This document shows positions 1-64,000 of a stretch of DNA of 64,000 nucleotides, piece by piece. The stretch covers positions 2,243 through 66,242 of the forward strand of contig CAZKKX010000001.1 in assembly GCA_964553505.1 (NCBI GenBank). Reading direction: 5' to 3'. The stretch comes from an uncultured Eubacteriales bacterium. GTDB taxonomy: Bacteria; Bacillota; Clostridia; Peptostreptococcales; JAAYPU01. Within the stretch, counting starts at the first letter, position 1. Each line of letters begins with the position of its first letter. The notes beneath the pieces are model-generated. The model ran no database searches, was not told the DNA's origin, and saw only the letters and a list, made by a program, of their open reading frames with translations. A program made the position numbers and the translations under genes.

Positions 1-2649
1 ATTGGACATCCTAATCAAATCATTGATATCTGTTACGATACCTGCCTGCCCGTCTGGTGTTGGCTCACCGTCTACTATTGGTCTTTCGGGTTCCACCTCT
101 GTTTCTCCAAACAGCTCTTCAAGAGCTTCTTTGAGAGTTTCTCTGTATGCAATCCTGTCGCCATAAACCACAATCACTCTTTTTACTTCCGGAAGGCTGT
201 TTACATTGCTGGCCTGCAGATAAATTGGTTCTACATAAATCAATGAATTTTCTATAGGAATGGATAATACATTTCCTCTAATATATGAGGATCCTTGGGA
301 TGCCCATAACGAAAATTCTTTAGAAATTTCCGTATCCTGATCGATTTTAGATTCAATCTGCATCGGACCGTATACGGATACCTGTTTTGGTAATTTATAG
401 ACTATGAGATTCCCATAGTTTTCTCCATCGTTCTGTGCTACAAGCAACGCAGCCATATTGGGCTTATTCCTGGGCGTGTAAGGAATTGAAAGAATAAATT
501 CCTCTTGATCTCTGTCAGGTAATTTCATAATGGTATAGATGGAATCCATAAGAACCGTTTCATTTCCATATATCTGGTTGGCAATGTCCCATCTGTCTTC
601 ACCCTGATAGAAAACGGTGGTATTATCTACATGGTATTCTCTATAAACCTCCGCCTGAATATTAAACAATGTCTGAGGATATCTAATATGTGCTCTTAAA
701 TCATCCGACATTTCCGATATTGGAGTGAACAAAACCGGGAAAATCTTTCCTAAGGTACTGGCCACAGGATCATTTTTATCTATCAAATAAAAAGTCGTAT
801 CACCATTATATGCATCCACAACCACTTTAACAGAATTTCGTATATAGTTGATGCCGTTCTCCATGTAAGGCTGAGCATAGGGATAATTTGCACTTGCGGT
901 ATACGCATCTATTATCCAATAAAGCTTACCCTCGCTTGTAACAATATACGGATCGGAATCAAATCTGAGAAAAGGCGCTATTTTGTTAATACGCTCTCTT
1001 ATATTGCGGTGTATAATTATTCGGGAATCTTTTTTTAAGTTGCTTGCCACAAGCATTTTCATACTTCGCTCCCGAATCGAAAATAACAGCCGATTGATAC
1101 CATTTAGTTGTATACCTGCAGTCCCTTCATAAAATGTCTCTACATTGTCGTCACCGCTGGGATAATCAAACTCTGCCTCTTTGGTATTAATGATAGAATA
1201 ATTATTGGTCAATTCTCCAAAATAAATTTCCGGTCTGGTGATTTCTATTTCTTCTATAGAAGAGCGCGGCGGAAGGTTCTCTATCAATAGCTCCGGCTGC
1301 CCAACCGGCGTAACAGCATTAACAGGCGACATTGCAACACCGTATCCGTGTGTATATTTTAAATGCTGGTTTATCCATGTTTGTGTCAACTGACTTTCAT
1401 CAATTTCCCGTACACCTATAAAAGCCTGTGTGTATTTTCCATTGATCATATATCGGTCTATATCTACATCATAAAAAGTATAATACTGTCGGATACCCTG
1501 CCTCTGATTATAAAACTGAGTCGTTGGACCATAATCATTAATACGGATATTTTCAATGGTTTGAACATTCTTATCAATATCTTCATTTGTAAGATTCATT
1601 CCGACAGGAAAGTCTTTCTCTAAAATTTCATACAACCCGTAAGCCTTTTTTGTATGGTCTATATTGTATCTTAAATACGGAGTCTCTTTTGAAATCTCAT
1701 CTGGAGATACAATCAGATTTTGGACAACAACGGCCCCTACATTGCCTATGATAGATACGGCAATCATCAATACCGGACCAGTCAGTGCCAGCTTGAATTT
1801 TTTTGATCGCAAACCAATTACAAAAAGAAAAGCCGATAAGACGGAAAGCGCTATCATTACACGATAAACCCATAATGTAACATGAATATCGGTATAGCTT
1901 GCACCGTAAGCAACACCTCTGGTAGAAAACAGCAAATCATACTGCTTTAAATAATACCCGGCTCCAAGGATAATAAAAAACAAAAATCCCAATACCATTA
2001 ATTGTCTGATGGCAATTCTCAAGAGTTCCATTCCGTTTTCACGATCAAAACCCCTTTGGAATACATTTTCATATCCTTCTTCTTCATCGGTTACTTCCCT
2101 TAATTTTGGTCTTCTTACACTCATTAGGAACAAATAAAATACCACCGTCATAATGATTAGAAGAATAATGAACAGAATAAGAAAACTGTATATTTGTGAT
2201 ATCAATGGTAATTTAAAAATGTAAAAGGATACATCATTAGCAAATATAGGGTCTTGTTTATTAAAACCCGTGCTGTTGAAAAATCTTAATATATCAAACC
2301 ATAGATTTGAAGAAAAAATAAATGTAACAAACAAAGCAATCACAGCCGATGCACCTAAAGAAATCTGATTGATTCTTTTTTCATTAAGGTTTGCATTAGA
2401 AACATTTACTTTTTTATAGTAGTCTTTTTTTATGGTCCTTAGATAAATATATAGAAAAACTGTTAACACAATAAAAACAGGTATCGCTATCTTCAACTGA
2501 GTAAAAAGTTTTGTCAGGTATACTTGGGTATATCCTATTTCTTTAAACCATAAATAATCGGTTATAAAATTCAGGAAAGTTCCAAAAAATGCAATCGCAA
2601 TTGGAATTATAGTAATTGCAAGCCATAAAAACAGCCTTGATCTTCTCAT
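1..2649 (-). CDS. UPF0182 family polytopic membrane protein (C-terminus runs off the window start)
   Basis: Minus-strand frame is open from ATG 2649 (RBS GAGGTGG at 2654-2660) to position 1 with no stop, so it is absent from the ORF track. My translation starts MRRSRLFLWLAITIIPIAIAFFGTFLNFITDYLWFKEIGY and reads ...VIVVYGDRIAYRETLKEALEELFG near the edge. Both are typical of UPF0182 proteins. Confidence 0.8.
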   Translation of the reverse strand, partial: MRRSRLFLWLAITIIPIAIAFFGTFLNFITDYLWFKEIGYTQVYLTKLFTQLKIAIPVFIVLTVFLYIYLRTIKKDYYKKVNVSNANLNEKRINQISLGASAVIALFVTFIFSSNLWFDILRFFNSTGFNKQDPIFANDVSFYIFKLPLISQIYSFLILFIILLIIMTVVFYLFLMSVRRPKLREVTDEEEGYENVFQRGFDRENGMELLRIAIRQLMVLGFLFFIILGAGYYLKQYDLLFSTRGVAYGASYTDIHVTLWVYRVMIALSVLSAFLFVIGLRSKKFKLALTGPVLMIAVSIIGNVGAVVVQNLIVSPDEISKETPYLRYNIDHTKKAYGLYEILEKDFPVGMNLTNEDIDKNVQTIENIRINDYGPTTQFYNQRQGIRQYYTFYDVDIDRYMINGKYTQAFIGVREIDESQLTQTWINQHLKYTHGYGVAMSPVNAVTPVGQPELLIENLPPRSSIEEIEITRPEIYFGELTNNYSIINTKEAEFDYPSGDDNVETFYEGTAGIQLNGINRLLFSIRERSMKMLVASNLKKDSRIIIHRNIRERINKIAPFLRFDSDPYIVTSEGKLYWIIDAYTASANYPYAQPYMENGINYIRNSVKVVVDAYNGDTTFYLIDKNDPVASTLGKIFPVLFTPISEMSDDLRAHIRYPQTLFNIQAEVYREYHVDNTTVFYQGEDRWDIANQIYGNETVLMDSIYTIMKLPDRDQEEFILSIPYTPRNKPNMAALLVAQNDGENYGNLIVYKLPKQVSVYGPMQIESKIDQDTEISKEFSLWASQGSSYIRGNVLSIPIENSLIYVEPIYLQASNVNSLPEVKRVIVVYGDRIAYRETLKEALEELFGETEVEPERPIVDGEPTPDGQAGIVTDINDLIRMSN

Positions 2650-2740
2650 TTAACCACCTCTTTAAAGTCCATATTAGCATTATTATACCCTACCACTCAA
2701 CATTTTACCAATAAATTGAATTAATTTTGAATTTTCATAT

Positions 2741-2780
2741 AAAAAGATTTTGTCCAAGATTAAATTGACAAAATCTTTTT
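2741..2780. terminator. Perfect 14-bp stem hairpin (AAAAAGATTTTGTC / GACAAAATCTTTTT), likely terminator downstream of the zinc-ribbon gene
   Basis: Inverted repeat 2741-2754 / 2767-2780 with a 12-nt loop. The A/T runs on both sides allow function in either direction. Confidence 0.6.
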
Positions 2781-2934
2781 ATGGTTAGGATTTGTTATAA
2801 TACATCCTACCTATATGGCTTTTGGGCGGTTTTTTATATTCATTTCTGTTTGTTTGTTTTGGCAATTATTGTTTTCGTGAGACAAAAATAAACATCTTAA
2901 CCGATAATAAAAAAACCGGGTAAGATGCTATCAT

Positions 2935-3951
2935 TTATTCTCTGTAATCTGCTATAAAAAAATCATATTCTCCTTCTATTACTTGATAAATCCAATAATA
3001 TTCCCTTATTTCTGACTTTCCTTCTTTTACTACCTTTATTTTTTCATGAGTCCAGATGTAGTAGCCTTCCTGTCCTTTACGTATCTCTCCAATCTCAAAA
3101 AGAAGAAATTCCTCTAAAATACCCTCTTTGTTAAAGTTAACTACATTTTTATAAGCTCTGCTATCTTTTGCAGCCAGCGATATTACTGTTTTATCATTAC
3201 TATTCACATAATCAATCCATTTGGAATTAAACTGAACCAGTGATTTTATAATAGCCGTCTGGTATCTGTAAGGCTTTCCCTCTATTTCTTTCCAAATTTC
3301 GTCAGATATATGAGTAGAATTATTTATATCTGCATTTTTATAATCTATCGTTTCATCATACCTTAAATCTTCGTTATTCCTTACTTCATTAATATTGTAG
3401 TTCATTGTTTCAATGCTTGCAAATGCTTGCTGCCTAGGGGAAAGCTCAGCTTCATCCCCATTTTTTGAATCGGAAGAATCCCCAGTACTCGGGTCATACG
3501 AGCCTTCGTTGTTTCCTTCATCCTCAATGCTTTCTCCCTGCCTGCCTATCAGATTATCATCAAAGAAAAAATATTTTGCTGCAAGCGCTGTTGCTGTAAC
3601 AAATGCAATAACAATTAATATAATGATTAATTTGCCTCCAATACCTTTGAACCCGCCTTCGTCGTCTTCATCATCGTCGAAGTCAAGGATATAATCCTTT
3701 GAATGATTTTTTAATATACTATTCTTATACTTTTCATATTCCTCATCCACATCCCGGGCTTCAGGGCAGTTTTTTCGCTCCACTTCAAACAAACGCATAA
3801 CACTTTCCGAACCTTCAGAAGCATCTGCATCATTTTCATCATCATTATGATTATGGACAAATTCTTCATTAATTTTACTGCGGCAATATGGGCAGTAAAC
3901 ATCATTCTCATCTATGTTTTGTCCGCATTTGGTACAGTACACAATCATCAC
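2935..3951 (-). CDS. Zinc-ribbon domain membrane protein, function unknown
   Basis: N-terminal CTKCG...CPYC zinc-ribbon, an acidic linker, one TM helix (LIIILIVIAFVTATALAA) and a C-terminal extracytoplasmic domain. Start is GTG 3951 or ATG 3948. Confidence 0.6.
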   Translation of the reverse strand: MMIVYCTKCGQNIDENDVYCPYCRSKINEEFVHNHNDDENDADASEGSESVMRLFEVERKNCPEARDVDEEYEKYKNSILKNHSKDYILDFDDDEDDEGGFKGIGGKLIIILIVIAFVTATALAAKYFFFDDNLIGRQGESIEDEGNNEGSYDPSTGDSSDSKNGDEAELSPRQQAFASIETMNYNINEVRNNEDLRYDETIDYKNADINNSTHISDEIWKEIEGKPYRYQTAIIKSLVQFNSKWIDYVNSNDKTVISLAAKDSRAYKNVVNFNKEGILEEFLLFEIGEIRKGQEGYYIWTHEKIKVVKEGKSEIREYYWIYQVIEGEYDFFIADYRE

Positions 3952-4007
3952 CTCGCATAGAGCTTTTGTTTCAAATCTTTAGTGCCGGGTTTTGCGTTCA
4001 GAACAAA

Positions 4008-4352
4008 TCAGTCCTTGATCCTTCTGGCTATTTCTTCTTCTGTTTCCTGGCTGCAAATTGCTTCTTCTTCATCATGATTTAAATCCGAACAAGTAAAATT
4101 ATCGGATAGTTTAATTGCATGACAATCAATAGACGCTACGTCTTTAGACAATTCATTTACAAGAATCTCCAAATGTCTAATCCGTTTTTCAATCTTTTTA
4201 AGCATTTTTATCAAATTGTTGATTTTCCAGTACCATAATCTCATTTCACGAAGAAGTAGCCAAATAATAAATATGGCTAAAGTGACCACTACAATGCCTG
4301 CTGCAAATTTTAAAGCATCTTCGGTAAAGAGAAATGCATTTAAAGTAATCAT
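4008..4352 (-). CDS. Small single-pass membrane protein with coiled-coil tail, hypothetical
   Basis: ORF 4008-4364. The internal ATG at 4352 is preceded by GAGGGA. It has a TM helix (AAGIVVVTLAIFIIWLLL) followed by a charged helical region. Confidence 0.45.
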   Translation of the reverse strand: MITLNAFLFTEDALKFAAGIVVVTLAIFIIWLLLREMRLWYWKINNLIKMLKKIEKRIRHLEILVNELSKDVASIDCHAIKLSDNFTCSDLNHDEEEAICSQETEEEIARRIKD

Positions 4353-4625
4353 GCCATCCCTCAATATTTTTCTAATTTTGTCTAATTTGGTTTTATTATA
4401 TAATATAACATTCAGGATATCAAATAACTTTTCATTATATTATTTCATCCAATAATTAATCCTGCATGCGGTAAGACTTTTTTCTCAACCGCATATTCAT
4501 ATATTCTAAGAACTAATATTAGGAACAATTTGACAAATAATTTCATTTTTTACTACTCTTTCTGGCATAAATAGTATATAATTTTAAAATAATCATGATA
4601 TATAAAAAAGCAGGGGGTAATTTAA

Positions 4626-7268
4626 TTGCAGAACTTTTCAATCAAAACAAAACTCTTAATTAATTTATTTTTTTCAGTTTCAATAATAATCATAATTGGT
4701 CTTATCACATATATGAATCTACAAAAATTAGATTATTTTCAAAATGAACTGAACGAAGAATACAATCGTGCACAATTAGCTATTCAAGTATCCACGTCAG
4801 GAGAAAAACTATATTCTATTATTGCCGACAGCTATATCTACGGCGATATTGGAAATATGCAACAAGAATTTACAACTGAAAAGGAAGATACAAAGAATAA
4901 CATAGAAAGCTTATCGGAAAATGCATCAAAAGCGCATCAGACACTATTACATAATGCAATGACAGAATATTATAAAATAGTTGCAGCTTATGAATTTTCT
5001 ATTCTCCCGCATTTGGAAATACTTTCTACAGAACCGGATAATAGGCTTTCTCAAGCGCATGTGGCAAATTATTTAAATGACTTAAAGGAGTATATGGAAC
5101 CTTATAAAAGATACCTGAATACGGTAGCAAATGAGATGGTCGCAAAAGCCGAAATCCAGAAAGCAAATTTTGAAGAAACCAGTAAATCTATTGTTATGAT
5201 CAATATAATTTTAATTATAGCAGGTACTTTTTTCATTTTCCTTATCGCCTTTTTCATTATGCGAAGTATTATATCTCCGCTGAATAAAGCTGTAAGCTTT
5301 GTAAATAACATATCCAAATGGGATATGTCTTCAAAAATTACCGTTAAAAACAAGGATGAAATCGGTATTCTTTTAAATGCAATGCAAAACATGTCAGACA
5401 ATATAACAGAACGTATTTCAGCTATTAATGAAATCTCTTCCGGGAATCTTAACGTCCACGTTCCCAAAGCCAGCGAGAAAGATGAGCTTGCCGAAAGTAT
5501 TAATAAAGTTGTCTCATCTCTGAAAGGTTTAATCGATGAAACAGAAAGTCTGGTAGATAATTCTGTCAAGGGGAAACTTGATGTCCGCGGAAAAGCATCT
5601 CAATATGAAGGTGCATACGGAGCTATAGTGTCCTCAATAAATAAAATTATAGATACTTTAGTCGGACACATGAATGCGGTACAAGCTCCGATTATGATTA
5701 TTGATAAGGATTTTGAAATCCAGTATATGAATACGGCTGGTGCTGATTTAACCGGTCTTAGTGGTGATGAGCTCATTGGCAAAAAATGTTTCGACTGCAT
5801 GAAAACATCAGATTGCAATACTTCAAAATGCGCGGCAGGTATTGCAATGACTGAAAACAGGATTGCTTCCAGTGAAACAGATGCTCATCCGGGAAGCCAT
5901 GATTTGGATATTTCTTATGACGGCATTCCGCTAAAAAATAATGACGGAGAAATAATTGGCTCTCTTGAAATTATAACGGATCTGACTGAGATAAAAAAAG
6001 CTCAGCGTGTTTCCGAAAAACAAATTAAGCTTCAAGAAAGGGAAGTAAGCGCTTTAATTTCAAATCTGGAATTGCTTGCACAGGGTAATTTAAACCTTGA
6101 ACTTGAACCATCTGAAACAGATGATGATACTAAACAATTAGGTGAGAACTTCGATAAAATTAAGGAAAATTTAGGTATCAGTATTGATGCTATAAAAACA
6201 TATGTAATTGAAATATCCGATGTTCTTACTAAAATTGCAAATTCTGATTTAAATATAGAAATTACCAGTGATTATATGGGAGACTTTTCTTCAATCAAAG
6301 CAGCGCTTAACTTAATCATCCAATCATTCAATGAAGTTTTACAAGAGATTAATAATTCCGCCGACCAAGTAGCAACCGGTGCACACCAACTTTCCGACAG
6401 CAGCCAAGAATTGTCTCAGGGGGCAACCGAACAAGCCGGTGCAATTGAACAGCTGACTGTATCCATAAAGGAAATTGCCCAGAAAACGAAACAAAATGCC
6501 GGTTATGCAGAAAATGCAAATCAGCTTACAGGAACTGTTAAAGAAAATGCTAATAAAGGAAATTTACATATGCAGGAAATGCTTTCGTCTATGAAAGAAA
6601 TTAATGTAGCATCCTCCAATATTTCCAATATAATAAAAGTCATTGATGAGATTGCATTCCAAACAAACATTCTCGCTTTGAATGCTGCTGTTGAAGCTGC
6701 AAGAGCAGGCGAACACGGAAAGGGCTTTGCAGTTGTCGCAGAGGAGGTTCGTAATCTTGCTGCCAGAAGCGCTCAAGCAGCAAAAGAAACTACGGAACTA
6801 ATTGAAGGCTCTATATCAAAAGCACAATCAGGAACTGAAACAGCTAATGCCACGGCCGAAGCCTTAAATGAAATTATTGAAGGTGTAACAAAGGCAGCTG
6901 AGTTGGTAGGCCAAATCGCTCAATCTTCTATTGGACAAACTTCAGGAATTGAAGAAATTGAAGGTGGGATTCAACAAGTATCTGAAGTCACCCAGACAAA
7001 TACTTCTACTGCTGAAGAAAGCGCTGCAGCTACTGAGGAATTGTCCGGACAGGCTGAATTACTTAAAGAAATGGTTAGTAAATTTAACCTAAAAGACACT
7101 TATAAATTAAACTCTTTAAATGATGAAAGTGTTGAGCTGTTAACAGCTTCCGGTACTGTTTGTGAAAAAGAAGACCGAGATGAAACAATGCTTGATGATT
7201 CTGATTGTTTAAACAACTCTGATGACATAGAAGAAGAAACAGAAACTGATGATTGTGGAAAGTACTGA
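4626..7268 (+). CDS. Methyl-accepting chemotaxis protein with HAMP and Cys-rich PAS domains
   Basis: 880 aa with a TTG start after AGGGGG. Two TM segments, HAMP-like linkers, a PAS region ([16 protein letters not shown]...GKKCFDC) and the conserved MCP signalling hairpin ([40 protein letters not shown]). Confidence 0.9.
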
Positions 7269-7286
7269 TTAATGAATTGTGCCTAA

Positions 7287-7315
7287 GAGAAAAGCCCTGA
7301 AACAGGGCTTTTCTC
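7287..7315. terminator. Bidirectional rho-independent terminator between the convergent MCP and symporter genes
   Basis: 13-bp perfect stem GAGAAAAGCCCTG / CAGGGCTTTTCTC with a 3-nt loop, flanked by A/T runs. Confidence 0.85.
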
Positions 7316-7338
7316 ATTTCTTTATTCCATAACTCTTA

Positions 7339-8799
7339 CTATTCTCCATAGAATAGCTCTATAGTTTCCTTATCCGGTTTTTTTCCAATATAACTACCTA
7401 TGACGAATAAAATAATGGCTATTACAATTGTCGGAACGATCTGGTTCATCCCAATATAATTTACTCCTGAAATCGTATAATAGAAATACACTCCTACGCC
7501 GCCAATCATCGACAATATAGCCCCTGTCGCATTTGCTTTTTTCCAATATAATCCAAATATCGTTGGACAAAGAAATGCTGCTTCGAGTCCGCCAAATGCA
7601 AATAAGTTAACCCATACAATCAAGCTTGGCGGATTTATAGAAAATATAAAGACAACAATCCCCAATATTCCCGTAGTAATAAAACTGAGTCTGGTAAGGG
7701 TTTGTTCTTTCATTTCTGACTTTGAATAGTGCATGAACAAATCTTTTACAATAGCTGCCGATGCTAATATAAGCATAGAGTCCACCGTTGACATAATAGC
7801 TGCCAAAGGTCCAGCTATAAAAATCCCTGCCAAAACAGGATGCAAAACTTGAATGGTTAATGTAGGTATAACTAAATCACTGTTCTCTATACCTTCTGTC
7901 AAAACAGCCTGACCCAAAAAACCAACCAAATGCATTCCTAACATTAAGAATCCAACTACAAATGTCCCTATAATCATAGCATTATGTAAAGATTTCGAAT
8001 CCTTAAACCCCATGCCTCTTACGGTGGTCTGCGGCAGACCAAGAATACCAAGTCCTACCAATATCCAAAAGGACAGTATATAAGGTTTACTAATGGTTCC
8101 TCCTGCCGTAGGTTCTAACGCCCCTGGGTTGGATACGGTTATAGTGTCAATAATGCTTTCCATTCCGCCGCCGGCTTTAATAACAGCAAACAACAGAAAT
8201 ATCGTCGCAAAAATCATTACAACTCCTTGAATCGCATCTGTTAATGCAACCGCTCTGAATCCACCTACCGTGGTATAAATCACAACTACAATACCAAAGA
8301 TCGCCAAACCCATTACATAAGAATATCCTGTGACTGCCTGAAATAATCGAGCGCCTCCGATAAACTGCGCTACCATTGTTGCAGCAAAAAAAGCCAGTAT
8401 CGCAATAGATGCTAAAATTACAACAGCATCTGATTTATATCGTGCCCTCAAAAAATCTGTAACCGTTACAGCATCTATTTTTCTTGCTATAATTGCGAAT
8501 TTTTTGCCCAGTACACCAAGTGTTAAAAATGCAGTTGGAACTTGAATCATTGCTAAGAATACCCATCCAAGACCTCTTGTAAAAGCTACTCCCGGACCTC
8601 CAACAAAACTGCTGGCACTGGCAAAAGTTGCAATTATAGTCATTGCCAGCACAAATCCTCCCATTGAACGTCCGCCAATAAAGTATTCTTCAATAAATCC
8701 ACCTTTTGCTCCTTGAGCAATCTTGCTTGTATAAACAGCAATGCCCAGCATAACCACAAGGTATATAATCATAGGAACTAAAATCATACTATTTCCCAT
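7339..8799 (-). CDS. panF: Sodium:solute symporter (SSS family), PanF-like sodium/pantothenate symporter
   Basis: Polytopic SSS-family sequence. Start chosen at ATG 8799 behind GGAGGAAA (8805-8812). A YhdT-family gene lies immediately upstream, as in the known yhdT-panF pairing. The substrate assignment is only inferred. Confidence 0.7.
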   Translation of the reverse strand: MGNSMILVPMIIYLVVMLGIAVYTSKIAQGAKGGFIEEYFIGGRSMGGFVLAMTIIATFASASSFVGGPGVAFTRGLGWVFLAMIQVPTAFLTLGVLGKKFAIIARKIDAVTVTDFLRARYKSDAVVILASIAILAFFAATMVAQFIGGARLFQAVTGYSYVMGLAIFGIVVVIYTTVGGFRAVALTDAIQGVVMIFATIFLLFAVIKAGGGMESIIDTITVSNPGALEPTAGGTISKPYILSFWILVGLGILGLPQTTVRGMGFKDSKSLHNAMIIGTFVVGFLMLGMHLVGFLGQAVLTEGIENSDLVIPTLTIQVLHPVLAGIFIAGPLAAIMSTVDSMLILASAAIVKDLFMHYSKSEMKEQTLTRLSFITTGILGIVVFIFSINPPSLIVWVNLFAFGGLEAAFLCPTIFGLYWKKANATGAILSMIGGVGVYFYYTISGVNYIGMNQIVPTIVIAIILFVIGSYIGKKPDKETIELFYGE

Positions 8800-8864
8800 A
8801 AAGGTTTCCTCCTTACAATTTATCCTTGTTTTTTGCAATTAAATATCAGCTTTAATTGGCTTTA

Positions 8865-9134
8865 TTAAGCTTTCTCTTCTTCGTTTAAATCAATTTCTAC
8901 AAAGAATTTTTTTACCATGACAAGCACCGCAGTAGAAATCACAAGCCAGCCTAAAATACAACTAAAGAAAAACCAGCTTGGCAATCCCATAATGTAAGTA
9001 AAATTGCCTGGATCTCCTCCGCTTAGTCCGTAACCGAAAGCATACCACCAAATGAAAAATATAGCATATAAACATAATGTCAATAATGCTTCTTTATTTA
9101 GCTGACGATTTTTTTCCTTTTCGGACATTTTCAT
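8865..9134 (-). CDS. yhdT: YhdT/DUF997 family small membrane protein
   Basis: 89 aa with two TM helices (LCLYAIFFIWWYAFGY; WFFFSCILGWLVISTAVLVMV). Position directly upstream of an SSS symporter. Confidence 0.65.
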   Translation of the reverse strand: MKMSEKEKNRQLNKEALLTLCLYAIFFIWWYAFGYGLSGGDPGNFTYIMGLPSWFFFSCILGWLVISTAVLVMVKKFFVEIDLNEEEKA

Positions 9135-9314
9135 AAGATTACCTCCTTTTTAAATTAAGTGTTTAGCGTAAAAAGTTTCCTATCCCCCTTCCCGTAATGC
9201 ATATTGACTATAGATAAGTCATTACCTAAATCACCTATATACAAAGTTCCTCAGAAATAAATCAGGCTTTTTCTGAAGATATGTCTGCATTTTTTCAACA
9301 ACTTCTTGTTTTGT

Positions 9315-10532
9315 TTATTTCTCATTAAGATAAAGCATGGCTGTCAAGGCATATATTTTTGTTGTTTCAACAAGCTCATCAATCTCAACAAATTCATCGG
9401 CTTGATGCGGTATCAGTCTGTCTCCGGCACCGGTAGTGATAACCGGAATACCTCTTAGAGAATGTAAAAAAGTACCGTCGGTAGCACCGGGAACACCATT
9501 ATAAACAGGCTCTTTTCCTGTTACTCCCGTATAGGCCTCTGCCATTGCTTGTACAACTGGCTCTTCAGGTGATGTTTCTGTCCAAGGTCTTTCTTCTATA
9601 ACTTCCATTTCTGCTTTAAATTCTTTATCTTCACGACCCAATTTATCCAATATATCTTGAATCTGTTGTTTCAAAGTCTCATGATTCTGTCCCGGAACCG
9701 TTCTTATGTCCAGAGTAGTGTAACATTCTTTAGGGATTACATTAATCTGTGCCTCCCCTTTGGAAGGAGCCATAAGAATCGTAGGCGTTATACTGGGATA
9801 CCCCAAGTAGTGATGTTTCCCAAGGCGATCTTTTTCGGACATTTCCAGTTTTTCAAGTTCACATATTATCTTTGCCATACGCCAGTTTGGGTTAATCCCT
9901 GAAAGAGGCATCGCTCCATGAGCCATTTTACCAAAGGTCCGTATAATAATTCTCATTGCACCTTTCTGATTGATACATAGCTGATTTTCTTCGGGTTCAC
10001 AAATAACTGCAGCGTCCACATTATCTGCCCAGCCGTTTTTGATAAATGATTTAATACCAATCATCATGCCTTCTTCGTCTACCGGAATGCATAATACTAT
10101 TCTACCCTTAAACTCTGCTTTTGATTCTAAAATTGATTTAACTGCAAAAATTGCCGCCGCAACATTCCCCTTAGTATCACAGGCTCCTCTTGCATAGATC
10201 TTTCCATTTTCAATAGTTGCTTCAAAGGGGTCATAATGCCATTCATCTAAATCCCCTGCTGTAACCACATCTGTATGCCCTTCAAACAAAAGGGTTTTCC
10301 CCTTTTCTTTACCTTCTATTATTCCAATTACATTAGGTCTTTTAGGTGCTGCTTCATCAATATGTACTTCTATACCTAATTTCTTCAAATAATCTGCAAT
10401 AAAATATGCTGCCTTTTCTTCGGTGTGTCCCTCTTTATCAGGATCATAAACACTTTTTATCCTTAAAATTTTTTGAGTAAAGTCCACCAGTTCTTTTTCA
10501 TTTACATGTTCAATCACATTATTATATTTCAT
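9315..10532 (-). CDS. M20 family metallopeptidase (ArgE/DapE/PepV-like amidohydrolase)
   Basis: Motifs LLFEGHTDVV, ARGACDTKGN and EPEENQ are typical of M20 dimetal hydrolases. Start at ATG 10532 behind AGGAGA. Confidence 0.8.
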   Translation of the reverse strand: MKYNNVIEHVNEKELVDFTQKILRIKSVYDPDKEGHTEEKAAYFIADYLKKLGIEVHIDEAAPKRPNVIGIIEGKEKGKTLLFEGHTDVVTAGDLDEWHYDPFEATIENGKIYARGACDTKGNVAAAIFAVKSILESKAEFKGRIVLCIPVDEEGMMIGIKSFIKNGWADNVDAAVICEPEENQLCINQKGAMRIIIRTFGKMAHGAMPLSGINPNWRMAKIICELEKLEMSEKDRLGKHHYLGYPSITPTILMAPSKGEAQINVIPKECYTTLDIRTVPGQNHETLKQQIQDILDKLGREDKEFKAEMEVIEERPWTETSPEEPVVQAMAEAYTGVTGKEPVYNGVPGATDGTFLHSLRGIPVITTGAGDRLIPHQADEFVEIDELVETTKIYALTAMLYLNEK

Positions 10533-10692
10533 TTTTAATCTCCTACACCTTAAATCTTCAATTAGCATTAACTAAACTAAACAAGGATTTCTCCTTAGCA
10601 GATCCATTGGTTAAAACTTCATTTATAGGCGTGTTATTATTTAATAATTTCTGCTTATATTTTCTATTCCTCGAAAAGAATTGCTTTAACCT

Positions 10693-10737
10693 TTAAGTTT
10701 CAATGTTTCGAAACTTTTGAAATATCTTCTTTTTCAT
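10693..10737 (-). CDS. 14-codon upstream mini-ORF (MKKKIFQKFRNIET) in the leader of the M20 gene
   Basis: Strong RBS GGAGGTGG 7 nt before the ATG. It lies between a sigma-A-like promoter (TTTACA-N16-TGgTATAAT on the minus strand, around 10825-10855) and the M20 start. Confidence 0.3.
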   Translation of the reverse strand: MKKKIFQKFRNIET

Positions 10738-11003
10738 AAATAAACCACCTCCAAAAATATTGTGTTTTTCAAACCTTTTATGTTTCGCATTGCAAAACAA
10801 TGTTTTGGATTTTAATTTGAATTTATTATACCATGTTTTACAGTTATGTAAAATAATTCTTTCAAGCTATATTTCCAAAAAATTTAGTTATTAAAAATTA
10901 TATAGCCTTTTTATGTTCTATTTTACTATTTTGCGTTTTTTGCTTTATAATTATAATATGATTCGAATGATTATTTTTCTATAATTAATATGAAGGTGAT
11001 AAT

Positions 11004-12728
11004 ATGGAAAGTTATAATTATAAAAATGTGTTGGAATCCATTAACGATGCTGTTATCATAATCAATAAAAGTAAAAAAATAATATTTTTAAATGCCTCTG
11101 CAAAAAAACTGATAAAAGCGGCGTCCCGAAATGTCAACGATTTATATATCGAAAATGTTCTGCCAGGATCAAAAATTCCTGCTGTGCTAAAAAGTGGTCG
11201 GTCAGAAATACATAATAAAATGGCATTGGATAAAATAACGGTTATTGCAAATCATATGCCAATTTTTAATAATTCCGGACAAATAAACGGTGTGGCTTCT
11301 GTCTTTCGAGATATAACTGAAACCGACGAACTGAGTGAAGAAATTACTAAGCTAAAAGAAGTTCAGGCCATGCTTGAATCCATAATAGAATCTACCCAAG
11401 ACGCCATTTCGGTCGCTAATGAAAAAGGCATCAATATTATGGTCAATCATGCCTATACACTGCTTTCCGGCCTGAAAAAAGAAGAAATCATAGGGAAAAG
11501 TGTCACCGTAGATATCTCCGAGGGAGAAAGTATTCATTTAAAAGTTTTAAAAACAAAAAAACCGGTTAAAAACGCCAGGTTAAAATTAGCGCCTTTTAAT
11601 AAGGATATTATTGTTAATGCCGCTCCCATTATTGTTAATAACCGTCTTAGGGGCAGCGTTGCCGTTATACATGATGTAACTGAGATACAAAGACTTACAC
11701 AAGAATTAAATGCAGCAAAAGAAATGATTCGAAAAATTACCGGTAAGTATACCTTTAAAGATATTATCGGACAAGACAGTCAGATGAAGCTTGCCAAAGA
11801 AAAAGCAAAGAAAGCGGCAGTAACTCCGGCAACTGTTTTGCTGATTGGAGAAAGCGGAACAGGAAAAGAGTTGTTTGCTCATGCCATACACAATGAAAGT
11901 AATAAGAAATATAAAAAATTGGTTCGAATCAATTGTGCCGCTATTCCCGAAGCGCTTTTAGAAAGTGAATTATTTGGATATGAAGAAGGGGCTTTTACAG
12001 GAGCTAAAAAAGGCGGAAGACTCGGACTATTTGAACAAGCAAATGGCGGTACGATATTTTTAGATGAAATCGGTAAAATGAGCCTAAATACCCAAGCAAA
12101 GCTCTTACGAGTTTTGCAGGAAAAAGAAATTATTAAAGTAGGAGGCGGAGATGCCGTAAAAATTGATGTAAGAGTCATTGCGGCAACCAACGAGGATCTT
12201 GAAGAACAAGTGCAGACCGGGCTCTTTAGAGAAGATTTATACTACAGACTAAATGTTATTCCTATCTTTATACCACCCTTAAAATACCGGAAAAAGGATA
12301 TTCCTCTGCTGTCAAAAAACATAATACAGAAGTTTAATATCGAATACGGAAGATTTGTAAAGGATTTGTCAAGTGAAGCTATAAACATTATGTCCAATAT
12401 GGAATGGAAAGGAAATATTCGAGAATTGGAAAACTTCATCGGTCGTGCCATGATTGAGATGACTATTGATGAAGATATTATTGAAAAAAAACATTTGCCC
12501 ATTGAAAAATCAAAAATTACCGCACAGTCGGACACCGAATTGTATACACCGGAAGAAACAAGTGAAACAAAGAAATTAGAAGACATACTAAATGATATAG
12601 AAAAGAAATATATCGCAGACACTTTGAAAAAAAATAATTATAATAAAACAAAAACTGCCCGACAATTAGGTTTATCTATAAGAAACCTTTATTATAAAAT
12701 TGAAAAATATCATTTAGACAAAAATTAA
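11004..12728 (+). CDS. Sigma-54-dependent transcriptional activator (PAS-PAS-AAA+-Fis HTH)
   Basis: Walker A GESGTGKE, sigma-54 contact loop GAFTGA, ESELFGYEEGAFTGA, a C-terminal HTH (KTKTARQLGLSIRNLYYKI) and two N-terminal PAS-like regions. Confidence 0.92.
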   Translation: MESYNYKNVLESINDAVIIINKSKKIIFLNASAKKLIKAASRNVNDLYIENVLPGSKIPAVLKSGRSEIHNKMALDKITVIANHMPIFNNSGQINGVASVFRDITETDELSEEITKLKEVQAMLESIIESTQDAISVANEKGINIMVNHAYTLLSGLKKEEIIGKSVTVDISEGESIHLKVLKTKKPVKNARLKLAPFNKDIIVNAAPIIVNNRLRGSVAVIHDVTEIQRLTQELNAAKEMIRKITGKYTFKDIIGQDSQMKLAKEKAKKAAVTPATVLLIGESGTGKELFAHAIHNESNKKYKKLVRINCAAIPEALLESELFGYEEGAFTGAKKGGRLGLFEQANGGTIFLDEIGKMSLNTQAKLLRVLQEKEIIKVGGGDAVKIDVRVIAATNEDLEEQVQTGLFREDLYYRLNVIPIFIPPLKYRKKDIPLLSKNIIQKFNIEYGRFVKDLSSEAINIMSNMEWKGNIRELENFIGRAMIEMTIDEDIIEKKHLPIEKSKITAQSDTELYTPEETSETKKLEDILNDIEKKYIADTLKKNNYNKTKTARQLGLSIRNLYYKIEKYHLDKN

Positions 12729-12748
12729 GACTCTCAAATTTTACAACC

Positions 12749-12812
12749 ATGCAATATTTTTCATGGCTGTAAAATGTTTTGCAAAATATTGCATGCATTT
12801 TTTTGCATGATT
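12749..12812 (+). promoter_or_regulatory. Putative enhancer (UAS) for the sigma-54 activator
   Basis: Inverted repeat ATGCAATATTTT (12749-12760) / AAAATATTGCAT (12783-12794), followed by further TGCAT/TTGCAT repeats. Located about 70-130 bp upstream of the -24/-12 element. Confidence 0.5.
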
Positions 12813-12878
12813 GCTTTTTTTCTTATCTTTTCTTTAAGAATTGGTTGAAACCTCAAGGAATTGGGGTTTCTTTTTTTA

Positions 12879-12894
12879 TGGCACATCTCTTGCT
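12879..12894 (+). promoter_or_regulatory. Sigma-54 (-24/-12) promoter TGGCAC-N5-TTGCT
   Basis: Exact TGGCACATCTCTTGCT with canonical GG/GC spacing, 43 nt upstream of the buk ATG and just downstream of the activator gene. Confidence 0.85.
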
Positions 12895-12936
12895 AATTAT
12901 AAATATAGAACATCTCTATATAAAGGAGCCTTATTC

Positions 12937-14013
12937 ATGAAAAAAGCTTATAAAATACTTGTAATTAACCCTGGTTCTACCTCAACGAAAATCGCTGTTT
13001 TTTCAAATACAGAGTGTATTATGGAAAATACTATTAGACATAATACTGATGAGTTAGCCCAATATAATTTAATTTCAGACCAGTTTTCTTTTAGGAAGAA
13101 ACTTATAGAGCAGTTTTTGGAATCTAATAATATTTCTTTGTCCTCCTTCGATGCAGTTGTAGGAAGAGGCGGTTTACTCAAACCCTTGCCGGGGGGAACT
13201 TATTGCATAAATGAAAAAATGGTCCATGATCTGACCATCGGCGTTCAGGGACAGCACGCTTCAAATCTCGGCGGCATTATTGCAAAAAAAATTGGCGATG
13301 AAATTCACAAGCCGGCTTACATCGTAGATCCGGTAGTTGTAGATGAAATGGATGAAATAGCTCGGATAACCGGTATCCCTGAAATTAAAAGAAGTAGCAT
13401 TTTTCATGCCTTAAATCAAAAAGCAGTTGCAAGAAGTGTTTCAAAACAATTATCAAAAAAGTATGACGATCTTAATTTAATTGTTGCTCACTTGGGTGGA
13501 GGAATTTCAATAGGTGCCCATAAGAAAGGTCGCGTTATAGATGTTAATAATGCGTTGGAAGGTGATGGTCCTTTTACTCCTGAAAGAGCCGGGGAGATTC
13601 CTGGTGAAAAGCTAATCAAAATGTTCGTTTATGGAAACTATTCCATAAACGACATGATGAAAAAACTTGTAGGCGATAGTGGCTTGGTAGCACACCTGGG
13701 AACAAATAATGCAATAGAAGTCGGAAATATGATTGACAGCGGCAATAAAGATGCTGCTCTCATTTATAAATCAATGGCTTATCAAGTTGCCAAGGAAATA
13801 GGGAGTTGCGCTGCAGTCCTAAAAGGTTCTGTGGATGCCATTATTATCACTGGCGGAATGGCTAATGATTCACGTTTTACTGAGTGGATAGAAGAATATA
13901 TATCCTTTATCGGTAAAATTTTTGTCATCCCTGGAGAAAATGAAATGTTAGCACTGGCAGAAGGTACTCTCAGAATTTTACGAGGAGAAGAAGATGTAAA
14001 AGAATACGCATAG
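12937..14013 (+). CDS. buk: Butyrate (branched-chain acyl) kinase
   Basis: MKKAYKILVINPGSTSTKIAVF... is a typical Buk N-terminus. Start at ATG 12937 behind AAGGAG. The longer ORF-track start at 12841 would overlap the sigma-54 promoter. Confidence 0.9.
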   Translation: MKKAYKILVINPGSTSTKIAVFSNTECIMENTIRHNTDELAQYNLISDQFSFRKKLIEQFLESNNISLSSFDAVVGRGGLLKPLPGGTYCINEKMVHDLTIGVQGQHASNLGGIIAKKIGDEIHKPAYIVDPVVVDEMDEIARITGIPEIKRSSIFHALNQKAVARSVSKQLSKKYDDLNLIVAHLGGGISIGAHKKGRVIDVNNALEGDGPFTPERAGEIPGEKLIKMFVYGNYSINDMMKKLVGDSGLVAHLGTNNAIEVGNMIDSGNKDAALIYKSMAYQVAKEIGSCAAVLKGSVDAIIITGGMANDSRFTEWIEEYISFIGKIFVIPGENEMLALAEGTLRILRGEEDVKEYA

Positions 14014-14036
14014 ATTTAGCAAAAGGAGGTTTATTT

Positions 14037-14258
14037 ATGGCAAAGGGAAAAATTGTTTTTGAAGAAGAACGTTGCAAAGGCTGCGAATTATGTATCTCCG
14101 TATGCCCAGCAGCTATTCTGAGCTTAAAGGAAGATGTAATAAATTCAAAAGGTTTTCATCCGGCATATGTAGTTAATGAAGAAAAGTGTACAGGTTGCAG
14201 TAATTGTGCTGCCATTTGCCCGGACGTAGTTATTACAGTTCATCGAATTGACAAATGA
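14037..14258 (+). CDS. 2x[4Fe-4S] ferredoxin, delta subunit of 2-oxoacid:ferredoxin oxidoreductase
   Basis: Two CxxCxxCxxxCP motifs (CKGCELCISVCP, CTGCSNCAAICP) in 73 aa. It precedes the alpha, beta and gamma subunits. Confidence 0.85.
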   Translation: MAKGKIVFEEERCKGCELCISVCPAAILSLKEDVINSKGFHPAYVVNEEKCTGCSNCAAICPDVVITVHRIDK

Positions 14259-14337
14259 ATAGCTGCTCCGGACTTCTCTGAACTATTACGGACTACAATC
14301 TATAATCCATAATCTATAAAATAAGGGAGTGATTTAT

Positions 14338-15399
14338 TTGAAAAAAACTTTAATGAAAGGGAATGAAGCCTTTGCTGCTGCTGCAATAAAAGGCGGTTGT
14401 AAATACTTTTTTGGTTATCCCATTACTCCGCAAAATGAACTTCCTGAATATATGTCACGAGAACTGCCCAAAGCAGGAGGTTGCTTTTTACAAGCAGAAA
14501 GCGAAATCGCCGCCATCAATATGGTGTACGGCGCGGCGTGTGCCGGCGCCAGAGTTTTGACATCTTCATCTTCGCCTGGTATTGCTTTGAAGCAGGAAGG
14601 AATTTCATTTCTTGCTTCTGCTGAATTACCCTGTGTTATTATAAATGTATCCAGAGCAGGTCCCGGAATCGGAGGAATTCAGCCTGGTCAAGCCGACTAT
14701 TATCAAAGCACCCGCGGAGGCGGTAACGGTGATTATCAGGTTATCGTATATGCCCCGGCTTCTGTACAAGAAGCAGTTGAACTAACAACGGATGCTTTTG
14801 AAACAGCAGATTATTACAGAAATCCTGTTATGATTCTGGGGGATGGAATGATAGGTCAAATGATGGAACCTGTAGAACTGAGAGAGCCAAAAAAAAGAAA
14901 CTTATCTCCTAAAAAGTGGGCATTAACCGGCACTAAAGGACTACGTTCCAATAATACAATCAAATCTTTGGCTCTGGAGCCGGATGACCTGGAAAAAGTA
15001 AACTTAAAACTGAAAGAAAAATACGATATGATTCGAAAAAATGAAGTTAGGTATGAATCTTTTAACCTTGAAGATGCGGAAATCGTTTTCGTGGCTTATG
15101 GAACAGTTTCCAGAATAGTCAAAGCCGTTATTGAAGAGCTGTCCTTGCAGAATATCAAAGCAGGTCTAATAAGACCTATTACATTATGGCCTTTTCCATA
15201 TGAAGCTTTTGAAAGTCTTAGCACTAAAACGAAATGTGTTATGAGCATAGAAATGAGTCTTGGACAAATGGTAGATGACGTAAGAATAGCAGTAAACGGT
15301 AGCGTCCCTGTAGACTTTTACGGGCGTTCCGGCGGAAATATTCCTTCTCCTGAAACAATTATTCAAAAAGCAAAAAAAATTTTAGGAGGTGCAGAATGA
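14338..15399 (+). CDS. 2-oxoacid:ferredoxin oxidoreductase alpha subunit (VorB/KorA-like)
   Basis: KGNEAFAAAAIKGGCKYFFGYPITPQNE is typical of the OFOR alpha subunit. Probable TTG start at 14338, 8 nt after GGGAG; the ORF track starts at GTG 14329. Confidence 0.88.
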   Translation: MKKTLMKGNEAFAAAAIKGGCKYFFGYPITPQNELPEYMSRELPKAGGCFLQAESEIAAINMVYGAACAGARVLTSSSSPGIALKQEGISFLASAELPCVIINVSRAGPGIGGIQPGQADYYQSTRGGGNGDYQVIVYAPASVQEAVELTTDAFETADYYRNPVMILGDGMIGQMMEPVELREPKKRNLSPKKWALTGTKGLRSNNTIKSLALEPDDLEKVNLKLKEKYDMIRKNEVRYESFNLEDAEIVFVAYGTVSRIVKAVIEELSLQNIKAGLIRPITLWPFPYEAFESLSTKTKCVMSIEMSLGQMVDDVRIAVNGSVPVDFYGRSGGNIPSPETIIQKAKKILGGAE

Positions 15400-16145
15400 T
15401 GGCTGTTATTTTTAAAAAAAGCAAAGGATTAACAGATACGGAGCAGCATTACTGCCCGGGTTGTACTCATGGAATTACCCACAGATTGGCTGCAGAAGCC
15501 TTGGAAGAATTAGGAGTATTGGACAGAGCCATAGGTGTTTCTCCTGTTGGTTGCAGTATCCTGGCACATAAATACTTTGCCATTGATATGTGCGAGGCAG
15601 CTCATGGTCGCGCACCTGCTGTTGCAACGGGCATCAAAAGAGTTCAGTCGAATAGTGTTACCTTTACTTATCAGGGTGACGGTGATTTAGCTTCTATCGG
15701 TACTGCTGAAATCGTACATGCAGCGCATAGAGCAGAAAAAATCACAACAATTTTTATAAATAATGCTATTTACGGTATGACAGGCGGTCAAATGGCGCCT
15801 ACAACCTTGGCTGGCCAGATTGCTACTACCGCTCCAAATGGAAGAGATCCAAATCATTGTGGTTTCCCTTTAAGAGTATCGGAAATGCTTGCTACCATAG
15901 ATGGTGCTGTTTTTGTGGAACGCGTTTCCGTAGACAATCCTGCTAATATACGAAAAGCAAAAAAAGCCATTAAAAAGGCTTTTGAAGTTCAATTATCAGG
16001 ACTTGGGTTTTCATTTGTTGAAGTATTATCCACTTGTCCCACCAACTGGGGTATGGACCCTGTTGATTCTTTGGAATGGCTGAGAGAAAATATGATTCCT
16101 TATTATCCATTAGGAAATTTTAAATCCCCAAAGGAGGTCAAATAG
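15396..16145 (+). CDS. 2-oxoacid:ferredoxin oxidoreductase beta subunit (TPP-binding)
   Basis: CPGCTHG and GDGD...NN TPP-binding motifs. The start overlaps the alpha stop (ATGA). Confidence 0.9.
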   Translation: MMAVIFKKSKGLTDTEQHYCPGCTHGITHRLAAEALEELGVLDRAIGVSPVGCSILAHKYFAIDMCEAAHGRAPAVATGIKRVQSNSVTFTYQGDGDLASIGTAEIVHAAHRAEKITTIFINNAIYGMTGGQMAPTTLAGQIATTAPNGRDPNHCGFPLRVSEMLATIDGAVFVERVSVDNPANIRKAKKAIKKAFEVQLSGLGFSFVEVLSTCPTNWGMDPVDSLEWLRENMIPYYPLGNFKSPKEVK

Positions 16146-16146
16146 A

Positions 16147-16689
16147 ATGACAACTCACAAATATATTATTTCAGGTTTTGGAGGACAGGGCGTTATGTCA
16201 ATGGGGATGATGCTGGCCTATGCCGGAATGCTTGAAGACAAAGAAGTTACATGGCTTCCGTCTTATGGTCCTGAAATGCGCGGCGGAACTGCAAATTGCA
16301 GTGTTGTCATTTCTGATAAACCTGTTAGTTCACCGGTTGTAACAAAAGCGACATCTGTCATTACAATGAATTTGCCCTCCCTTATAAAGTTTCAGGATAA
16401 TTTAAAAGAAGGCGGAAATTTATTTATCAACAGTTCCCTAATCGACGAAAAAGCTTCGAGAAAAGATGTTCATGCGTATTACATCACGGCCAATGATATG
16501 GCTTTAGTGCTGGGAAACGATAAAACATCAAACATGATCATGTTAGGTGCCGTTCTTTCTAAAACCGCAACAGTAAGTCTTAAATCTGTTGAAAAAGTCT
16601 TAGAAAAACTGTTTAAAAATAAGCAGAACCTGATTCCCCTAAATATTAAGGCATTAAATCTGGGATATGAAACACAAATGGTTCTTTAG
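16147..16689 (+). CDS. 2-oxoacid:ferredoxin oxidoreductase gamma subunit
   Basis: ISGFGGQGV...SYGPEMRGGTANC is the gamma-subunit signature. The gap to the beta subunit is 1 nt. Confidence 0.9.
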   Translation: MTTHKYIISGFGGQGVMSMGMMLAYAGMLEDKEVTWLPSYGPEMRGGTANCSVVISDKPVSSPVVTKATSVITMNLPSLIKFQDNLKEGGNLFINSSLIDEKASRKDVHAYYITANDMALVLGNDKTSNMIMLGAVLSKTATVSLKSVEKVLEKLFKNKQNLIPLNIKALNLGYETQMVL

Positions 16690-16702
16690 CTTAAAAGAAG
16701 CA

Positions 16703-16746
16703 AAACATAACAAGGTAAAAAGAATATCATTTACCTTGTTATGTTT
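16703..16746. terminator. Bidirectional terminator between the convergent sigma-54 operon and panE
   Basis: Perfect 17-bp stem AAACATAACAAGGTAAA (16703-16719) / TTTACCTTGTTATGTTT (16730-16746) with a 10-nt loop. Confidence 0.85.
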
Positions 16747-16761
16747 AGGGAAATATATGGT

Positions 16762-17685
16762 TCAAATATTATATGTTTTTTCTTTTATTAACACTAATTG
16801 TGTCAATACTTTATTTATTGGCGTTTGAATTTGCTCTTTTTCCGCTTCTCTGACAATAGCCCCATTGATCATTTCAATCTCTGTTTTGCGATGATTCATT
16901 ACATCCTGAAGCATAGACGATCGATTGGCTGCCGTAGCCTTGCAAACTTCTTTAGTATGCTCTACCGCATCCTCCGTTGACAATTTGATTCTTTTTGAAT
17001 CGGCAACCTTTACAGCTTCTTTCACGGCTTCTTCTAAAATCCACTTTGTTTCGGGAAATTCAGTTAACTGTCCGTTATTCAATCCTGTAATAGCTGTTAG
17101 TGCATTTATTCCAACATTCACTAATAATTTATCCCATATCAATCCCATGATATTGTCGGAAACTATCGCTTCTATTCCAGCTTTCTCTAATATTTTTATA
17201 ACCAATTGTATTCTTTGAGTTTTTGAACCGTCTAATTCACCTATTATGGTTTTTCCCTTTCCTGCATGTTTAATTTTTCCCGGACCCATCAGTGTGGAAC
17301 CATGAGCTGTTGTTCCTGCAATAATATTTGCATATTCTATAACCCGTTGAATTTTCTCGATATTCCCTAATCCGTTTTGAAGAGTTAAAATGATTGTATC
17401 TTTTCCTATCAGGGCTTTGTTCTGAGAAATTGCAACATCTGTAATTGTCGATTTGACAAAAACCAACACCAGTTGAACATTTCCCACTTCTTTGGAATCT
17501 GCCGTCGCTTTGATGTTTTTGATAGCTCGGTTACCACTAAGTCCCTCAATCCAAAGACCATCCTTGTTAATTGCATCAACGTGCTCTTTAAATACATCAA
17601 TGAGCCACACTTCATTACCTGCTTCCGCAAGTAGCCCGCCGTACAAGCTGCCCATTGCTCCTGCTCCTAAAACAGCAATTTTCAT
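16762..17685 (-). CDS. panE: 2-dehydropantoate 2-reductase
   Basis: MKIAVLGAGAMGSLYGGLLAEAG Rossmann N-terminus and overall ApbA/PanE length. Adjacent to panB. Confidence 0.85.
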   Translation of the reverse strand: MKIAVLGAGAMGSLYGGLLAEAGNEVWLIDVFKEHVDAINKDGLWIEGLSGNRAIKNIKATADSKEVGNVQLVLVFVKSTITDVAISQNKALIGKDTIILTLQNGLGNIEKIQRVIEYANIIAGTTAHGSTLMGPGKIKHAGKGKTIIGELDGSKTQRIQLVIKILEKAGIEAIVSDNIMGLIWDKLLVNVGINALTAITGLNNGQLTEFPETKWILEEAVKEAVKVADSKRIKLSTEDAVEHTKEVCKATAANRSSMLQDVMNHRKTEIEMINGAIVREAEKEQIQTPINKVLTQLVLIKEKTYNI

Positions 17686-17720
17686 CTTGTTCTCCTCCAG
17701 TATAATTCCCTTCTCCTTTG

Positions 17721-18554
17721 TTAATATAATCTTTTCAGTTCCTCTTCTTTAATACCGCCAAACACATGTTTTTCCTCAGGAAATTTTTCTTTTCGGATGT
17801 CCTCTTTAAATGCTTCTAAGCCTTTAATAATTTCAGGCGCCAAATTAAGATATTGTTTTACAAACTTAGGTGTAAATTTTTCAAACAATCCAAACATATC
17901 ATGGAAAACCAATACCTGTCCATCACAATACCGACCGCCGCCAATGCCGATAGTGGGAATTGATACTTTAGTAGTAATAAGTTTTCCAAGTTGCTCCGGG
18001 ATAGCTTCAAGTATCAAACTGGTCGCTCCTGCTTCCTGCAATAGCAATGCATCTTTTAGAACCGTCTCGGCTGCTTCTTCTCCTTTTCCTTGCACTTTAA
18101 AGCCTCCAAGCTTGGATACGGTTTGTGGCGTAAGACCAATATGTCCCATTACAGGGATGCCTGCATCAACAATTGCTTTAACCGTATCGGCCATTTCTTT
18201 TCCACCTTCAAGCTTAATGATATCACAACCGCCTTCCTTCATTAGACGATTTGCATTGGAAACGGCTTGTTCTTTGGATACATTATATGAACCAAACGGC
18301 ATATCTCCTACAATCATAGGATTAGGAGCTCCTTTTACTACCGGTCGAATATGATGTATCATATCCTCCATTGTACACGGAACGGTAGAATCATTTCCTA
18401 AAACCGTCATAGAAAGAGAATCACCAACCAGAATAATTTCTATTCCCGCTTTATCTACCATGAAGGCTGTGGGATAATCATAAGCAGTTGTCATGCTTAT
18501 TTTTATACCCTGATCTTTCATTTCCTGTAACTTTTGTGTCGTTATTTTTGCCAT
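17721..18554 (-). CDS. panB: 3-methyl-2-oxobutanoate hydroxymethyltransferase
   Basis: KISMTTAYDYPTA...ILVGDSLSMTVLG...GDMPFGSY are typical PanB motifs. Confidence 0.93.
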   Translation of the reverse strand: MAKITTQKLQEMKDQGIKISMTTAYDYPTAFMVDKAGIEIILVGDSLSMTVLGNDSTVPCTMEDMIHHIRPVVKGAPNPMIVGDMPFGSYNVSKEQAVSNANRLMKEGGCDIIKLEGGKEMADTVKAIVDAGIPVMGHIGLTPQTVSKLGGFKVQGKGEEAAETVLKDALLLQEAGATSLILEAIPEQLGKLITTKVSIPTIGIGGGRYCDGQVLVFHDMFGLFEKFTPKFVKQYLNLAPEIIKGLEAFKEDIRKEKFPEEKHVFGGIKEEELKRLY

Positions 18555-18577
18555 TATATTTTCCTCCTTGTATATAA

Positions 18578-19351
18578 TTAATTATGGCTGTAACCAAATT
18601 CTTTTGATAGGCTTGCGGCTGTTGTCCTAATCAGGTTTCCGTAACCAATATTTTTTTCGCCTTCGTCATATCGGTATTTCGGAACAGCAATACTGATTGC
18701 TGCGATAACTTCACCATAGTAATTAAATACCGGCGCAGCTATGCATTTAAGCCCTTCCACATACTCCTCATCGTCCAGACAGTAGCCCTTTTCTCGTATC
18801 CTTACAAACTGTTTGAACAATAATTTCTTATCTGATACGGTTTTGTTCGTATGTTTAACAAATTCTACATTTTCCAACATTTTAAGTGCTTTATCTTCCG
18901 GCATGAAAGCAAGCATCGCTTTCCCAAGTCCGGTACAATAAGCAGGAAGCCTTTTTCCTATATTCAAATCTACCTTTATGGTTGCAGGACTTTCGATTTT
19001 ATCAATATAGATAATATCTCTATCATACATTACGGCAATATTTACCGTTTCATTAGTAATCCTTGCAACCTGTTCCAAATAAGGCTGTGCCAGACGTCTT
19101 AATCCCAGCCTCTCTATCACATTGTTTCCCATCTCAAACAATTTAAAGCTATTGGAATATTTATTATTAGATATATTCTGAACCACATATTTTTTTTCTT
19201 TTAATGTACTTATAATCCGATGGACTGTACTTTTATCCATTTTTAACGCTTCGCTGATTTCTGTGATTCCCAATTCCCGTCTTTTATCTAAAAGCTCTAA
19301 AATATCAAAAGCCTTCACAATTGATTTAACGGTATTTGTTCTCTCATTCAT
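18578..19351 (-). CDS. IclR family transcriptional regulator
   Basis: N-terminal winged HTH (VKAFDILELL...LGITEISEALKMDKSTVHRII) and a C-terminal IclR effector domain. 257 aa. Confidence 0.85.
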   Translation of the reverse strand: MNERTNTVKSIVKAFDILELLDKRRELGITEISEALKMDKSTVHRIISTLKEKKYVVQNISNNKYSNSFKLFEMGNNVIERLGLRRLAQPYLEQVARITNETVNIAVMYDRDIIYIDKIESPATIKVDLNIGKRLPAYCTGLGKAMLAFMPEDKALKMLENVEFVKHTNKTVSDKKLLFKQFVRIREKGYCLDDEEYVEGLKCIAAPVFNYYGEVIAAISIAVPKYRYDEGEKNIGYGNLIRTTAASLSKEFGYSHN

Positions 19352-19377
19352 AATATATATTCTCCTGATATTATTTT

Positions 19378-20229
19378 TTATAACTTAAGCCTTGTGGCTC
19401 CTTTTAAATAAACAAACCAATAAGCAACTGCAACGAAAAAACCCCCTCCTATGATATTTCCTAATGTAACAGGTATAAGATTATTTATTATAAAGGTCTG
19501 CCAATTCAACCCTGCTAAAGTCTCGGCAGATAAATCTGCTGTTTCTACCAATGCCGGATACGCTTTTGCCATTATTCCCGCCGGAATATAATACATGTTT
19601 GCAACACTATGCTCAAACCCTGATGTAACAAAAAGCAATATCGGAAAAAACATACCTAATATTTTACCTGTTACATCTTTTGCGCTATAAGCTATCCAAA
19701 CTCCTAGACACACAAGCCAATTACACATTATTCCAAGGAAAACTGCAGGCATAAAAGAAAGGCTTGTTTTATATGCTGCTATCTTAATGGTCACTGCACC
19801 TAACATATTATCACCGCTGCTGAGCAGCCCTGATTGAACCATCATAAAAGCAATCAATAACGAACCGATAAAATTTCCTGCATATACAAAGAACCAATTA
19901 GAAAGCATGCTTCTTAGTTTTACCCTTTTTTCCAACACGCTTATAATAATTAAGGAATTTCCGGTAAATAGCTCTCCTCCGGCTATCAGAACTAACATCA
20001 ACCCTGCACCAAATATAGAACCAGCTAATACTTTTCCTAATCCATAAGTATCACTCCTTGCAAACAGATTAAAGGCTGCCATATTAGAAGCTTCGGCTGC
20101 AAACGCAACAAAAGCACCTGCCAGTATACCTAATATCAATTGGTCTCTAAGAGAGATCCTTACTTTTTTTATACCTGTTTCTACAACGCTTTTTGTTATC
20201 TCTTCCGGTGTTAAAAAATTAGATTCCAT
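19378..20229 (-). CDS. Formate/nitrite transporter family channel (FocA-like)
   Basis: 283 aa, six-TM FNT pattern with GGELFTGN and the FEHSVANM signature. Confidence 0.88.
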   Translation of the reverse strand: MESNFLTPEEITKSVVETGIKKVRISLRDQLILGILAGAFVAFAAEASNMAAFNLFARSDTYGLGKVLAGSIFGAGLMLVLIAGGELFTGNSLIIISVLEKRVKLRSMLSNWFFVYAGNFIGSLLIAFMMVQSGLLSSGDNMLGAVTIKIAAYKTSLSFMPAVFLGIMCNWLVCLGVWIAYSAKDVTGKILGMFFPILLFVTSGFEHSVANMYYIPAGIMAKAYPALVETADLSAETLAGLNWQTFIINNLIPVTLGNIIGGGFFVAVAYWFVYLKGATRLKL

Positions 20230-20270
20230 TGTTTTCCTCTCTTCGGTATATCAACCCTTAAAGCTTATGT

Positions 20271-21116
20271 TTAAGTATTTTTTCTAACTGCATCCAATAC
20301 GTGTCTTAGGAGTACAGTACTGGTCACAGTGCCAACACCCCTCGGCACAGGTGTAATAGCGGATACTATTTCCTTTACTTCATCAAAATTGACATCTCCA
20401 CACATTTCAGAATCAAGATAATTGATACCTACATCGATAATTACTGATTTGCTGTTAAAGTATTCTTTTCCAAATATTTTTGCTTTTCCTGCCCCTGTAA
20501 TGACAATATCTGCCGTCGAAGCTTCTTTCGACAAATCGACTGTTTTCGAATGACATATCTCAACTGTAGCATTTTCTTCAAGAAACATCATTGCAAGGGG
20601 TTTTCCTAAAACCAAGCTTCTATTAATAATAACTATTTTTGCACCTTTCCTTTGAATGTTGTAATACCTCAGTATTTCGATTACGGCTTCAGGTGTACAA
20701 GGTAAAAAACCGTCTTGTGATCCTTCAAATACTTTTTGTAGATTAACAGGATTCATGCAGTCTATATCCTTTTTCGGGTCTATCAAAGCCTGTATGATAT
20801 CCACATCTAATTGTTCCGGAAGCGGTCTAAATATTAGTATTCCGTGAATCTCATTATCCTCATTAACCATTTTCACAAGATTCGTAAAATCTTTCATGGA
20901 AATATCCTTTTTAGCTTCATAAACAACCGGCTTAATTCCTATAAGCTCACAGTTTTTTATAATAGATTGTTCATATGCAATATCATCTTCCCTGCTACCA
21001 ACACGAATAATCGCCATTGTAGGAAATATTCCTCTGTTTTGGAATTCCTCAACATCCATTTTCATTTTTGTTTTCATTTTTTCTACAACGGGTTTTCCGT
21101 AAAGAATTTGGGGCAT
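20271..21116 (-). CDS. folD: Bifunctional 5,10-methylene-THF dehydrogenase / 5,10-methenyl-THF cyclohydrolase
   Basis: Typical FolD length and motifs (GFLPCTP, INRSLVLGKPLAMM, TPVPRGVGTVT). Confidence 0.93.
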   Translation of the reverse strand: MPQILYGKPVVEKMKTKMKMDVEEFQNRGIFPTMAIIRVGSREDDIAYEQSIIKNCELIGIKPVVYEAKKDISMKDFTNLVKMVNEDNEIHGILIFRPLPEQLDVDIIQALIDPKKDIDCMNPVNLQKVFEGSQDGFLPCTPEAVIEILRYYNIQRKGAKIVIINRSLVLGKPLAMMFLEENATVEICHSKTVDLSKEASTADIVITGAGKAKIFGKEYFNSKSVIIDVGINYLDSEMCGDVNFDEVKEIVSAITPVPRGVGTVTSTVLLRHVLDAVRKNT

Positions 21117-21117
21117 T

Positions 21118-21747
21118 TTATGTCCTCCTTAATGATTGTTCAATTTTATCGTAAATCTGATCGGCTTTTTCTAATCCTGTTTTTTCGATTTCGCTCAACT
21201 GTGTTAAAACTTTTCCCTTAAGCTTTTCATCCTTCATTATGGCCGTATTGATTAAGACATTTAGCTTTGCTCCCTGAAGGGCCGCCTTACATAAAATAAC
21301 TCCGGCACCTACATCGCTTATAGCTATTCGTGTGCCTTTTAAGGCATATGCCTCATGTAAATCAATAGCCTCTTTGCATACTTCTGCAATTCTGAGAGGT
21401 ACTAATGTAGCGTCCACCAAAGCTTTTTGCAAGGCAATCTCTTTATCCGCTTTTTCTTCTTCTGTCTCCGACGGAAGAGAATAAGCCTTCGATAAAGGAT
21501 AAAAAGCATCCGCATCCTTCTCTACCAACTGGTTCAATGTTTGTATAATATCGGTAGACTTTTCTATAAGACTTTTTATATCTTTTTCAACAGATTTGTA
21601 CTTCTTTTTCCCAAGAGTTAAGTTCCCTACCATACTACCCAGTGCCATCCCCAAAGATCCGGCATAAGCACTGGCTCCTCCTCCTCCGGGAACAGGTTTT
21701 TCAGAAGCAAGTAATTCAACAAATTCCTTACATGTTTTATCCAACAT
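21118..21747 (-). CDS. fchA: Cyclodeaminase/cyclohydrolase family protein (FchA-like methenyl-THF cyclohydrolase)
   Basis: FVELLASEKPVPGGGGASAYAGSLGMALGSMV is the FTCD_C/FchA signature. It lies between fhs and folD. Confidence 0.8.
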   Translation of the reverse strand: MLDKTCKEFVELLASEKPVPGGGGASAYAGSLGMALGSMVGNLTLGKKKYKSVEKDIKSLIEKSTDIIQTLNQLVEKDADAFYPLSKAYSLPSETEEEKADKEIALQKALVDATLVPLRIAEVCKEAIDLHEAYALKGTRIAISDVGAGVILCKAALQGAKLNVLINTAIMKDEKLKGKVLTQLSEIEKTGLEKADQIYDKIEQSLRRT

Positions 21748-21789
21748 TATGATACTCCTTTGTAGAGATTAGAAATTATTAATTCTAAA

Positions 21790-23469
21790 CTAAAATAGTC
21801 CTGTTATAAGACCTTTGTTATCTACATCTATTTTTTCCGCTGCAGGAATTTTAGGAAGCCCGGGCATTGTCATTATATCTCCTGTTAATGCCACTATAAA
21901 TCCTGCGCCTGCGGAAACCTTTACATTTCTTATGGTAATTCTAAAATCCTTTGGCCTTCCCAGTTTTTTGGGATCATCCGATAACGAATATTGGGTTTTT
22001 GCCATACAAATAGGAAGTCTTGTATATCTCAACCTCTCAAGCTCTTCTATCTGTTTAATACTTTGACCTATATAATCGACACCTTTTGCCCCATAAATCT
22101 TAGTAGCAATCTTTTCTATTTTTTCTTTTATTCCTACATCATCCGAATAAGCAAAGCTGAAATTATTATCTCCATTTTCGATGAGGTTCAATACTTCTTT
22201 TGCCAACGCTTTGCCGCCTTCTCCGCCTTTCTCCCAGACTTCGGAAAGTGCTACATTAACACCTAATGCTTTACACTTCTTCTCAATAAATTCCAATTCC
22301 TTTTCCGTATCCGAAGGGAATTTGTTTATTGCCACAACTGCCGGAATCCCAAAATTTTTCGTAACATTTTCAACATGTTTAATAAGATTTGGTATACCAC
22401 CTTCAAGGGACTCAACATCTTCTTTATTTAACTCAGTTTTAGGACAACCGCCATGATGCTTTAATGCCCGAACAGTTGCTACTATTACTACTGCATTCGG
22501 CTTTAAACCGCTTAAACGACACTTAATATCTACAAATTTTTCAGCGCCCAAATCTGCTCCAAAACCTGCTTCTGTAACCACATAATCGCCCAACTTTAAG
22601 GCCATTTTTGTAGCCATAACACTATTACAACCATGTGCTATATTTGCAAATGGTCCACCATGAATAAATGTAGGCGTATGTTCTAATGTTTGTACAAGAT
22701 TAGGCTTTAACGCATCTTTCAATAATGCGGCTGCCGCACCCTGTGCGTTTATATCTCCTGCTGTCACCGGCTCCCCTTCTCTGGAATAAGCAATCACCAT
22801 TTTAGCCAATCTATCCTTCAAATCATCCAAATTATTGGAAAGACATAATACCGCCATAACTTCAGAAGCAACTGTAATATCAAAACCATCCTCTCTTGGC
22901 GTTCCGTTGGCTTTTCCACCAAGACCGTTGACTATGAACCTTAGCTGCCGATCATTCATATCTATTGCTCTTTTCCACATGATTCTTCTCACATCAACGT
23001 TCAGAGAATTTCCCTGATGTATATGATTATCCAACATTGCGGCAATAAGATTATTTGCCGCACCTATGGCATGTAGATCTCCGGTAAAATGTAAATTAAT
23101 ATCTTCCATAGGAACAACTTGTGAGTAACCGCCTCCTGCCGCACCTCCCTTAATACCAAAAACAGGGCCAAGGGAAGGTTCTCTTAATGCAATAATTGCT
23201 TTTTTGTCAAGTCTGCTTAGTGCATCTCCAAGACCTACGGTCGTAGTAGTTTTCCCCTCTCCTGCGGGAGTCGGATTAATAGCGGTAACCAATATCAGCT
23301 TCCCGTCTTTAACATCGTCTATTTCTGATAATAAATTATAATCAATTTTTGCTTTATACTTTCCATAATTTTCTATAAAGTCTTCTTTGATATTAATTTT
23401 GTTCGCAACATGATTAATTAACTCTTTTTTTGATTCCTGAGCAATCTCAATATCTGTTTTGAATTTCAT
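21790..23469 (-). CDS. fhs: Formate--tetrahydrofolate ligase
   Basis: 559 aa. [18 protein letters not shown]-loop and conserved FTHFS sequence throughout. Confidence 0.96.
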
Positions 23470-23517
23470 AAGCTCCTCCTGATTTCGTATTGTAAAACTA
23501 TGTTTTGCATATTAAAA

Positions 23518-23546
23518 ATCTTATCAACTTTTTGACTATTTGTCAA
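23518..23546 (-). promoter_or_regulatory. Sigma-A-type promoter of the fhs cluster (TTGACA-N17-TAAGAT)
   Basis: On the minus strand: TTGACA (23546-23541), a 17-nt spacer, then TAAGAT (23523-23518). About 45 nt upstream of the fhs ATG. Confidence 0.65.
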
Positions 23547-23611
23547 CTTAATCAGTCTTTATTGTATTGTTCCTTTTTTAAAAAATTATTCAACAAATAA
23601 GAGCAAATCAT

Positions 23612-23646
23612 CTTAAAAATGAGATGCCCGAAAATGAACATCTCAT
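23612..23646 (-). terminator. Rho-independent terminator after the Fe-S protein gene
   Basis: Minus-strand ATGAGATG-N12-CATCTCAT followed by TTTTTAAG, 14 nt after the stop at 23660. Confidence 0.75.
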
Positions 23647-23659
23647 GTTTACAATCAAT

Positions 23660-24514
23660 TTATGGTTTTTTATCCTGACATGGAATTCCAACCTGACAAA
23701 GACCGCAGCCCAGAATATAATCTCTTTTATCGATATCAAGCGGCAAGTATTTTTTTGCAAATAGCTCTTCATAATCTGCACAAATATCCTTATCATGTCC
23801 CTCTAATGAAATGGCATTGAAAGGACAACGTTTGATGCAAGCTTGACAGCTTCCGTTCTTATAATACAGGCACCACTCATTATGGGACGTATAAGACCTT
23901 TCGGTTGGTGTAAGCGGTGCTTCAATGATCAAAGATGTAATTCGTATAGCTTTACCCTTTTCTGTAATAAGACCGTCGGAAAGTCCGAAAGTCCCCAACC
24001 CAGCCAAATGAGCGACATGACGATGGGACCATCTGGAAGCAATCCCCTGTTTTTCTGATCTTACAGTACTGAATTCCGGCTGCAGATCAATAGATACACT
24101 CCGTACGCCCATATCTTCCAACTTTTTAACCAGTTTGACGCTGAATTCTTCCATCAGCGGTTCCCATTCTCCTCTTGTTACAATCCATTCTCTTGACGGG
24201 CATTTTGTTTCTTTAAGCTGCTTTTGTTTTGTGACATCTGTTTGTGGAAACACCATAGAAACAACCTTTAATTTTTGTACTGAAACATTTTCAGAGTACT
24301 TTAATCTAAAGGCCTCCTCCGGATTCCAATGAAATTCTCCTATATGTTCTTTTAAGAAATCAAAATATGGGTCATCTCCGGCTGCTATGCCAATAAGAGG
24401 TTTTTCCCACATTTTTTCATCCGACCTTCCTAATGTTTTAAAATTATTCTTTTCCAATGAATCATAAACATCATAAATAATTTGCTCTATATCCTGATTG
24501 GTTTTATACATCAA
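23660..24514 (-). CDS. Two-[4Fe-4S] protein of the epoxyqueuosine-reductase / reductive-dehalogenase-like family
   Basis: C-terminal CxxxxxxxCxxCxxxCP (CLYYKNGSCQACIKRCP) and CGLCQVGIPC cluster motifs. The N-terminal region resembles QueG/RdhA-like proteins. Exact function not assignable. Confidence 0.6.
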   Translation of the reverse strand: MMYKTNQDIEQIIYDVYDSLEKNNFKTLGRSDEKMWEKPLIGIAAGDDPYFDFLKEHIGEFHWNPEEAFRLKYSENVSVQKLKVVSMVFPQTDVTKQKQLKETKCPSREWIVTRGEWEPLMEEFSVKLVKKLEDMGVRSVSIDLQPEFSTVRSEKQGIASRWSHRHVAHLAGLGTFGLSDGLITEKGKAIRITSLIIEAPLTPTERSYTSHNEWCLYYKNGSCQACIKRCPFNAISLEGHDKDICADYEELFAKKYLPLDIDKRDYILGCGLCQVGIPCQDKKP

Positions 24515-24849
24515 ATTAATCCTCCTTATACCATTCTACTGTTAAAGAATTACGATCTATAATACTAATACTCTATCCTTTTATAAACTACAATAACAGG
24601 AAGTCTATCAATTCATTTTCTTTATGCTCATCCGTTAAATTGATTGGTCACTTACAATTATAGGTAAACATTATTCTTATCTTTATTTTATTATTATTAA
24701 TATAATTTTTAAAGAAAAATTATATTAATTCTTTTATTTATCTATATATTGCGAAGTAACTTTTTGCCATTTTACCTCACCCTTAAATCCTAATCAATTT
24801 TTTTTCATTAATCTCTTATTTATTTTATCGTATATATATTTCATACATA

Positions 24850-24890
24850 TACAAATAACAAAGCCAAGCTTCATATTGAAACTTGGCTTT
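24850..24890 (-). terminator. Hairpin terminator downstream of tRNA-Lys
   Basis: AAAGCCAAG (24860-24868) / CTTGGCTTT (24882-24890), 9-bp stem. On the minus strand it is followed by GTTATTTGT. Confidence 0.6.
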
Positions 24891-24894
24891 GTTT

Positions 24895-24970
24895 TGGTAC
24901 CCCATATGCGGCTCGAACGCATGACACCCTGATTAAGAGTCAGGTGCTCTTCCAGCTGAGCTAATGGGGC
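24895..24970 (-). tRNA. tRNA-Lys (anticodon CTT), CCA-encoded
   Basis: Reverse complement GCCCCATTAGCTCAGCTGGAAGAGCACCTGACTCTTAATCAGGGTGTCATGCGTTCGAGCCGCATATGGGGTACCA folds as a cloverleaf: D stem GCTC/GAGC, anticodon stem CCTGA/TCAGG with loop CTCTTAA, T stem ATGCG/CGCAT with loop TTCGAGC. The first acceptor pair is G1-U72. Confidence 0.93.
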
Positions 24971-25080
24971 TTGTTTTCAGCCTAATAAGTATTATAACAA
25001 TGATGCCTTATTTTTTCAATAATAAATTTTTGTAAAAAATCATGTGTTGTGTTTTTATTCCTTATTTGTAAGTCATGTTA

Positions 25081-25755
25081 TTATACCATCATCCATTTTT
25101 CTCTCATAATCATTTGGATGATAAAGAGCTCTCCCTTTATTTTCAGGGGAATATCCTTTGATATCTTTTCAATACAGCAGGTATACTTAACCGGTACTTT
25201 GAGATAATTGCTCAGTTCCGTAGCAAGGCAATCACCCTTCATAATATCTTCTACTGATGTATTTTGCAACATATGTGTATTATTTATTAAACCGGTTACT
25301 TTTACTCCCATTTCTGTTTCAATGCTTTGAAGGTAAACCAGTGTTTTTTTTAAGGTATCGGTTTCCGGTCTGTTGGCATTCACAACAAAAAACAAGTCAT
25401 AGGCATCTTTGGTAAAAAATTTCTTATACCGTGCCAGCGCTCTTGTTCCTACGGCATCACCTCCAACATCCAAAATAACCTGCCGATCCGGATTTTGTAA
25501 TGGTGCATTTATGTTGGCCGAAAGAGACGGCAGCTCTGCTGTAATATCCTTTCCAAAACTGTTACTTATTAATTCTATTCCGTGGGATTTTAGCAAATTC
25601 TTCTTTTCCCTGGTTCGAAAATATGGATTTACGATATCTAAATCGATAATCGAAACTTTATCGCTTTCTTCACTAAGTTTTAAAGCATAATTAACAGCAA
25701 ATTCTGTCTTCCCGCTTCCGTAATGTCCTACAATAATTCTTATTCTTTTATCCAT
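25081..25755 (-). CDS. P-loop NTPase (MinD/ParA/CbiA-like SIMIBI class), function unknown
   Basis: Walker A GHYGSGKT at the N-terminus, DLDIVNPYF and ILDVGGD (Walker B-like). 224 aa, no TM segment. Confidence 0.65.
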   Translation of the reverse strand: MDKRIRIIVGHYGSGKTEFAVNYALKLSEESDKVSIIDLDIVNPYFRTREKKNLLKSHGIELISNSFGKDITAELPSLSANINAPLQNPDRQVILDVGGDAVGTRALARYKKFFTKDAYDLFFVVNANRPETDTLKKTLVYLQSIETEMGVKVTGLINNTHMLQNTSVEDIMKGDCLATELSNYLKVPVKYTCCIEKISKDIPLKIKGELFIIQMIMREKWMMV

Positions 25756-25851
25756 ATATTAACTCCTCTAAAAAAAATTTTTCTAAAAATACAAAATACA
25801 TTTATATTTTAACTTAAAATAGAAACAATAATCAATAAGGAGGGATAAAGT

Positions 25852-26028
25852 ATGCGAAACAACCAAAATGAGAGTCAAAACAGAAATCAACAAAACAACA
25901 GAAATTCAAATGAAAATTCTGGTAACAATTCGAGAAATACCAGAAATAATCAGATGAATAACTCTAAAAATGAATCTCAAAATAACAGATCCCAAAGAAA
26001 CAACTGCCAAGATGAATTAGACTTCTAA
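25852..26028 (+). CDS. 58-aa Asn/Gln/Ser/Arg-rich low-complexity protein (below the ORF-track cutoff)
   Basis: ATG 25852 lies 7 nt after AAGGAGGG. My translation is MRNNQNESQNRNQQNNRNSNENSGNNSRNTRNNQMNNSKNESQNNRSQRNNCQDELDF, with 22 Asn of 58 by my count. A terminator hairpin follows. Confidence 0.6.
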   Translation: MRNNQNESQNRNQQNNRNSNENSGNNSRNTRNNQMNNSKNESQNNRSQRNNCQDELDF

Positions 26029-26050
26029 AGTAAAACTTTTAAGGCAGGGC

Positions 26051-26088
26051 AGAGAAATAGTCTTATAAAAAGGCTATTTCTCTTTTAT
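26051..26088 (+). terminator. Rho-independent terminator after the Asn-rich mini-gene
   Basis: AGAGAAATAG (26051-26060) / CTATTTCTCT (26074-26083) followed by TTTAT. Confidence 0.75.
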
Positions 26089-26182
26089 CCCCTCCTGTTC
26101 CTTATTGACCTCTCTTCCATAATCCCTTATAGTTATAGATGTATGTAAATCACAGATATACGATATGGTAAGAGGTGAATTC

Positions 26183-26503
26183 ATGAGAATCAGAAAAGAT
26201 ATCTTTGAAAATGAAGAAAATCAAATTGTCTTAACAGCTAAAATATCAGATGCTTTGGCACATCCCCTTCGAATAAAAATTTTAAAATTCATTCTAATAA
26301 GTAATTCGCAAAGAACACCTGTCCATAATAAAGATCTGGTGGAATTTTTTGATTATTCTCAATCAACAATTTCTCAACATGTGAAGAAATTGATACTTGC
26401 AGATATTCTGCATGTTAAAAGGAAAGATAATTTTTCCGAATATTATGTAAATATCGGCATTATGGGTAAATATATGGATATGTTAAAAAAATTGGAGTTA
26501 TAG
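26183..26503 (+). CDS. ArsR/SmtB-family winged-HTH regulator with no Cys or His-rich metal site
   Basis: LSDALAHPLRIKILKFI...STISQHVKKL is the ArsR HTH signature. Start at ATG 26183 behind AGAGGTG. The sequence contains no cysteine. Confidence 0.75.
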   Translation: MRIRKDIFENEENQIVLTAKISDALAHPLRIKILKFILISNSQRTPVHNKDLVEFFDYSQSTISQHVKKLILADILHVKRKDNFSEYYVNIGIMGKYMDMLKKLEL

Positions 26504-26609
26504 AGACAGGCTAATTTTTGACCTCCGATAAATCTATTATCACACTCATAAATTATTTGCGTATATTAATAATGAAAATAGTTTTATTAAAATATTGGAG
26601 GGTTATTTA

Positions 26610-26903
26610 ATGGATAATTACCAAAATACACCAAAAGCACCGATTACACAACCTATTGAAAAAGCTCCCGAAGTTGGCGGAATTTATGATATGATGCCGC
26701 AAATGCCAATGTACGGCATGCAGCCGATGTGCTGTATCCCGGTATATTGTATGCCTATGACCGGCATGCAACCTATGTTATCGCCTTCAATGATGGAACC
26801 AAATATACCGTATCAACCGCCAATGTATGGTGGCGCTCAGGATCCTAACATGTATGGCACCCCAGGAATGTACGGTGCACCAGGAATGCCGGGCATGTAT
26901 TAA
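26610..26903 (+). CDS. 97-aa Met/Pro/Gly/Tyr-rich low-complexity protein
   Basis: ATG 26610 lies behind GGAGGG. Repeated GMQPM / PGMYG units, 18 Met by my count, no signal peptide or TM segment. A terminator follows. Confidence 0.6.
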   Translation: MDNYQNTPKAPITQPIEKAPEVGGIYDMMPQMPMYGMQPMCCIPVYCMPMTGMQPMLSPSMMEPNIPYQPPMYGGAQDPNMYGTPGMYGAPGMPGMY

Positions 26904-26926
26904 ATATTAATACTCAAGCTGGGAAT

Positions 26927-26958
26927 AAAGAGCAGAATTAAAATTTCTGCTCTTTTTA
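26927..26958. terminator. Bidirectional terminator between convergent small genes
   Basis: AAAGAGCAGAA (26927-26937) / TTCTGCTCTTT (26945-26955) with a 7-nt loop and a T-run. Confidence 0.8.
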
Positions 26959-26985
26959 TATTCTTACATTATAATGTTTATAGAT

Positions 26986-27234
26986 TTATGAATCTCTCTT
27001 CATTTGTTCCATTACTTGAGATAAAATATTTTCTTTTTCATAATTAGAAAGACGAATATTCTGATCTGTAATAACAGTATCTAACACTTGAATAACCTTA
27101 GGCAAAAGTTGTTGTTTAATAGCATTGGTGTTTTTTTCAACCTTTTTTTGGTCTCTTCTTTTTTCTGAAGTCGAACTAAAATTGGCGTATTCTATGTTCT
27201 CATTTTGTGATAAGTTTTTGTTTGGCTGTGCCAT
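26986..27234 (-). CDS. 82-aa hydrophilic hypothetical protein
   Basis: ATG 27234 lies behind GGCGGAGC. The sequence MAQPNKNLSQNENIEYANFSSTSEKRRDQKK... has no recognisable domain. Confidence 0.45.
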   Translation of the reverse strand: MAQPNKNLSQNENIEYANFSSTSEKRRDQKKVEKNTNAIKQQLLPKVIQVLDTVITDQNIRLSNYEKENILSQVMEQMKRDS

Positions 27235-27482
27235 ATTTTTGCTCCGCCTTCCTAATATTTTCAACACTTCTTTTGAATTTCAAATCTATTCTAATATACT
27301 TTTGTATAGTATTTTGCATAAATCAGTTGTCGACTCCTGAGTATTATGCTACATTCTTACTTTATTTTTTAACATTTTCATTATATTTATTATTTTTTTT
27401 ATATTTTTCTACAAAAATTTTTGAAATGTTTTGTAGATTTACCTCAATTCATATTTCATTTATTTGTTTTCAATAATAAAAA

Positions 27483-27530
27483 AATGTGTAAATACTTAAC
27501 ACCTCTGTGTTAACATTTACACTTTCTAAA
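27483..27530 (-). terminator. Rho-independent terminator of cheC-cheD
   Basis: Minus strand GTGTAAATGTTAACAC-agag-GTGTTAAGTATTTACAC (8 + 7 bp stem with a small bulge) followed by ATTTTTTTATT. It lies about 140 nt after the cheD stop. Confidence 0.7.
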
Positions 27531-27661
27531 AAATAAATGACATGATATAAGTTTAACTCACTTATGCTATGCTTCAGAAATATCTATTATGTAATTTATA
27601 ATTAAAATAATTTTTCTTACATTAAAAGAGAGCTATCTTTCTTTTCTCCCCTCATTATATC

Positions 27662-28147
27662 TCATATCTCTTTTATTCCATGTGCAATGGCTTTTACTTT
27701 TAACGTCCCTGTCTCCGGCGAAAGTTCAACAGTCCTCCCATAATTTAAACCTGTATCTTCTGCAATGATTCTAATGTTTAAATTTTTAAGCACTTGTTTT
27801 GCTGCTATTACATTACGCTTACCTATATTAAAGGCTTCATTTCCTTCCTGCAAAGCGAACATTTGTGCACCTCCCGCCAGCTTCGCAACTAATCGTCCTT
27901 TTTCCGCACCTGCTTTTTCCATTCGTTTTATTAACTCTAAGGTTGCCGTATCTGCAAATTTAGCTAAATTGCTTTTATCTTTAACCTCCGTGCTGAGAGG
28001 CAACATCACATGTGCGAGACCTGCAACTTTAGTCTTACTGTCATATAAACATATTCCCACACATGATCCAAGGGCATATGTAACTAAAACATCCGGTGGA
28101 TAAGCGATGTTTAAATCAGAAATACCTATGATGATGGTTTTGCTCAT
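27662..28147 (-). CDS. cheD: Chemoreceptor glutamine deamidase CheD
   Basis: 161 aa. YALGSCVGICLYD with the catalytic Cys and AHVMLP motif. The start overlaps the cheC stop. Confidence 0.9.
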   Translation of the reverse strand: MSKTIIIGISDLNIAYPPDVLVTYALGSCVGICLYDSKTKVAGLAHVMLPLSTEVKDKSNLAKFADTATLELIKRMEKAGAEKGRLVAKLAGGAQMFALQEGNEAFNIGKRNVIAAKQVLKNLNIRIIAEDTGLNYGRTVELSPETGTLKVKAIAHGIKEI

Positions 28148-28767
28148 AATTCTACTCCTAAAATTTTCAAAATTTTATGAAGAGAATCTATTTCCGGGAT
28201 TAAAATCAAATAACTATTAACATTTTCTCCATCACCACCAATAAACTCTTCTTCAATGAATAAAACCTTTTCTCCAATTTTGCCAAATTGTATCGCCGGA
28301 ACACTCAAAATAGCTCCTGCCATATCTATTGCAATACCAGGAACAGAAATGCCTATTTCAAAATTTGTAAGACTTGAAATGGCATTTACATAAGATCCCG
28401 CCATAATATTTCCTATTTCTTTCAGTGCAGATAAATCCATTTCTTCAAAATCACTAAAGCTTTCTAATTCTCTTCCCATCAGTTGATTCACAGCCAAATG
28501 AGCAAATTCCTGCTTAAGAATAAACATCATCATGCCTTCTATATCTTTAGATAAGGTGAAAAGAATACCAACAACCTGATTCTCCGGTCCCCCAAGAATG
28601 TTAGCAATTTCCTGTATTCCTATTATTTTTACCTGCGGGACAGACATAGCAACTTTTTTTGATAACATCATGGAAAGTGTTGTCGCAGCATTTCCTGCTC
28701 CAATATTTCCTATTTCTTTTAAAACATCGATTTGGAGGTCGTTTAAATTATCATAATTTTCAGTCAT
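28144..28767 (-). CDS. cheC: CheY-P phosphatase CheC
   Basis: Duplicated LKEIGNIGAGNAAT / LKEIGNIMAGSYV CheC/FliY motifs. 207 aa. Confidence 0.9.
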   Translation of the reverse strand: MTENYDNLNDLQIDVLKEIGNIGAGNAATTLSMMLSKKVAMSVPQVKIIGIQEIANILGGPENQVVGILFTLSKDIEGMMMFILKQEFAHLAVNQLMGRELESFSDFEEMDLSALKEIGNIMAGSYVNAISSLTNFEIGISVPGIAIDMAGAILSVPAIQFGKIGEKVLFIEEEFIGGDGENVNSYLILIPEIDSLHKILKILGVEL

Positions 28768-28802
28768 ATTCTCTCCTTCTCAACTTTCTAAATTTAATTT
28801 AT

Positions 28803-28831
28803 ATTTTACCATTAGTTACCTTTCATTTCAA
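28803..28831 (-). promoter_or_regulatory. Sigma-A-type promoter for cheC-cheD (TTGAAA-N17-TGgTAAAAT)
   Basis: On the minus strand: TTGAAA (28831-28826), a 17-nt spacer, and an extended -10 TGGTAAAAT ending at 28803. Confidence 0.55.
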
Positions 28832-29138
28832 ATAAATATATGCCTTGAAAAAATGCGCTAATATATTTATCAATTTATTTCTTGCGTTTATTTTGTCCCA
28901 TATCAAGAAAATATGGCTATGTTAATCTTCATATCCATTTTAGCTGATTTTTCTTCATATAGCCAAAAATAGAGGGTCGTTTTTTGGCTTCATATAATTG
29001 TTTTTTACAAATTTATTTTGTTTCTTACGATGCCTCGTTGTATTAATAATAAAATATAGATTTAGTAACGATACGTAATTATTTTAATAACATCAATATA
29101 AATACATGCATATAAAATTATTTTATGATTATGATGCA

Positions 29139-30029
29139 TTACTTAGTATTTTTTACTACTTTATTTTTTGTAAAATGCTTTTTTAAATTCAACTCCGTAA
29201 CGATAATACCGGCTAACATAAATAAACATCCTATATATCCTTTCAGAGAGAGGATTTCATTCAGGAATAAGAGACCAAATATTGCTGCAAAGACTGGTTC
29301 TAAAGAAAAAATCAATCCAACATGTGTTGGTGATGTATATTGTTGAGCAATTGACTGAATAATAAAGGCCGCTGCCGTGCAAAATATGCTCAGAAAAATG
29401 ACAAAGATTTGTGTTTGAAGAGTTGACGGCAACTTAGGTGTTTCAAAAATACAGGTAAACATAGTACTGAAAAGTGCCACAAATCCAAGTTGTAGTACAC
29501 CAAGGGTAATAGAATCTACTTCTTTGGTTGCCTTCCCCATAAAAATCAAGTGAAATGCACATGATACGGCACAAAGAAAAGAAAAAACATCTCCGGAATT
29601 AATTATAAGCCTCTCATTAATAGTCAGTAATGATATTCCGATCAATGCAAACCCAACCCCTGCAACTGCCTTTCTTTCCGGTTTAAGCTTGAAAATAACT
29701 GCTGAAAAAATCGGAACTAGAACAACCGCGAGGCTTGTAATAAATGCTGCATTTGTTGTTGTCGTATAAACCACTGAAAAAGTAAAACAAACATACGCTG
29801 AAAACAACAACATTGCAAGAAGAAACGCATTTTTTATTGTCTTTAAGTTACTCTCCCTAATTTTCTTATAAAAAACCAAACCGGATAATAAGAATGCCAT
29901 TGTAAATCTTAATGCTATTAAGTTAAATTCCTGTACATTCTCTAATGCAACTTTTGTAAAATAATAAGATACACCCCAAGAAAGGGTAACAAAAATCAAC
30001 ATTAAATCCCCTTGTAGTTGCTTATTCAC
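29139..30029 (-). CDS. EamA/DMT-family transporter
   Basis: 296 aa, ten predicted TM helices in two EamA repeats. Confidence 0.8.
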   Translation of the reverse strand: MNKQLQGDLMLIFVTLSWGVSYYFTKVALENVQEFNLIALRFTMAFLLSGLVFYKKIRESNLKTIKNAFLLAMLLFSAYVCFTFSVVYTTTTNAAFITSLAVVLVPIFSAVIFKLKPERKAVAGVGFALIGISLLTINERLIINSGDVFSFLCAVSCAFHLIFMGKATKEVDSITLGVLQLGFVALFSTMFTCIFETPKLPSTLQTQIFVIFLSIFCTAAAFIIQSIAQQYTSPTHVGLIFSLEPVFAAIFGLLFLNEILSLKGYIGCLFMLAGIIVTELNLKKHFTKNKVVKNTK

Positions 30030-30041
30030 TTTTATATTCTC

Positions 30042-31235
30042 CTAAGTCATCTTTTTTTGATTTTTACTACTCATATGTATAATTAATATATTAATACTTA
30101 TTAAAACAGGAATAATAATCAAAATGCTCCTTATGCTGAAATTGACAGAAATATATGTACCCATGATGGGAGAAATCATCCATCCCAAACTGCTTACAAA
30201 TCCTTGAACCCCAAACAAAGCACCTCTTTGATTGGGGTGTGTATGAAGCGCAGCCATAGACGTTATAATCGGTTCGATTCCTCCAATGAAGAAAAACATT
30301 AAGCCATACAAAGCTAAAAATAGATATAGTGAATCAATAAAGACCAGTGTAGCTGAAATCACAATACTGATAATCAACAGCTTTCTAATTAATATATATT
30401 TATCTGTTTTATCTCCAAGCTGGGAAATAGTAATACCTGCAACAGCTGTAGCCAAGCCGGTAATTCCGCTTATAATACCGGTAATACTGGCCGCCCCTAC
30501 TATCGTACCTAACTTTTCTTGAACATAAAGAGGCACAAATGGCACAAAAATAGTTCTAATAATCCTGGTAACAAACAAAGCTACAAGAAAATAAATAATA
30601 ATAAGTGAAACAACGGACTTAAATTCTGGGCCATATCCTTTCTTCTCGTTCACTTTTCCGTATGTTGTCTTGTCTTCTTTCAAAAAAAACAATACAAGTA
30701 AAAAACCAAGGAACATAAGAACAGCACCGATTATAAAGCTAAAGCGGATTCCAAATATTTCTGCTAAAATGCCTCCTAAAAAAGGACCTATCGAAAATCC
30801 TATAAAATTCGAAGAAGACATAAATCCCAGCGATTTTGACAGCTTATTCTCAGGTGTGTTTGCAGCTACAAAAGCATTAGATGCCGTCATAGTTCCTGTA
30901 AATAGTCCTTGTGCTCCTCTCAGTACAACAAGCTGCCAAACCTCTGAAGCAAACCCCATTCCGCCAATAATAAAGGACGCTGCGAACATAGCTCTAAGTA
31001 TCATAAGTTTTCTACCGTACCTGTCTGCTACAAAACCCCAGACCGGTGAAGCAATGGCCATGGTCACAGCAGGTGCCATGCTTAATATCCCTGTATATAT
31101 TTTAATACTGTAATCGTCTGTCACACCCATGTCCTGAATATAAAAAGACATAAAAGGTATCCCCAGACCAAAGCTTGATAAGGAAATTACCTGTGTAACC
31201 CAAAGTATATATAAATTAAATTTCCATCGTTCCAT
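30042..31235 (-). CDS. MFS transporter
   Basis: 397 aa, 12-TM pattern. The loop 2-3 motif GFVADRYGRKLM is typical of MFS proteins. Confidence 0.85.
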   Translation of the reverse strand: MERWKFNLYILWVTQVISLSSFGLGIPFMSFYIQDMGVTDDYSIKIYTGILSMAPAVTMAIASPVWGFVADRYGRKLMILRAMFAASFIIGGMGFASEVWQLVVLRGAQGLFTGTMTASNAFVAANTPENKLSKSLGFMSSSNFIGFSIGPFLGGILAEIFGIRFSFIIGAVLMFLGFLLVLFFLKEDKTTYGKVNEKKGYGPEFKSVVSLIIIYFLVALFVTRIIRTIFVPFVPLYVQEKLGTIVGAASITGIISGITGLATAVAGITISQLGDKTDKYILIRKLLIISIVISATLVFIDSLYLFLALYGLMFFFIGGIEPIITSMAALHTHPNQRGALFGVQGFVSSLGWMISPIMGTYISVNFSIRSILIIIPVLISINILIIHMSSKNQKKMT

Positions 31236-31328
31236 ATCTGCTACTTAAAATATTTCTAAATTTTTCCTCCATATATAATATTATCGTTTCATCTAAGAAT
31301 TTATAATCCATTAATCAATATATCCTAT

Positions 31329-31356
31329 TATATAAAAAGAAGCCTAAAGCGGCTTC
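31329..31356 (-). terminator. Terminator of the 28-codon micro-ORF
   Basis: Minus strand GAAGCC-gctttag-GGCTTC followed by TTTTTATATA. Confidence 0.65.
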
Positions 31357-31409
31357 CTAAAATTAATAAATTATGATATCACACAATCAATTATGTAATA
31401 TTAAACAAA

Positions 31410-31496
31410 TTAATAATGGTATTGAAATCCCCGCGAATATCCTATAATAATAAATAGTAAAATAATGCCCAGTATGGCAATATCAATAATATTCAT
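31410..31496 (-). CDS. 28-aa membrane micro-protein resembling the first TM helix of CvpA-family proteins
   Basis: GGAGGA lies 5 nt before the ATG. Translation is MNIIDIAILGIILLFIIIGYSRGFQYHY. It has its own promoter (31586-31614) and terminator. Below the ORF-track cutoff. Confidence 0.45.
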   Translation of the reverse strand: MNIIDIAILGIILLFIIIGYSRGFQYHY

Positions 31497-31585
31497 TGTG
31501 TCCTCCTATTTTTTAATAATATCCAATATCTATTGCCTTTAATTTTTAAACATTTCATAAAGACATTTGGAAGTCCACTAAAATC

Positions 31586-31614
31586 ATTGTATCATATAAT
31601 AAAAACTTGTCCAA
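31586..31614 (-). promoter_or_regulatory. Sigma-A-type promoter (TTGGAC-N17-TGaTACAAT) upstream of the micro-ORF
   Basis: On the minus strand: TTGGAC (31614-31609), a 17-nt spacer, and an extended -10 TGATACAAT (to 31586). This predicts a 5' UTR of about 80-90 nt. Confidence 0.5.
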
Positions 31615-31715
31615 TTACCGTGATATTTTTACTCCCTATATATACTACGTGTCAAGTTGTCGCAGGAAAAATATATTCTATATATTATATCTTTAACGCT
31701 ATAACCTTCTTGCTG

Positions 31716-32195
31716 TTACTTATGATAGGGTTCATTTTTTATAATTTTAAAGCTCCGATAAATTTGTTCCATTAAAATAATTCTCATAAGCTGGTGTGGA
31801 AAAGTCATCTGAGAAAAAGAAAGAATAAAATCTGATCTTTTTAGAATTTCTTCTGATAATCCCAAAGACCCGCCTATAATGAAAGCAATATTGCTTTTAC
31901 CTTGTATACCTAAAACCTCTAACTTTTTGGCCAATTTTTCTGAAGAAAGCTGTTTCCCCGTGATTTCCAAAGCAATAACATACATATCTTCTTTTATGCA
32001 TTTCAAAAGATTTTTCCCTTCTGCCTTTTTGACCATATCCTTTTCTGCTTCTGATAGATTTTCCGGTGCTTTTTCTTCTTTTACCTCATAAATTGACAGA
32101 TTGCAGTAATTATTTAACCTATTAATATATTCTTTAACACCATTCGACAAAAAACCCTTTTTTAATTTTCCAACACAATAAATAGATATATGCAT
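31716..32195 (-). CDS. rlmH: 23S rRNA (pseudouridine1915-N3)-methyltransferase RlmH
   Basis: SPOUT-family sequence with IAFIIGGSLGLS and TFPHQLMRIILMEQIYR motifs. 159 aa from ATG 32195. Confidence 0.92.
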   Translation of the reverse strand: MHISIYCVGKLKKGFLSNGVKEYINRLNNYCNLSIYEVKEEKAPENLSEAEKDMVKKAEGKNLLKCIKEDMYVIALEITGKQLSSEKLAKKLEVLGIQGKSNIAFIIGGSLGLSEEILKRSDFILSFSQMTFPHQLMRIILMEQIYRSFKIIKNEPYHK

Positions 32196-32286
32196 AATCT
32201 TTTCCTTCACTATTTTATCTTTTAAGTAACTGGCTATTATTAAAAAACTTAGCAGGAAAAAACCCTGCTAAGTTTTTGAACGCATA

Positions 32287-33486
32287 TTATATATCTATAG
32301 CCGCACTCAGTGTAATACTTACTTCTTGACTTCTTTTATCTCTTACGATCATTATATTTATAGTATCCCCGGGTCTGTATTGATATAGTTTACTGACTAA
32401 TTGAGACATATTTGTAATTTCTTTCCCATCTATACTGGTAATAATATCTCCTTCTTTAAGACCAGCTTTTGCAGCAGCGGAATCTGTGAATATTTGATAG
32501 ATATATACACCTTCCTCTACTCCGAGATCTACATCGAAGGTTTGCAGATATTGTTCAACATCAACACCTCTTATACCAATAACTGCTTTGCTAAATTCCC
32601 CTTTTTCTTTAAATTCATTGACAATCGGCTGAGCTATATTAATTGGAATTGCAAAGCCTAATCCTTCTCCGGACTGTATTTTAGCAGTATTGATTCCTAT
32701 TACCTGCCCCTTTTGATTTAATAATGGGCCCCCACTATTTCCCGGGTTAATGGATGCATCTGTCTGAATAAGTCCCTCAATGGATTCATAATTACTAATG
32801 GGTATGGTCCTATTTAATCCGCTTATGATTCCGGCTGTTACTGTCCTTTCAAACTGGAATCCTAACGGGTTGCCAATGGCAACAGCATATTGACCAACTT
32901 TGAGGTTATCAGAATCAGCAAGTTCTGCTGAATTTAGATTTTGTGCATCAATTTTAATTATTGCAAGATCAATGACAGAATCATTCCAGAGGAGTTCTCC
33001 CGCAAGCTCTCGACCGTCATGAAGAAGTACTGTAATATCAGTCATATCTCCATTATTTACAACATGCGAGTTCGTTAAAATATAGCCATTTTTGTCAACA
33101 ATAACACCTGTTCCGACTCCTTCGCCTCTTCTTTTCCCAAAAAAATCAGAATATACAATCTCTGTGGATATTCCAACAACTGAAGGCATAACTTTTTCTG
33201 CAACTGCTGCAGCTGCGTCTAATGGAACATTGTTTGTCTGTATAAGTATATTATTTGGAGTCTGCTCCTCTATATCCTCTACTTCTAAAAGAGGCAGAAC
33301 AAAATACGATAGCGCTCCGCCAATCAAACCAAAAACCAGCGATAAGATGATAAGCGTAACTATAGAAATACTTCTATTATTCTTTCTTTTACTGTTTTCC
33401 ATGATCATTTTATCATAGTTATTAACTTTGTCTTCGTTAAGAAGATGCTTTATTGCATCTTGATCGTTATTATCAAAATGATCCAT
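32287..33486 (-). CDS. HtrA/DegP-family serine protease with N-terminal TM anchor and C-terminal PDZ domain
   Basis: Catalytic motifs TNSHVV, D(L)AIIKI and GNSGGPL. The PDZ region contains LKEGDIITSIDGKEI. The start overlaps the walJ stop. Confidence 0.9.
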   Translation of the reverse strand: MDHFDNNDQDAIKHLLNEDKVNNYDKMIMENSKRKNNRSISIVTLIILSLVFGLIGGALSYFVLPLLEVEDIEEQTPNNILIQTNNVPLDAAAAVAEKVMPSVVGISTEIVYSDFFGKRRGEGVGTGVIVDKNGYILTNSHVVNNGDMTDITVLLHDGRELAGELLWNDSVIDLAIIKIDAQNLNSAELADSDNLKVGQYAVAIGNPLGFQFERTVTAGIISGLNRTIPISNYESIEGLIQTDASINPGNSGGPLLNQKGQVIGINTAKIQSGEGLGFAIPINIAQPIVNEFKEKGEFSKAVIGIRGVDVEQYLQTFDVDLGVEEGVYIYQIFTDSAAAKAGLKEGDIITSIDGKEITNMSQLVSKLYQYRPGDTINIMIVRDKRSQEVSITLSAAIDI

Positions 33487-34306
33487 AGTAACACCTCTCT
33501 TTTTTTGTTATGCTGTAAACCTTACTAATCTGCTCCCGAAGAGCCGTATGTAAAAGTACGTCTTTTCCAATATAAAAACGCTCTTCTTCAAGAATGTTTT
33601 TTATTGTCTGGTACGCCATTTCCGGAAAATTATTTTCACGACTCAAATGGGCAAGCAGTATTTGTCTTTCTTTATTATCTTTTTTTAATAAATTGATAAT
33701 CGTTTTTCCTGCATCTATATTTGATAAATGCCCTTTACTGCTTAAGATACGCTGCTTAAGATACCAAGGGTACCGACCCATCTTAAGCATTTCGATATCA
33801 TGATTAGCTTCTAATACTAGAAAATCAGCATTTGATATTTCACTAAATACACCTGTTGTCATCTTTCCAATGTCTGTAGCAATACTGACTTGACGGTCAT
33901 CCTTATAAAAGGAAAACCCTACCGGATCTGCCGCATCGTGAGGAATAGTATAAGTTTTTATAATAAAATCATTTAGCTCAAAGTATTCTCCTGTAGTAAA
34001 AACTTTTCTATTATGTTTTTCAATTCGACCAATTCCCCCTTTCATCATCTCCCATGTTTTAGCATTTGCATAAATAGGAATATCATTCTTTCGGGAGATG
34101 ATTCCTGCACCCTTCACATGGTCAATGTGCTCATGTGTAATTAATAGCGCTGTTATTTCCCGGGCATCCACTCCAATATTGGCAAGCCCTTGCATAATTC
34201 TTTTTCCGGAAATACCGGCATCTAAAAGTATTTTTGTTTCGTTGGACGCAAGATAATAGCAGTTCCCACTGCTTCCGCTTGCAATTGAACAAAATAGTAA
34301 ATCCAT
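33473..34306 (-). CDS. walJ: MBL-fold metallo-hydrolase WalJ/YycJ-like
   Basis: HxHxDH motif (ITHEHIDHVKG). Position between yycI and htrA, as in the Bacillus wal operon. Start at ATG 34306 behind GGAGGA. Confidence 0.8.
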   Translation of the reverse strand: MDLLFCSIASGSSGNCYYLASNETKILLDAGISGKRIMQGLANIGVDAREITALLITHEHIDHVKGAGIISRKNDIPIYANAKTWEMMKGGIGRIEKHNRKVFTTGEYFELNDFIIKTYTIPHDAADPVGFSFYKDDRQVSIATDIGKMTTGVFSEISNADFLVLEANHDIEMLKMGRYPWYLKQRILSSKGHLSNIDAGKTIINLLKKDNKERQILLAHLSRENNFPEMAYQTIKNILEEERFYIGKDVLLHTALREQISKVYSITKKERCYYGSF

Positions 34307-34441
34307 GCTGTCCTCCATTTTCCAAAGCCTATTATATTATAAAAACAAATTTAAAACAATTGTGTGATTTATTACAAAACAATAAAAATGCACTATCTCA
34401 ATGCATTTTTATCAGCAAACATTTAATATTCAAAACAATCA

Positions 34442-35182
34442 TTAATCTTCATATGCATTAATGTATTTTTTTTCGTCATTATTATAAGTTATTTTCCAAG
34501 CAGGAAGAGCTGTATCTAAAGTTGTGTTCTCCATATTGAACATCGAATTATCCTCTAACCAGTATACTAAGTCGATACCTGTGATAACCGTTTCTTCATT
34601 CAGATTTTCTTTCTTTATGGCAAACTTCATTAATGCTGTTGTAGCAGGAATAGTTTTCTTTTTGTTTTCTCCGGGTTTTATTGGATAATACCACTCCCGT
34701 TCAAAATTTACGATTTTGCCATTATTTATTAAAATGCTCATATAGCATTCTTCTAATAAAATATCTTTATAATAATTTTTATAAACAATTGAGTATCCGT
34801 CTACTTCCTTCTTTATGCTATCCAAATGAACATTATTATTCATCAAATTGTTTCGATCTAAAAATTTTTTAGTTAATTTAACCGCTTCATCCTCCGACAG
34901 ATTTCTATTTAGCTTGAACTCTTTTTCATTCATTGCTTTATCTATATTTTCAATCGAATAATCAAAGTATTCCACCTCAAGTACAGGCATTTTTTTCAAA
35001 TTTTGAGGAATCTTTGTATAAACATATATGTTCCTCTTATTAAGAAAATTTATGGTTTCCTCTATCACTTCTGAATGAACTTCTTGGTTACCTCTTTTTT
35101 CTATAATTACAAAAAAAGCAAGTGTTATGTTAGTCAAAATAAGAGCCGCTATTAAAATAGTCTTTGCTTTCGTCCAGTCCAT
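34442..35182 (-). CDS. yycI: YycI-like two-component regulatory protein
   Basis: N-terminus MDWTKAKTILIAALILTNITLAFF matches the recalled conserved YycI start (MDW-x-K-x-K...). Single TM plus an extracytoplasmic domain, 246 aa. Synteny supports the call. Confidence 0.7.
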   Translation of the reverse strand: MDWTKAKTILIAALILTNITLAFFVIIEKRGNQEVHSEVIEETINFLNKRNIYVYTKIPQNLKKMPVLEVEYFDYSIENIDKAMNEKEFKLNRNLSEDEAVKLTKKFLDRNNLMNNNVHLDSIKKEVDGYSIVYKNYYKDILLEECYMSILINNGKIVNFEREWYYPIKPGENKKKTIPATTALMKFAIKKENLNEETVITGIDLVYWLEDNSMFNMENTTLDTALPAWKITYNNDEKKYINAYED

Positions 35183-35192
35183 AGGTCATCTC

Positions 35193-36686
35193 CTATCTTA
35201 ATGCTTTCCAGTCTATCGGATTTCCTGATCGTGCATCAAAGAAAAATTCATATTTATCTGTAGTAAAAATCCATACGGGAATCAACTGTATCTCTTCTTC
35301 GTAATGCCTTCTTTCATAAGATAAATACCCAACATCAACCCTATATATAAGCCCGACAACTTCATTAAATATTTCTAATTTTGATTTTTCTCCAAAGTCA
35401 TAACCTTCTTTTATATAGGCTTCTTTTATATATTCATAACTATTGTTTAATATGTTGACCGTAGACATGACGTTACTCTCATAGTCCTGATTACTGTTGG
35501 TCATAAACTGAAGAGTATCTTTCTGATCTAAAAGATATCTTTTATAATAAGTTATCTGATTACCTATTACTTCTACTTCCAATGCGCTGTTATTCCCTTG
35601 ATAAGAAACCGGATATCCATTTATGCGGTATTGAAAAATAAATCTATACCCTGTTTTATTATTCTTTTCAACAACAATGGAATCCTTTAAGTATGGATAA
35701 ATATTTGTACCGTTTAATGTTTTCCAATTACCATGATTTTTTATAAACTCTATCGCACTGGAGAGAGACTTTAAATAATCATTTGAGCTGTTATTCATAT
35801 CATTTATTTCTTGCTTGTATTCTAAAAACCCTCTGCTGTCTACAATAAACATTTTTTGCCCATATCCATACATATAAATAACCGTACCGTTTGTTTCAAC
35901 TATTTTCCTGACAAAATCAAAACTCTCACCGAAAAAAGTTTCTGCTATGGCATTTATTTTACCTGTTTCATAATAATGAATTTCCTGTTCTCCCGATATC
36001 TCTTGAACGCTATTTTTTAAAGAATGAGGCATTAGGTTATTGTTCTCAACACCAAAAAAAGTATTAATAGGATTATATATATCATAAACATTTCGTTTCT
36101 CTATTGTAGAAATTGGCTCTAAAACATCCTTATATTCCTTTTCACATATAATTTGATAATATTTTTTATTTTTATCATCATATATAAAAAAGCTTTCAGG
36201 ACTTACTTCAGAATATGCAGCAGAAGAAAAAATCTCAATGATTTCATTTGTCTGATTTTTATTGGCATTAATTATTTCTGCCATAGCATTGTACGGTATA
36301 TTAGAACCAAAATCAAATTTTACTGATTCATAGTTAAGGACTTCATTCCATTGGGACGGAAGTATTTCTTCAACGTAAATCTCTTGTTGTGATGCCTCAC
36401 GATATGCCGATATAAAATTTTGCCATACACTGTTAAAACCGGTATATAATACTGTATACTTGCCTCCTCCAAAATTAATACGAATTCGGAATGGTTCTAA
36501 AAAATCAGCAGTTGTATTAACGACTGCTTCTTCATTTTTTTCTTCAATATTCACAGCATTTAAAGAAAAATTATCTTTCTTGAACATGCTGTCTTCCCAT
36601 ATAAAATATAATAGTAGTATCGTGATACAAAACAATACTACTATTGATAAAGTTTTCATTTTCTCTTTTTCGGAAAATATCTTCAT
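35193..36686 (-). CDS. yycH: YycH-like two-component regulatory protein
   Basis: 497 aa with an N-terminal TM anchor (LSIVVLFCITILLLYFIW) and a large extracytoplasmic part. It lies immediately upstream of yycI-walJ-htrA. The call rests on architecture and synteny. Confidence 0.6.
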   Translation of the reverse strand: MKIFSEKEKMKTLSIVVLFCITILLLYFIWEDSMFKKDNFSLNAVNIEEKNEEAVVNTTADFLEPFRIRINFGGGKYTVLYTGFNSVWQNFISAYREASQQEIYVEEILPSQWNEVLNYESVKFDFGSNIPYNAMAEIINANKNQTNEIIEIFSSAAYSEVSPESFFIYDDKNKKYYQIICEKEYKDVLEPISTIEKRNVYDIYNPINTFFGVENNNLMPHSLKNSVQEISGEQEIHYYETGKINAIAETFFGESFDFVRKIVETNGTVIYMYGYGQKMFIVDSRGFLEYKQEINDMNNSSNDYLKSLSSAIEFIKNHGNWKTLNGTNIYPYLKDSIVVEKNNKTGYRFIFQYRINGYPVSYQGNNSALEVEVIGNQITYYKRYLLDQKDTLQFMTNSNQDYESNVMSTVNILNNSYEYIKEAYIKEGYDFGEKSKLEIFNEVVGLIYRVDVGYLSYERRHYEEEIQLIPVWIFTTDKYEFFFDARSGNPIDWKALR

Positions 36687-36697
36687 GTTTTTCGCCC

Positions 36698-37285
36698 CTA
36701 ATTTCCAAATATGCTTTTAATCAGACTCTCGAGGGCTTGAATCCCGTTATTTTTTTGATTATTAAATATTTCTGACTTCGGTCTGTCCTCAGGCCTTTCG
36801 CTTTTATCTTTTATTTCAAATTTTTTTAAAATAGTATAATTGGCAGAATTACTACTGTTTCCGGTCTCTTCAATTAAGATCTGATATTTACCAGGAATCA
36901 GTTTTTCCAATTGAAGCGTATAAAAACTAAATTCACCGGTTGTATTTACTTCCACCGGTCCGTATAGAATAACGTTATCAGATAATTCTTTTTCTTCTGT
37001 GCTTTCTGAGACAGTTATTGCCCCAGAAGAAAGCACAGTATGTATTTCTATATGATTTGTATCAACAATAGCATTGTCCGCATATAAAGTAAACCTAAAA
37101 GATTTTTCATTCTGGACCTTAACAGATATCAACAATATATCTGAATAAATAACATTTTCAGTCGGGCTGATTACTTCCAGTACATCAATTTTTTGGGTTT
37201 TTAAAGTATCATTTGCAAATCCAACAAGGGTTGTTGAAGCAATCATTACAACAATTATTAATATATATGTAATAGACCTTCTCAT
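36698..37285 (-). CDS. Secreted or anchored 195-aa hypothetical protein, first gene of the yycH operon
   Basis: Signal/anchor MRRSITYILIIVVMIASTTLVGFA and a beta-rich body. 11-nt gap to yycH. Confidence 0.5.
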   Translation of the reverse strand: MRRSITYILIIVVMIASTTLVGFANDTLKTQKIDVLEVISPTENVIYSDILLISVKVQNEKSFRFTLYADNAIVDTNHIEIHTVLSSGAITVSESTEEKELSDNVILYGPVEVNTTGEFSFYTLQLEKLIPGKYQILIEETGNSSNSANYTILKKFEIKDKSERPEDRPKSEIFNNQKNNGIQALESLIKSIFGN

Positions 37286-37487
37286 AATCTTTTCCTCCTA
37301 TCCCAGGCAGCTTAATTGAATTATATATAAGTTATATTACAAACTAATTACAGACGTTTTAAAATATATTTACATTAACAGGATATTTTTTAATATCATT
37401 TCTTATATAATACAGTAACACTTTTCTCTTATATTCATAATATATAATAAACTGTAAAAGTATACTATGCAAAATGGAGGGAAAGTT

Positions 37488-37697
37488 ATGAGTACTGAAA
37501 AACAAGGACTTCTTGGCGGATTAGGCGGTGACGATACATCATTACTATTTTTTTTCTTGTTGCTTGTTGTTCTTTTCTGTAACGTTGATTTTTTCGACAA
37601 AATCGGTGGAATTGGCAATGCAATAGGAGATGGCGACACAAGTTTGTTGTTCTTCTTCTTATTATTGGTCGTTCTTTTCTGCAATTGCGGCTTTTAA
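37488..37697 (+). CDS. 69-aa mini-protein with two identical 17-aa hydrophobic repeats (DTSLLFFFLLLVVLFCN)
   Basis: ATG 37488 lies 6 nt after GGAGGG. Repeats at 37533-37583 and 37635-37685 encode identical peptides, although 12 of 17 codons differ and every difference is synonymous. Confidence 0.7.
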   Translation: MSTEKQGLLGGLGGDDTSLLFFFLLLVVLFCNVDFFDKIGGIGNAIGDGDTSLLFFFLLLVVLFCNCGF

Positions 37698-37895
37698 AAA
37701 AAAGTTGTAATAAAAACATATTCAGAGTTTTAAGGGGCAGCCAGATGCTCCAAAACACTGGAAGTCCCTTAAAAAATCTTCTTTTGAAAAAATTTTAACC
37801 ATCATTCCTTTTTATATGTTTTTACATTAATTTTTTTGTTATAATCAACTATATCGATCTTATTACAAAGATACAAAAGGACTGAAGGTGGGAAA

Positions 37896-38444
37896 ATGAA
37901 TGTTGTAAAAATACATACCGATGGTGCCTGCTCAGGAAACCAGAACAAAGATAATGTTGGAGGCTGGGGTGCGCTTTTAGAATATGGTCCTCATTTAAAA
38001 GAAATTTATGGTGGAGAAATAAACACAACAAACAATCGTATGGAAATGAAAGCTTTGTTAAAAGCTATGGAAGCCTTAAAAAAAGATGATCTGAACATAT
38101 ATGTCTTTTCTGATAGTTCATACCTTATGAATTGTTTCAGAGAAAAATGGTACGAAAAATGGTTGAAGAATAACTGGACAACCTCTAATAAAACTCCTGT
38201 GGAAAATCAAGATTTATGGGAGCAACTCATAACGCATATAGAAAAACACCGTATCAACTTTTTCAGAATAAAAGGACATCTTAATCTGGACCATCCTAAC
38301 ACTGATATAAATAAATGGTATCAAAAATTTGTTAGTTGGAACGGAAATTTTTTCAACAAATCCGAGTTTGTTGAAATAGTTAAAATGAATCATCGTGCAG
38401 ATGAATTAGCAAACAAAGGAATCTGTGAAAATAAGAAAATTTAA
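37896..38444 (+). CDS. rnhA: Ribonuclease HI
   Basis: IHTDGACSGN, NNRMEMKA, VFSDSSY and HRADELA supply the DEDD catalytic residues. 182 aa with internal and C-terminal extensions. Confidence 0.88.
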   Translation: MNVVKIHTDGACSGNQNKDNVGGWGALLEYGPHLKEIYGGEINTTNNRMEMKALLKAMEALKKDDLNIYVFSDSSYLMNCFREKWYEKWLKNNWTTSNKTPVENQDLWEQLITHIEKHRINFFRIKGHLNLDHPNTDINKWYQKFVSWNGNFFNKSEFVEIVKMNHRADELANKGICENKKI

Positions 38445-38446
38445 TC

Positions 38447-39544
38447 TTAATTTATAAAATTTTCATCTTTTAATATTTCTATTTTATTATTGCTTCCTAT
38501 AACAACTCTTCCATTTGATAGCAACCCTGCCCAAACAATATCTTTTGTCAATTTTGTCTCTTCAATGGAAGAATTCTTAACAAAATACAGGGATCTGTCG
38601 CCATATAAAATTGTTTTACTTTTACTGGACTCTATTCCTTTAATGCTTCCGGTAACTGATTCTGACAATATGATTTCATTATCTTTTCCCAACAGGATAA
38701 TATTTGTCTTGCCTATTTCTGAAGAACATATAACGAGACCTTTCTTAAAAAAACTGTATTCTGCCCTATCAGCTACTATCCGTTTTTCCCATACGGTTTC
38801 CTTCTTTTTATTCATCTTTATAATTCTTTTATCGCCAACACATATTAATTCACCATTTTCAACAAGAAATACTGCTGGAAAAATTTCATTTTCAAAAATT
38901 TTCCCACTTTCAACTTGACCGTGAATATCTGCAAATAATATATTAGATTTGATGCCTTTTTCATATGTAATTATTGATATTGCAACCGTATTTTCCAATG
39001 AATCTATTGAATAATCAACTATGCTGCCATCTTTAATTCCTTTTATGCTTCCTGTTTCCATGCCATTTTCATCAAAAAAAATCAAATTTTCTGTTCCATC
39101 TTTTTCTCTGACATGAAAACCTATATACCCCCCTCTACTATCTTGCTTAATACTTAGAATCTCTTGAGGAAAATATATTTCATTACAAATATCACCAGAC
39201 AATTCAGCAATATAGGTTTTTTGTTTTTTTATATCTGTTACAAAAATCATATTTCCCACTTTATTAAGCATTGTTTCTGAAAAATCTCCAGAAAAAGTAT
39301 GGCGGTTAGTCTCATTTTCCATATGAATCGTCAATTCATTATTTTCTAAAATAATAATATTGTTATTAATTAATGTATGTTTATAATCTGTTTTCTTCGT
39401 ATTTATCGTCTTTTGAACTTCATAAGAATTTCCTTTGGAAAAATCTAAAACATAAAAGATTAATGTGCCTATTAATATAATAAATACGAAAAAAGATAAA
39501 AAAAATCTTTTTTTTGCTTTTTTCTTTCTCCTCTTCATGCCCAA
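38447..39544 (-). CDS. Membrane-anchored beta-repeat protein (recalled as DUF5711-like), function unknown
   Basis: Basic N-terminus plus a TM helix (FFLSFFVFIILIGTLIFYVL), followed by about 320 aa of repetitive beta-strand-like sequence. 14-nt gap after the PP2C gene. Confidence 0.5.
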   Translation of the reverse strand: MGMKRRKKKAKKRFFLSFFVFIILIGTLIFYVLDFSKGNSYEVQKTINTKKTDYKHTLINNNIIILENNELTIHMENETNRHTFSGDFSETMLNKVGNMIFVTDIKKQKTYIAELSGDICNEIYFPQEILSIKQDSRGGYIGFHVREKDGTENLIFFDENGMETGSIKGIKDGSIVDYSIDSLENTVAISIITYEKGIKSNILFADIHGQVESGKIFENEIFPAVFLVENGELICVGDKRIIKMNKKKETVWEKRIVADRAEYSFFKKGLVICSSEIGKTNIILLGKDNEIILSESVTGSIKGIESSKSKTILYGDRSLYFVKNSSIEETKLTKDIVWAGLLSNGRVVIGSNNKIEILKDENFIN

Positions 39545-39558
39545 TCCGACCCTTTTCC

Positions 39559-40677
39559 TTATATTATTTCAACCAAAACCATGGCAATATCATCTTTTAT
39601 ATGTCCCGATGTAAAATCTTTAATTTCTCTAAATATATTCGAAATAATATCTTCCCCAGATAGATGATTTTTAGTTTTTAATAATTTGTAAATTCGTTCA
39701 AACCCGAAGAATTGTGTTTTTTCATTATGTGCTTCAATAATACCATCGGTATAAAAAAATACTTTATCTCCTTTTTCTAATTTTACAGTAATGCTTTTAT
39801 GTTTAAAGTTTTCAATAATCGAACAAATAGGAAATCCATTTATATCTATTTCCTCAAGATTACCGTTATTTCGCATAATTACCGGGTAGCAATTGTGTCC
39901 GGCATTCACAAATGTTATTTCACGTGTCTTTTTATTATAAACACCGTATAGAACAGTAAAATATGTTTCGGTGTCAATTTTTAACTCCTTATAATTTCTA
40001 ACCAGATCATCGATGGTTTCTTCTACTTTTATTTTATTACTCTTTTTATTTCTCATTACTTGCCTTAAAAACATTGTAAACATCGAAGCACTGACACCAT
40101 GTCCGGATACATCTGCAATATAAATACCAATATGATCCTCGTCGATTTCAATAATATCGAATATATCGCCGCCTAAAAATTCACTCGGTTCATATTTTGC
40201 CGATACTTTCATACATCCACCGTATAATGCATTCTCGGGAATTATTTTGTTTTGCAATTGTTTTGCAAAGTTTAAATCTGTTTTCATTTTTGAATATTGT
40301 TCATATATTTTTCCTTCCATTTCTTTCTGTTCTGTAATATCTCTGAAGACTTCAACAGAATACACCTGATTTGTTTTTTCATTAAGTACCGGTGAGCTAA
40401 CTACAGAATAAATACTTGGCCCCAGCTTCTCTTCTTTGCTATAAGATTTAAAGGATTCTAAGCTTTTTTTTGTTATACAATCCAAACATTTTTGAGTCTT
40501 GTTAATCGCTTCATAGCATTTTTTTCCTACTAAATCTCCGAATATTTCTCGCATAATTTTATTCATAAAAACAACGTTGCCATTTTTATCTATAACACGA
40601 ACCATATCCTGCATGTTTTCTAAAATATGTGTCATAAAATAACACGAACTGATTTCATCTTTTAATAATGGATCCAT
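39559..40677 (-). CDS. PAS-domain PP2C (SpoIIE/RsbU/RsbP-type) serine phosphatase
   Basis: N-terminal PAS (MVRVIDKNGNVVFMN...GKKCYEA) and a C-terminal PPM domain (GGDIFDII, IADVSGHGVSASM, FFYTDGIIEA, DDIAMVLV). Confidence 0.88.
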   Translation of the reverse strand: MDPLLKDEISSCYFMTHILENMQDMVRVIDKNGNVVFMNKIMREIFGDLVGKKCYEAINKTQKCLDCITKKSLESFKSYSKEEKLGPSIYSVVSSPVLNEKTNQVYSVEVFRDITEQKEMEGKIYEQYSKMKTDLNFAKQLQNKIIPENALYGGCMKVSAKYEPSEFLGGDIFDIIEIDEDHIGIYIADVSGHGVSASMFTMFLRQVMRNKKSNKIKVEETIDDLVRNYKELKIDTETYFTVLYGVYNKKTREITFVNAGHNCYPVIMRNNGNLEEIDINGFPICSIIENFKHKSITVKLEKGDKVFFYTDGIIEAHNEKTQFFGFERIYKLLKTKNHLSGEDIISNIFREIKDFTSGHIKDDIAMVLVEII

Positions 40678-40785
40678 ATTATTCTCCTTCTCGCAGAGTA
40701 ATTTGGCTTTTATGTATAATATTATATATTAAGTTCAAGGGTCTTTTCAATGTATAACTTAGTTCTGATTAATTTGAATAATAAA

Positions 40786-40816
40786 ACAGCATCAATTTGT
40801 TTTGATAATGCTGTTG
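40786..40816 (-). terminator. Terminator after parB
   Basis: Minus strand AACAGCAT-N15-ATGCTGTT followed by TTTATTATT. Confidence 0.6.
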
Positions 40817-40830
40817 AAAATTTTAAGGAA

Positions 40831-40846
40831 TGTTTCACGTGAAACA
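40831..40846. promoter_or_regulatory. parS centromere site TGTTTCACGTGAAACA
   Basis: Perfect 16-bp palindrome matching the Firmicute parS consensus TGTTNCACGTGAAACA. It is embedded in a longer 36-bp palindrome (40821-40856), 20 nt after the parB stop. Confidence 0.9.
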
Positions 40847-40865
40847 TTCCTTAAAATATTTATTT

Positions 40866-41732
40866 TTATCCTTTTTCTTTTGATGTAATAATATCTATCA
40901 ATCTCTCCAGTTCTTCCATGCTATAATATTCTATCTCTATCTTCCCTTTTTTTCTTCCTTGAGTGATACTAATTTTTGTCCCCAAAATTCTTTGTAAGTC
41001 TTTTTCGATACCGGTTATTTCCGGATCTTGATTTTTGGGGTTTCCACTCTTCCTTTTATTCTTCTTTTTATTTTGAACAGCCGCTTCAATTTGTCTTACC
41101 GAAAAACCCTTTGCAATAATCTCTTTCGCTAAAGCGTTCTGTGCTTTCTTGTCTTCAATATTAATTAAAGCTCGTGCATGTCCGCTGGATATTTTATTGT
41201 CTAATATCATCTCTTGAATACTATCAGAAAGCTTAAGCAATCTTAATGCATTCGAGATGTAAGGCCGGCTTTTCCCCACATTATTGGACACATCTTCCTG
41301 TGTCATGCCATATGTTTGGATCATATATTCAAAAGCTTTAGCCTCTTCGATGGCATTTAAATCTTCTCTTTGTAAATTCTCTATTATAGATACCAACATA
41401 TGGTGCTTTCCGTCAATATCTTTAATGATGCAAGGAATCTCTTTGAGCTTTACTTTTCTGGCAGCACGCCATCTTCTTTCTCCTGCAATTATTTCATAAC
41501 CCGTATTCGTAGGTTTAACCAAAATAGGTTGAATAATACCGTGTTTTTTTATTGATTCAGATAATTCATCTATTTTTTCGGATTTAAAAATTTTCCTTGG
41601 TTGATTTTGATTAGGGTAGATTTTATTTATATCGATAAACATAATATCTTTATCACTGGTTTCATTGATTCTAATATCTGTAAATAATGCTTCAAGTCCT
41701 TTACCCAATGCTTTTCCTCTGTTTCCCGCCAT
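40866..41732 (-). CDS. parB: Chromosome partitioning protein ParB/Spo0J
   Basis: ParB N-terminal box (IQPILV...YEIIAGERRWRAA), an HTH and a C-terminal dimerisation region. Follows parA. Confidence 0.93.
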   Translation of the reverse strand: MAGNRGKALGKGLEALFTDIRINETSDKDIMFIDINKIYPNQNQPRKIFKSEKIDELSESIKKHGIIQPILVKPTNTGYEIIAGERRWRAARKVKLKEIPCIIKDIDGKHHMLVSIIENLQREDLNAIEEAKAFEYMIQTYGMTQEDVSNNVGKSRPYISNALRLLKLSDSIQEMILDNKISSGHARALINIEDKKAQNALAKEIIAKGFSVRQIEAAVQNKKKNKRKSGNPKNQDPEITGIEKDLQRILGTKISITQGRKKGKIEIEYYSMEELERLIDIITSKEKG

Positions 41733-42508
41733 TACTGATTCTCTCCTTCAAGTTCTAAAAATTCATCAGCAAAATCCAGATAAGCTTCCGCACCTTTTGA
41801 TTTTGGGTCATATTCAACAATAGGAAGTCCATAACTGGGGGCCTCCGCAAGTCTTATATTTCTTGGAATAATAGTTGTATAGACTTTTTCTTTGAAATAT
41901 CTTTTAACTTCATCAACGACCTGAATAGCCAGATTTGTTCTTCCGTCAAACATACTGAGGATTACTCCCTGTATTTCAAGATTCGGGTTTAGGTTTCTTT
42001 TAACTAAATCCACTGTGCTCATCAGTTGGCTCACGCCCTCCAATGCATAAAATTCACATTGAATAGGTATAAGAACACTGTCTACTGCTGTAAGTGAATT
42101 AATCGTCAATAAACCTAAAGAAGGAGGACAATCAATAAAAGTATAATCATAATTGAGCTTTATAGAATCAATCACCTTTTTAAGTCTTTTTTCTCTTGCT
42201 TCCATTTCTACTAACTCAATTTCTGCACCTGCTAACTTAACACTTGAAGGTAATATATCCAGATTATTTATACAAGTTGAAAGAACAGCTTCACTGGGGT
42301 GAAGAGTATCATTAATTAACACTTCATAAACAGATAAATCAAGGTTCTTTTTATCAATACCTATCCCACTTGTTGTATTTCCTTGGGGGTCTATGTCAAT
42401 TATAAGTACTTTTTTTCCTTTCGAAGCCAAACAAGCCCCTAAATTTATGTTCGTGGTTGTTTTTCCTACACCGCCTTTTTGATTAAAAATTGCAATAGCT
42501 TTACCCAA
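41732..42508 (-). CDS. parA: Chromosome partitioning ATPase ParA/Soj
   Basis: Deviant Walker A KGGVGKTT. Probable TTG start at 42508, 6 nt after GAGGTG; the ORF-track start at 42562 adds an implausible leader. Confidence 0.93.
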   Translation of the reverse strand: MGKAIAIFNQKGGVGKTTTNINLGACLASKGKKVLIIDIDPQGNTTSGIGIDKKNLDLSVYEVLINDTLHPSEAVLSTCINNLDILPSSVKLAGAEIELVEMEAREKRLKKVIDSIKLNYDYTFIDCPPSLGLLTINSLTAVDSVLIPIQCEFYALEGVSQLMSTVDLVKRNLNPNLEIQGVILSMFDGRTNLAIQVVDEVKRYFKEKVYTTIIPRNIRLAEAPSYGLPIVEYDPKSKGAEAYLDFADEFLELEGENQ

Positions 42509-42590
42509 ACTTAACACCTCTTTTGCTATATTATATAGGTATATACATATATTATAAAACATTATTTGGGTTTTTGCTCGTTTTTTTTAA

Positions 42591-42606
42591 TGTTTCACGT
42601 GAAACA
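42591..42606. promoter_or_regulatory. Second parS site TGTTTCACGTGAAACA
   Basis: Identical perfect 16-bp palindrome in the noc-parA intergenic region. Confidence 0.9.
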
Positions 42607-42610
42607 TCTC

Positions 42611-43432
42611 TTATGCTAAGGAAGATTCCTCATTTTTTGATTCATTTTTTGGTATTTTTATTAATATCTCCATATAATGCCCATTGTCATTTTGAATATA
42701 TTCCGCATTTTTTTCTACTTCTTTAATTGAGTTAAAAGCCTTTTTTAATGTATTGATATAAATATTATAATGTATACATTTTTTTATAGAAGACCTTTTT
42801 TGTTGATTGTTTATATTTTCTATTATGGATTCCACTAATAGCTCCGTATCATATACATTTAGTTTTTTATCGATTATAACATTTGTCACATTCTTTATGT
42901 CAACACTCTCCGGAAGTTTTAATAAAGCACGTGCATGCCTTTCTGTAAACCCTTTGTCTACAAGTTGCCTTTGGATTGTTTTGGGTAAATTGAGAATTCG
43001 AATTTTGTTTGAAATGGTAGATTGATTCTTCCCTACTTTATCTGCTATTTCTTTCTGGGTTAATTTATACTCATCCATTAAATTTTTATAAGCTGCTGCT
43101 TCTTCTATAAAATTTAAGTTCTCTCTTTGTATATTTTCTACTAATGACCATATAGCCATATCCTTCTCATCTATATCTTTTAGAATTACCGGAACTTTTT
43201 TCAAACCTGCAATTTTAGCTGCTCTTAATCTTCTTTCCCCTGCAATAAGGCAATATGTCGATTCAGTTAACTTCTTTGCAATTATTGGCTGCATTACACC
43301 CATTTTTTTAATTGAATTTGCTAAATCTAACATTTCATTTTCGCTAAAATCTCTTCTCGGTTGATCTGGGTTCGGTAAAATTCTTTCTATGGATATATTC
43401 TGTATTTCATTCTTTTTTGAATTAAAAAACAT
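42611..43432 (-). CDS. noc: ParB-like nucleoid occlusion protein Noc
   Basis: ParB-family fold (QPIIAKK...YCLIAGERRLRAA). Position between rsmG and parA, as for Firmicute noc. Confidence 0.8.
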   Translation of the reverse strand: MFFNSKKNEIQNISIERILPNPDQPRRDFSENEMLDLANSIKKMGVMQPIIAKKLTESTYCLIAGERRLRAAKIAGLKKVPVILKDIDEKDMAIWSLVENIQRENLNFIEEAAAYKNLMDEYKLTQKEIADKVGKNQSTISNKIRILNLPKTIQRQLVDKGFTERHARALLKLPESVDIKNVTNVIIDKKLNVYDTELLVESIIENINNQQKRSSIKKCIHYNIYINTLKKAFNSIKEVEKNAEYIQNDNGHYMEILIKIPKNESKNEESSLA

Positions 43433-43515
43433 TTTAACACCCCCGAATGCTTAATAATTCTATTTTCATTAAATGAATCCTTTAGTTTTCGTGCAACAAA
43501 AAACCCCTTAAAGCG

Positions 43516-44244
43516 TCATTTTAAGGGGTTTTTTAAGGGCATTCCTGCTTTTCTCGGATATTTTTGGGGTGTATGCTTAATTTTGTGTATATATATTATT
43601 TGGTGTTCTAAAGGGTAATCTGCAATACTGGAAGTGTACGATTGCTTTTCTATAACACCACCAAGAATCTCAATAGCATTATAACTTTCCACAATTTCTT
43701 GCTCAATATTCCTACTTTTATAAGCTGCAAAATATCCATTAATCTTAACAAAAGGCAGGCAATATTCACTTAAAACACTAAGTTTTGCAACTGCTCTGGA
43801 TAAGCATAAATCGTACTTTTCTCTATGGTCTTTATCTTTTCCAAGGTCCTCTGCTCTTCCGTGATACATTTTTACATTATTAATATTTAATTTTTTAGTA
43901 ACTTTAGATAAAAATTGAATTCTTTTATTTAAAGAATCTAATAGAAAGAATCGCTTGTCTTCAAAAATAATACTTAAAGGAATACCGGGGAACCCTGCAC
44001 CGGTACCAATATCGATAATATTATTTGAATCTTTCATTCTTGAAAAAGAAGCGCACATAACAGAATCTATAAAATGCTTTATTATAAATTCTTTTTCATC
44101 TGTAATTGATGTTAGATTAATATTCTTATTCTCTTCTAAAACCATATTTTGATAAAAAGATAGTTTTTCAATTTGTTGGGGTGTAACTAAAATATTTAAT
44201 GTTTTCAGAGCGCTCCTGAGTAAGTTCATATGTTCCGAATTCAT
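43516..44244 (-). CDS. rsmG: 16S rRNA (guanine527-N7)-methyltransferase RsmG (GidB)
   Basis: SAM motif [14 protein letters not shown]. Synteny after mnmG. Confidence 0.92.
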
Positions 44245-46127
44245 CTTTTTGGTTTCCTTCTTTCTTTTTCAAGATGTATTAATAACACATTAATATCAGC
44301 AGGAGATACTCCTGAAATTCTTGATGCTTGTCCTACAGATAAAGGTCTGAAGTTTGTTAGCTTCTGTTGTGCTTCTATACGTAAACCTTGTATTTCCGAA
44401 TATTTTAAATCCGGATCGAGTCTTTTGTTTTCAAGTTTCTTGAATTTCTCAATTTGCTGCATTTGTTTTTCTATATATCCGGAATACTTTATTTGTATCT
44501 CTATTTGTTCACTGATTCTATCATCTATAATAGGTCTATCTTTATCTATTTCTAACAAATCACTATATTTAATTTCAGGCCTCTTAAGTAATTCTAAAAT
44601 TGTTACCTTGTTTTTTACACAACTACTATTATGCTTTTTCAGAAATGGGTTGGCATCTTTAGGCGTTATATATGTTGTTTCAACTCTATTCATTTCCTGT
44701 TTTATTATTTCTTTCTTTTTTAAAAATTTATGATATCTGTCGTCACTGATCAAACCTATTTTAAATCCTTTTTCGGTAAGGCGTAAATCAGCATTATCTT
44801 GTCTTAATACAAGTCTGTATTCTGCTCTTGATGTCATGATTCTATAAGGCTCATTTGTTCCTTTTGTAACCAAATCATCTATCAATACTCCTATATATGC
44901 TTCTGATCGGTCTAATAAAAAAGGAGCTTTTCCATTAATCTTATGCGCAGCGTTTATGCCTGCCATTAATCCCTGTGCCGCGGCTTCTTCATATCCGGAA
45001 CTGCCGTTGAATTGTCCTGCACAAAATAGATTTTTCATTTTTTTATGCTCCAAAGATAGATTCAAATTTATAGGGTCAATACAATCATATTCTATTGCAT
45101 AAGCAGGCCTAACAAATTTTACATTTTCTAAGCCTGGAATAGTCCTATAAAATTTTTCCTGAACATCTTCCGGTAAACTGGTAGACATACCCTGAACATA
45201 AACTTCATCCGTATTCAACCCTTCAGGCTCTATAAACAATTGATGTCTTTCTTTATCTGCAAAGCGTACCAGTTTGTCTTCAATTGAAGGGCAGTACCTG
45301 GGTCCAATTCCTTCAATCTGTCCACCATATAAAGCAGAACGTTTTATATTATCCAATATAACAGTATGGGTTTCTTTATTTGTATAAGTTAGCCAACATG
45401 ATACACGACTTTTATGAAGATAATTATTCATAAAAGAAAAAGGTATAGTTTCTTTATCTCCGGGCTGTTCCAGCATTTTATCATAATTTAAAGTTTTTCC
45501 GTCTACTCTTGCAGGTGTACCGGTTTTAAATCTTCGAAGGGAAATTCCATGTTTTTTAAGATTATCGGAAAGATCATTCGCCGGGGAAAGACCACTGGGA
45601 CCTCCCTCATAACTCCATTCTCCAATAAAAATCTTTCCTTTTAGAAAGGTTCCCGTTGCAATAATAACAGCCTTGGCTTCATAAATTGCACCTGTTTTAG
45701 TAATTACCCCTTTTACGGTTTGATTTTCTACTATTATATCTGTAACTTCTCCTTGTCTTAGATCTAAATTGTTTTGCCTTTCAAGAACTTTCTTCATTTC
45801 AATATGGTAAATATGTTTATCGGCTTGCATTCTTAAAGAGTGAACGGCAGGTCCTTTAGCTGTATTAAGCATTCTCGACTGAATAGAAGCTTTGTCAATA
45901 TTAACGCCCATTTCGCCACCTAACGCATCAATCTCTCTTACCAAATGAGCTTTTCCTGTAGCCCCTACAGACGGATTACATGCCATCAATGCAATAGCTT
46001 CCAAATTGATTGAAAAAATTATAGTTTTTAACCCTAACCGTGCAGAAGCCAATGCAGCCTCACAACCTGCATGTCCTGCCCCAACAACGATTACATCATA
46101 TTTTCCAATATAAAAATTTTCAGCCAT
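44241..46127 (-). CDS. mnmG: tRNA uridine 5-carboxymethylaminomethyl modification enzyme MnmG (GidA)
   Basis: [19 protein letters not shown] motif. Start at ATG 46127. Conserved throughout. Confidence 0.96.
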
Positions 46128-46144
46128 ATTATCGCCCCTATTGA

Positions 46145-47518
46145 TTATTTGCCAAGACAAAATCTTGCAAAAACTTCGTCTATAATATCTTCTGTGATAG
46201 ATTCTCCTATTATTTCCCCTAAAGATTCCCAGGCATTTCTTAAATCAATTTCTATAAAATCCAAGGCCTCTTTTCTCTTTAACATACTAACCGCATCAAT
46301 TATGTAATTTTTAGATTTCTCAAGAAGGTTTTTATGACGAACATTCGTAATAAAAAGATTATTGTCTTGCCTTATCTGTCCTGTATAAACCATATCGGAA
46401 ATGGTTTTTTCTAATTCCTTTAACCCCTGCCCTTCCTTGATTGAAGTATATATTATTTTTTTATTCACTAATTTTTTTCTAACTTCTTCAATATCACATT
46501 TAACCGGCAAATCTGTTTTATTGAAAAGAATAATTGCTTTTTTGTTTTTCAATAATTCCATAATCATAAAATCTTCATGCGTCAATTCTTCTGCTGCATT
46601 CAAAATAAAGATGATGACGTCACCTTTATTAAAAGTTTCCTTTGTCTTTTCTACGCCTATCTTCTCCACTTGATCACTGGTTTCTCTAATGCCTGCGGTA
46701 TCTATAATTATTAAAGGAATACCATTAATATTCAACATTTCTTCTATAATATCCCGTGTAGTCCCCGGTATTTCCGTAACAATAGCTCTGGACTCTTTTA
46801 GTAAAGCATTTAATAAAGATGATTTCCCTACATTTGGTTTACCTATTATAACTGTTCGTAGACCTTCCTTTATTATTTTACCTGTCTCTGAAGAATCAAT
46901 TAAATAATTAATTCTTTTTAATATATCGTTTATTTGCGATAATAAATCATTATAAGTTATTTCTTCTATATCTTCATCAGGATATTCTATATTTACTGTT
47001 ATATGTGCAATAATCTGAAGAAGTTTATCTCTAATTTCTTGTATACTAAAAGAAAGGTTCCCTTCCAATTGTTTAAGGGCAATATCAAAACCTTTATCGG
47101 TTTTAGACGATATCAAATCAATTACTGCTTCTGCCTGTGATAAATCAATTCTTCCATTAAGAAAAGCTCTTTTCGTAAATTCGCCTTTTTCGGCAAGTCT
47201 AACACCATTTTTTAATATTAACTCAAGAATCCTGCGTATTGCAATGATCCCGCCGTGGCAATTTATTTCAACAACATCTTCTTTTGTATAAGTTCGAGGC
47301 GCTTTCATATAAGCAACAAGAACTTCATCAATTATACCACCATTTTCGTATATATGACCATATATTAATTTCCTATCGTCTATTTGCGATATTTTATTTT
47401 TAGTTTTTGATTTAAATATCCTATTTATTATATCAAAAGAATTTTCTCCACTTATTCTTATTATACCTATACCTGACTCTCCAGGTGCAGTTGCTATGGC
47501 TGCAATAGTATCTTCCAT
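46145..47518 (-). CDS. mnmE: tRNA modification GTPase MnmE (TrmE)
   Basis: G1 motif [18 protein letters not shown] and the C-terminal FCLGK. Confidence 0.96.
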
Positions 47519-47591
47519 AATTTATTCACCTTCCGAAAACCGATAAAATAAACCTGTGAATATTCACAGGTTTTTATAACAGACTTTTCTT

Positions 47592-48212
47592 TTAATTGTT
47601 TTTCAATTCAATGATAACATGTCTGTATGGATCTTCACCTTCACTTCTTGTACTTATTTTACTTTTTTGTTGTAAAGTAGCATGTATTATTCTTCTTTCA
47701 TATGGGTTCATAGGTTCTAATCGAATGCTTTTACCTGTAGTTTGAACTTTCTGAGCAAGCCTATTTGCAAGAGTTTCTAACGTTTTTTCTCTTTTTTGCC
47801 TGTAATTTTCGGCATTTATTATAATTCGAATATACTTTTCTTTGTTTTTATTAACAACCAAGCTTGTAAGATATTGAAGTGAGTCCAGGGTATGTCCTCT
47901 TTTTCCTATAATAATACCTGCATCTTTTCCTTCTATATTTATAATTATGTTTCTATCCTTATATACTGTCTGAAGTTTTACATTTATATTCATTTTATCA
48001 AAAACATCTTTTAAAAAGTTTTCTGCAATATCTTCAGGTTTTTCATTCAATGTAACTCTAACTTTTGCTAATTTAGAGCCTAATCCAAAAAAACCCTTTG
48101 TTGGCTCTTCCAACACATGTACAGTTACTTCTTCTTTTGAAACATTTAAATCATCTATGGCAAGATCAACAGCCTCTTCCACTGTTTTTCCCCACTTTTC
48201 AGAATAATCCAT
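47592..48212 (-). CDS. jag: RNA-binding protein Jag/KhpB (KH + R3H)
   Basis: IIGKRGHTLDSLQYL (KH) and ERRIIHATLQ (R3H). Synteny after yidC. Confidence 0.9.
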   Translation of the reverse strand: MDYSEKWGKTVEEAVDLAIDDLNVSKEEVTVHVLEEPTKGFFGLGSKLAKVRVTLNEKPEDIAENFLKDVFDKMNINVKLQTVYKDRNIIINIEGKDAGIIIGKRGHTLDSLQYLTSLVVNKNKEKYIRIIINAENYRQKREKTLETLANRLAQKVQTTGKSIRLEPMNPYERRIIHATLQQKSKISTRSEGEDPYRHVIIELKNN

Positions 48213-48215
48213 ATA

Positions 48216-48869
48216 TCATTCCTCCTTGACAGTCTTTTCTCTATTAGTAATATACTGTTGTACCAATTGGAATAATGTACTAATAAACCAATATAACGTT
48301 AGCCCTGCAGGAAAAGATCGCCCCCACCAGATAATCATAACAGGAAAAATATATTGCATTGCTTTTAACGAATTGTTTTGTGGCGCAGCACTTTGTGTAA
48401 TACTAAAAGAGAAGTATGTTGTTATTCCTGCTAATATTGGTAAAATCCAAGGATCAGGTTGACTCAAATCTGAAATCCAAATAAATGAATTATGTACTGC
48501 ATCAAGAAAATTTGGATCTGAAACAAATTGTTCCGGTGTTCTTAATAAAGTGAATAAACCCCAAATAATAGGGATCTGAATAAGTAAAGGCAAACATCCT
48601 CCGGCAGGATTAAATTTTTCTTCTTTATAAAGCTCCATCATTTTTGTATTCATTTTTTCTTTATCATTAGCATATTTCTTTTGTATTTCTTTTATTTTTG
48701 GCTGCATCTCTTGCATTCTTTTAGAAGACTTAAGTTGATGTGCTGTCAATGGGTATAAAGCTGCTTTTATTATAATTGTAAACAATATTATTGCAATACC
48801 ATAATTTCCAACAAACCCATTTAAAAAAAATAAAAGATATCCCAGTGGTTTTGCAATTGCTGCTATCAT
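48216..48869 (-). CDS. yidC: Membrane protein insertase YidC/SpoIIIJ family
   Basis: 217 aa. YidC motifs include LYKEEKFNPAGGCLPLLIQIPI. Confidence 0.92.
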   Translation of the reverse strand: MIAAIAKPLGYLLFFLNGFVGNYGIAIILFTIIIKAALYPLTAHQLKSSKRMQEMQPKIKEIQKKYANDKEKMNTKMMELYKEEKFNPAGGCLPLLIQIPIIWGLFTLLRTPEQFVSDPNFLDAVHNSFIWISDLSQPDPWILPILAGITTYFSFSITQSAAPQNNSLKAMQYIFPVMIIWWGRSFPAGLTLYWFISTLFQLVQQYITNREKTVKEE

Positions 48870-48889
48870 GTCATAAACCTCCTAATAAT

Positions 48890-49099
48890 CTATTTCAAAG
48901 GATCATAGCCTCCGGGATGATAAGGATTACATTTTAATATCCTTTTTATACCCAGAAAAGAGCCTTTTAATATTCCATATTTTTGGATAGCTTGTATCAT
49001 ATATTCTGAACAACTTGGGTAAAACCTGCACGAAGCAGATTTTAAAGGAGAAATAAATTTTTGATATATTTTTATTAATAATATCATAAAACTCTTCAA
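48890..49099 (-). CDS. yidD: Membrane protein insertion efficiency factor YidD
   Basis: [10 protein letters not shown] signature. 69 aa. Confidence 0.92.
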
Positions 49100-49111
49100 T
49101 TTTCTTCACTC

Positions 49112-49444
49112 TTAAAATAATTTTATTTTTTTAAGCAAATATTCGGTAGTTTTTATTAAATAATTAAAATTTACGTCAATAATATTTTTTCTTGCAATAA
49201 ATATTAAATCATATCCTTCATCTATTTTGTCTTTATATATATTGTATACTTCTTTCATTCTTCGTCGCGCTTTATTTCTTACTACGCTTTTTCCAATTTT
49301 TTTGCTTGCAAGAAAAGCAGTTCTATTATATCCTAAATTGTTTTTTTTATAAAAGATTACAATATATTTTGTAGCAAATGATTTGCCCTTATTATATATT
49401 TTTGAGAAATCCTTATTCCTCCTCAGGACATTTTTCTTTAACAT
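49112..49444 (-). CDS. rnpA: Ribonuclease P protein component
   Basis: 110 aa, basic, with the RNR-like motif (AVVRNKARRRMKE). Follows rpmH. Confidence 0.92.
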   Translation of the reverse strand: MLKKNVLRRNKDFSKIYNKGKSFATKYIVIFYKKNNLGYNRTAFLASKKIGKSVVRNKARRRMKEVYNIYKDKIDEGYDLIFIARKNIIDVNFNYLIKTTEYLLKKIKLF

Positions 49445-49469
49445 TAAACGGGCCTTCCTTCAAAATTAA

Positions 49470-49507
49470 AAAAATATTAAACAAAAAGACCACTTAATAG
49501 CGGTCTT
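49470..49507 (-). terminator. Hairpin plus T-run between rpmH and rnpA (terminator/attenuator)
   Basis: Minus strand AAGACCGCTATTAAGTGGTCTT followed by TTTGTTTAATATTTTTTT. The stem overlaps the rpmH stop codon. Confidence 0.55.
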
Positions 49508-49640
49508 ATGCTGTTAATTTTTTTCTTCCTCTTAATCTTCTTCTTTTTAAAATATTTCTACCTGACTTTGTTTTCATTCTTTTTCTAAAGCCATGTTCTT
49601 TGCTTCTCTGCCTTTTTTTAGGCTGATATGTCATTTTCAT
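49506..49640 (-). CDS. rpmH: 50S ribosomal protein L34
   Basis: My translation is [44 protein letters not shown] (44 aa), behind GGAGGTG. Below the ORF-track cutoff. Confidence 0.97.
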
Positions 49641-49828
49641 TCCTAACACCTCCCATTATAGCTATATATCTAAATATCAAAAATTCCAAAACGCCGCTTA
49701 ATAATTATACCTTTGAAATACCAAGCTGTCAAGAATGATTATATTATAAAAGTTCATGATATATTATAAATATTTTAATCCAAAATATTCACTTTTTTTG
49801 TAGAACAATATGTTAATATGTTTAAAAG

Positions 49829-49960
49829 TTATCAACAGTATGTTAATAACTTTTAAGTTAGTTAAAAATTTTTGAATTGTTTTTTGAAAAAATTTTTAGT
49901 TTCTGTGGATAACATGCTATAATAATATTACTGCATTTTAATTATTCTTATTTATCCACA
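49829..49960. promoter_or_regulatory. oriC upstream DnaA-box cluster (rpmH-dnaA intergenic region)
   Basis: Perfect TTATCCACA at 49952-49960. Perfect box on the other strand (TGTGGATAA) at 49904-49912. One-mismatch TTATCAACA at 49829-49837. AT-rich context. Confidence 0.85.
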
Positions 49961-49999
49961 ATAATCATTTCATTATTTGTATCAATTAAGGGGGCAACT

Positions 50000-51352
50000 A
50001 TGAACGATCAGATTAATTTAATATGGGACAAAGCTTTAAAAATCATTAAACCAGAAATCACAGAAATAAGTTTTAATACATGGATGATTCCCATTAAACC
50101 AATTTCTATAAATTCAGATAAAGAAAAAATAACCTTATCTATATATAGTGATTTTGCAAAAGGAATAATTGAAACTCGTTATATAAACCTTATCCAAAAT
50201 GCAATAAAACAAGTATCTGGTAAAGATTATAAAGTATTATGCTTATCATCCGAAGAAAATTTTTCTGATTCTTCTGATCAGGATACTTCTAATAATAATT
50301 ATAAAGAAAGTGTAACTGATGATCTTTATCTTAATCCAAAATATATTTTTGAAACTTTCGTAATCGGAAGTAGTAATAGATTTGCTCATGCAGCTTCTTT
50401 AGCAGTTGCAGAAACACCGGCAAAAGCATATAACCCTTTGTTTATATATGGTGGTGTTGGATTAGGTAAAACTCATCTTATGCATGCTATCGGTCATTAC
50501 ATAATTCAAAATAACCCTCGCGTTAAAGTACTGTATGTATCATCTGAAAAATTTACAAATGAATTAATAAATGCTATAAAAGATGATAAAAATCCTGAAT
50601 TTAGAAGTAAGTTTAGAAATATTGATGTTCTTCTTATAGACGATATACAATTTATTGCAGGAAAAGAAAGAACACAAGAAGAATTCTTTCATACATTCAA
50701 TACTTTATATGAAGCAAATAAACAAATTATTTTATCCAGTGATCGACCACCAAAAGAAATTCCTACTTTAGAAGAAAGATTAAGATCCAGATTTGAATGG
50801 GGGCTCATTGCAGATATTCAACCTCCTGATTACGAAACACGAGTAGCTATTTTAAGAAAAAAAGCAGAAATTGAAGGTATTAGGGTTACAGAAGAATTAA
50901 CAGAAGTAATGGAATTTATTGCAGAAAAAATACAATCAAATATTCGTGAACTCGAAGGCGCTCTTATAAGAATTGTTGCTTATGCTTCCTTAACAAATAA
51001 AGATATTAACAAAGCATTAGCAAAAGAAGCATTACAGGATATTTTTTCATCACAAAACCGAAAAATTACACCTAAGATTATTAAAGATTGTGTTTCTAAA
51101 TATTTTAATCTTAAAGTAGTAGATTTAGAATCAAAAAAAAGATCACAGAATATTGCATTTCCAAGACATATTTCAATGTTTCTTTGCAGAGAAATGACAG
51201 ATTTATCTCTTACGAAGATTGGAGAAACATTTGGTGGAAGAGATCATACAACTGTTCTTCATGCCTGTGAAAAAATATCAAAAGAGAAAAAATTTAATAA
51301 TAGTTTAAATGAAATAATAAAAAGCATAATAGAAGAAATAAAATCAAATTGA
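50000..51352 (+). CDS. dnaA: Chromosomal replication initiator protein DnaA
   Basis: AAA+ Walker [11 protein letters not shown], box VII and the C-terminal DNA-binding domain ([11 protein letters not shown]). Confidence 0.98.
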
Positions 51353-51446
51353 TTTTTATTTTTCAACAGGTCTGTTTATTAATTTTCTATATTATAAACA
51401 ATTATTTTTTTATAAATTAATATTGATTTTACATCTTAAAATATTG

Positions 51447-51505
51447 TTATCAACAAATTAACAGGACTTATTACTATTACTACTTAAAAACAATATAAAA
51501 AATAA
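51447..51505 (+). promoter_or_regulatory. oriC unwinding module: DnaA box, GC step, DnaA-trios, AT-rich DUE
   Basis: TTATCAACA (51447-51455), then CAGGAC, then CTTATTACTATTACTACTT (51467-85; the bottom strand reads AAG TAG TAA TAG TAA TAA, i.e. repeated 5'-TA(G/A)-3' trios), then AAAAACAATATAAAAAATAA. Confidence 0.65.
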
Positions 51506-51524
51506 CGTGAGTGAAGGTGATAAA

Positions 51525-52631
51525 ATGAAAATAACATGCCAACAACAAGATCTTTCAAAAGCTTTAAATACAGTTCAAAAAGCTGTTACAAACAGAACAA
51601 CAATACCAATATTAAAAGGTATTTATTTAAATGCTGATAATGATGGAATATTACAATTGGCAGCGTCTGATTTAGATCTAAATATAGAAAAAAAAATAAG
51701 TGTATCAGTAAATGCTCCCGGTTCAATAGTTGCTTCTGCAAAATTATTCACGGAAATTATAAGAAAATTACCAGAAGGAGTAATAACAATAGAGGTAATT
51801 GATAAAAACATTTTAATAAAAAGTTATAATTCCGAATTTACAATTATAGGGCAATCTCCTGATGATTTTCCTGAAATAAATAAAACACAAACCCATGAAA
51901 ATATCGTAATAGATAAAGAAATATTTAAAAATATGATAAAGCAGACATCCTTTTCTGCAAGTATTGATGAATCAAGAGGAATTATAACCGGTGTTTTAAT
52001 TGAATTTAGCAAAGATTCCATAAATATGGTAGCTTTAGATGGTTTTAGAATGGCAATAAGAACAGAAAAAATAAATAATGACATTGATAAAAAAATTATA
52101 ATACCTTCCAGAATTTTAAATGAAATATATAAAATAATTATAGATCAGGAAGAAAAAAACATTAATATTTTACTAAATGAAAAAAATATTATTATAGAAA
52201 TAGAGAATACTGTTATTACATCAAGACTAATGGAAGGAGATTTTATAAATTATAAAGAAATAATACCTAAAAATTATACATGTAAAATAAAATTAAATAA
52301 GAACGATTTATATAATAGTATTGAAAGAGCTTCATTACTTGCAAGAGAAGGAAAGAATAATTTAATAAAGATAAAAATAGAAGATAAAAAAATGATTATT
52401 ACATCTCGTTCAGAAGAAGGAGCTGTACATGAAGAAGTTTACATTGAGAAAGAAGGAGATGAATTAGAGATAGGATTTAATTCAAAATATATTTTAGATA
52501 TATTAAGAAATATTGAAGATGAAGAAATATACTTTGAATTTATATCAAACATTAGTCCTTGTTTAGTTAGACCATTGGATGGGTTTAAATATGAATATCT
52601 GTTATTACCTGTAAGAATCTCTGTAAATTAA
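51525..52631 (+). CDS. dnaN: DNA polymerase III beta sliding clamp
   Basis: MKITCQQQDLSKALNTVQKAV... has typical DnaN length and sequence. ATG 51525 lies behind GAAGGTGA. Confidence 0.96.
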   Translation: MKITCQQQDLSKALNTVQKAVTNRTTIPILKGIYLNADNDGILQLAASDLDLNIEKKISVSVNAPGSIVASAKLFTEIIRKLPEGVITIEVIDKNILIKSYNSEFTIIGQSPDDFPEINKTQTHENIVIDKEIFKNMIKQTSFSASIDESRGIITGVLIEFSKDSINMVALDGFRMAIRTEKINNDIDKKIIIPSRILNEIYKIIIDQEEKNINILLNEKNIIIEIENTVITSRLMEGDFINYKEIIPKNYTCKIKLNKNDLYNSIERASLLAREGKNNLIKIKIEDKKMIITSRSEEGAVHEEVYIEKEGDELEIGFNSKYILDILRNIEDEEIYFEFISNISPCLVRPLDGFKYEYLLLPVRISVN

Positions 52632-52650
52632 AAACGATGGGAGTGAATTG

Positions 52651-53904
52651 ATGAATATTATAAAAAGAGATATTTCGGAAAAAAGGGCGGAACAGCTCAA
52701 AGGACGAATAAAAAATTATCTTTTTATTAAAGAAAAAATAGATAAGGGATTAGAAAGAAAAAAAGAAATAGAAGAAAGAAAAAAAACAATACTTAAAGTA
52801 TTAAATGGAACAGAAGATGATTGGAATGACTACAAATGGCAATTAAAAAATAAAATTAGTACAGTTGAGGTTTTAGATAAAATAGTAAAATTATCAGAAG
52901 AAGAAAAAGAAACATTATTAAAAATAAGCAAAAAATATCGATGGGGAATATCACCTTATTATTTAAGTTTAGTAAATTTTTCAAAAAAATATGGTCCTAT
53001 TAGATTAATGTCCATACCATTATATAATGAAATAGAAGATAATTTTGGTATGTTGGATCCAATGAGTGAAGAATATACAAATCCGGCAGGATGTATTACC
53101 AGAAGATATCCGGATCGCCTTATAATAAATGTTACAAATGAATGTGCAATGTATTGCAGATTCTGTCAAAGAAGAAGAAATATAGGACAAAAAGACAAAG
53201 CTAAAAGTAAAGAGATTATTAATGAGTCTATAAATTATATTAGCGAAAATAAAGAAATAAGAGATGTCCTTATTACAGGTGGAGACGCATTGACGCTCAA
53301 TGACGAATATATAGAATATATAGTAAGCAAAGTAAGAGAAATAAAACATGTTGAAATTATACGAATAGGAACCAGAACACCCGTCACAATGCCTCAGAGA
53401 ATAACACAAGAATTATGCGATATGTTAAAAAAATACCATCCAATCTATATAAACACGCATTTTAACCATCCAATGGAAGTAACAGAAGAAGCAAAAAATG
53501 CTTGTGAAAGATTAGCTGATGCCGGAATACCTCTTGGAAACCAAGCAGTCCTTTTAAATGGGGTAAACAATAATCCGGATGTCATGAAATGTTTAAATCA
53601 AGAACTTTTGAAATGCCGGGTAAAGCCTTATTATATTTTTCATGCTAAAAATATTAAAGGAACAACACATTTTTGTACTTCAATTGAAGATGGGCTGAGA
53701 ATTATGGATAACTTAAGAGGTTTTACTTCAGGAATGGCAATACCGACTTATATAATAAATGCACCCAAAGGAAAAGGAAAAGTTCCATTAAGCAGTAATA
53801 ACATAGTTGAAAAAGGAAAAGGATATATAATTATAAAAACCTGGGAAGGTGAACATATTAAAATCAAAAACTATGATACAATCAATATTAAACAAATAAA
53901 ATAA
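52651..53904 (+). CDS. KamA-family radical-SAM aminomutase with glutamate-2,3-aminomutase-type substrate residues
   Basis: CAMYCRFCQRRR (CxxxCxxC) cluster motif and a PLP-region KamA fold. Lys (53647-53649) and Asn (53758-53760) occupy the positions of the two lysine-binding Asp residues of lysine 2,3-aminomutase. Confidence 0.8.
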   Translation: MNIIKRDISEKRAEQLKGRIKNYLFIKEKIDKGLERKKEIEERKKTILKVLNGTEDDWNDYKWQLKNKISTVEVLDKIVKLSEEEKETLLKISKKYRWGISPYYLSLVNFSKKYGPIRLMSIPLYNEIEDNFGMLDPMSEEYTNPAGCITRRYPDRLIINVTNECAMYCRFCQRRRNIGQKDKAKSKEIINESINYISENKEIRDVLITGGDALTLNDEYIEYIVSKVREIKHVEIIRIGTRTPVTMPQRITQELCDMLKKYHPIYINTHFNHPMEVTEEAKNACERLADAGIPLGNQAVLLNGVNNNPDVMKCLNQELLKCRVKPYYIFHAKNIKGTTHFCTSIEDGLRIMDNLRGFTSGMAIPTYIINAPKGKGKVPLSSNNIVEKGKGYIIIKTWEGEHIKIKNYDTINIKQIK

Positions 53905-53980
53905 CTATTAAAAATTAGAAAAGATGAAAAGTCTTTTCTAATTTTTATTAACAACGTTTATTATGAAAAGGAGATTAGAA

Positions 53981-54187
53981 ATGAAAGAAATTCAAATAAA
54001 AGATGAATATATTAAATTATTTAAACTTTTAAAATATGCTAATTTAGTTTCTTCAGGAGGAGAAGCTAAATTTTTGATAGAAGAAGGATTAGTAAAAGTT
54101 AATAATATAATTGAAAAACAAAAAGGTAAAAAAATATATAAAAATGATATTATAGAATTTAACGAGGAAAGAATTCTTGTAAAATAA
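53981..54187 (+). CDS. yaaA: S4-domain RNA-binding protein YaaA
   Basis: 68 aa. LFKLLKYANLVSSGGEAKFLIEEGLVKVNN is S4-like. Canonical position before recF. ATG 53981 lies behind AAGGAGA. Confidence 0.88.
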   Translation: MKEIQIKDEYIKLFKLLKYANLVSSGGEAKFLIEEGLVKVNNIIEKQKGKKIYKNDIIEFNEERILVK

Positions 54188-54211
54188 AAAACTCTCTACA
54201 GGAGTCCATAT

Positions 54212-55327
54212 ATGCATATAAAAAATTTACTTTTAAAAAATTTTAGAAACTATAAAAATGAAAAAGTTAGTTTTCATAAAAAAGTTAATATTATAATAGG
54301 AAATAATGCTCAGGGAAAAACAAACCTTCTTGAAGCTTTATATATGATGTCTATAGGAAAATCATTCAGAACAAATAGAGATCAAGATATGATTATGTTT
54401 AATGAAAAAAACGCCTATTTTAAAGTCTGGTGCATAAAAGAAAATTCTGAAATTACTATTGATATTTTTTTAGATAAAAATCAAAAAAAAGCAATTAAAA
54501 TCAATGATATAAAATTGAGAAAGAATACTGATATATTAGAAAATCTTTATATAGTAGTATTTTCCCCGGAAGATCTAAAAATTGTAAAAGATGGTCCTGA
54601 AAAAAGAAGAAATTTTATAAATAGAGAGCTTTGTCTGATCAAGCCATTGTATTATCATAACTTATATAAATACAGCAAAATCATATTACAAAGAAATGCC
54701 TTTTTAAAAGAGCATAAATACGAAAACTATGACAAGAATATGTTAGAAATATGGGATAATGAATTATCCAAATATGGAATTAAAATCATAAAAGACAGGA
54801 TGAATTTTATAAAAAAATTAAATATTATAAGCAAGGAAATACATAAGAATATTACAAACGGTAAAGAAAGAATTGAATTAATATATGAAACAAATGTATT
54901 AGAAAATGAAGATATTAATAATTTAGAATTTGAAAAAATATATCTTTCAAAAATAAAAAATCATAGAAAAAAAGATTTTTTTAGAGGAAACACTAATATT
55001 GGACCACATAAGGATGATATACGTATCATGGTGAACGATAAAGATATAAGGCATTTTGGATCACAAGGCCAGCAACGAACAGCTTCATTATCTCTTAAAC
55101 TTGCAGAAATTAAACTGATAAAGGAAGAGACGGGAGAGATACCAATATTATTATTAGACGATGTTTTGTCTGAATTAGATTATTTAAGGCAGAAATATTT
55201 GATTTCTTCTTTAAAAGATGTTCAACTATTTATAACAGCAACAGAAATAAATGCTCTTTTGAAAGATAATTTAACAGATCATTATATATTTAGAGTGTTT
55301 GACGGAAAAATTATAAAAGAGAAGTAA
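54212..55327 (+). CDS. recF: DNA replication/repair protein RecF
   Basis: Walker A GNNAQGKTNLLEA, signature SQGQQRT and Walker B LLLDDV. Confidence 0.96.
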   Translation: MHIKNLLLKNFRNYKNEKVSFHKKVNIIIGNNAQGKTNLLEALYMMSIGKSFRTNRDQDMIMFNEKNAYFKVWCIKENSEITIDIFLDKNQKKAIKINDIKLRKNTDILENLYIVVFSPEDLKIVKDGPEKRRNFINRELCLIKPLYYHNLYKYSKIILQRNAFLKEHKYENYDKNMLEIWDNELSKYGIKIIKDRMNFIKKLNIISKEIHKNITNGKERIELIYETNVLENEDINNLEFEKIYLSKIKNHRKKDFFRGNTNIGPHKDDIRIMVNDKDIRHFGSQGQQRTASLSLKLAEIKLIKEETGEIPILLLDDVLSELDYLRQKYLISSLKDVQLFITATEINALLKDNLTDHYIFRVFDGKIIKEK

Positions 55328-55395
55328 ATATAAATAATTAAGTCTTATTCCAAATAACTGCTTTTCACCATACTATAATATAAGAGGTGATAATA

Positions 55396-56079
55396 ATGGC
55401 GGTTATTTTAGTATATAATAATGATACAAATGAAATTGAGAGATATCAAAGAAACGAAAATGAAATCATGCCTTATGTATATAATAACAGTCTTTCTGTA
55501 AATGAATTCAGAGGCTCATCAAATTCAGAAACATTATGGACAGATAAAAGAACAATGGAAACATGGAGTAGATTCAGAGATTATTATGGTTCTCCAATTT
55601 TTGTTGGGTTTGCTTTTAAAAGAATATGGGAAGGAGGACATAGTCCACAATCTCAGCATTATGCAGGAACAGCTTTTGATGTAGCACAAAATTTGACTAC
55701 TGCTCAAAGAAATCGACTTAGACAAAGCGCTATTAATTTTGGACAGTGGAGTTATGTGGAACCTGCTTATCTGACGCCTACATGGGTACACATGGATAAA
55801 AGAAATTTAAATCAAGCCTGCGCCAGCGGCGGATATCCTCTATTGAGAAGAGGGAACAGAAGCAATTATGTATTGATAATGCAAGATGCTTTAAATGCAC
55901 TTGGATTTACAGGATCAGGATTAGATGGGATATTTGGAGGCAATACCGAAGCTGCTGTAAGGAATTTTCAGCAAGCTTATGGAATCCCCTCGGATGGTAT
56001 AGTAGGTTGTGTTACTTGGACTATATTATCTCAATCAGCAAGAGGAATTGGATTAACACCTACTATCATAAGTCCATAA
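55396..56079 (+). CDS. Peptidase M15 (zinc D-Ala-D-Ala carboxypeptidase/endolysin-like) fused to a PG_binding_1 domain, no signal peptide
   Basis: Zinc ligand pattern SQHYAGTAFD...WVHMD. C-terminal LQDALNALGF...DGIFGGNTEAAVRNFQ...DGIVG repeat typical of the peptidoglycan-binding domain. ATG 55396 lies behind AGAGGTGA. Confidence 0.7.
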   Translation: MAVILVYNNDTNEIERYQRNENEIMPYVYNNSLSVNEFRGSSNSETLWTDKRTMETWSRFRDYYGSPIFVGFAFKRIWEGGHSPQSQHYAGTAFDVAQNLTTAQRNRLRQSAINFGQWSYVEPAYLTPTWVHMDKRNLNQACASGGYPLLRRGNRSNYVLIMQDALNALGFTGSGLDGIFGGNTEAAVRNFQQAYGIPSDGIVGCVTWTILSQSARGIGLTPTIISP

Positions 56080-56135
56080 AAAATAGATTAAAAGTAAAAT
56101 TTATATTTCTACTTGTATTTTATAAAGACAGGAGC

Positions 56136-56165
56136 ATCTTCTGTCTTTAATTATACCCTTGGTTT
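56136..56165 (+). terminator. Terminator after the M15 gene
   Basis: AAAGACAG-gagcatctt-CTGTCTTT followed by AATTAT. Confidence 0.65.
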
Positions 56166-56300
56166 AAAATAGACCCAGAAAGTTTTAATATTGCCCCAGT
56201 TTAAAAAAAAACGATAAAGTAATATTTTTTAATCAAAAACTCAAAAACACTTTAAAAAGTTCTTATAAAAGATTATAATAGTATAGTGTTTTGATTTTAA

Positions 56301-58253
<1,953 letters not shown>

Positions 58254-58268
58254 GAGAGGAAGAAAATA

Positions 58269-60785
58269 ATGGATAATAATTTTTTAGATAATAATAACAT
58301 ACTGCAAATAGACATCAATGATGAGATGAAAAAATCATATATTGATTATGCTATGAGTGTAATAGTGGGAAGAGCTCTTCCAGATGTAAGAGACGGGTTG
58401 AAACCTGTTCACAGAAGAATTTTATATGCTATGAACGAATTAGGGCTTTCTCCGGATCAGCCTTTTAGAAAATCAGCTCGTATTGTCGGGGATGTTTTAG
58501 GTAAATATCATCCGCATGGAGATTCTTCCGTGTATGATGCCATGGTTAGAATGGCACAGGATTTTTCTATTAGATATTTATTGGTAAACGGACATGGTAA
58601 TTTTGGATCCGTTGACGGTGATAGTGCTGCAGCCATGAGATATACCGAAGCAAAGATGACCAAATTGGCATCTGAAATGTTACGAGATATTAACAAAAAT
58701 ACAGTTGATTTTGAACCCAATTTTGATGAAACCCTTAAAGAACCAACTGTTTTACCCTCTAAATTTCCTAATCTCCTTGTAAATGGGTCAAATGGAATAG
58801 CAGTAGGTATGGCTACTTCTATTCCGCCGCATAATCTTGGAGAAGTTATTGATGCAACTGTTAAAATGATTGAAGACGATGAAGCTACTATTGAAGATAT
58901 AATCAGCATTATTAAAGGGCCGGATTTTCCTACAGGCGCTACTATTTTAGGAAAAAATGGCATAAAAGAAGCTTATAGAACCGGTCATGGAAAGGTAATA
59001 GTAAGAGCAAAAGCAGAGATAGAAGAAACCGGTAAAGGAAAAGAACAAATAATTATAACGGAAATTCCTTACCAGGTCAATAAATCAAGGCTTATTGAAA
59101 AAATTGCCGAACTTGTCAGAGATAAAAAGATAGAAAATATATCTGATCTTCGAGATGAATCAGACAGAAAAGGAATGCGTATTGTAATTGAATTGAAAAA
59201 AGATGCCAATCCACATATTGTTTTAAACAGGCTTTATAAGCATACTCAGCTTCAGGATACTTTTAGCATTATTTTATTGGCTTTGGTAAATGGAGAACCA
59301 AAAATACTAAATATATTTCAAATGATTCATCATTATTTGATGCATCAAAAGGATATCATAACAAAAAGAACACAATATGAACTGGAAAAAGCCGAAGACA
59401 GAGCGCACATACTGGAAGGTTTAAAAATAGCATTAGATCATATCGATGAGATTATTGCACTAATCAAAAAATCATCCAATGGTTCGGAAGCAAAAGAAAA
59501 TTTGATGAATGCTTATGATCTTTCAGAAAAACAAGCACAGGCAATTTTAGATATGCGGCTTCAGAAACTTACAGGTCTTGAAAGAGAAAAAATTGAACAA
59601 GAATATGAAGAACTTATTAAATTAATAGAAAAATACAGACAAATTCTTGAAAACGAAAATCTTCTGATGAATATTATAAAAAAAGAACTACTTGAAATTA
59701 AAGAAAACTATAACGATGAAAGACGCACATTGATTGTGGCAAGTGCAGAAGAAATAGAAGAAGAGGATTTAATACAGGAAGAAAATATTGCTATAACATT
59801 AACACATTTGGGTTATATAAAAAGACTTCCTTCCGACACATATAAGCTTCAGAGAAGAGGAGGAAAAGGCATCTCCGGTTTAACAACAAGAGAAAACGAT
59901 TTTGTTAAACAATTAATATTGACATCTACACATAATTACCTTTTATTTTTTACCAATATAGGAAAAGTTTACAGAATGAAAGCTTATGAAATTCCGGACG
60001 CAAAAAGGCAAGCTAAAGGCACGGCTATTGTCAATCTTTTAAACCTAAACCAAGGAGAAAAGATAACAGCTGTAATACCCATAAAAAACTTTGAAAAAGA
60101 AAAGTATTTGATTTCAGTTACCCAAAAAGGCGTTATAAAGAAAACAGAGCTTACTCAATTTGACACTTCGAGAAAAACAGGCATTATTGCGATAAACTTG
60201 AAAGAAGGAGATCAACTCATAAGTGTAAAACAAACTACGGGAAAAAGTGAGATTATTGTTGTCACAAAAAAGGGAAAATCGATATGTTTCAAGGAACATG
60301 ATGTTCGGGATATGGGAAGAACGGCTGCCGGTGTCAGAGCAATTATCTTGGATAAGAAAGATGAAGTAGTTGCTATGGAAGTATTTGAAATGGATTTAGT
60401 TGGAGAAATCGAATATTTATTAGTTGCTACGAAAAAGGGATATGGTAAAAGAACACATCTTAATGAATATAAAATACAAACAAGAGGCGGAAAAGGTATT
60501 TTAACTTATGACAAAGATAAGCTCAAAAAAACCGGTGACTTAATTGGAGCTGCAGTTGTTCAGGAAGAAGATGAAATAATGCTCATTAATTCCGATGGTA
60601 TTATTATTCGTTTAAATGTGAACGAAATATCCAAATTCGGAAGAGTAACACAAGGAGTAAAATTGATGAGGGTAATGGAGAATGGAAATCTTATTTCTCT
60701 TGCAAAAGTCGTAACAACCGACGCAACAGAAGAAAATGATGACAAAAAAGATGACGGACAAGAACAAATATCAATAGATGTATAA
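58269..60785 (+). CDS. gyrA: DNA gyrase subunit A
   Basis: Active-site region AAMRYTEA and the [15 protein letters not shown]-terminal beta-pinwheel repeats plus an acidic tail. Confidence 0.98.
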
Positions 60786-60892
60786 ATACGAAAAGTTATG
60801 GTCCATAAAAAGCAAAAAACATTTTAAAAATAATTAAATATTTTACAATAAAAAGGGTATATATGAATTGTTACATTAAAGGAGGTTTCAAT

Positions 60893-61213
60893 ATGACTCT
60901 GGAAATGAAAAGTTTTTTTAATAGCGAAATGAATCAATGGAAGCTGGAAGTTAAAGGTGAAATTGATGTTTTTACTGCAAAAAACCTCAGGGAAAAAATC
61001 AAAGATATCTATAATAAAAAACAAAAAGACATTATTTTAGACTTTAAGCAACTTAACTATATTGACAGTACGGGGCTGGGTGTTATTATAGGCGCCTATG
61101 GAAGAATGAAAGAAAAAAATAATAATTTGATTATTATAAATGCAAAACAGAATGTTTTAAAGCTTTTAACCATAACCGGCCTGGATAAGATACTTATTAA
61201 GACAAATTTTTAG
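60893..61213 (+). CDS. Anti-sigma-factor antagonist (STAS; RsbV/SpoIIAA-type)
   Basis: 106 aa. Phosphorylatable serine context YIDSTGLGVI. ATG 60893 lies behind AAAGGAGG. Confidence 0.9.
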   Translation: MTLEMKSFFNSEMNQWKLEVKGEIDVFTAKNLREKIKDIYNKKQKDIILDFKQLNYIDSTGLGVIIGAYGRMKEKNNNLIIINAKQNVLKLLTITGLDKILIKTNF

Positions 61214-61248
61214 TTTTATAATCAGTTTATACAGAAGGAGAGAAAAAA

Positions 61249-61650
61249 ATGACCGATTTATTAAAATTTTCTATTCCTGGAAAACCGGAATATGTCGGGG
61301 TTGTTCGTCTGGCTGCTTCATCTGTTGCGAATAGAGCGGGGTTTGATGTTGAAGCAATAGAAGATATTAAGGTTGCAGTAGCAGAAGCTTGTAATAATGC
61401 AATTCTTCATGGTATCAGCGACAATTGTTGTAATTATGAAATTGCATTTACATTAGACGAAAAAAAATTAACCATAGCTATTGATGATAACGGAAAGGGG
61501 TACGATATTGGTAATTACCAAGAACCGGACCTGGCAAATCCAAAGGAAGGCGGATTAGGTATTTTTATTATCAGAGCTCTCATGGATGAGGTACAAATCA
61601 ATTCTAATACCGGAAAAGGAACGACAATAACAATGACAAAATATATTTAA
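61249..61650 (+). CDS. Anti-sigma factor serine kinase (RsbW/SpoIIAB-type)
   Basis: HATPase_c motifs EACNNAILHG, DDNGKG and GGLGIFII. 133 aa. Confidence 0.9.
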   Translation: MTDLLKFSIPGKPEYVGVVRLAASSVANRAGFDVEAIEDIKVAVAEACNNAILHGISDNCCNYEIAFTLDEKKLTIAIDDNGKGYDIGNYQEPDLANPKEGGLGIFIIRALMDEVQINSNTGKGTTITMTKYI

Positions 61651-61663
61651 TGAGGGTGTAATA

Positions 61664-62440
61664 ATGAATATAAGGGATTTGTCCGAAAAAAAAATATCGG
61701 AATATTCAAATTCAGAGTTGTTTATTGAATATAGAAATAATAGGGATATTGAAACAAGAAATGAATTGGTTCAGAGATATTTATATATAGCCGATATACT
61801 TGTAAAAAAATACATTAATAAAGGAATAGAATATGATGATCTTTATCAAGTAGCTTCATTAGGTTTGATAAAAGCGGTTGAAAGATTTGATATAGATAAG
61901 GGTTTTGAATTCAGCAGCTTTGCAACCCCCACAATTTTAGGAGAAATTAAAAGATATTTCAGAGATAAAGGATGGGCCATAAGAGTTCCCAGAAGAATAC
62001 AAGAAATATCTCAAAAATTACAGATTGCAAAAGAAAAACTTTCTCATGAATTGCAAAGAACGCCAAAGGTATTTGAGCTTGCGGAATATTTAAACAGTAC
62101 GGAAGATGAAATTTTGCAGGCGATGGAAGCGTCTACAGTTTTTGAAATACAATCTATTAATCAAACTTATGATAATGATGAAAGTGACAATAATTTAAAG
62201 CTGGAAGAAGCTATAGGTCATCAAGATTATAATTTCAAAAAGCTTGAGAATCAGGATTTGATAAAAAAAGTATTAGAATCTATGCCCCATATAGAAAAAG
62301 AAATATTTATTCAACGGTTTTTGAACGAAAAAACCCAAGTTGAAATTGCAGGAAAAATGCAGGTATCACAAATGACTATTTCAAGAATGGAGAAAAAAAT
62401 TATCGGGCGATTTAAAGATGAACTCATAAAATCAGAATAA
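61664..62440 (+). CDS. Sigma-70 family sigma factor of the SigB/SigF/SigG group (SigB-like by context)
   Basis: Region 2 (DLYQVASLGLIKAVERFD...FSSFATPTILGEIKRYFRD), regions 3 and 4 (QVEIAGKMQVSQMTISR). It follows rsbV-rsbW, and the placement right after gyrA resembles the recalled C. difficile sigB locus. Confidence 0.85.
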   Translation: MNIRDLSEKKISEYSNSELFIEYRNNRDIETRNELVQRYLYIADILVKKYINKGIEYDDLYQVASLGLIKAVERFDIDKGFEFSSFATPTILGEIKRYFRDKGWAIRVPRRIQEISQKLQIAKEKLSHELQRTPKVFELAEYLNSTEDEILQAMEASTVFEIQSINQTYDNDESDNNLKLEEAIGHQDYNFKKLENQDLIKKVLESMPHIEKEIFIQRFLNEKTQVEIAGKMQVSQMTISRMEKKIIGRFKDELIKSE

Positions 62441-62445
62441 TGATA

Positions 62446-62482
62446 ACTTCCTTTGAAAAAACAAGGGAAGTTTTTGCTTGTC
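62446..62482 (+). terminator. Terminator of the sigma operon
   Basis: AACTTCCTTTG-aaaaaa-CAAGGGAAGTT followed by TTTGCTTG. Confidence 0.7.
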
Positions 62483-62541
62483 TTTTGAATAGAAAAAAAC
62501 TATTATAGTAATGATAACAACAATAGGAGAGGTGTTTAAAA

Positions 62542-63525
62542 ATGAAAAGAGCATTTTCCGGTGTTCAGCCCACAGGAAACATACATATAGGAAATTATAT
62601 TGGAGCTTTAAAACAATTTGTTGAACTTCAAAATGAAATGGAGACAGTTTACTGTATTGTAGATCTTCATTCCATTACGGTATCTCAGAACCCAAAAGAG
62701 CTTAAAGAGCATACCTTGGATGTTGCAGCATTATATCTTTCAGTAGGATTGGATCCAAAAAAATCTATTATTTTCATTCAATCTACAGTACCCGCACATG
62801 CGGAACTATCATGGATTTTGACATGTCATTCGTATACGGGAGAGCTCGGCAGAATGACACAATTTAAAGATAAAAGCAAAGAAAAAGAATCTGCTCCTAC
62901 AGGATTATTCACATATCCTCTTTTAATGGCCGCTGATATTCTTTTGTATGATGCCCAGTATGTTCCTGTTGGAAATGATCAAAAGCAGCATATAGAATTG
63001 ACAAGAGATTTAGCTGAGCGATTTAATAATAAATACGGAGAAACTTTTGTTATTCCCAAATATAAAGGGACCAAAATAGGTGCAAGAATTATGGCTTTAG
63101 ATGACCCTACAAGTAAAATGAGTAAGAGTACGGAGAACGAACATAGCAGAATATCTTTGCTGGACTCGCCGTCAAAGATTAAAAAGTCCATAATGAAAGC
63201 AACTACTGATTCTGATAACGAAATAAAATTTGACGAAAAAAACAAACCTGGGGTTAGTAATCTATTAACAATCTACAGTGTTTTTTCAGAAATGGACATC
63301 CATGACATAGAAGTAAAATACCAAAATTGTGGTTATGGACAATTGAAAAAGGATTTGGTTGAAGTAGTAAATGATGCCCTTGTTGATATTCAAAAAAAAT
63401 ATTATGAAATAAGAAAATCTGAAGAACTCATTAATATCTTGAAAGATGGAACTGAAAAGGCACAAGCGATTTCGGAAAAAACTATGGAGCGAGTAAAAGA
63501 TAAAGTGGGTTTAGTTAGACTTTAA
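62542..63525 (+). CDS. trpS: Tryptophan--tRNA ligase
   Basis: Class I HIGH-type motif (GNIHIGNY) and KMSKS. 327 aa. Confidence 0.96.
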   Translation: MKRAFSGVQPTGNIHIGNYIGALKQFVELQNEMETVYCIVDLHSITVSQNPKELKEHTLDVAALYLSVGLDPKKSIIFIQSTVPAHAELSWILTCHSYTGELGRMTQFKDKSKEKESAPTGLFTYPLLMAADILLYDAQYVPVGNDQKQHIELTRDLAERFNNKYGETFVIPKYKGTKIGARIMALDDPTSKMSKSTENEHSRISLLDSPSKIKKSIMKATTDSDNEIKFDEKNKPGVSNLLTIYSVFSEMDIHDIEVKYQNCGYGQLKKDLVEVVNDALVDIQKKYYEIRKSEELINILKDGTEKAQAISEKTMERVKDKVGLVRL

Positions 63526-63688
63526 TAAACCATATATAACGGAAAAGAATATTTATACAACAGTATTCAATTGTCTACTGATTAAAGGTATTTTTGAAAA
63601 ACCAAAATACCTTTTTCTTTACATAAAAGCTTCTTTTGTATACTATAATAATACGATGTTTTTAGAATTATGAAAAAGGAGAATCAAA

Positions 63689-64000
63689 ATGGAAGAACTA
63701 ACAGTTTCTTTAAATGAATTTATAAATTACAATTATTCAACCAAAATAATTACAGCTTTAATTGTGTTTTTATTTTTTCTTTTCTTAAGAAAAGTTTTTT
63801 CAAAATACATAATTAAAATACTTAATAAACTTAGCAAAAAAACATCTTCAGAAATAGACGATAAACTTATTGAATCATTTAAAAAACCACTGAGTGGGAT
63901 TTTTGTTGTAATCGGGCTGTTGATTGCTATATATATTTTACCTGTAAGTACGGAGATAAAAGCAACAGTATATGTGCTTTCCAGATCCATTATTATTATA
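63689..64000 (+). CDS. Mechanosensitive (MscS-family) channel-like membrane protein, N-terminal part only
   Basis: ATG 63689 lies behind AAGGAG. My translation MEELTVSLNEFINYNYSTKIITALIVFLFFLFLRKVFSKYIIKILNKLSKKTSSEIDDKLIESFKKPL... resembles MscS-family N-termini. The frame is open to the window end. Confidence 0.55.
   Translation, partial: MEELTVSLNEFINYNYSTKIITALIVFLFFLFLRKVFSKYIIKILNKLSKKTSSEIDDKLIESFKKPLSGIFVVIGLLIAIYILPVSTEIKATVYVLSRSIIII

Follow-up and report, generated by a model that had tools for sequence, protein, structure and literature searches.

A three-operon island around panB and panE that may serve anaerobic, ATP-yielding breakdown of pantothenate in an uncultured Eubacteriales bacterium

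Our analyses of a 64-kb stretch of DNA (the window) from an uncultured Eubacteriales bacterium suggest that a seven-gene fhs–panE unit is the likely core of a three-operon island, the other two operons being M20–DUF997–panF and buk–vor, and that this island probably serves to break down pantothenate (vitamin B5), or its pantoate half, anaerobically with a gain of ATP. Every step of this route was deduced from family membership and gene context, which together make the reading a reasonably probable one; the direction of flux is not readable from sequence. No description of an anaerobic, ATP-yielding route of pantothenate breakdown was found in the searchable literature. An earlier note on this DNA had taken the seven genes as a pathway from imported formate to pantoate. 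The genes are what it named, their layout is operon-like and fhs–fchA–folD are indeed linked to panB, but its direction and boundaries are not supported: the interpretation was probably reversed in direction and drawn too narrowly.

As previously described, fhs, fchA, folD, an FNT channel gene, iclR, panB and panE form a run on the minus strand (16762 to 23469), and the profile matches of each gene support the identity given to it. The formate–tetrahydrofolate ligase gene fhs (21790 to 23469) matches PF01268 with 905 bits and NF010030 with 933 bits (cut-off 652). It is followed by an fchA-like methenyl-THF cyclohydrolase gene with an FTCD_C domain (21118 to 21747; PF04961, 217 bits), the product of which scores 193 with the NCBIfam FchA equivalog, under the cut-off of 275, and by folD (20271 to 21116), encoding a methylene-THF dehydrogenase/cyclohydrolase with both Pfam domains matched. 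The next gene encodes a FocA-like channel of the FNT family (19378 to 20229; PF01226, 278 bits), which passes the fnt subfamily model and scores 244 with the FocA equivalog, under the cut-off of 290. The IclR-family regulator (18578 to 19351) contains HTH_IclR and IclR_C domains; its top-scoring model is KdgR, at 232 bits under the cut-off of 275, and no curated equivalog has it as a member. A panB paralogue for a ketopantoate hydroxymethyltransferase (17721 to 18554; TIGR00222, 342 bits, cut-off 208) and a gene for a panE-type 2-dehydropantoate reductase (16762 to 17685; TIGR00745, 281 bits, cut-off 141) complete the unit. From fhs to panE, the intergenic gaps measure 42, 1, 41, 26, 23 and 35 nt, and none of the six folds better than shuffled controls (best −5.7 kcal/mol, z −1.5). 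The unit is preceded by a σA-type promoter, TTGACA-17-TAAGAT with an upstream TG extension (23546 to 23518, minus strand), which matches at 10 of 12 positions and keeps its −35 and −10 in the closest relative, L007. The gene upstream has its own hairpin. At the other end, a 17-bp hairpin (16703 to 16746; −20 kcal/mol, z −7.0, with 0 of 200 shuffles as stable) forms a bidirectional intrinsic terminator common to panE and the convergent vor-gamma gene, which ends at 16689. The short hairpin-free gaps, near-consensus promoter and strong terminator thus bear out the operon-like architecture that had been claimed. Weak promoter-like matches are present within the unit; they carry little weight, since the whole region holds 55 such matches versus 36.6 expected in shuffles.

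The seven-gene boundaries are probably too narrow, as a buk–vor operon adjoins the unit and a 25-nt element is common to the unit and the M20/PanF operon. The latter, on the minus strand, starts from the best promoter in the region, TTTACA-16-TGgTATAAT (10825 to 10852; 11 of 12), which is also kept in L007. It encodes an ArgE/DapE-type M20 deacylase (9315 to 10532), which profile match and gene linkage suggest as a candidate pantothenate amidohydrolase and the ORF of which extends to 10568, with an ATG near 10532 as the likelier start; a DUF997 (YhdT-like) small membrane protein (8865 to 9134), a PanF companion present in 10 loci; and the sodium/pantothenate symporter PanF (7339 to 8838; TIGR02119, 647 bits, cut-off 328), confirming the PanF-like symporter earlier placed nearby. 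A bidirectional terminator (7287 to 7315; 13-bp stem, seven GC pairs) lies downstream of panF. On the plus strand, the gene for a PAS-domain σ54 enhancer-binding protein (11004 to 12728; profile match, PrdR-like, below cut-off) is followed by the σ54 promoter TGGCACatctcTTGCT (12879 to 12894), the sole zero-mismatch match within the window. Downstream are genes for a butyrate-kinase-family acyl kinase, proposed to be an isobutyrate kinase (12937 to 14013; TIGR02707, 533 bits, cut-off 289), and for a 3-methyl-2-oxobutanoate:ferredoxin oxidoreductase (VOR), vorD-A-B-G (14037 to 16689; NF005507 VorB, 550 bits, cut-off 399), with the delta ferredoxin at 14037 to 14258, alpha at 14329 to 15399, beta at 15396 to 16145 and gamma at 16147 to 16689. 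PanF, the ArgE/DapE-type N-acyl-amino-acid deacylase, butyrate kinase and VOR are all encoded within 9.5 kb. The named substrate of VOR, 2-oxoisovalerate, is exactly the cleavage product of PanB.

The operator-like element CAAAACATAGTTTTACAATACGAAA (23483 to 23507, minus strand), a candidate IclR site, lies downstream of the −10 and ahead of the fhs ribosome-binding site, and the M20/PanF leader carries a second copy, CAAAACATTGTTTTGCAATGCGAAA (10783 to 10807, minus strand). The two are identical at 22 of 25 positions, and there is no other match within three mismatches in the 64 kb. Palindromic A/T-rich half-sites (CGAAA/TTTCG) overlap the promoter-proximal leader. The fhs-leader copy is conserved in L007, and 10 other loci have related copies ahead of their type-A clusters. 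A matrix of the element located sites at most 250 nt upstream of the first cluster gene in L010, L011, L013, L016 and L018, plus the L008 iclR site, all outside its training set; in total it gave 32 matches versus 5 in shuffled DNA. In L011 and L016 the element is present and iclR is absent within 10 kb, which weighs against the catabolic model. By itself the shared element is no proof of catabolism, because vitamin importers are often regulated together with genes for vitamin synthesis.

We surveyed 83 PanB genes in the 80 genomes with the nearest PanB relatives. Fhs, FchA or FolD is encoded within 6 kb of 16 of them, in several lineages, so the association of fhs–fchA–folD with panB extends beyond a single strain, and amidohydrolases, importers, IclR, VOR and Fhs/FchA/FolD neighbor PanB–PanE in orders that are shuffled from family to family. 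Tissierella praeacuta DSM 18095 and Clostridium aciditolerans DSM 17425 are among the carriers in culture. A hydrolase (M20, Amidohydro_3 or S58) lies within 6 kb of 32 of the 83 genes and an importer (PanF, TRAP, OPT, a Dpp-type ABC system or an ECF S-component) near 33, an apparent non-orthologous replacement of both steps. Genes of the flanking operons are merged with panB and panE in one same-strand array in six loci: L012, L013 and L016 carry Fhs–FchA–FolD–FNT–(IclR)–PanB–PanE–M20–hyp224–VORdabg on a single strand, L010 carries Buk–Fhs–FolD–FNT–IclR–PanB–PanE–M20, with the butyrate kinase gene opening the operon, L008 carries Fhs–FNT–IclR–PanB–PanE–M20–DUF997–PanF and L011 carries PanB–M20–DUF997–PanF–Fhs–FolD. 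PanB–PanE–M20–PanF is found in L075, and VOR shares a strand array with panE/M20 in L012, L013, L016, L027 and L035. Genomes and metagenomes both show M20 orthologues in linkage with PanF, PanB and PanE; in a reciprocal check, metagenomic orthologues of at least 52% identity adjoin PanF and/or PanB–PanE, whereas those of at most 32% do not. PanC occurs in 8 of 80 loci and PanD in 5 of 80, all in a PanB clade of its own, where the genes run DUF2520–PanB–PanC–PanD. The window's panB falls outside that clade in the tree, neither PanC nor PanD adjoins the window's PanB clade in any surveyed locus, and neither is encoded within the window (tblastn, best E 0.037), in keeping with the earlier note.

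The combination of importer, amide hydrolase, two ATP-forming kinases/ligases, formate channel, keto-acid oxidoreductase and IclR leads us to read the island as catabolic. PanF and its DUF997 partner would import pantothenate, which the M20 deacylase would split into (R)-pantoate and β-alanine. PanE, acting in reverse as a pantoate dehydrogenase, would produce 2-dehydropantoate (ketopantoate), and PanB, also in reverse, would transfer the hydroxymethyl group to THF, leaving 3-methyl-2-oxobutanoate (2-oxoisovalerate) and 5,10-methylene-THF. Oxidation and hydrolysis by FolD and FchA would give 10-formyl-THF, from which Fhs in reverse would release formate with formation of ATP, the formate exiting via the FNT channel. 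VOR would convert 2-oxoisovalerate to isobutyryl-CoA, CO2 and reduced ferredoxin, and the acyl kinase would yield isobutyrate and a second ATP, a step needing a phosphotransacylase (ptb), none of which is encoded within the 64-kb window. The predicted balance is pantoate + 2 H2O → isobutyrate + formate + CO2 + 3 [2H], with 2 ATP. The embedded IclR probably represses the fhs–panE and M20–panF promoters via the shared element, with repression probably lifted when substrate is present, and buk–vor would be under separate control by σ54 and the PAS-domain activator. Fhs makes ATP in purine and other C1-releasing fermentations, and branched-chain keto acids are known to yield ATP by way of VOR with ptb and buk. 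In favor of the catabolic reading, the TRAP binding protein encoded beside PanB–PanE in L034 has as its closest PDB entries 4PDH, 4P9K/4PAK, 4NQ8 and 4PDD, which we take to be members of a TRAP cluster that binds pantoate/D-erythronate. Such a cluster is described in reviews (PMC5812351, PMC11668362). PanE-type reductases strongly favor pantoate formation, so pantoate oxidation must be pulled by downstream steps. Pantothenate is scarce in most habitats and its β-alanine half has no visible fate here, both of which weigh against the catabolic reading, as does the sink required for three pairs of reducing equivalents. The PanB reaction was reportedly found to be reversible by Powers and Snell in 1976.

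It is unlikely that the unit is instead biosynthetic, with formate entering via FNT, Fhs, FchA and FolD forming methylene-THF, PanB and PanE forming pantoate, PanC acting elsewhere and IclR tuning supply. The enzyme identities fit and every reaction is reversible; importer/synthesis co-regulation, frequent in vitamin regulons, would account for the shared element; and in five loci (L029, L038, L039, L044 and L051) Fhs–FchA–FolD–PanB stands without PanE, hydrolase, VOR or element, that is, without catabolic-looking partners. However, biosynthesis leaves unexplained the M20 deacylase joined to PanF under the same element and the recurrent Amidohydro_3, TRAP and OPT partners. A formate channel with Fhs, FchA and FolD would be a disproportionate supply chain for a trace vitamin precursor, and only coincidence would explain why VOR/buk lie adjacent here and share operons with pan genes in other genomes. 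Given this context of importer, hydrolase, kinase and VOR, and the absence of PanC and PanD from the window and every locus of the same PanB clade, the direction from formate to pantoate was not sustained.

We also doubt that the same catabolic logic serves another substrate, such as free pantoate or pantolactone, pantetheine/CoA debris or another N-pantoyl or N-acyl amide, used by PanF and M20. The variety of transporters (TRAP, OPT, Dpp, ECF) and hydrolases (M20, Amidohydro_3, S58) is consistent with this, as are the M20 protein's match to the generic ArgE/DapE subfamily model only, the two additional short-chain dehydrogenases in L034 and the additional IlvD/EDD-type dehydratase in L064 and L080. 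TRAP genes with PanB–PanE and no hydrolase (L025, L055, L062, L068 and L072) would fit free pantoate. Yet the window's importer scores far above the PanF equivalog cut-off and has the DUF997 partner typical of panF, the M20 gene and panF share one operon, and the simplest N-pantoyl amide is pantothenate.

An anabolic scavenging island, in which isobutyrate is activated by Buk and carboxylated reductively by VOR, the resulting 2-oxoisovalerate receives a formate-derived hydroxymethyl group before reduction to pantoate, and M20, S58 and Amidohydro_3 supply a distal PanC with β-alanine freed from amides or peptides that were imported, is very improbable: it would cost 2 ATP and 3 reductant pairs per pantoate though valine metabolism already supplies oxoisovalerate, PanF points to pantothenate import that would make synthesis redundant, PanC is never within the cluster across about 46 independent arrangements, and the TRAP binding proteins resemble pantoate binders, implying uptake of the supposed end product. 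In its favor, VOR-type reductive carboxylation of isobutyrate is known in anaerobes, β-alanine-forming enzymes exist among the M20 and Amidohydro families, the missing PanD calls for another β-alanine source, and S58 adjoins the biosynthetic DUF2520–PanB–PanC in two Dehalococcoidia loci (L071 and L074), so some cluster hydrolases could be β-alanine suppliers.

Canonical panBCD/panBCE clusters (here DUF2520–panB–panC–panD in L070 and L083–L086) have the PanB and PanE families in common with the proposed catabolic island, and the window's PanB is 52 to 55% identical to PanC-linked PanBs, from which the same reaction chemistry is presumed. Unlike them, the island lacks PanC and PanD, has a PanB of a different clade and a reversed proposed direction, and has as partners an importer, amide hydrolase, VOR, acyl kinase, Fhs/FchA/FolD, FNT channel and IclR. 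The aerobic Pseudomonas route employs pantothenase (EC 3.5.1.22), pantoate 4-dehydrogenase, aldopantoate dehydrogenase and dimethylmalate dehydrogenase (Goodhue and Snell 1966; Nurmikko 1966; Airas 1979); its pantothenase gene was still reported unknown in 2023 (PMC10393543). Both routes would begin with hydrolysis to pantoate and β-alanine and arrive at 2-oxoisovalerate, but in Pseudomonas C4 is oxidized and lost as CO2 via dimethylmalate, whereas in the proposed route it would become THF-bound C1, conserved as ATP and formate. The ATP gain by reverse Fhs would resemble that of purine/glycine fermentation (Gottschalkia/Clostridium acidurici) and dichloromethane fermentation (Dehalobacterium formicoaceticum), in which FolD, FchA and Fhs likewise take methylene-THF through methenyl-THF and formyl-THF to formate, which is excreted, and ATP. 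Unlike in those fermentations, the C1 donor would be ketopantoate via PanB, a catabolic role of which no description was found in the searchable literature. The pairing of an oxo-acid oxidoreductase with an acyl kinase for substrate-level phosphorylation recalls the ATP-yielding module that turns branched-chain 2-oxo acids into branched-chain fatty acids (ptb and buk with either VOR or BKDH, as in Enterococcus faecalis ptb-buk-bkd), although buk–vor here has no adjacent ptb, is σ54-driven and is physically joined to pan genes. The island's IclR has the domain architecture of the catabolic-operon repressors KdgR, PcaR/PobR and AllR; unlike them, it belongs to no curated equivalog, and its operator is a candidate element. 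If the catabolic reading is true, a strict anaerobe imports pantothenate and burns it for ATP.

Our ORF analysis recovered all seven genes of the unit, fhs-fchA-folD-FNT-iclR-panB-panE, on the minus strand and at the positions that the earlier note had assigned to them. Specifically, profile searches identified fhs (21790-23469; PF01268, 905 bits; NF010030, 933 bits against a cut-off of 652), an fchA-like gene (21118-21747; Pfam FTCD_C, 217 bits; NCBIfam FchA equivalog, 193 bits, below the cut-off of 275), folD (20271-21116; both Pfam domains matched), an FNT channel gene (19378-20229; PF01226, 278 bits; fnt subfamily model passed, FocA equivalog below cut-off), iclR (18578-19351; HTH_IclR, PF09339, and IclR_C, PF01614; best model KdgR, below cut-off), panB (17721-18554; TIGR00222, 342 bits against a cut-off of 208; PF02548, 385 bits) and panE, encoding ketopantoate reductase (16762-17685; TIGR00745, 281 bits against a cut-off of 141). 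By these matches, Fhs, FchA and FolD of the C1 interconversion module are all encoded contiguously. The genes are separated by 42, 1, 41, 26, 23 and 35 nt, and no gap has a more stable fold than shuffled sequence, in agreement with the close, hairpin-free spacing first described. The proposed flanking signals were also borne out: the fhs promoter, TTGACA-17-TAAGAT with an upstream TG, is conserved in L007 (the surveyed locus of the closest relative), and panE and a convergent gene ending at 16689 share a terminator, a 17-bp hairpin at 16703-16746 (-20 kcal/mol, z -7). The gene upstream of fhs has a hairpin of its own. One transcript for all seven genes is plausible; internal weak promoter-like matches are present, and the region is rich in such matches (55 found versus 36.6 expected). 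A perfect 15-bp palindrome over the fhs -35 (TTGACAAATAGTCAA, 23532-23546) was rejected as an operator because it is not conserved in L007; allowing one mismatch, 5 copies were found versus 1.6 expected, which is near chance, and it is probably incidental. A search of the whole window for known RNAs and riboswitches at Rfam gathering thresholds returned one tRNA alone.

The source of the window is closely related to Anaerovorax odorimutans, its PanB being 95% identical to that of a MAG of this species, and the window's gene order was found again on nine metagenome contigs. Downstream of panE and convergent to it lies a plus-strand operon, buk-vor, at which both elements of a sigma-54-regulated operon were found: a -24/-12 promoter (TGGCAC-N5-TTGCT, 12879-12894, +), the sole exact match in the window, and a cognate PAS-domain enhancer-binding protein (11004-12728, +; Sigma54_activat, HTH_8 and PAS domains). 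For the other two operons, no sigma-54 promoter was found at a suitable position within 1 mismatch. A palindrome (TGCAAAATATTGCA, about 12780-12810) located ~80 nt upstream of the sigma-54 promoter is a candidate binding site of the adjacent activator. The first buk-vor gene encodes a butyrate-kinase-family acyl kinase (Buk; TIGR02707, 533 bits against a cut-off of 289) and is followed by those for the four subunits of 2-oxoisovalerate:ferredoxin oxidoreductase (VOR), the alpha subunit matching NF005507 VorB (3-methyl-2-oxobutanoate dehydrogenase; 550 bits, cut-off 399) and beta, gamma and delta being present. The window holds the four-subunit VOR and the acyl kinase of the known VOR/ptb/buk module; for its phosphotransacylase, ptb, no PTA_PTB match was found among the scanned ORFs of the window with 120 aa or more, and such a gene may lie in another part of the genome.

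Beyond buk-vor, a second, minus-strand operon encodes an M20 deacylase (9315-10532), by family an ArgE/DapE-type N-acyl-amino-acid deacylase, a DUF997 protein and, in the same operon, the PanF sodium/pantothenate symporter. The latter, flagged previously as a nearby PanF-like protein, indeed matched the PanF equivalog at 647 bits (cut-off 328). The operon starts from the best promoter match of the region (TTTACA-16-TGgTATAAT) and ends at a hairpin (7287-7315). Its leader of about 250 nt contains a 14-codon mini-ORF with a strong ribosome-binding site (10692-10736, -), MKKKIFQKFRNIET in the window and MRKRILRKFQELKI in L007 (about 18600-18645, +), equal in length and position, and further downstream a 20-nt block, ACACGCCTATAAATGAAGTT, that is identical in the two loci. 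The mini-ORF may act as an attenuator or encode a leader peptide; the fold of the leader was not better than that of shuffles (z -1.27).

On the other side of the unit, a 224-aa hypothetical P-loop protein (25081-25755, -) has a GSGKT motif; it matches ParA/NUBPL and CbiA weakly and no NCBIfam model. Its gene is directly upstream of vorD in L012, L013, L016, L027 and L035 and lies 8 kb off in the window, past the tRNA gene; the protein may help to mature VOR or deliver Fe-S to it. The tRNA gene (24898-24970, -; Rfam, 61.9 bits) sits between the P-loop gene and a Fer4_16/QueG-like gene, and a 17-bp terminator hairpin (24857-24893) follows it. The seven-gene locus is ~27 kb from dnaA-dnaN-recF-gyrBA. 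This replication-origin region (40866-63525) carries parB-parA-noc-like genes, rsmG, mnmG, mnmE, jag and yidC on the minus strand and dnaA (50000), dnaN, recF, gyrB and gyrA on the plus strand, with an unusually placed lysine-2,3-aminomutase-like radical SAM gene (52648-53904) between dnaN and recF.

Clustering of ORFs from the 80 genome loci with the closest PanB relatives (83 PanB genes, with 10 kb of flank per locus; L numbers denote these loci) revealed three contexts. In type A, the context of the window, PanB-PanE is joined by at least one amidohydrolase (M20 in 21 loci, S58 in 21, Amidohydro_3 in 9) and at least one importer (PanF in 13 loci, OPT in 12, TRAP in 8, also Dpp-type ABC systems and ECF S-components), often with IclR, VOR (8 loci) and Fhs/FchA/FolD with or without FNT. 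One-strand arrays of this type occur in L012, L013, L016, L010, L008, L011 and L075, and gene orders vary by lineage, a pattern that speaks for selection to keep these genes together and against inheritance of an ancestral order. Type B, DUF2520-PanB-PanC-PanD, was found in 8 loci with PanB identities of at most 55%, PanC and PanD being confirmed by Pfam. Five loci (L029, L038, L039, L044 and L051) share an Oscillospiraceae backbone of HgdC-like activase, ACT, DUF711, YebC, Fhs, FchA, FolD and PanB followed by his genes, and lack PanE, hydrolase, VOR, the 25-nt leader element and any other type-A feature. The same backbone with FNT-IclR and PanE-M20-P-loop gene-VOR inserted is seen in L012, L013 and L016. 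Within 6 kb of the 83 PanB genes, PanE was present for 48, a transporter for 33, a hydrolase for 32, IclR for 18, a C1 gene (Fhs, FchA or FolD) for 16, VOR for 8 and PanC for 8. In the reverse check, made from M20 in metagenomes, orthologues of at least 52% identity adjoin PanF and/or PanB-PanE and/or S58, and relatives of at most 32% identity lie beside none of these.

In a neighbor-joining tree the PanC-/DUF2520-linked PanBs form a separate clade, and the window's PanB falls deep within a Firmicutes clade in which every member has a type-A or Fhs-only context. PanC was found in no surveyed locus of this clade and PanD in 5 loci only, all in the other, PanC-linked clade. As had been claimed, PanC is likewise absent from the 64-kb window (tblastn, best E 0.037), as is PanD. 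Because these two defining proteins were looked for and not found, the locus does not belong to the pantothenate biosynthesis operon family, with which it shares PanB and ketopantoate reductase.

S58 is, equally with M20 (21 loci each), the commonest hydrolase in the catabolic-type clusters, its usual partner being the OPT transporter. PanC and a hydrolase occur together only in two Dehalococcoidia loci (L071 and L074), where a gene for an S58 (DmpA/BapA-like) peptidase is directly upstream of biosynthetic DUF2520-PanB-PanC; the role of S58 could be either beta-alanine supply or amide cleavage. Two divergent PanB paralogues lie in a single TRAP/PanE cluster in L064 (7946-10830) and L081 (1654-7450), an IlvD/EDD-family dehydratase adjoins PanB/PanE in L064 and L080, and two short-chain dehydrogenases do so in L034; these clusters may be variants for related dihydroxy acids. 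Valine/isobutyryl-CoA degradation genes were considered beside deltaproteobacterial PanE-PanB and rejected, the flanks past the Dpp/M20/S58 core being unrelated housekeeping genes.

The leaders of the fhs and M20 operons share a 25-nt operator-like element, CAAAACATAGTTTTACAATACGAAA (23483-23507) and CAAAACATTGTTTTGCAATGCGAAA (10783-10807), located in both after the -10 and before the first ribosome-binding site and identical at 22 of 25 positions. A degenerate pattern had no third match in 64 kb within three mismatches and zero matches in shuffles; the pattern was built from these two sites, and the informative points are thus the 22/25 identity and the matching position rather than the zero mismatches. 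L007 retains both copies. A weight matrix from nine sites, scanned over the 80 loci and the window at a threshold of at least 14 bits, gave 32 hits versus 5 in shuffled DNA, with candidates at both window promoters and 10 other loci. The strong matches are at most 250 nt ahead of the gene that opens an equivalent cluster, also in loci outside the matrix training; they precede Buk-Fhs... in L010, PanB-M20-PanF-Fhs-FolD in L011, Fhs in L013 and L016, and iclR in L008 and L018. The core consists of CGAAA/TTTCG half-sites. Since IclR is the sole recurring regulator in these clusters, the IclR protein, whose HTH and effector domains are both present as in the known IclR repressors of catabolic operons, is the likely binder of the element. 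Two element-bearing loci have no iclR within 10 kb.

From this evidence, which is comparative throughout, we infer the direction of the pathway and consider that the locus probably serves the catabolism of pantothenate (vitamin B5) or pantoate. Pantothenate would be imported by PanF and hydrolyzed by the M20 deacylase; PanE would then run in reverse, converting pantoate to ketopantoate, and PanB in reverse would cleave ketopantoate to 2-oxoisovalerate and methylene-THF. The C1 unit would pass through FolD, FchA and Fhs to yield formate and one ATP, formate leaving through the FNT channel, and VOR and the acyl kinase would convert the oxo acid to isobutyrate with a second ATP. The balanced stoichiometry would be pantoate + 2 H2O -> isobutyrate + formate + CO2 + 3 [2H]. 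This catabolic reading is the parsimonious one: under it all the conserved partners make sense, as do the exchanges of hydrolase and importer for non-orthologous ones, and it explains why the compound for which the VOR model is named is the very one that PanB would release by cleavage. Its weak points are the unfavorable equilibrium of PanE-type reductases, the absence of ptb from the window, the lack of a visible fate for the beta-alanine half, the need for an electron sink and the scarcity of pantothenate in most habitats.

The TRAP binding protein beside PanB-PanE in L034 is closest to PDB 4PDH, 4P9K/4PAK, 4NQ8 and 4PDD, which we take to belong to the pantoate/D-erythronate-binding TRAP cluster; the pantoate-binding TRAP structures reportedly stem from Vetting et al. 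2015. Such a cluster is reported in reviews (PMC5812351, PMC11668362). Pantoate import in L034 would lend side support to the catabolic reading. Free pantoate, pantetheine or other N-pantoyl amides may instead be the substrate; for the pathway at large we judge this improbable in place of pantothenate, but it is quite possible above all for loci with a TRAP system and PanB-PanE only.

The earlier note had the pathway running the other way, with formate-derived C1 units building pantoate. Its genes, architecture and conservation were supported, but its direction and boundaries probably do not. Biosynthesis is compatible with the set of enzymes and with the five loci that carry Fhs-FchA-FolD-PanB, and the shared element could mark a vitamin regulon. 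This direction, which we regard as unlikely, does not account for the hydrolase joined to PanF, for PanC and PanD being consistently missing or for the fusions with VOR and the kinase, nor does it explain why a trace product would have a formate channel and a complete C1 module of its own. An extended anabolic scheme, in which isobutyrate is reductively carboxylated to oxoisovalerate and the hydrolases supply beta-alanine, is coherent and finds a hint in the S58 gene beside DUF2520-PanB-PanC, but it is costly, conflicts with pantothenate or pantoate import and is very unlikely.

To our knowledge, the aerobic Pseudomonas pathway is the sole described route of pantothenate degradation. It has the first hydrolysis and the oxoisovalerate end product in common with the proposed route, unlike which it removes C4 oxidatively via dimethylmalate. 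Pantothenase activity (EC 3.5.1.22), which converts pantothenate to pantoate and beta-alanine, has been known since the 1960s. The protein was reported in 2023 as still unidentified, with no sequence assigned to the activity (PMC10393543). The window's C1 module has an analogue in the Fhs-dependent ATP gain of purine and dichloromethane fermentations. A full-text literature search found no description of anaerobic pantothenate or pantoate catabolism, of a pan-fhs cluster, or of these modules combined around reversed PanB and PanE. As read from its sequence, we rate the locus as a putative catabolic gene island assembled from known families.

More broadly, we lean toward the view that strict anaerobes of several phyla may gain energy from vitamin B5, with a catabolic clade of PanB/PanE running in reverse, the hydroxymethyl carbon going to formate with ATP formation, and M20, or elsewhere Amidohydro_3 or S58, as the missing pantothenase. 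Candidate carriers would include Anaerovoracaceae, Clostridiaceae, Oscillospiraceae, Tissierellales, Desulfobacterales and others. Among cultured strains the cluster is carried by Tissierella praeacuta DSM 18095, Clostridium aciditolerans DSM 17425 and Anoxynatronum buryatiense Su22, and among complete genomes by CP121688.1 and NZ_CP133264.1. Were the catabolic reading wrong, the locus would still couple C1 and pantoate metabolism in an unusually conserved way and have a definable IclR regulon. If it is true, this would be an undescribed pathway that ferments or oxidizes vitamin B5, a new fermentation substrate, and would provide the first genetic basis of pantothenate degradation and testable candidate genes for the orphan enzyme pantothenase. 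Ketopantoate would be a C1 donor, a new feed of the THF pool for ATP synthesis. In such genomes panB and panE would be false markers of pantothenate prototrophy, a systematic annotation trap where both genes without panC are read as biosynthesis in genome-based auxotrophy predictions. Vitamin B5 would be eaten in anoxic communities such as those of guts, digesters and sediments, which would bear on models of vitamin cross-feeding.

What the first reader, a model, noticed from the sequence alone, without database searches (positions are those of the whole stretch)
32287..37285. yycH-yycI-walJ-htrA module with no walR/walK upstream
The Bacillus-type order walH(yycH)-walI(yycI)-walJ-htrC-...-rlmH is preserved near the origin. 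However, the two genes that YycH and YycI are known to regulate, the WalK kinase and the WalR regulator, are missing from the head of the operon. A 195-aa signal-peptide protein (36698-37285) takes their place, and upstream there is only a divergent promoter region. YycH and YycI act through transmembrane contact with WalK. An orphan pair therefore implies a relocated kinase partner, a different kinase target, or a WalK-independent role coupled to the secreted protein and HtrA.
Basis: partly seen in the sequence, partly recalled or inferred. Interest (0 to 1): 0.55.

Follow-up and report, generated by a model that had tools for sequence, protein, structure and literature searches.

The report
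Split wal locus keeping WalR control
This is the accessory half (YycH, YycI, WalJ, HtrA and a previously undescribed small secreted protein) of the cell-wall-sensing WalRK system; in this bacterial family the kinase and regulator genes lie elsewhere near the replication origin, and a conserved WalR binding site in front of the module indicates that the two halves are still linked.

Summary
On the minus strand, 13 kb from dnaA, lie a 195-aa secreted protein, a YycH-fold protein, YycI, an MBL-fold WalJ, HtrA and RlmH. There is no walR or walK anywhere in the 64 kb.

This arrangement is the norm for the family. In 65 of 80 related species loci (Anaerovoracaceae) the order is the same and walRK is absent. 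Ten outgroup loci (Geosporobacter, Marinisporobacter and others) have walR-walK-small-yycH-yycI-murA-walJ-htrA-rlmH. The 195-aa protein is therefore an ancestral operon member, not a replacement.

In four Anaerovoracaceae genomes, WalRK orthologues sit after a LysM/G5/M23 peptidase gene. In two of them this is 45 kb from yycH on the same contig, in divergent orientation.

The only exact WalR consensus (TGTWAH-N5-TGTWAH) in the window lies about 50 nt upstream of the 195-aa gene. It belongs to four half-sites spaced 11 bp apart, ending 10 nt before a TATAAT. The same box occurs in 76 of 77 related loci, against a background of about 1.7%.

Best reading: this is a WalR-controlled accessory operon acting in trans on a WalK encoded elsewhere, probably forming a feedback loop. 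WalR binding, the direction of regulation and the location of walRK in this genome are all inferred. It is a new variant of a known system, of moderate interest.

The parts
37336..37374 (-). Four phased WalR-type half-sites: TGTAAA (37374-37369), TTTAAA (37363-37358), TGTAAT (37352-37347), TGTAAT (37341-37336). The promoter-proximal pair is an exact TGTWAH-N5-TGTWAH.
   Evidence: This is the only exact match in the window. The flanking 1-mismatch matches lie in 11-bp register. The architecture is conserved in 76 of 77 related loci, and the information profile shows only these hexamers and the -10 as conserved columns. Phylogenetic footprint.
37320..37325 (-). TATAAT -10 hexamer, 10 nt downstream of the last half-site. 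At 17-nt spacing the -35 position reads ATTAGT, which is 2 of 6 matches.
   Evidence: Read from the sequence. The hexamer is invariant in the closest relatives. TATA(A/C)T at a fixed distance is conserved across 75 loci. Promoter function and the transcription start (about 37313) are inferred.
36698..37285 (-). 195-aa secreted protein. Signal peptide with an A-x-A-type cleavage site near residue 24, an Ig-like beta-sandwich (about residues 36-159), and a conserved C-terminal amphipathic helix (residues 180-193). No Pfam family. It is the conserved first gene of the accessory operon.
   Evidence: Homologous to the ORF between walK and yycH in Geosporobacter (tblastn E 2.9e-12). Present upstream of yycH in 77 of 80 loci (76 of them were aligned). 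328 database relatives, all named 'hypothetical' where named at all. AF2 model pLDDT 71.7. Foldseek gives only generic Ig-like matches.
35193..36686 (-). YycH (WalH)-like protein, 497 aa, with an N-terminal membrane anchor and a three-domain extracytoplasmic part.
   Evidence: AF2 pLDDT 82.8 with helix 2-35. Foldseek: 9a5d_B E 1.4e-18, 2fgt E 2e-14. 13 of 22 relatives hit PF07435. The protein itself has no Pfam hit.
34442..35182 (-). YycI (WalI) homologue, 246 aa, with an N-terminal membrane anchor.
   Evidence: PF09648 at 52.6 bits against a cut-off of 29.7. 32% identical to Geosporobacter YycI.
33473..34318 (-). WalJ-type MBL-fold hydrolase, 281 aa. Its stop overlaps the htrA start by 14 nt.
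   Evidence: Lactamase_B and Lactamase_B_2. 45-58% identical (one partial match at 40%) to the MBL gene in the same position in loci beyond the window's own sub-lineage, and 51-53% in the intact operons. No WalR box of its own is conserved upstream.
32287..33486 (-). Membrane-anchored HtrA serine protease (trypsin-like domain plus PDZ), 399 aa.
   Evidence: NF047968 at 485.6 bits against a cut-off of 470; Trypsin_2 and PDZ_2.
31716..32210 (-). RlmH, the last conserved gene of the syntenic block. It may or may not be co-transcribed.
   Evidence: NF000985 at 227.9 bits. It follows the module in most loci of both types where the downstream sequence is present.

Best explanation
The region is the accessory half of a wal (WalRK) locus that was split once, at the base of the Anaerovoracaceae lineage, exactly between walK and the next gene.

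The part that remained beside parB/oriC is an operon encoding:
- a small secreted Ig-like protein;
- the membrane-anchored WalK modulators YycH and YycI;
- WalJ;
- HtrA.

The operon has its own promoter, in which four WalR half-sites at 11-bp spacing take the place of the -35 element. WalR~P, made by a WalRK pair encoded elsewhere, would therefore control transcription of the module. In relatives that pair lies about 45 kb away in divergent orientation; here it would fall about 17 kb beyond the right end of the window. YycH and YycI would then act in trans on WalK in the membrane.

If the box activates transcription, as the pho-box-like geometry suggests, and if YycH/YycI inhibit WalK as in B. 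subtilis, the result is a negative feedback loop on WalK activity.

Shown:
- the identities of the proteins;
- absence of walRK from the window;
- family-wide conservation of the split;
- WalRK orthologues elsewhere in relatives;
- conservation of the box and its geometry.

Inferred:
- WalR binding;
- the direction of regulation;
- the YycH/YycI-WalK contact;
- the location of walRK in this particular genome;
- any role for the small protein.
For: Protein identities.

No walRK and no remnants in the window.

Synteny survey of 80 species loci:
- 65 loci read parB..PAS-PP2C-RNaseH(-)-small-yycH-yycI-walJ-(htrA)-rlmH;
- 10 loci read walR-walK-small-yycH-yycI-murA-walJ-htrA-rlmH;
- 1 locus is different and 4 are truncated.
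Closer relatives of the window (82% down to 37% YycH identity) all lack walRK upstream. In a YycH tree the two arrangements fall on the two sides of a single split.

The TCS in the intact operons is WalRK. WalR scores 351.5 against the YycF equivalog cut-off of 340, and WalK's best hit is HK_WalK over its full length.

Anaerovoracaceae have orthologues. WalR scores 329-333 bits on the YycF model, against 251-255 for the next family. WalK scores 543-549 bits on HK_WalK and is 52% identical over its full length, including both transmembrane helices. They lie in the context DnaD-like-LysM/G5/M23-(S8)-walR-walK-(yabPQ)-divIC-rnmV-ksgA. This shares the left flank of the intact operons.

Same-contig distances between yycH and walK are 44.8 kb and 44.9 kb, in divergent orientation.

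WalR box:
- a single exact match in the window, directly upstream of the first gene;
- matches at one mismatch or fewer, on the coding strand, in 76 of 77 loci (31 exact), against 1.7% of random 220-nt windows;
- only 16 exact matches in the other 1.26 Mb of the loci, at least 9 of them upstream of the LysM/G5/M23 gene in outgroup loci; an exact match in that position also occurs in L090, an Anaerovoracaceae contig outside that count;
- only the four hexamers and the -10 are conserved columns.

The consensus used is the published B. subtilis one (PMC9210968). YycH and YycI are WalK inhibitors that form a membrane complex with it in B. subtilis (PMC7299342). A WalR-activated WalK inhibitor that forms a negative feedback loop has a precedent in S. 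aureus SpdC (PMC5854430).
Against: - walRK was not found for this genome or its genus. The window ends at 64 kb, and the closest relative's contig probably ends before the expected position.
- One exact box in 64 kb is what chance gives (expected 0.83). The argument rests entirely on positional conservation among related sequences.
- No binding or expression data exist.
- Another OmpR-family regulator could recognise the same repeat.
- A box overlapping the -35 region could repress rather than activate.
- The 497-aa protein fails the Pfam YycH model itself, and a family profile does not find 2fgt by sequence.
- In S. aureus, WalH and WalI are not clear inhibitors of WalK (PMC5854430), so the Bacillus role may not transfer.
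- The generic promoter scan gave no more hits than shuffled sequence.
Confidence: 0.7

Rival explanations
1. The wiring is the same but the sign is opposite. WalR~P binds the four half-sites that overlap the -35 region and represses the accessory operon. High WalK activity would then lower its own inhibitors, giving positive feedback or a switch.
For: The box covers roughly -61 to -23 relative to the inferred start. From my own knowledge of B. subtilis work (Bisicchia et al. 2007), WalR-repressed genes have sites overlapping the promoter, whereas sites of activated genes lie upstream of -35.
Against: There is no recognisable -35 (ATTAGT). The fixed 10-nt gap to the -10 is conserved in 75 loci. 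This geometry matches activator-dependent pho-box promoters of the same regulator family (own knowledge). A repressor site would not need such fixed phasing with the -10.
Confidence: 0.2
2. YycH and YycI have been re-targeted. They work with a different kinase, or with the small protein and HtrA in a WalK-independent envelope function.
For: There is no adjacent kinase. One related locus, L083, has a non-orthologous two-component system upstream. [quoted passage not shown]
Against: WalK orthologues with conserved transmembrane helices persist in the family. The module keeps a WalR-type box that is already present inside the intact operon of outgroups. YycH and YycI show the same level of divergence in both arrangements.
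Confidence: 0.08
3. The conserved direct repeats are the site of another OmpR/PhoB-family regulator, or a promoter element unrelated to WalR. The match to the WalR consensus is coincidental.
For: The repeat is AT-rich and the genome is 32% GC. One exact match per window is expected by chance. WalR recognition in this family has never been tested.
Against: In outgroups the same motif sits immediately after the walK stop codon and upstream of the neighbouring LysM/G5/M23 peptidase gene, a typical WalR-regulon class. The family's WalR scores 329-333 bits on the YycF equivalog model. Exact matches elsewhere in 1.26 Mb of loci are very rare.
Confidence: 0.1
4. This particular organism has lost walRK altogether, and the module is a decaying remnant.
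For: walRK was not observed for this genome or genus.
Against: All five ORFs are intact, with close or overlapping spacing. The box is exact. YycH is conserved at 82%, 66% and 55% in the nearest relatives with the same order. WalRK is considered essential and universal in Firmicutes (PMC9210968).
Confidence: 0.03

Closest known systems
Bacillus subtilis walR-walK-walH(yycH)-walI(yycI)-walJ-htrC locus
   Same: YycH-fold and YycI-family membrane-anchored proteins are followed by an MBL-fold WalJ, an HtrA-type protease and, further on, rlmH, on the origin-proximal left arm. WalH and WalI inhibit WalK and form a membrane complex with it (PMC7299342).
   Different: Here walRK is not contiguous. An extra small secreted Ig-like gene heads the accessory unit. 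The unit also has its own WalR-box promoter, whereas the Bacillus operon is reported not to be autoregulated (PMC7299342; PMC9210968).
Intact wal operons of other Peptostreptococcales-type Clostridia (Geosporobacter, Marinisporobacter, Anaerophilus, Anaerosolibacter, Clostridiaceae bacterium 35-E11)
   Same: The same small gene, yycH, yycI, walJ, htrA and rlmH in the same order. The same four-half-site box and -10 lie in front of the small gene.
   Different: In those genomes walR-walK lie immediately upstream, with the box starting at the walK stop codon, and murA is inserted between yycI and walJ. In the window lineage a PAS-PP2C gene, DUF5711 and a divergent RNase H gene lie upstream instead.
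Clostridioides difficile walA-walR-walK-truA2 operon
   Same: It is another member of the same broad order in which the wal locus departs from the Bacillus layout and sits away from yycJ/htrA-type genes (PMC9210968).
   Different: C. difficile has a lipoprotein, WalA, and the paper lists no walH or walI in the operon. Its WalK lacks the cytoplasmic PAS domain. The Anaerovoracaceae WalK keeps HAMP and PAS, and the YycH/YycI pair is retained.
Staphylococcus aureus SpdC-WalKR feedback loop
   Same: A membrane protein whose gene is activated by WalR and which in turn inhibits WalK, giving negative feedback (PMC5854430). This is the circuit logic proposed here.
   Different: SpdC is an Abi-domain polytopic protein unrelated to YycH/YycI. 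Here the loop would run through the canonical accessory proteins, and it is only inferred from a conserved site.
PhoB/PhoP-type 'pho box' promoters
   Same: Direct repeats with 11-bp periodicity end about 10 bp upstream of the -10 and replace the -35 element. They are bound by an OmpR-family regulator acting as activator (own knowledge). The geometry here is read.
   Different: The half-site sequence is the WalR one (TGTWAH), not a pho box. Function has not been tested.

Membership tests
YycH / WalH (PF07435; structure 2FGT) | Match to the family HMM above threshold | tested here: not met
   The window protein has no Pfam or NCBIfam hit. 13 of 22 aligned relatives match PF07435, best E 1e-15. 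A family profile does not find 2fgt by sequence.
YycH / WalH (PF07435; structure 2FGT) | Three-domain YycH fold behind a single N-terminal transmembrane helix | tested here: met
   AF2 pLDDT 82.8, pTM 0.79, helix 2-35. Foldseek top hits are 9a5d_B (WalK-YycH) at E 1.4e-18 and 2fgt at E 2e-14, both with probability 1.00.
YycH / WalH (PF07435; structure 2FGT) | Encoded next to yycI and downstream of walK | tested here: inconclusive
   It is next to yycI (10-nt gap). It is not downstream of walK in this window, but orthologues in outgroups are, with the small gene in between.
YycH / WalH (PF07435; structure 2FGT) | Binds and modulates WalK | not testable with these tools
   Needs two-hybrid, co-purification or genetics. 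Co-folding was not available.
YycI / WalI (PF09648) | Match to the family HMM above the gathering score, with an N-terminal membrane anchor | tested here: met
   PF09648 at 52.6 bits against 29.7, covering residues 37-244. A hydrophobic N-terminal stretch, roughly residues 9-27, is read. The fold itself was not predicted.
WalJ / YycJ (MBL-fold hydrolase of wal loci) | Metallo-beta-lactamase fold with the HxHxDH motif, encoded after yycI | tested here: met
   Lactamase_B at E 4.7e-19. The motif HEHIDH is present in the translation. The position is conserved and the protein is 51-53% identical to the gene in intact operons. No dedicated HMM or solved relative was found.
HtrA serine protease | Equivalog HMM above cut-off; trypsin-like domain plus PDZ | tested here: met
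   NF047968 at 485.6 bits against 470; PF13365 and PF13180.
Bacillus-type contiguous wal operon (walR-walK-walH-walI-walJ) | walR and walK directly upstream of walH in one locus | tested here: not met
   There is no WalR or WalK similarity in the 64 kb. RNase H, DUF5711 and PAS-PP2C genes lie upstream.
WalR regulon member | TGTWAH-N5-TGTWAH direct repeat in the promoter region | tested here: met
   Exact match at 37336-37352. A second, 1-mismatch repeat lies in register. Conserved in 76 of 77 loci.
WalR regulon member | WalR~P binding and WalR-dependent transcription | not testable with these tools
   Needs EMSA, footprinting, ChIP or reporter assays.
WalRK two-component system present in the family (partner in trans) | Orthologues of WalR and WalK encoded elsewhere in genomes with the split module | tested here: met
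   Shown for four Anaerovoracaceae assemblies (L089-L092). Not shown for the window's own genome or genus.

The most novel reading that the evidence does not exclude
In a whole order of anaerobic Firmicutes, the WalK modulators YycH and YycI are made from a dedicated WalR-dependent promoter, together with a third, so far unrecognised extracytoplasmic partner: the Ig-like secreted protein with a conserved C-terminal helix. The set point of the essential WalRK cell-wall homeostat would then be adjusted by transcriptional feedback on its own inhibitors, a design reported to be absent from Bacillus. That autonomy would be what allowed the locus to be split in Anaerovoracaceae without loss of function.
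Probability: 0.45. Interest if true: 0.55.

Novelty: new variant of a known kind. Interest (0 to 1): 0.42.

Why it matters
WalRK is the essential cell-wall homeostasis system of Firmicutes and an antibiotic target. How its set point is adjusted, and what the YycH/YycI ectodomains do, are open questions.

This locus and its relatives offer three things:
- a natural experiment in which the accessory genes are physically uncoupled from the kinase but apparently still under WalR control;
- a conserved internal WalR-type promoter, which predicts feedback on inhibitor levels, something the Bacillus model explicitly lacks;
- a new conserved candidate component of the complex.

All of this is inferred from sequence, in poorly studied anaerobes. 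For now the value lies in clear, testable predictions rather than in a demonstrated mechanism.

Tried and rejected
- **YycH by sequence models.** Pfam and NCBIfam on the 497-aa protein gave no hit. A family profile against PDB sequences did not find YycH. Fold comparison settled the question instead.
- **Remnants of walR/walK.** tblastn of the window found none. This rejects in-place decay.
- **Generic promoter and terminator scan.** 40 promoter-like sites against 34.6 expected. No intergenic terminator on the minus strand within the module. Uninformative.
- **WalR box upstream of walJ.** The 1-mismatch site at 34371-34387 is not conserved; the distribution in relatives equals background. Rejected.
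- **WalR box upstream of walR.** None in relatives, so there is no sign that walRK itself is autoregulated.
- **Structure of the small protein from locus-derived homologues.** The fold search gave only generic Ig-like hits. The PDB profile search gave weak Ig/PKD/FnIII hits, E about 0.01. No specific family could be assigned.
- **PDB sequence searches for WalJ and YycI.** Nothing found.
- **Rfam and tRNA scans.** Nothing in or near the module.
- **Locating walRK in the window's own genus.** Not achieved.
- **Literature.** Searches for YycH/YycI in Clostridia, or for WalR control of walH/walI, found no description of this arrangement.

Full report
**What is in the window.** The window is the origin region of a genome with about 32% G+C. 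dnaA starts at 50000 and the GC skew changes sign there. The rnpA-side genes, gidAB, noc and parAB run leftwards on the minus strand. Continuing leftwards from parB (40866-41732), the genes are:
- a PAS-PP2C (SpoIIE-type) phosphatase;
- a DUF5711 protein;
- a divergent RNase H gene;
- a 610-nt intergenic region;
- the five ORFs of the finding;
- rlmH.

The module genes are tightly packed. The gaps are 11 and 10 nt, then 123 nt before walJ. walJ and htrA overlap by 14 nt.

**Identities.**
- YycI passes its Pfam model (52.6 against 29.7 bits).
- HtrA passes the NCBIfam equivalog (485.6 against 470).
- RlmH is unambiguous.
- WalJ is an MBL-fold protein with the HEHIDH motif.

The 497-aa protein matches no Pfam or NCBIfam model. 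A search of the large protein collection gave 152 relatives, many of which carry PF07435 or are named YycH. When 22 of them were scanned, 13 hit PF07435. An AlphaFold model built on that alignment is confident (pLDDT 82.8, pTM 0.79). It has an N-terminal helix followed by mixed alpha/beta domains. Its best structural matches are the WalK-YycH integrative model 9a5d_B (E 1.4e-18) and the B. subtilis YycH crystal structure 2fgt (E 2e-14), with YycI further down the list. The protein is therefore a diverged YycH. The observation as written is confirmed.

**No kinase or regulator.** tblastn with WalR and WalK from an intact clostridial operon finds nothing significant in the 64 kb. There are no fragments in the 610-nt upstream region. 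None of the large ORFs is a histidine kinase or an OmpR-type regulator.

**The comparison that changes the picture.** The closest relative is a MAG labelled Anaerovorax odorimutans (82% YycH identity). It has the same gene order. So do relatives at 66, 55, 48 and 37% identity.

More distant relatives, Geosporobacter ferrireducens and Clostridiaceae bacterium 35-E11, have walR-walK-[163/172-aa ORF]-yycH-yycI-murA-walJ-htrA-yyzF-rlmH. The upstream pair there is genuine WalRK. WalR passes the YycF equivalog (351.5 against 340), and WalK's best match is HK_WalK over its full length.

The small ORF between walK and yycH is homologous to the window's 195-aa protein (tblastn E 2.9e-12). That protein is therefore an ancestral member of the operon, not something that replaced walRK.

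**How common the split is.** A scan of one genome per species with the YycH alignment returned 80 loci. I classified them by tblastn with a panel of neighbouring proteins:
- 65 loci have RNase H and/or the PAS-PP2C gene upstream and no walRK. These are Anaerovorax, Aminipila, Sinanaerobacter, Clostridium aminobutyricum and many MAGs labelled Anaerovoracaceae or Family XIII.
- 10 loci have the intact walRK-headed operon. These are Geosporobacter, Marinisporobacter, Anaerophilus, Anaerosolibacter, 35-E11 and others.
- 1 locus (L083) has an unrelated two-component system upstream.
- 4 loci are truncated.

In a neighbour-joining tree of YycH the two arrangements form the two sides of one split. 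The window's lineage branches deep on the split side. A single ancient rearrangement is the simplest account. The breakpoint lies exactly between walK and the small gene.

**Where walRK went.** A profile of eight WalK sequences from intact operons retrieved full-length relatives (about 52% identity; HAMP, PAS, HisKA, HATPase). Looking these up gave the following:
- In Sinanaerobacter chloroacetimidivorans, walRK is on a different scaffold from yycH (against L025).
- On contig JANYJS010000082.1, yycH is at 28300-26873 (minus) and walK at 73133-74938 (plus).
- On an 87.9-kb ENA contig, walK is at 4596-6401 (minus) and yycH at 51325-52815 (plus).

In both same-contig cases the genes are about 45 kb apart and divergent. 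parB lies on the walK-ward side of yycH, so the origin should lie between them; the intervening sequence was not fetched.

In all four cases walRK follows a DnaD-like gene and a LysM/G5/M23 peptidase gene (in Sinanaerobacter further genes lie between the peptidase gene and walR), and is followed by (yabP-yabQ)-divIC-rnmV-ksgA; the rplI/helicase-purA genes further upstream were seen in the two loci with longer flanks. The left flank is shared with the intact operons.

The regulators score 329-333 bits on the YycF equivalog, just under the cut-off of 340, against 251-255 bits for the next family. The kinases score 543-549 bits on HK_WalK. WalK aligns end to end with the outgroup WalK, including both transmembrane helices.

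By the same spacing, walRK in this genome would lie about 17 kb past the right end of the window. That is an inference: I could not retrieve walRK for this genus.

**The regulatory link.** Reading the intergenic region shows TGTAAT-TAGTT-TGTAAT at 37352-37336. This is an exact match to the published WalR consensus TGTWAH-N5-TGTWAH (PMC9210968). It is the only exact match in the window. On its own that is what chance predicts (0.83 expected).

Allowing one mismatch reveals two further half-sites in 11-bp register, TGTAAA and TTTAAA. The last half-site ends 10 nt before a TATAAT (37325-37320). The -35 position reads ATTAGT.

The significance comes from comparison:
- An exact match lies just upstream of the small gene in most loci.
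- A match with at most one mismatch, on the coding strand, within 220 nt of the start, is present in 76 of 77 loci (31 exact). For random 220-nt windows from the same loci the figure is 1.7%.
- Only 16 exact matches occur in the remaining 1.26 Mb of the loci. At least nine of them lie upstream of the LysM/G5/M23 peptidase gene next to walRK in outgroup loci, a typical WalR-regulon gene class. An exact match in that position also occurs in L090, an Anaerovoracaceae contig outside that count.
- When 75 upstream regions are anchored on the box, the only information-rich columns are the four hexamers and TATA(A/C)T at a fixed distance. The alignment of the five closest sequences shows the same footprint.
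- In the intact operons the array begins at the walK stop codon. The small-yycH-yycI unit therefore already had its own WalR-type promoter before the split.
- No such box is conserved upstream of walJ or of walR.

**Mechanism proposed.** The module is an operon whose promoter depends on, or at least responds to, WalR~P supplied in trans. Its products YycH and YycI join WalK in the membrane, as shown for B. subtilis, where both are inhibitors and all three proteins are needed for a stable complex (PMC7299342).

The geometry is direct repeats replacing the -35 and ending 10 nt from the -10. This is the geometry of activator-dependent pho-box promoters in the same regulator family (my own knowledge). 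I therefore favour activation, and hence a negative feedback loop. The logic resembles the WalR-activated WalK inhibitor SpdC of S. aureus (PMC5854430). Repression is the main alternative.

This differs from the Bacillus model. There the operon is not autoregulated, and the levels of the WalK-WalH-WalI complex are thought not to be adjustable in this way (PMC7299342; PMC9210968). An autonomous, WalR-controlled promoter also explains why the locus could be cut between walK and the small gene without uncoupling the system.

**The small protein.** It has a signal peptide with a nearly invariant alanine at the cleavage site. It carries conserved beta-strand motifs (LLISVK, LSFYTKQ, PGxY). On the split side of the family it also has a strongly conserved C-terminal LQNLLKSIFG helix.

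The family has 328 database members. None has a Pfam domain, and all are named 'hypothetical' where named at all. The model (pLDDT 71.7) is an Ig-like beta-sandwich with a C-terminal amphipathic helix. Structural matches are generic: pilus chaperones, TapA, cohesin.

Its fixed position as first gene of the WalR-box unit makes it a candidate third extracytoplasmic partner of the WalK complex. Nothing tested here shows that.

**Comparison with known systems, and novelty.**
- It works like the Bacillus wal accessory module. However, it is not a contiguous wal operon, so that defining feature is not met.
- It differs from C. difficile, which has walA-walR-walK-truA2, no walH or walI listed in the operon, and a WalK without a PAS domain (PMC9210968).
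- Literature searches found no description of YycH/YycI in Clostridia, of a split wal locus, or of a WalR box in front of walH.

I rate it a new variant of a known kind. The protein families and the regulator are known. New are the family-wide split, the internal WalR-type promoter and the extra conserved gene.

**Limits.**
- Binding, the direction of regulation, the operon's extent, protein contacts and the presence of walRK in this very genome are all inferred.
- The loci are related by descent, so conservation counts are not independent events. The argument rests on the contrast between the conserved hexamers and the otherwise unconserved flanks, at YycH identities of only about 30%.

Noticed in passing
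window 37467-37697 (+): A 76-aa ORF with a strong ribosome-binding site, divergent from the module. It is very hydrophobic and built from an internal repeat (GGDDTSLLFFFLLLVVLFCN twice). It has no significant Pfam match. A similar small ORF is called at the same place in four relatives.
   Followed up: partly
window 39559-40677 (-), 60863-61213 (+), 61249-61650 (+), 61664-62440 (+): Parts of a partner-switching circuit lie on both sides of the origin. A PAS-PP2C (SpoIIE-type) phosphatase sits next to the module. A STAS anti-anti-sigma, an HATPase_c_2 anti-sigma kinase and a sigma-70-family factor sit after gyrA. The phosphatase gene is syntenic with the module in most split-type loci.
   Followed up: partly
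window 52648-53904 (+) and 55387-56079 (+): The canonical dnaA-dnaN-recF-gyrB-gyrA cluster has two inserts. One is a radical-SAM protein with a lysine-2,3-aminomutase C-terminal domain, between dnaN and recF. The other is a PG_binding_1 plus weak M15-peptidase protein, between recF and gyrB.
   Followed up: partly
window 38447-39544 (-): A DUF5711 membrane-anchored protein lies between the phosphatase and RNase H genes. It is present only in the window's own sub-lineage (L007, L009-L012) and absent from other split-type loci.
   Followed up: no
L013, L014, L021, L060, L069, L071, L072, L077, L079, L080, L085, L088 (related loci): HtrA is missing from the module in a subset of split-type species; walJ is followed directly by rlmH. 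The protease is therefore not an obligatory member.
   Followed up: no
L002 2661-2677, L004 2580-2596, L090 3978-4005 and others: Exact WalR-consensus boxes lie upstream of the LysM/G5/M23 peptidase gene next to walRK, in outgroups and in at least one Anaerovoracaceae contig. This is a likely WalR-regulon hydrolase.
   Followed up: partly
L083 4478-8997: One Anaerovoracaceae locus has a different two-component system (38% and 29% identity to WalR and WalK) upstream of small-yycH. The WalR-type box is still in front of the small gene.
   Followed up: no
L055 (JADPRS010000003.1): A record titled 'Lutibacter sp. B2', a Bacteroidota genus, carries a clostridial intact wal operon. The record is probably mislabelled or contaminated.
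   Followed up: no
L001 5379-5655: Two short ISL3-type transposase fragments lie between parB and the phosphatase gene in the closest relative. They are absent from the window.
   Followed up: no
window 34371-34387 (-): A one-mismatch WalR-like repeat lies in the 123-nt yycI-walJ gap. It is not conserved in relatives and is within chance expectation.
   Followed up: yes
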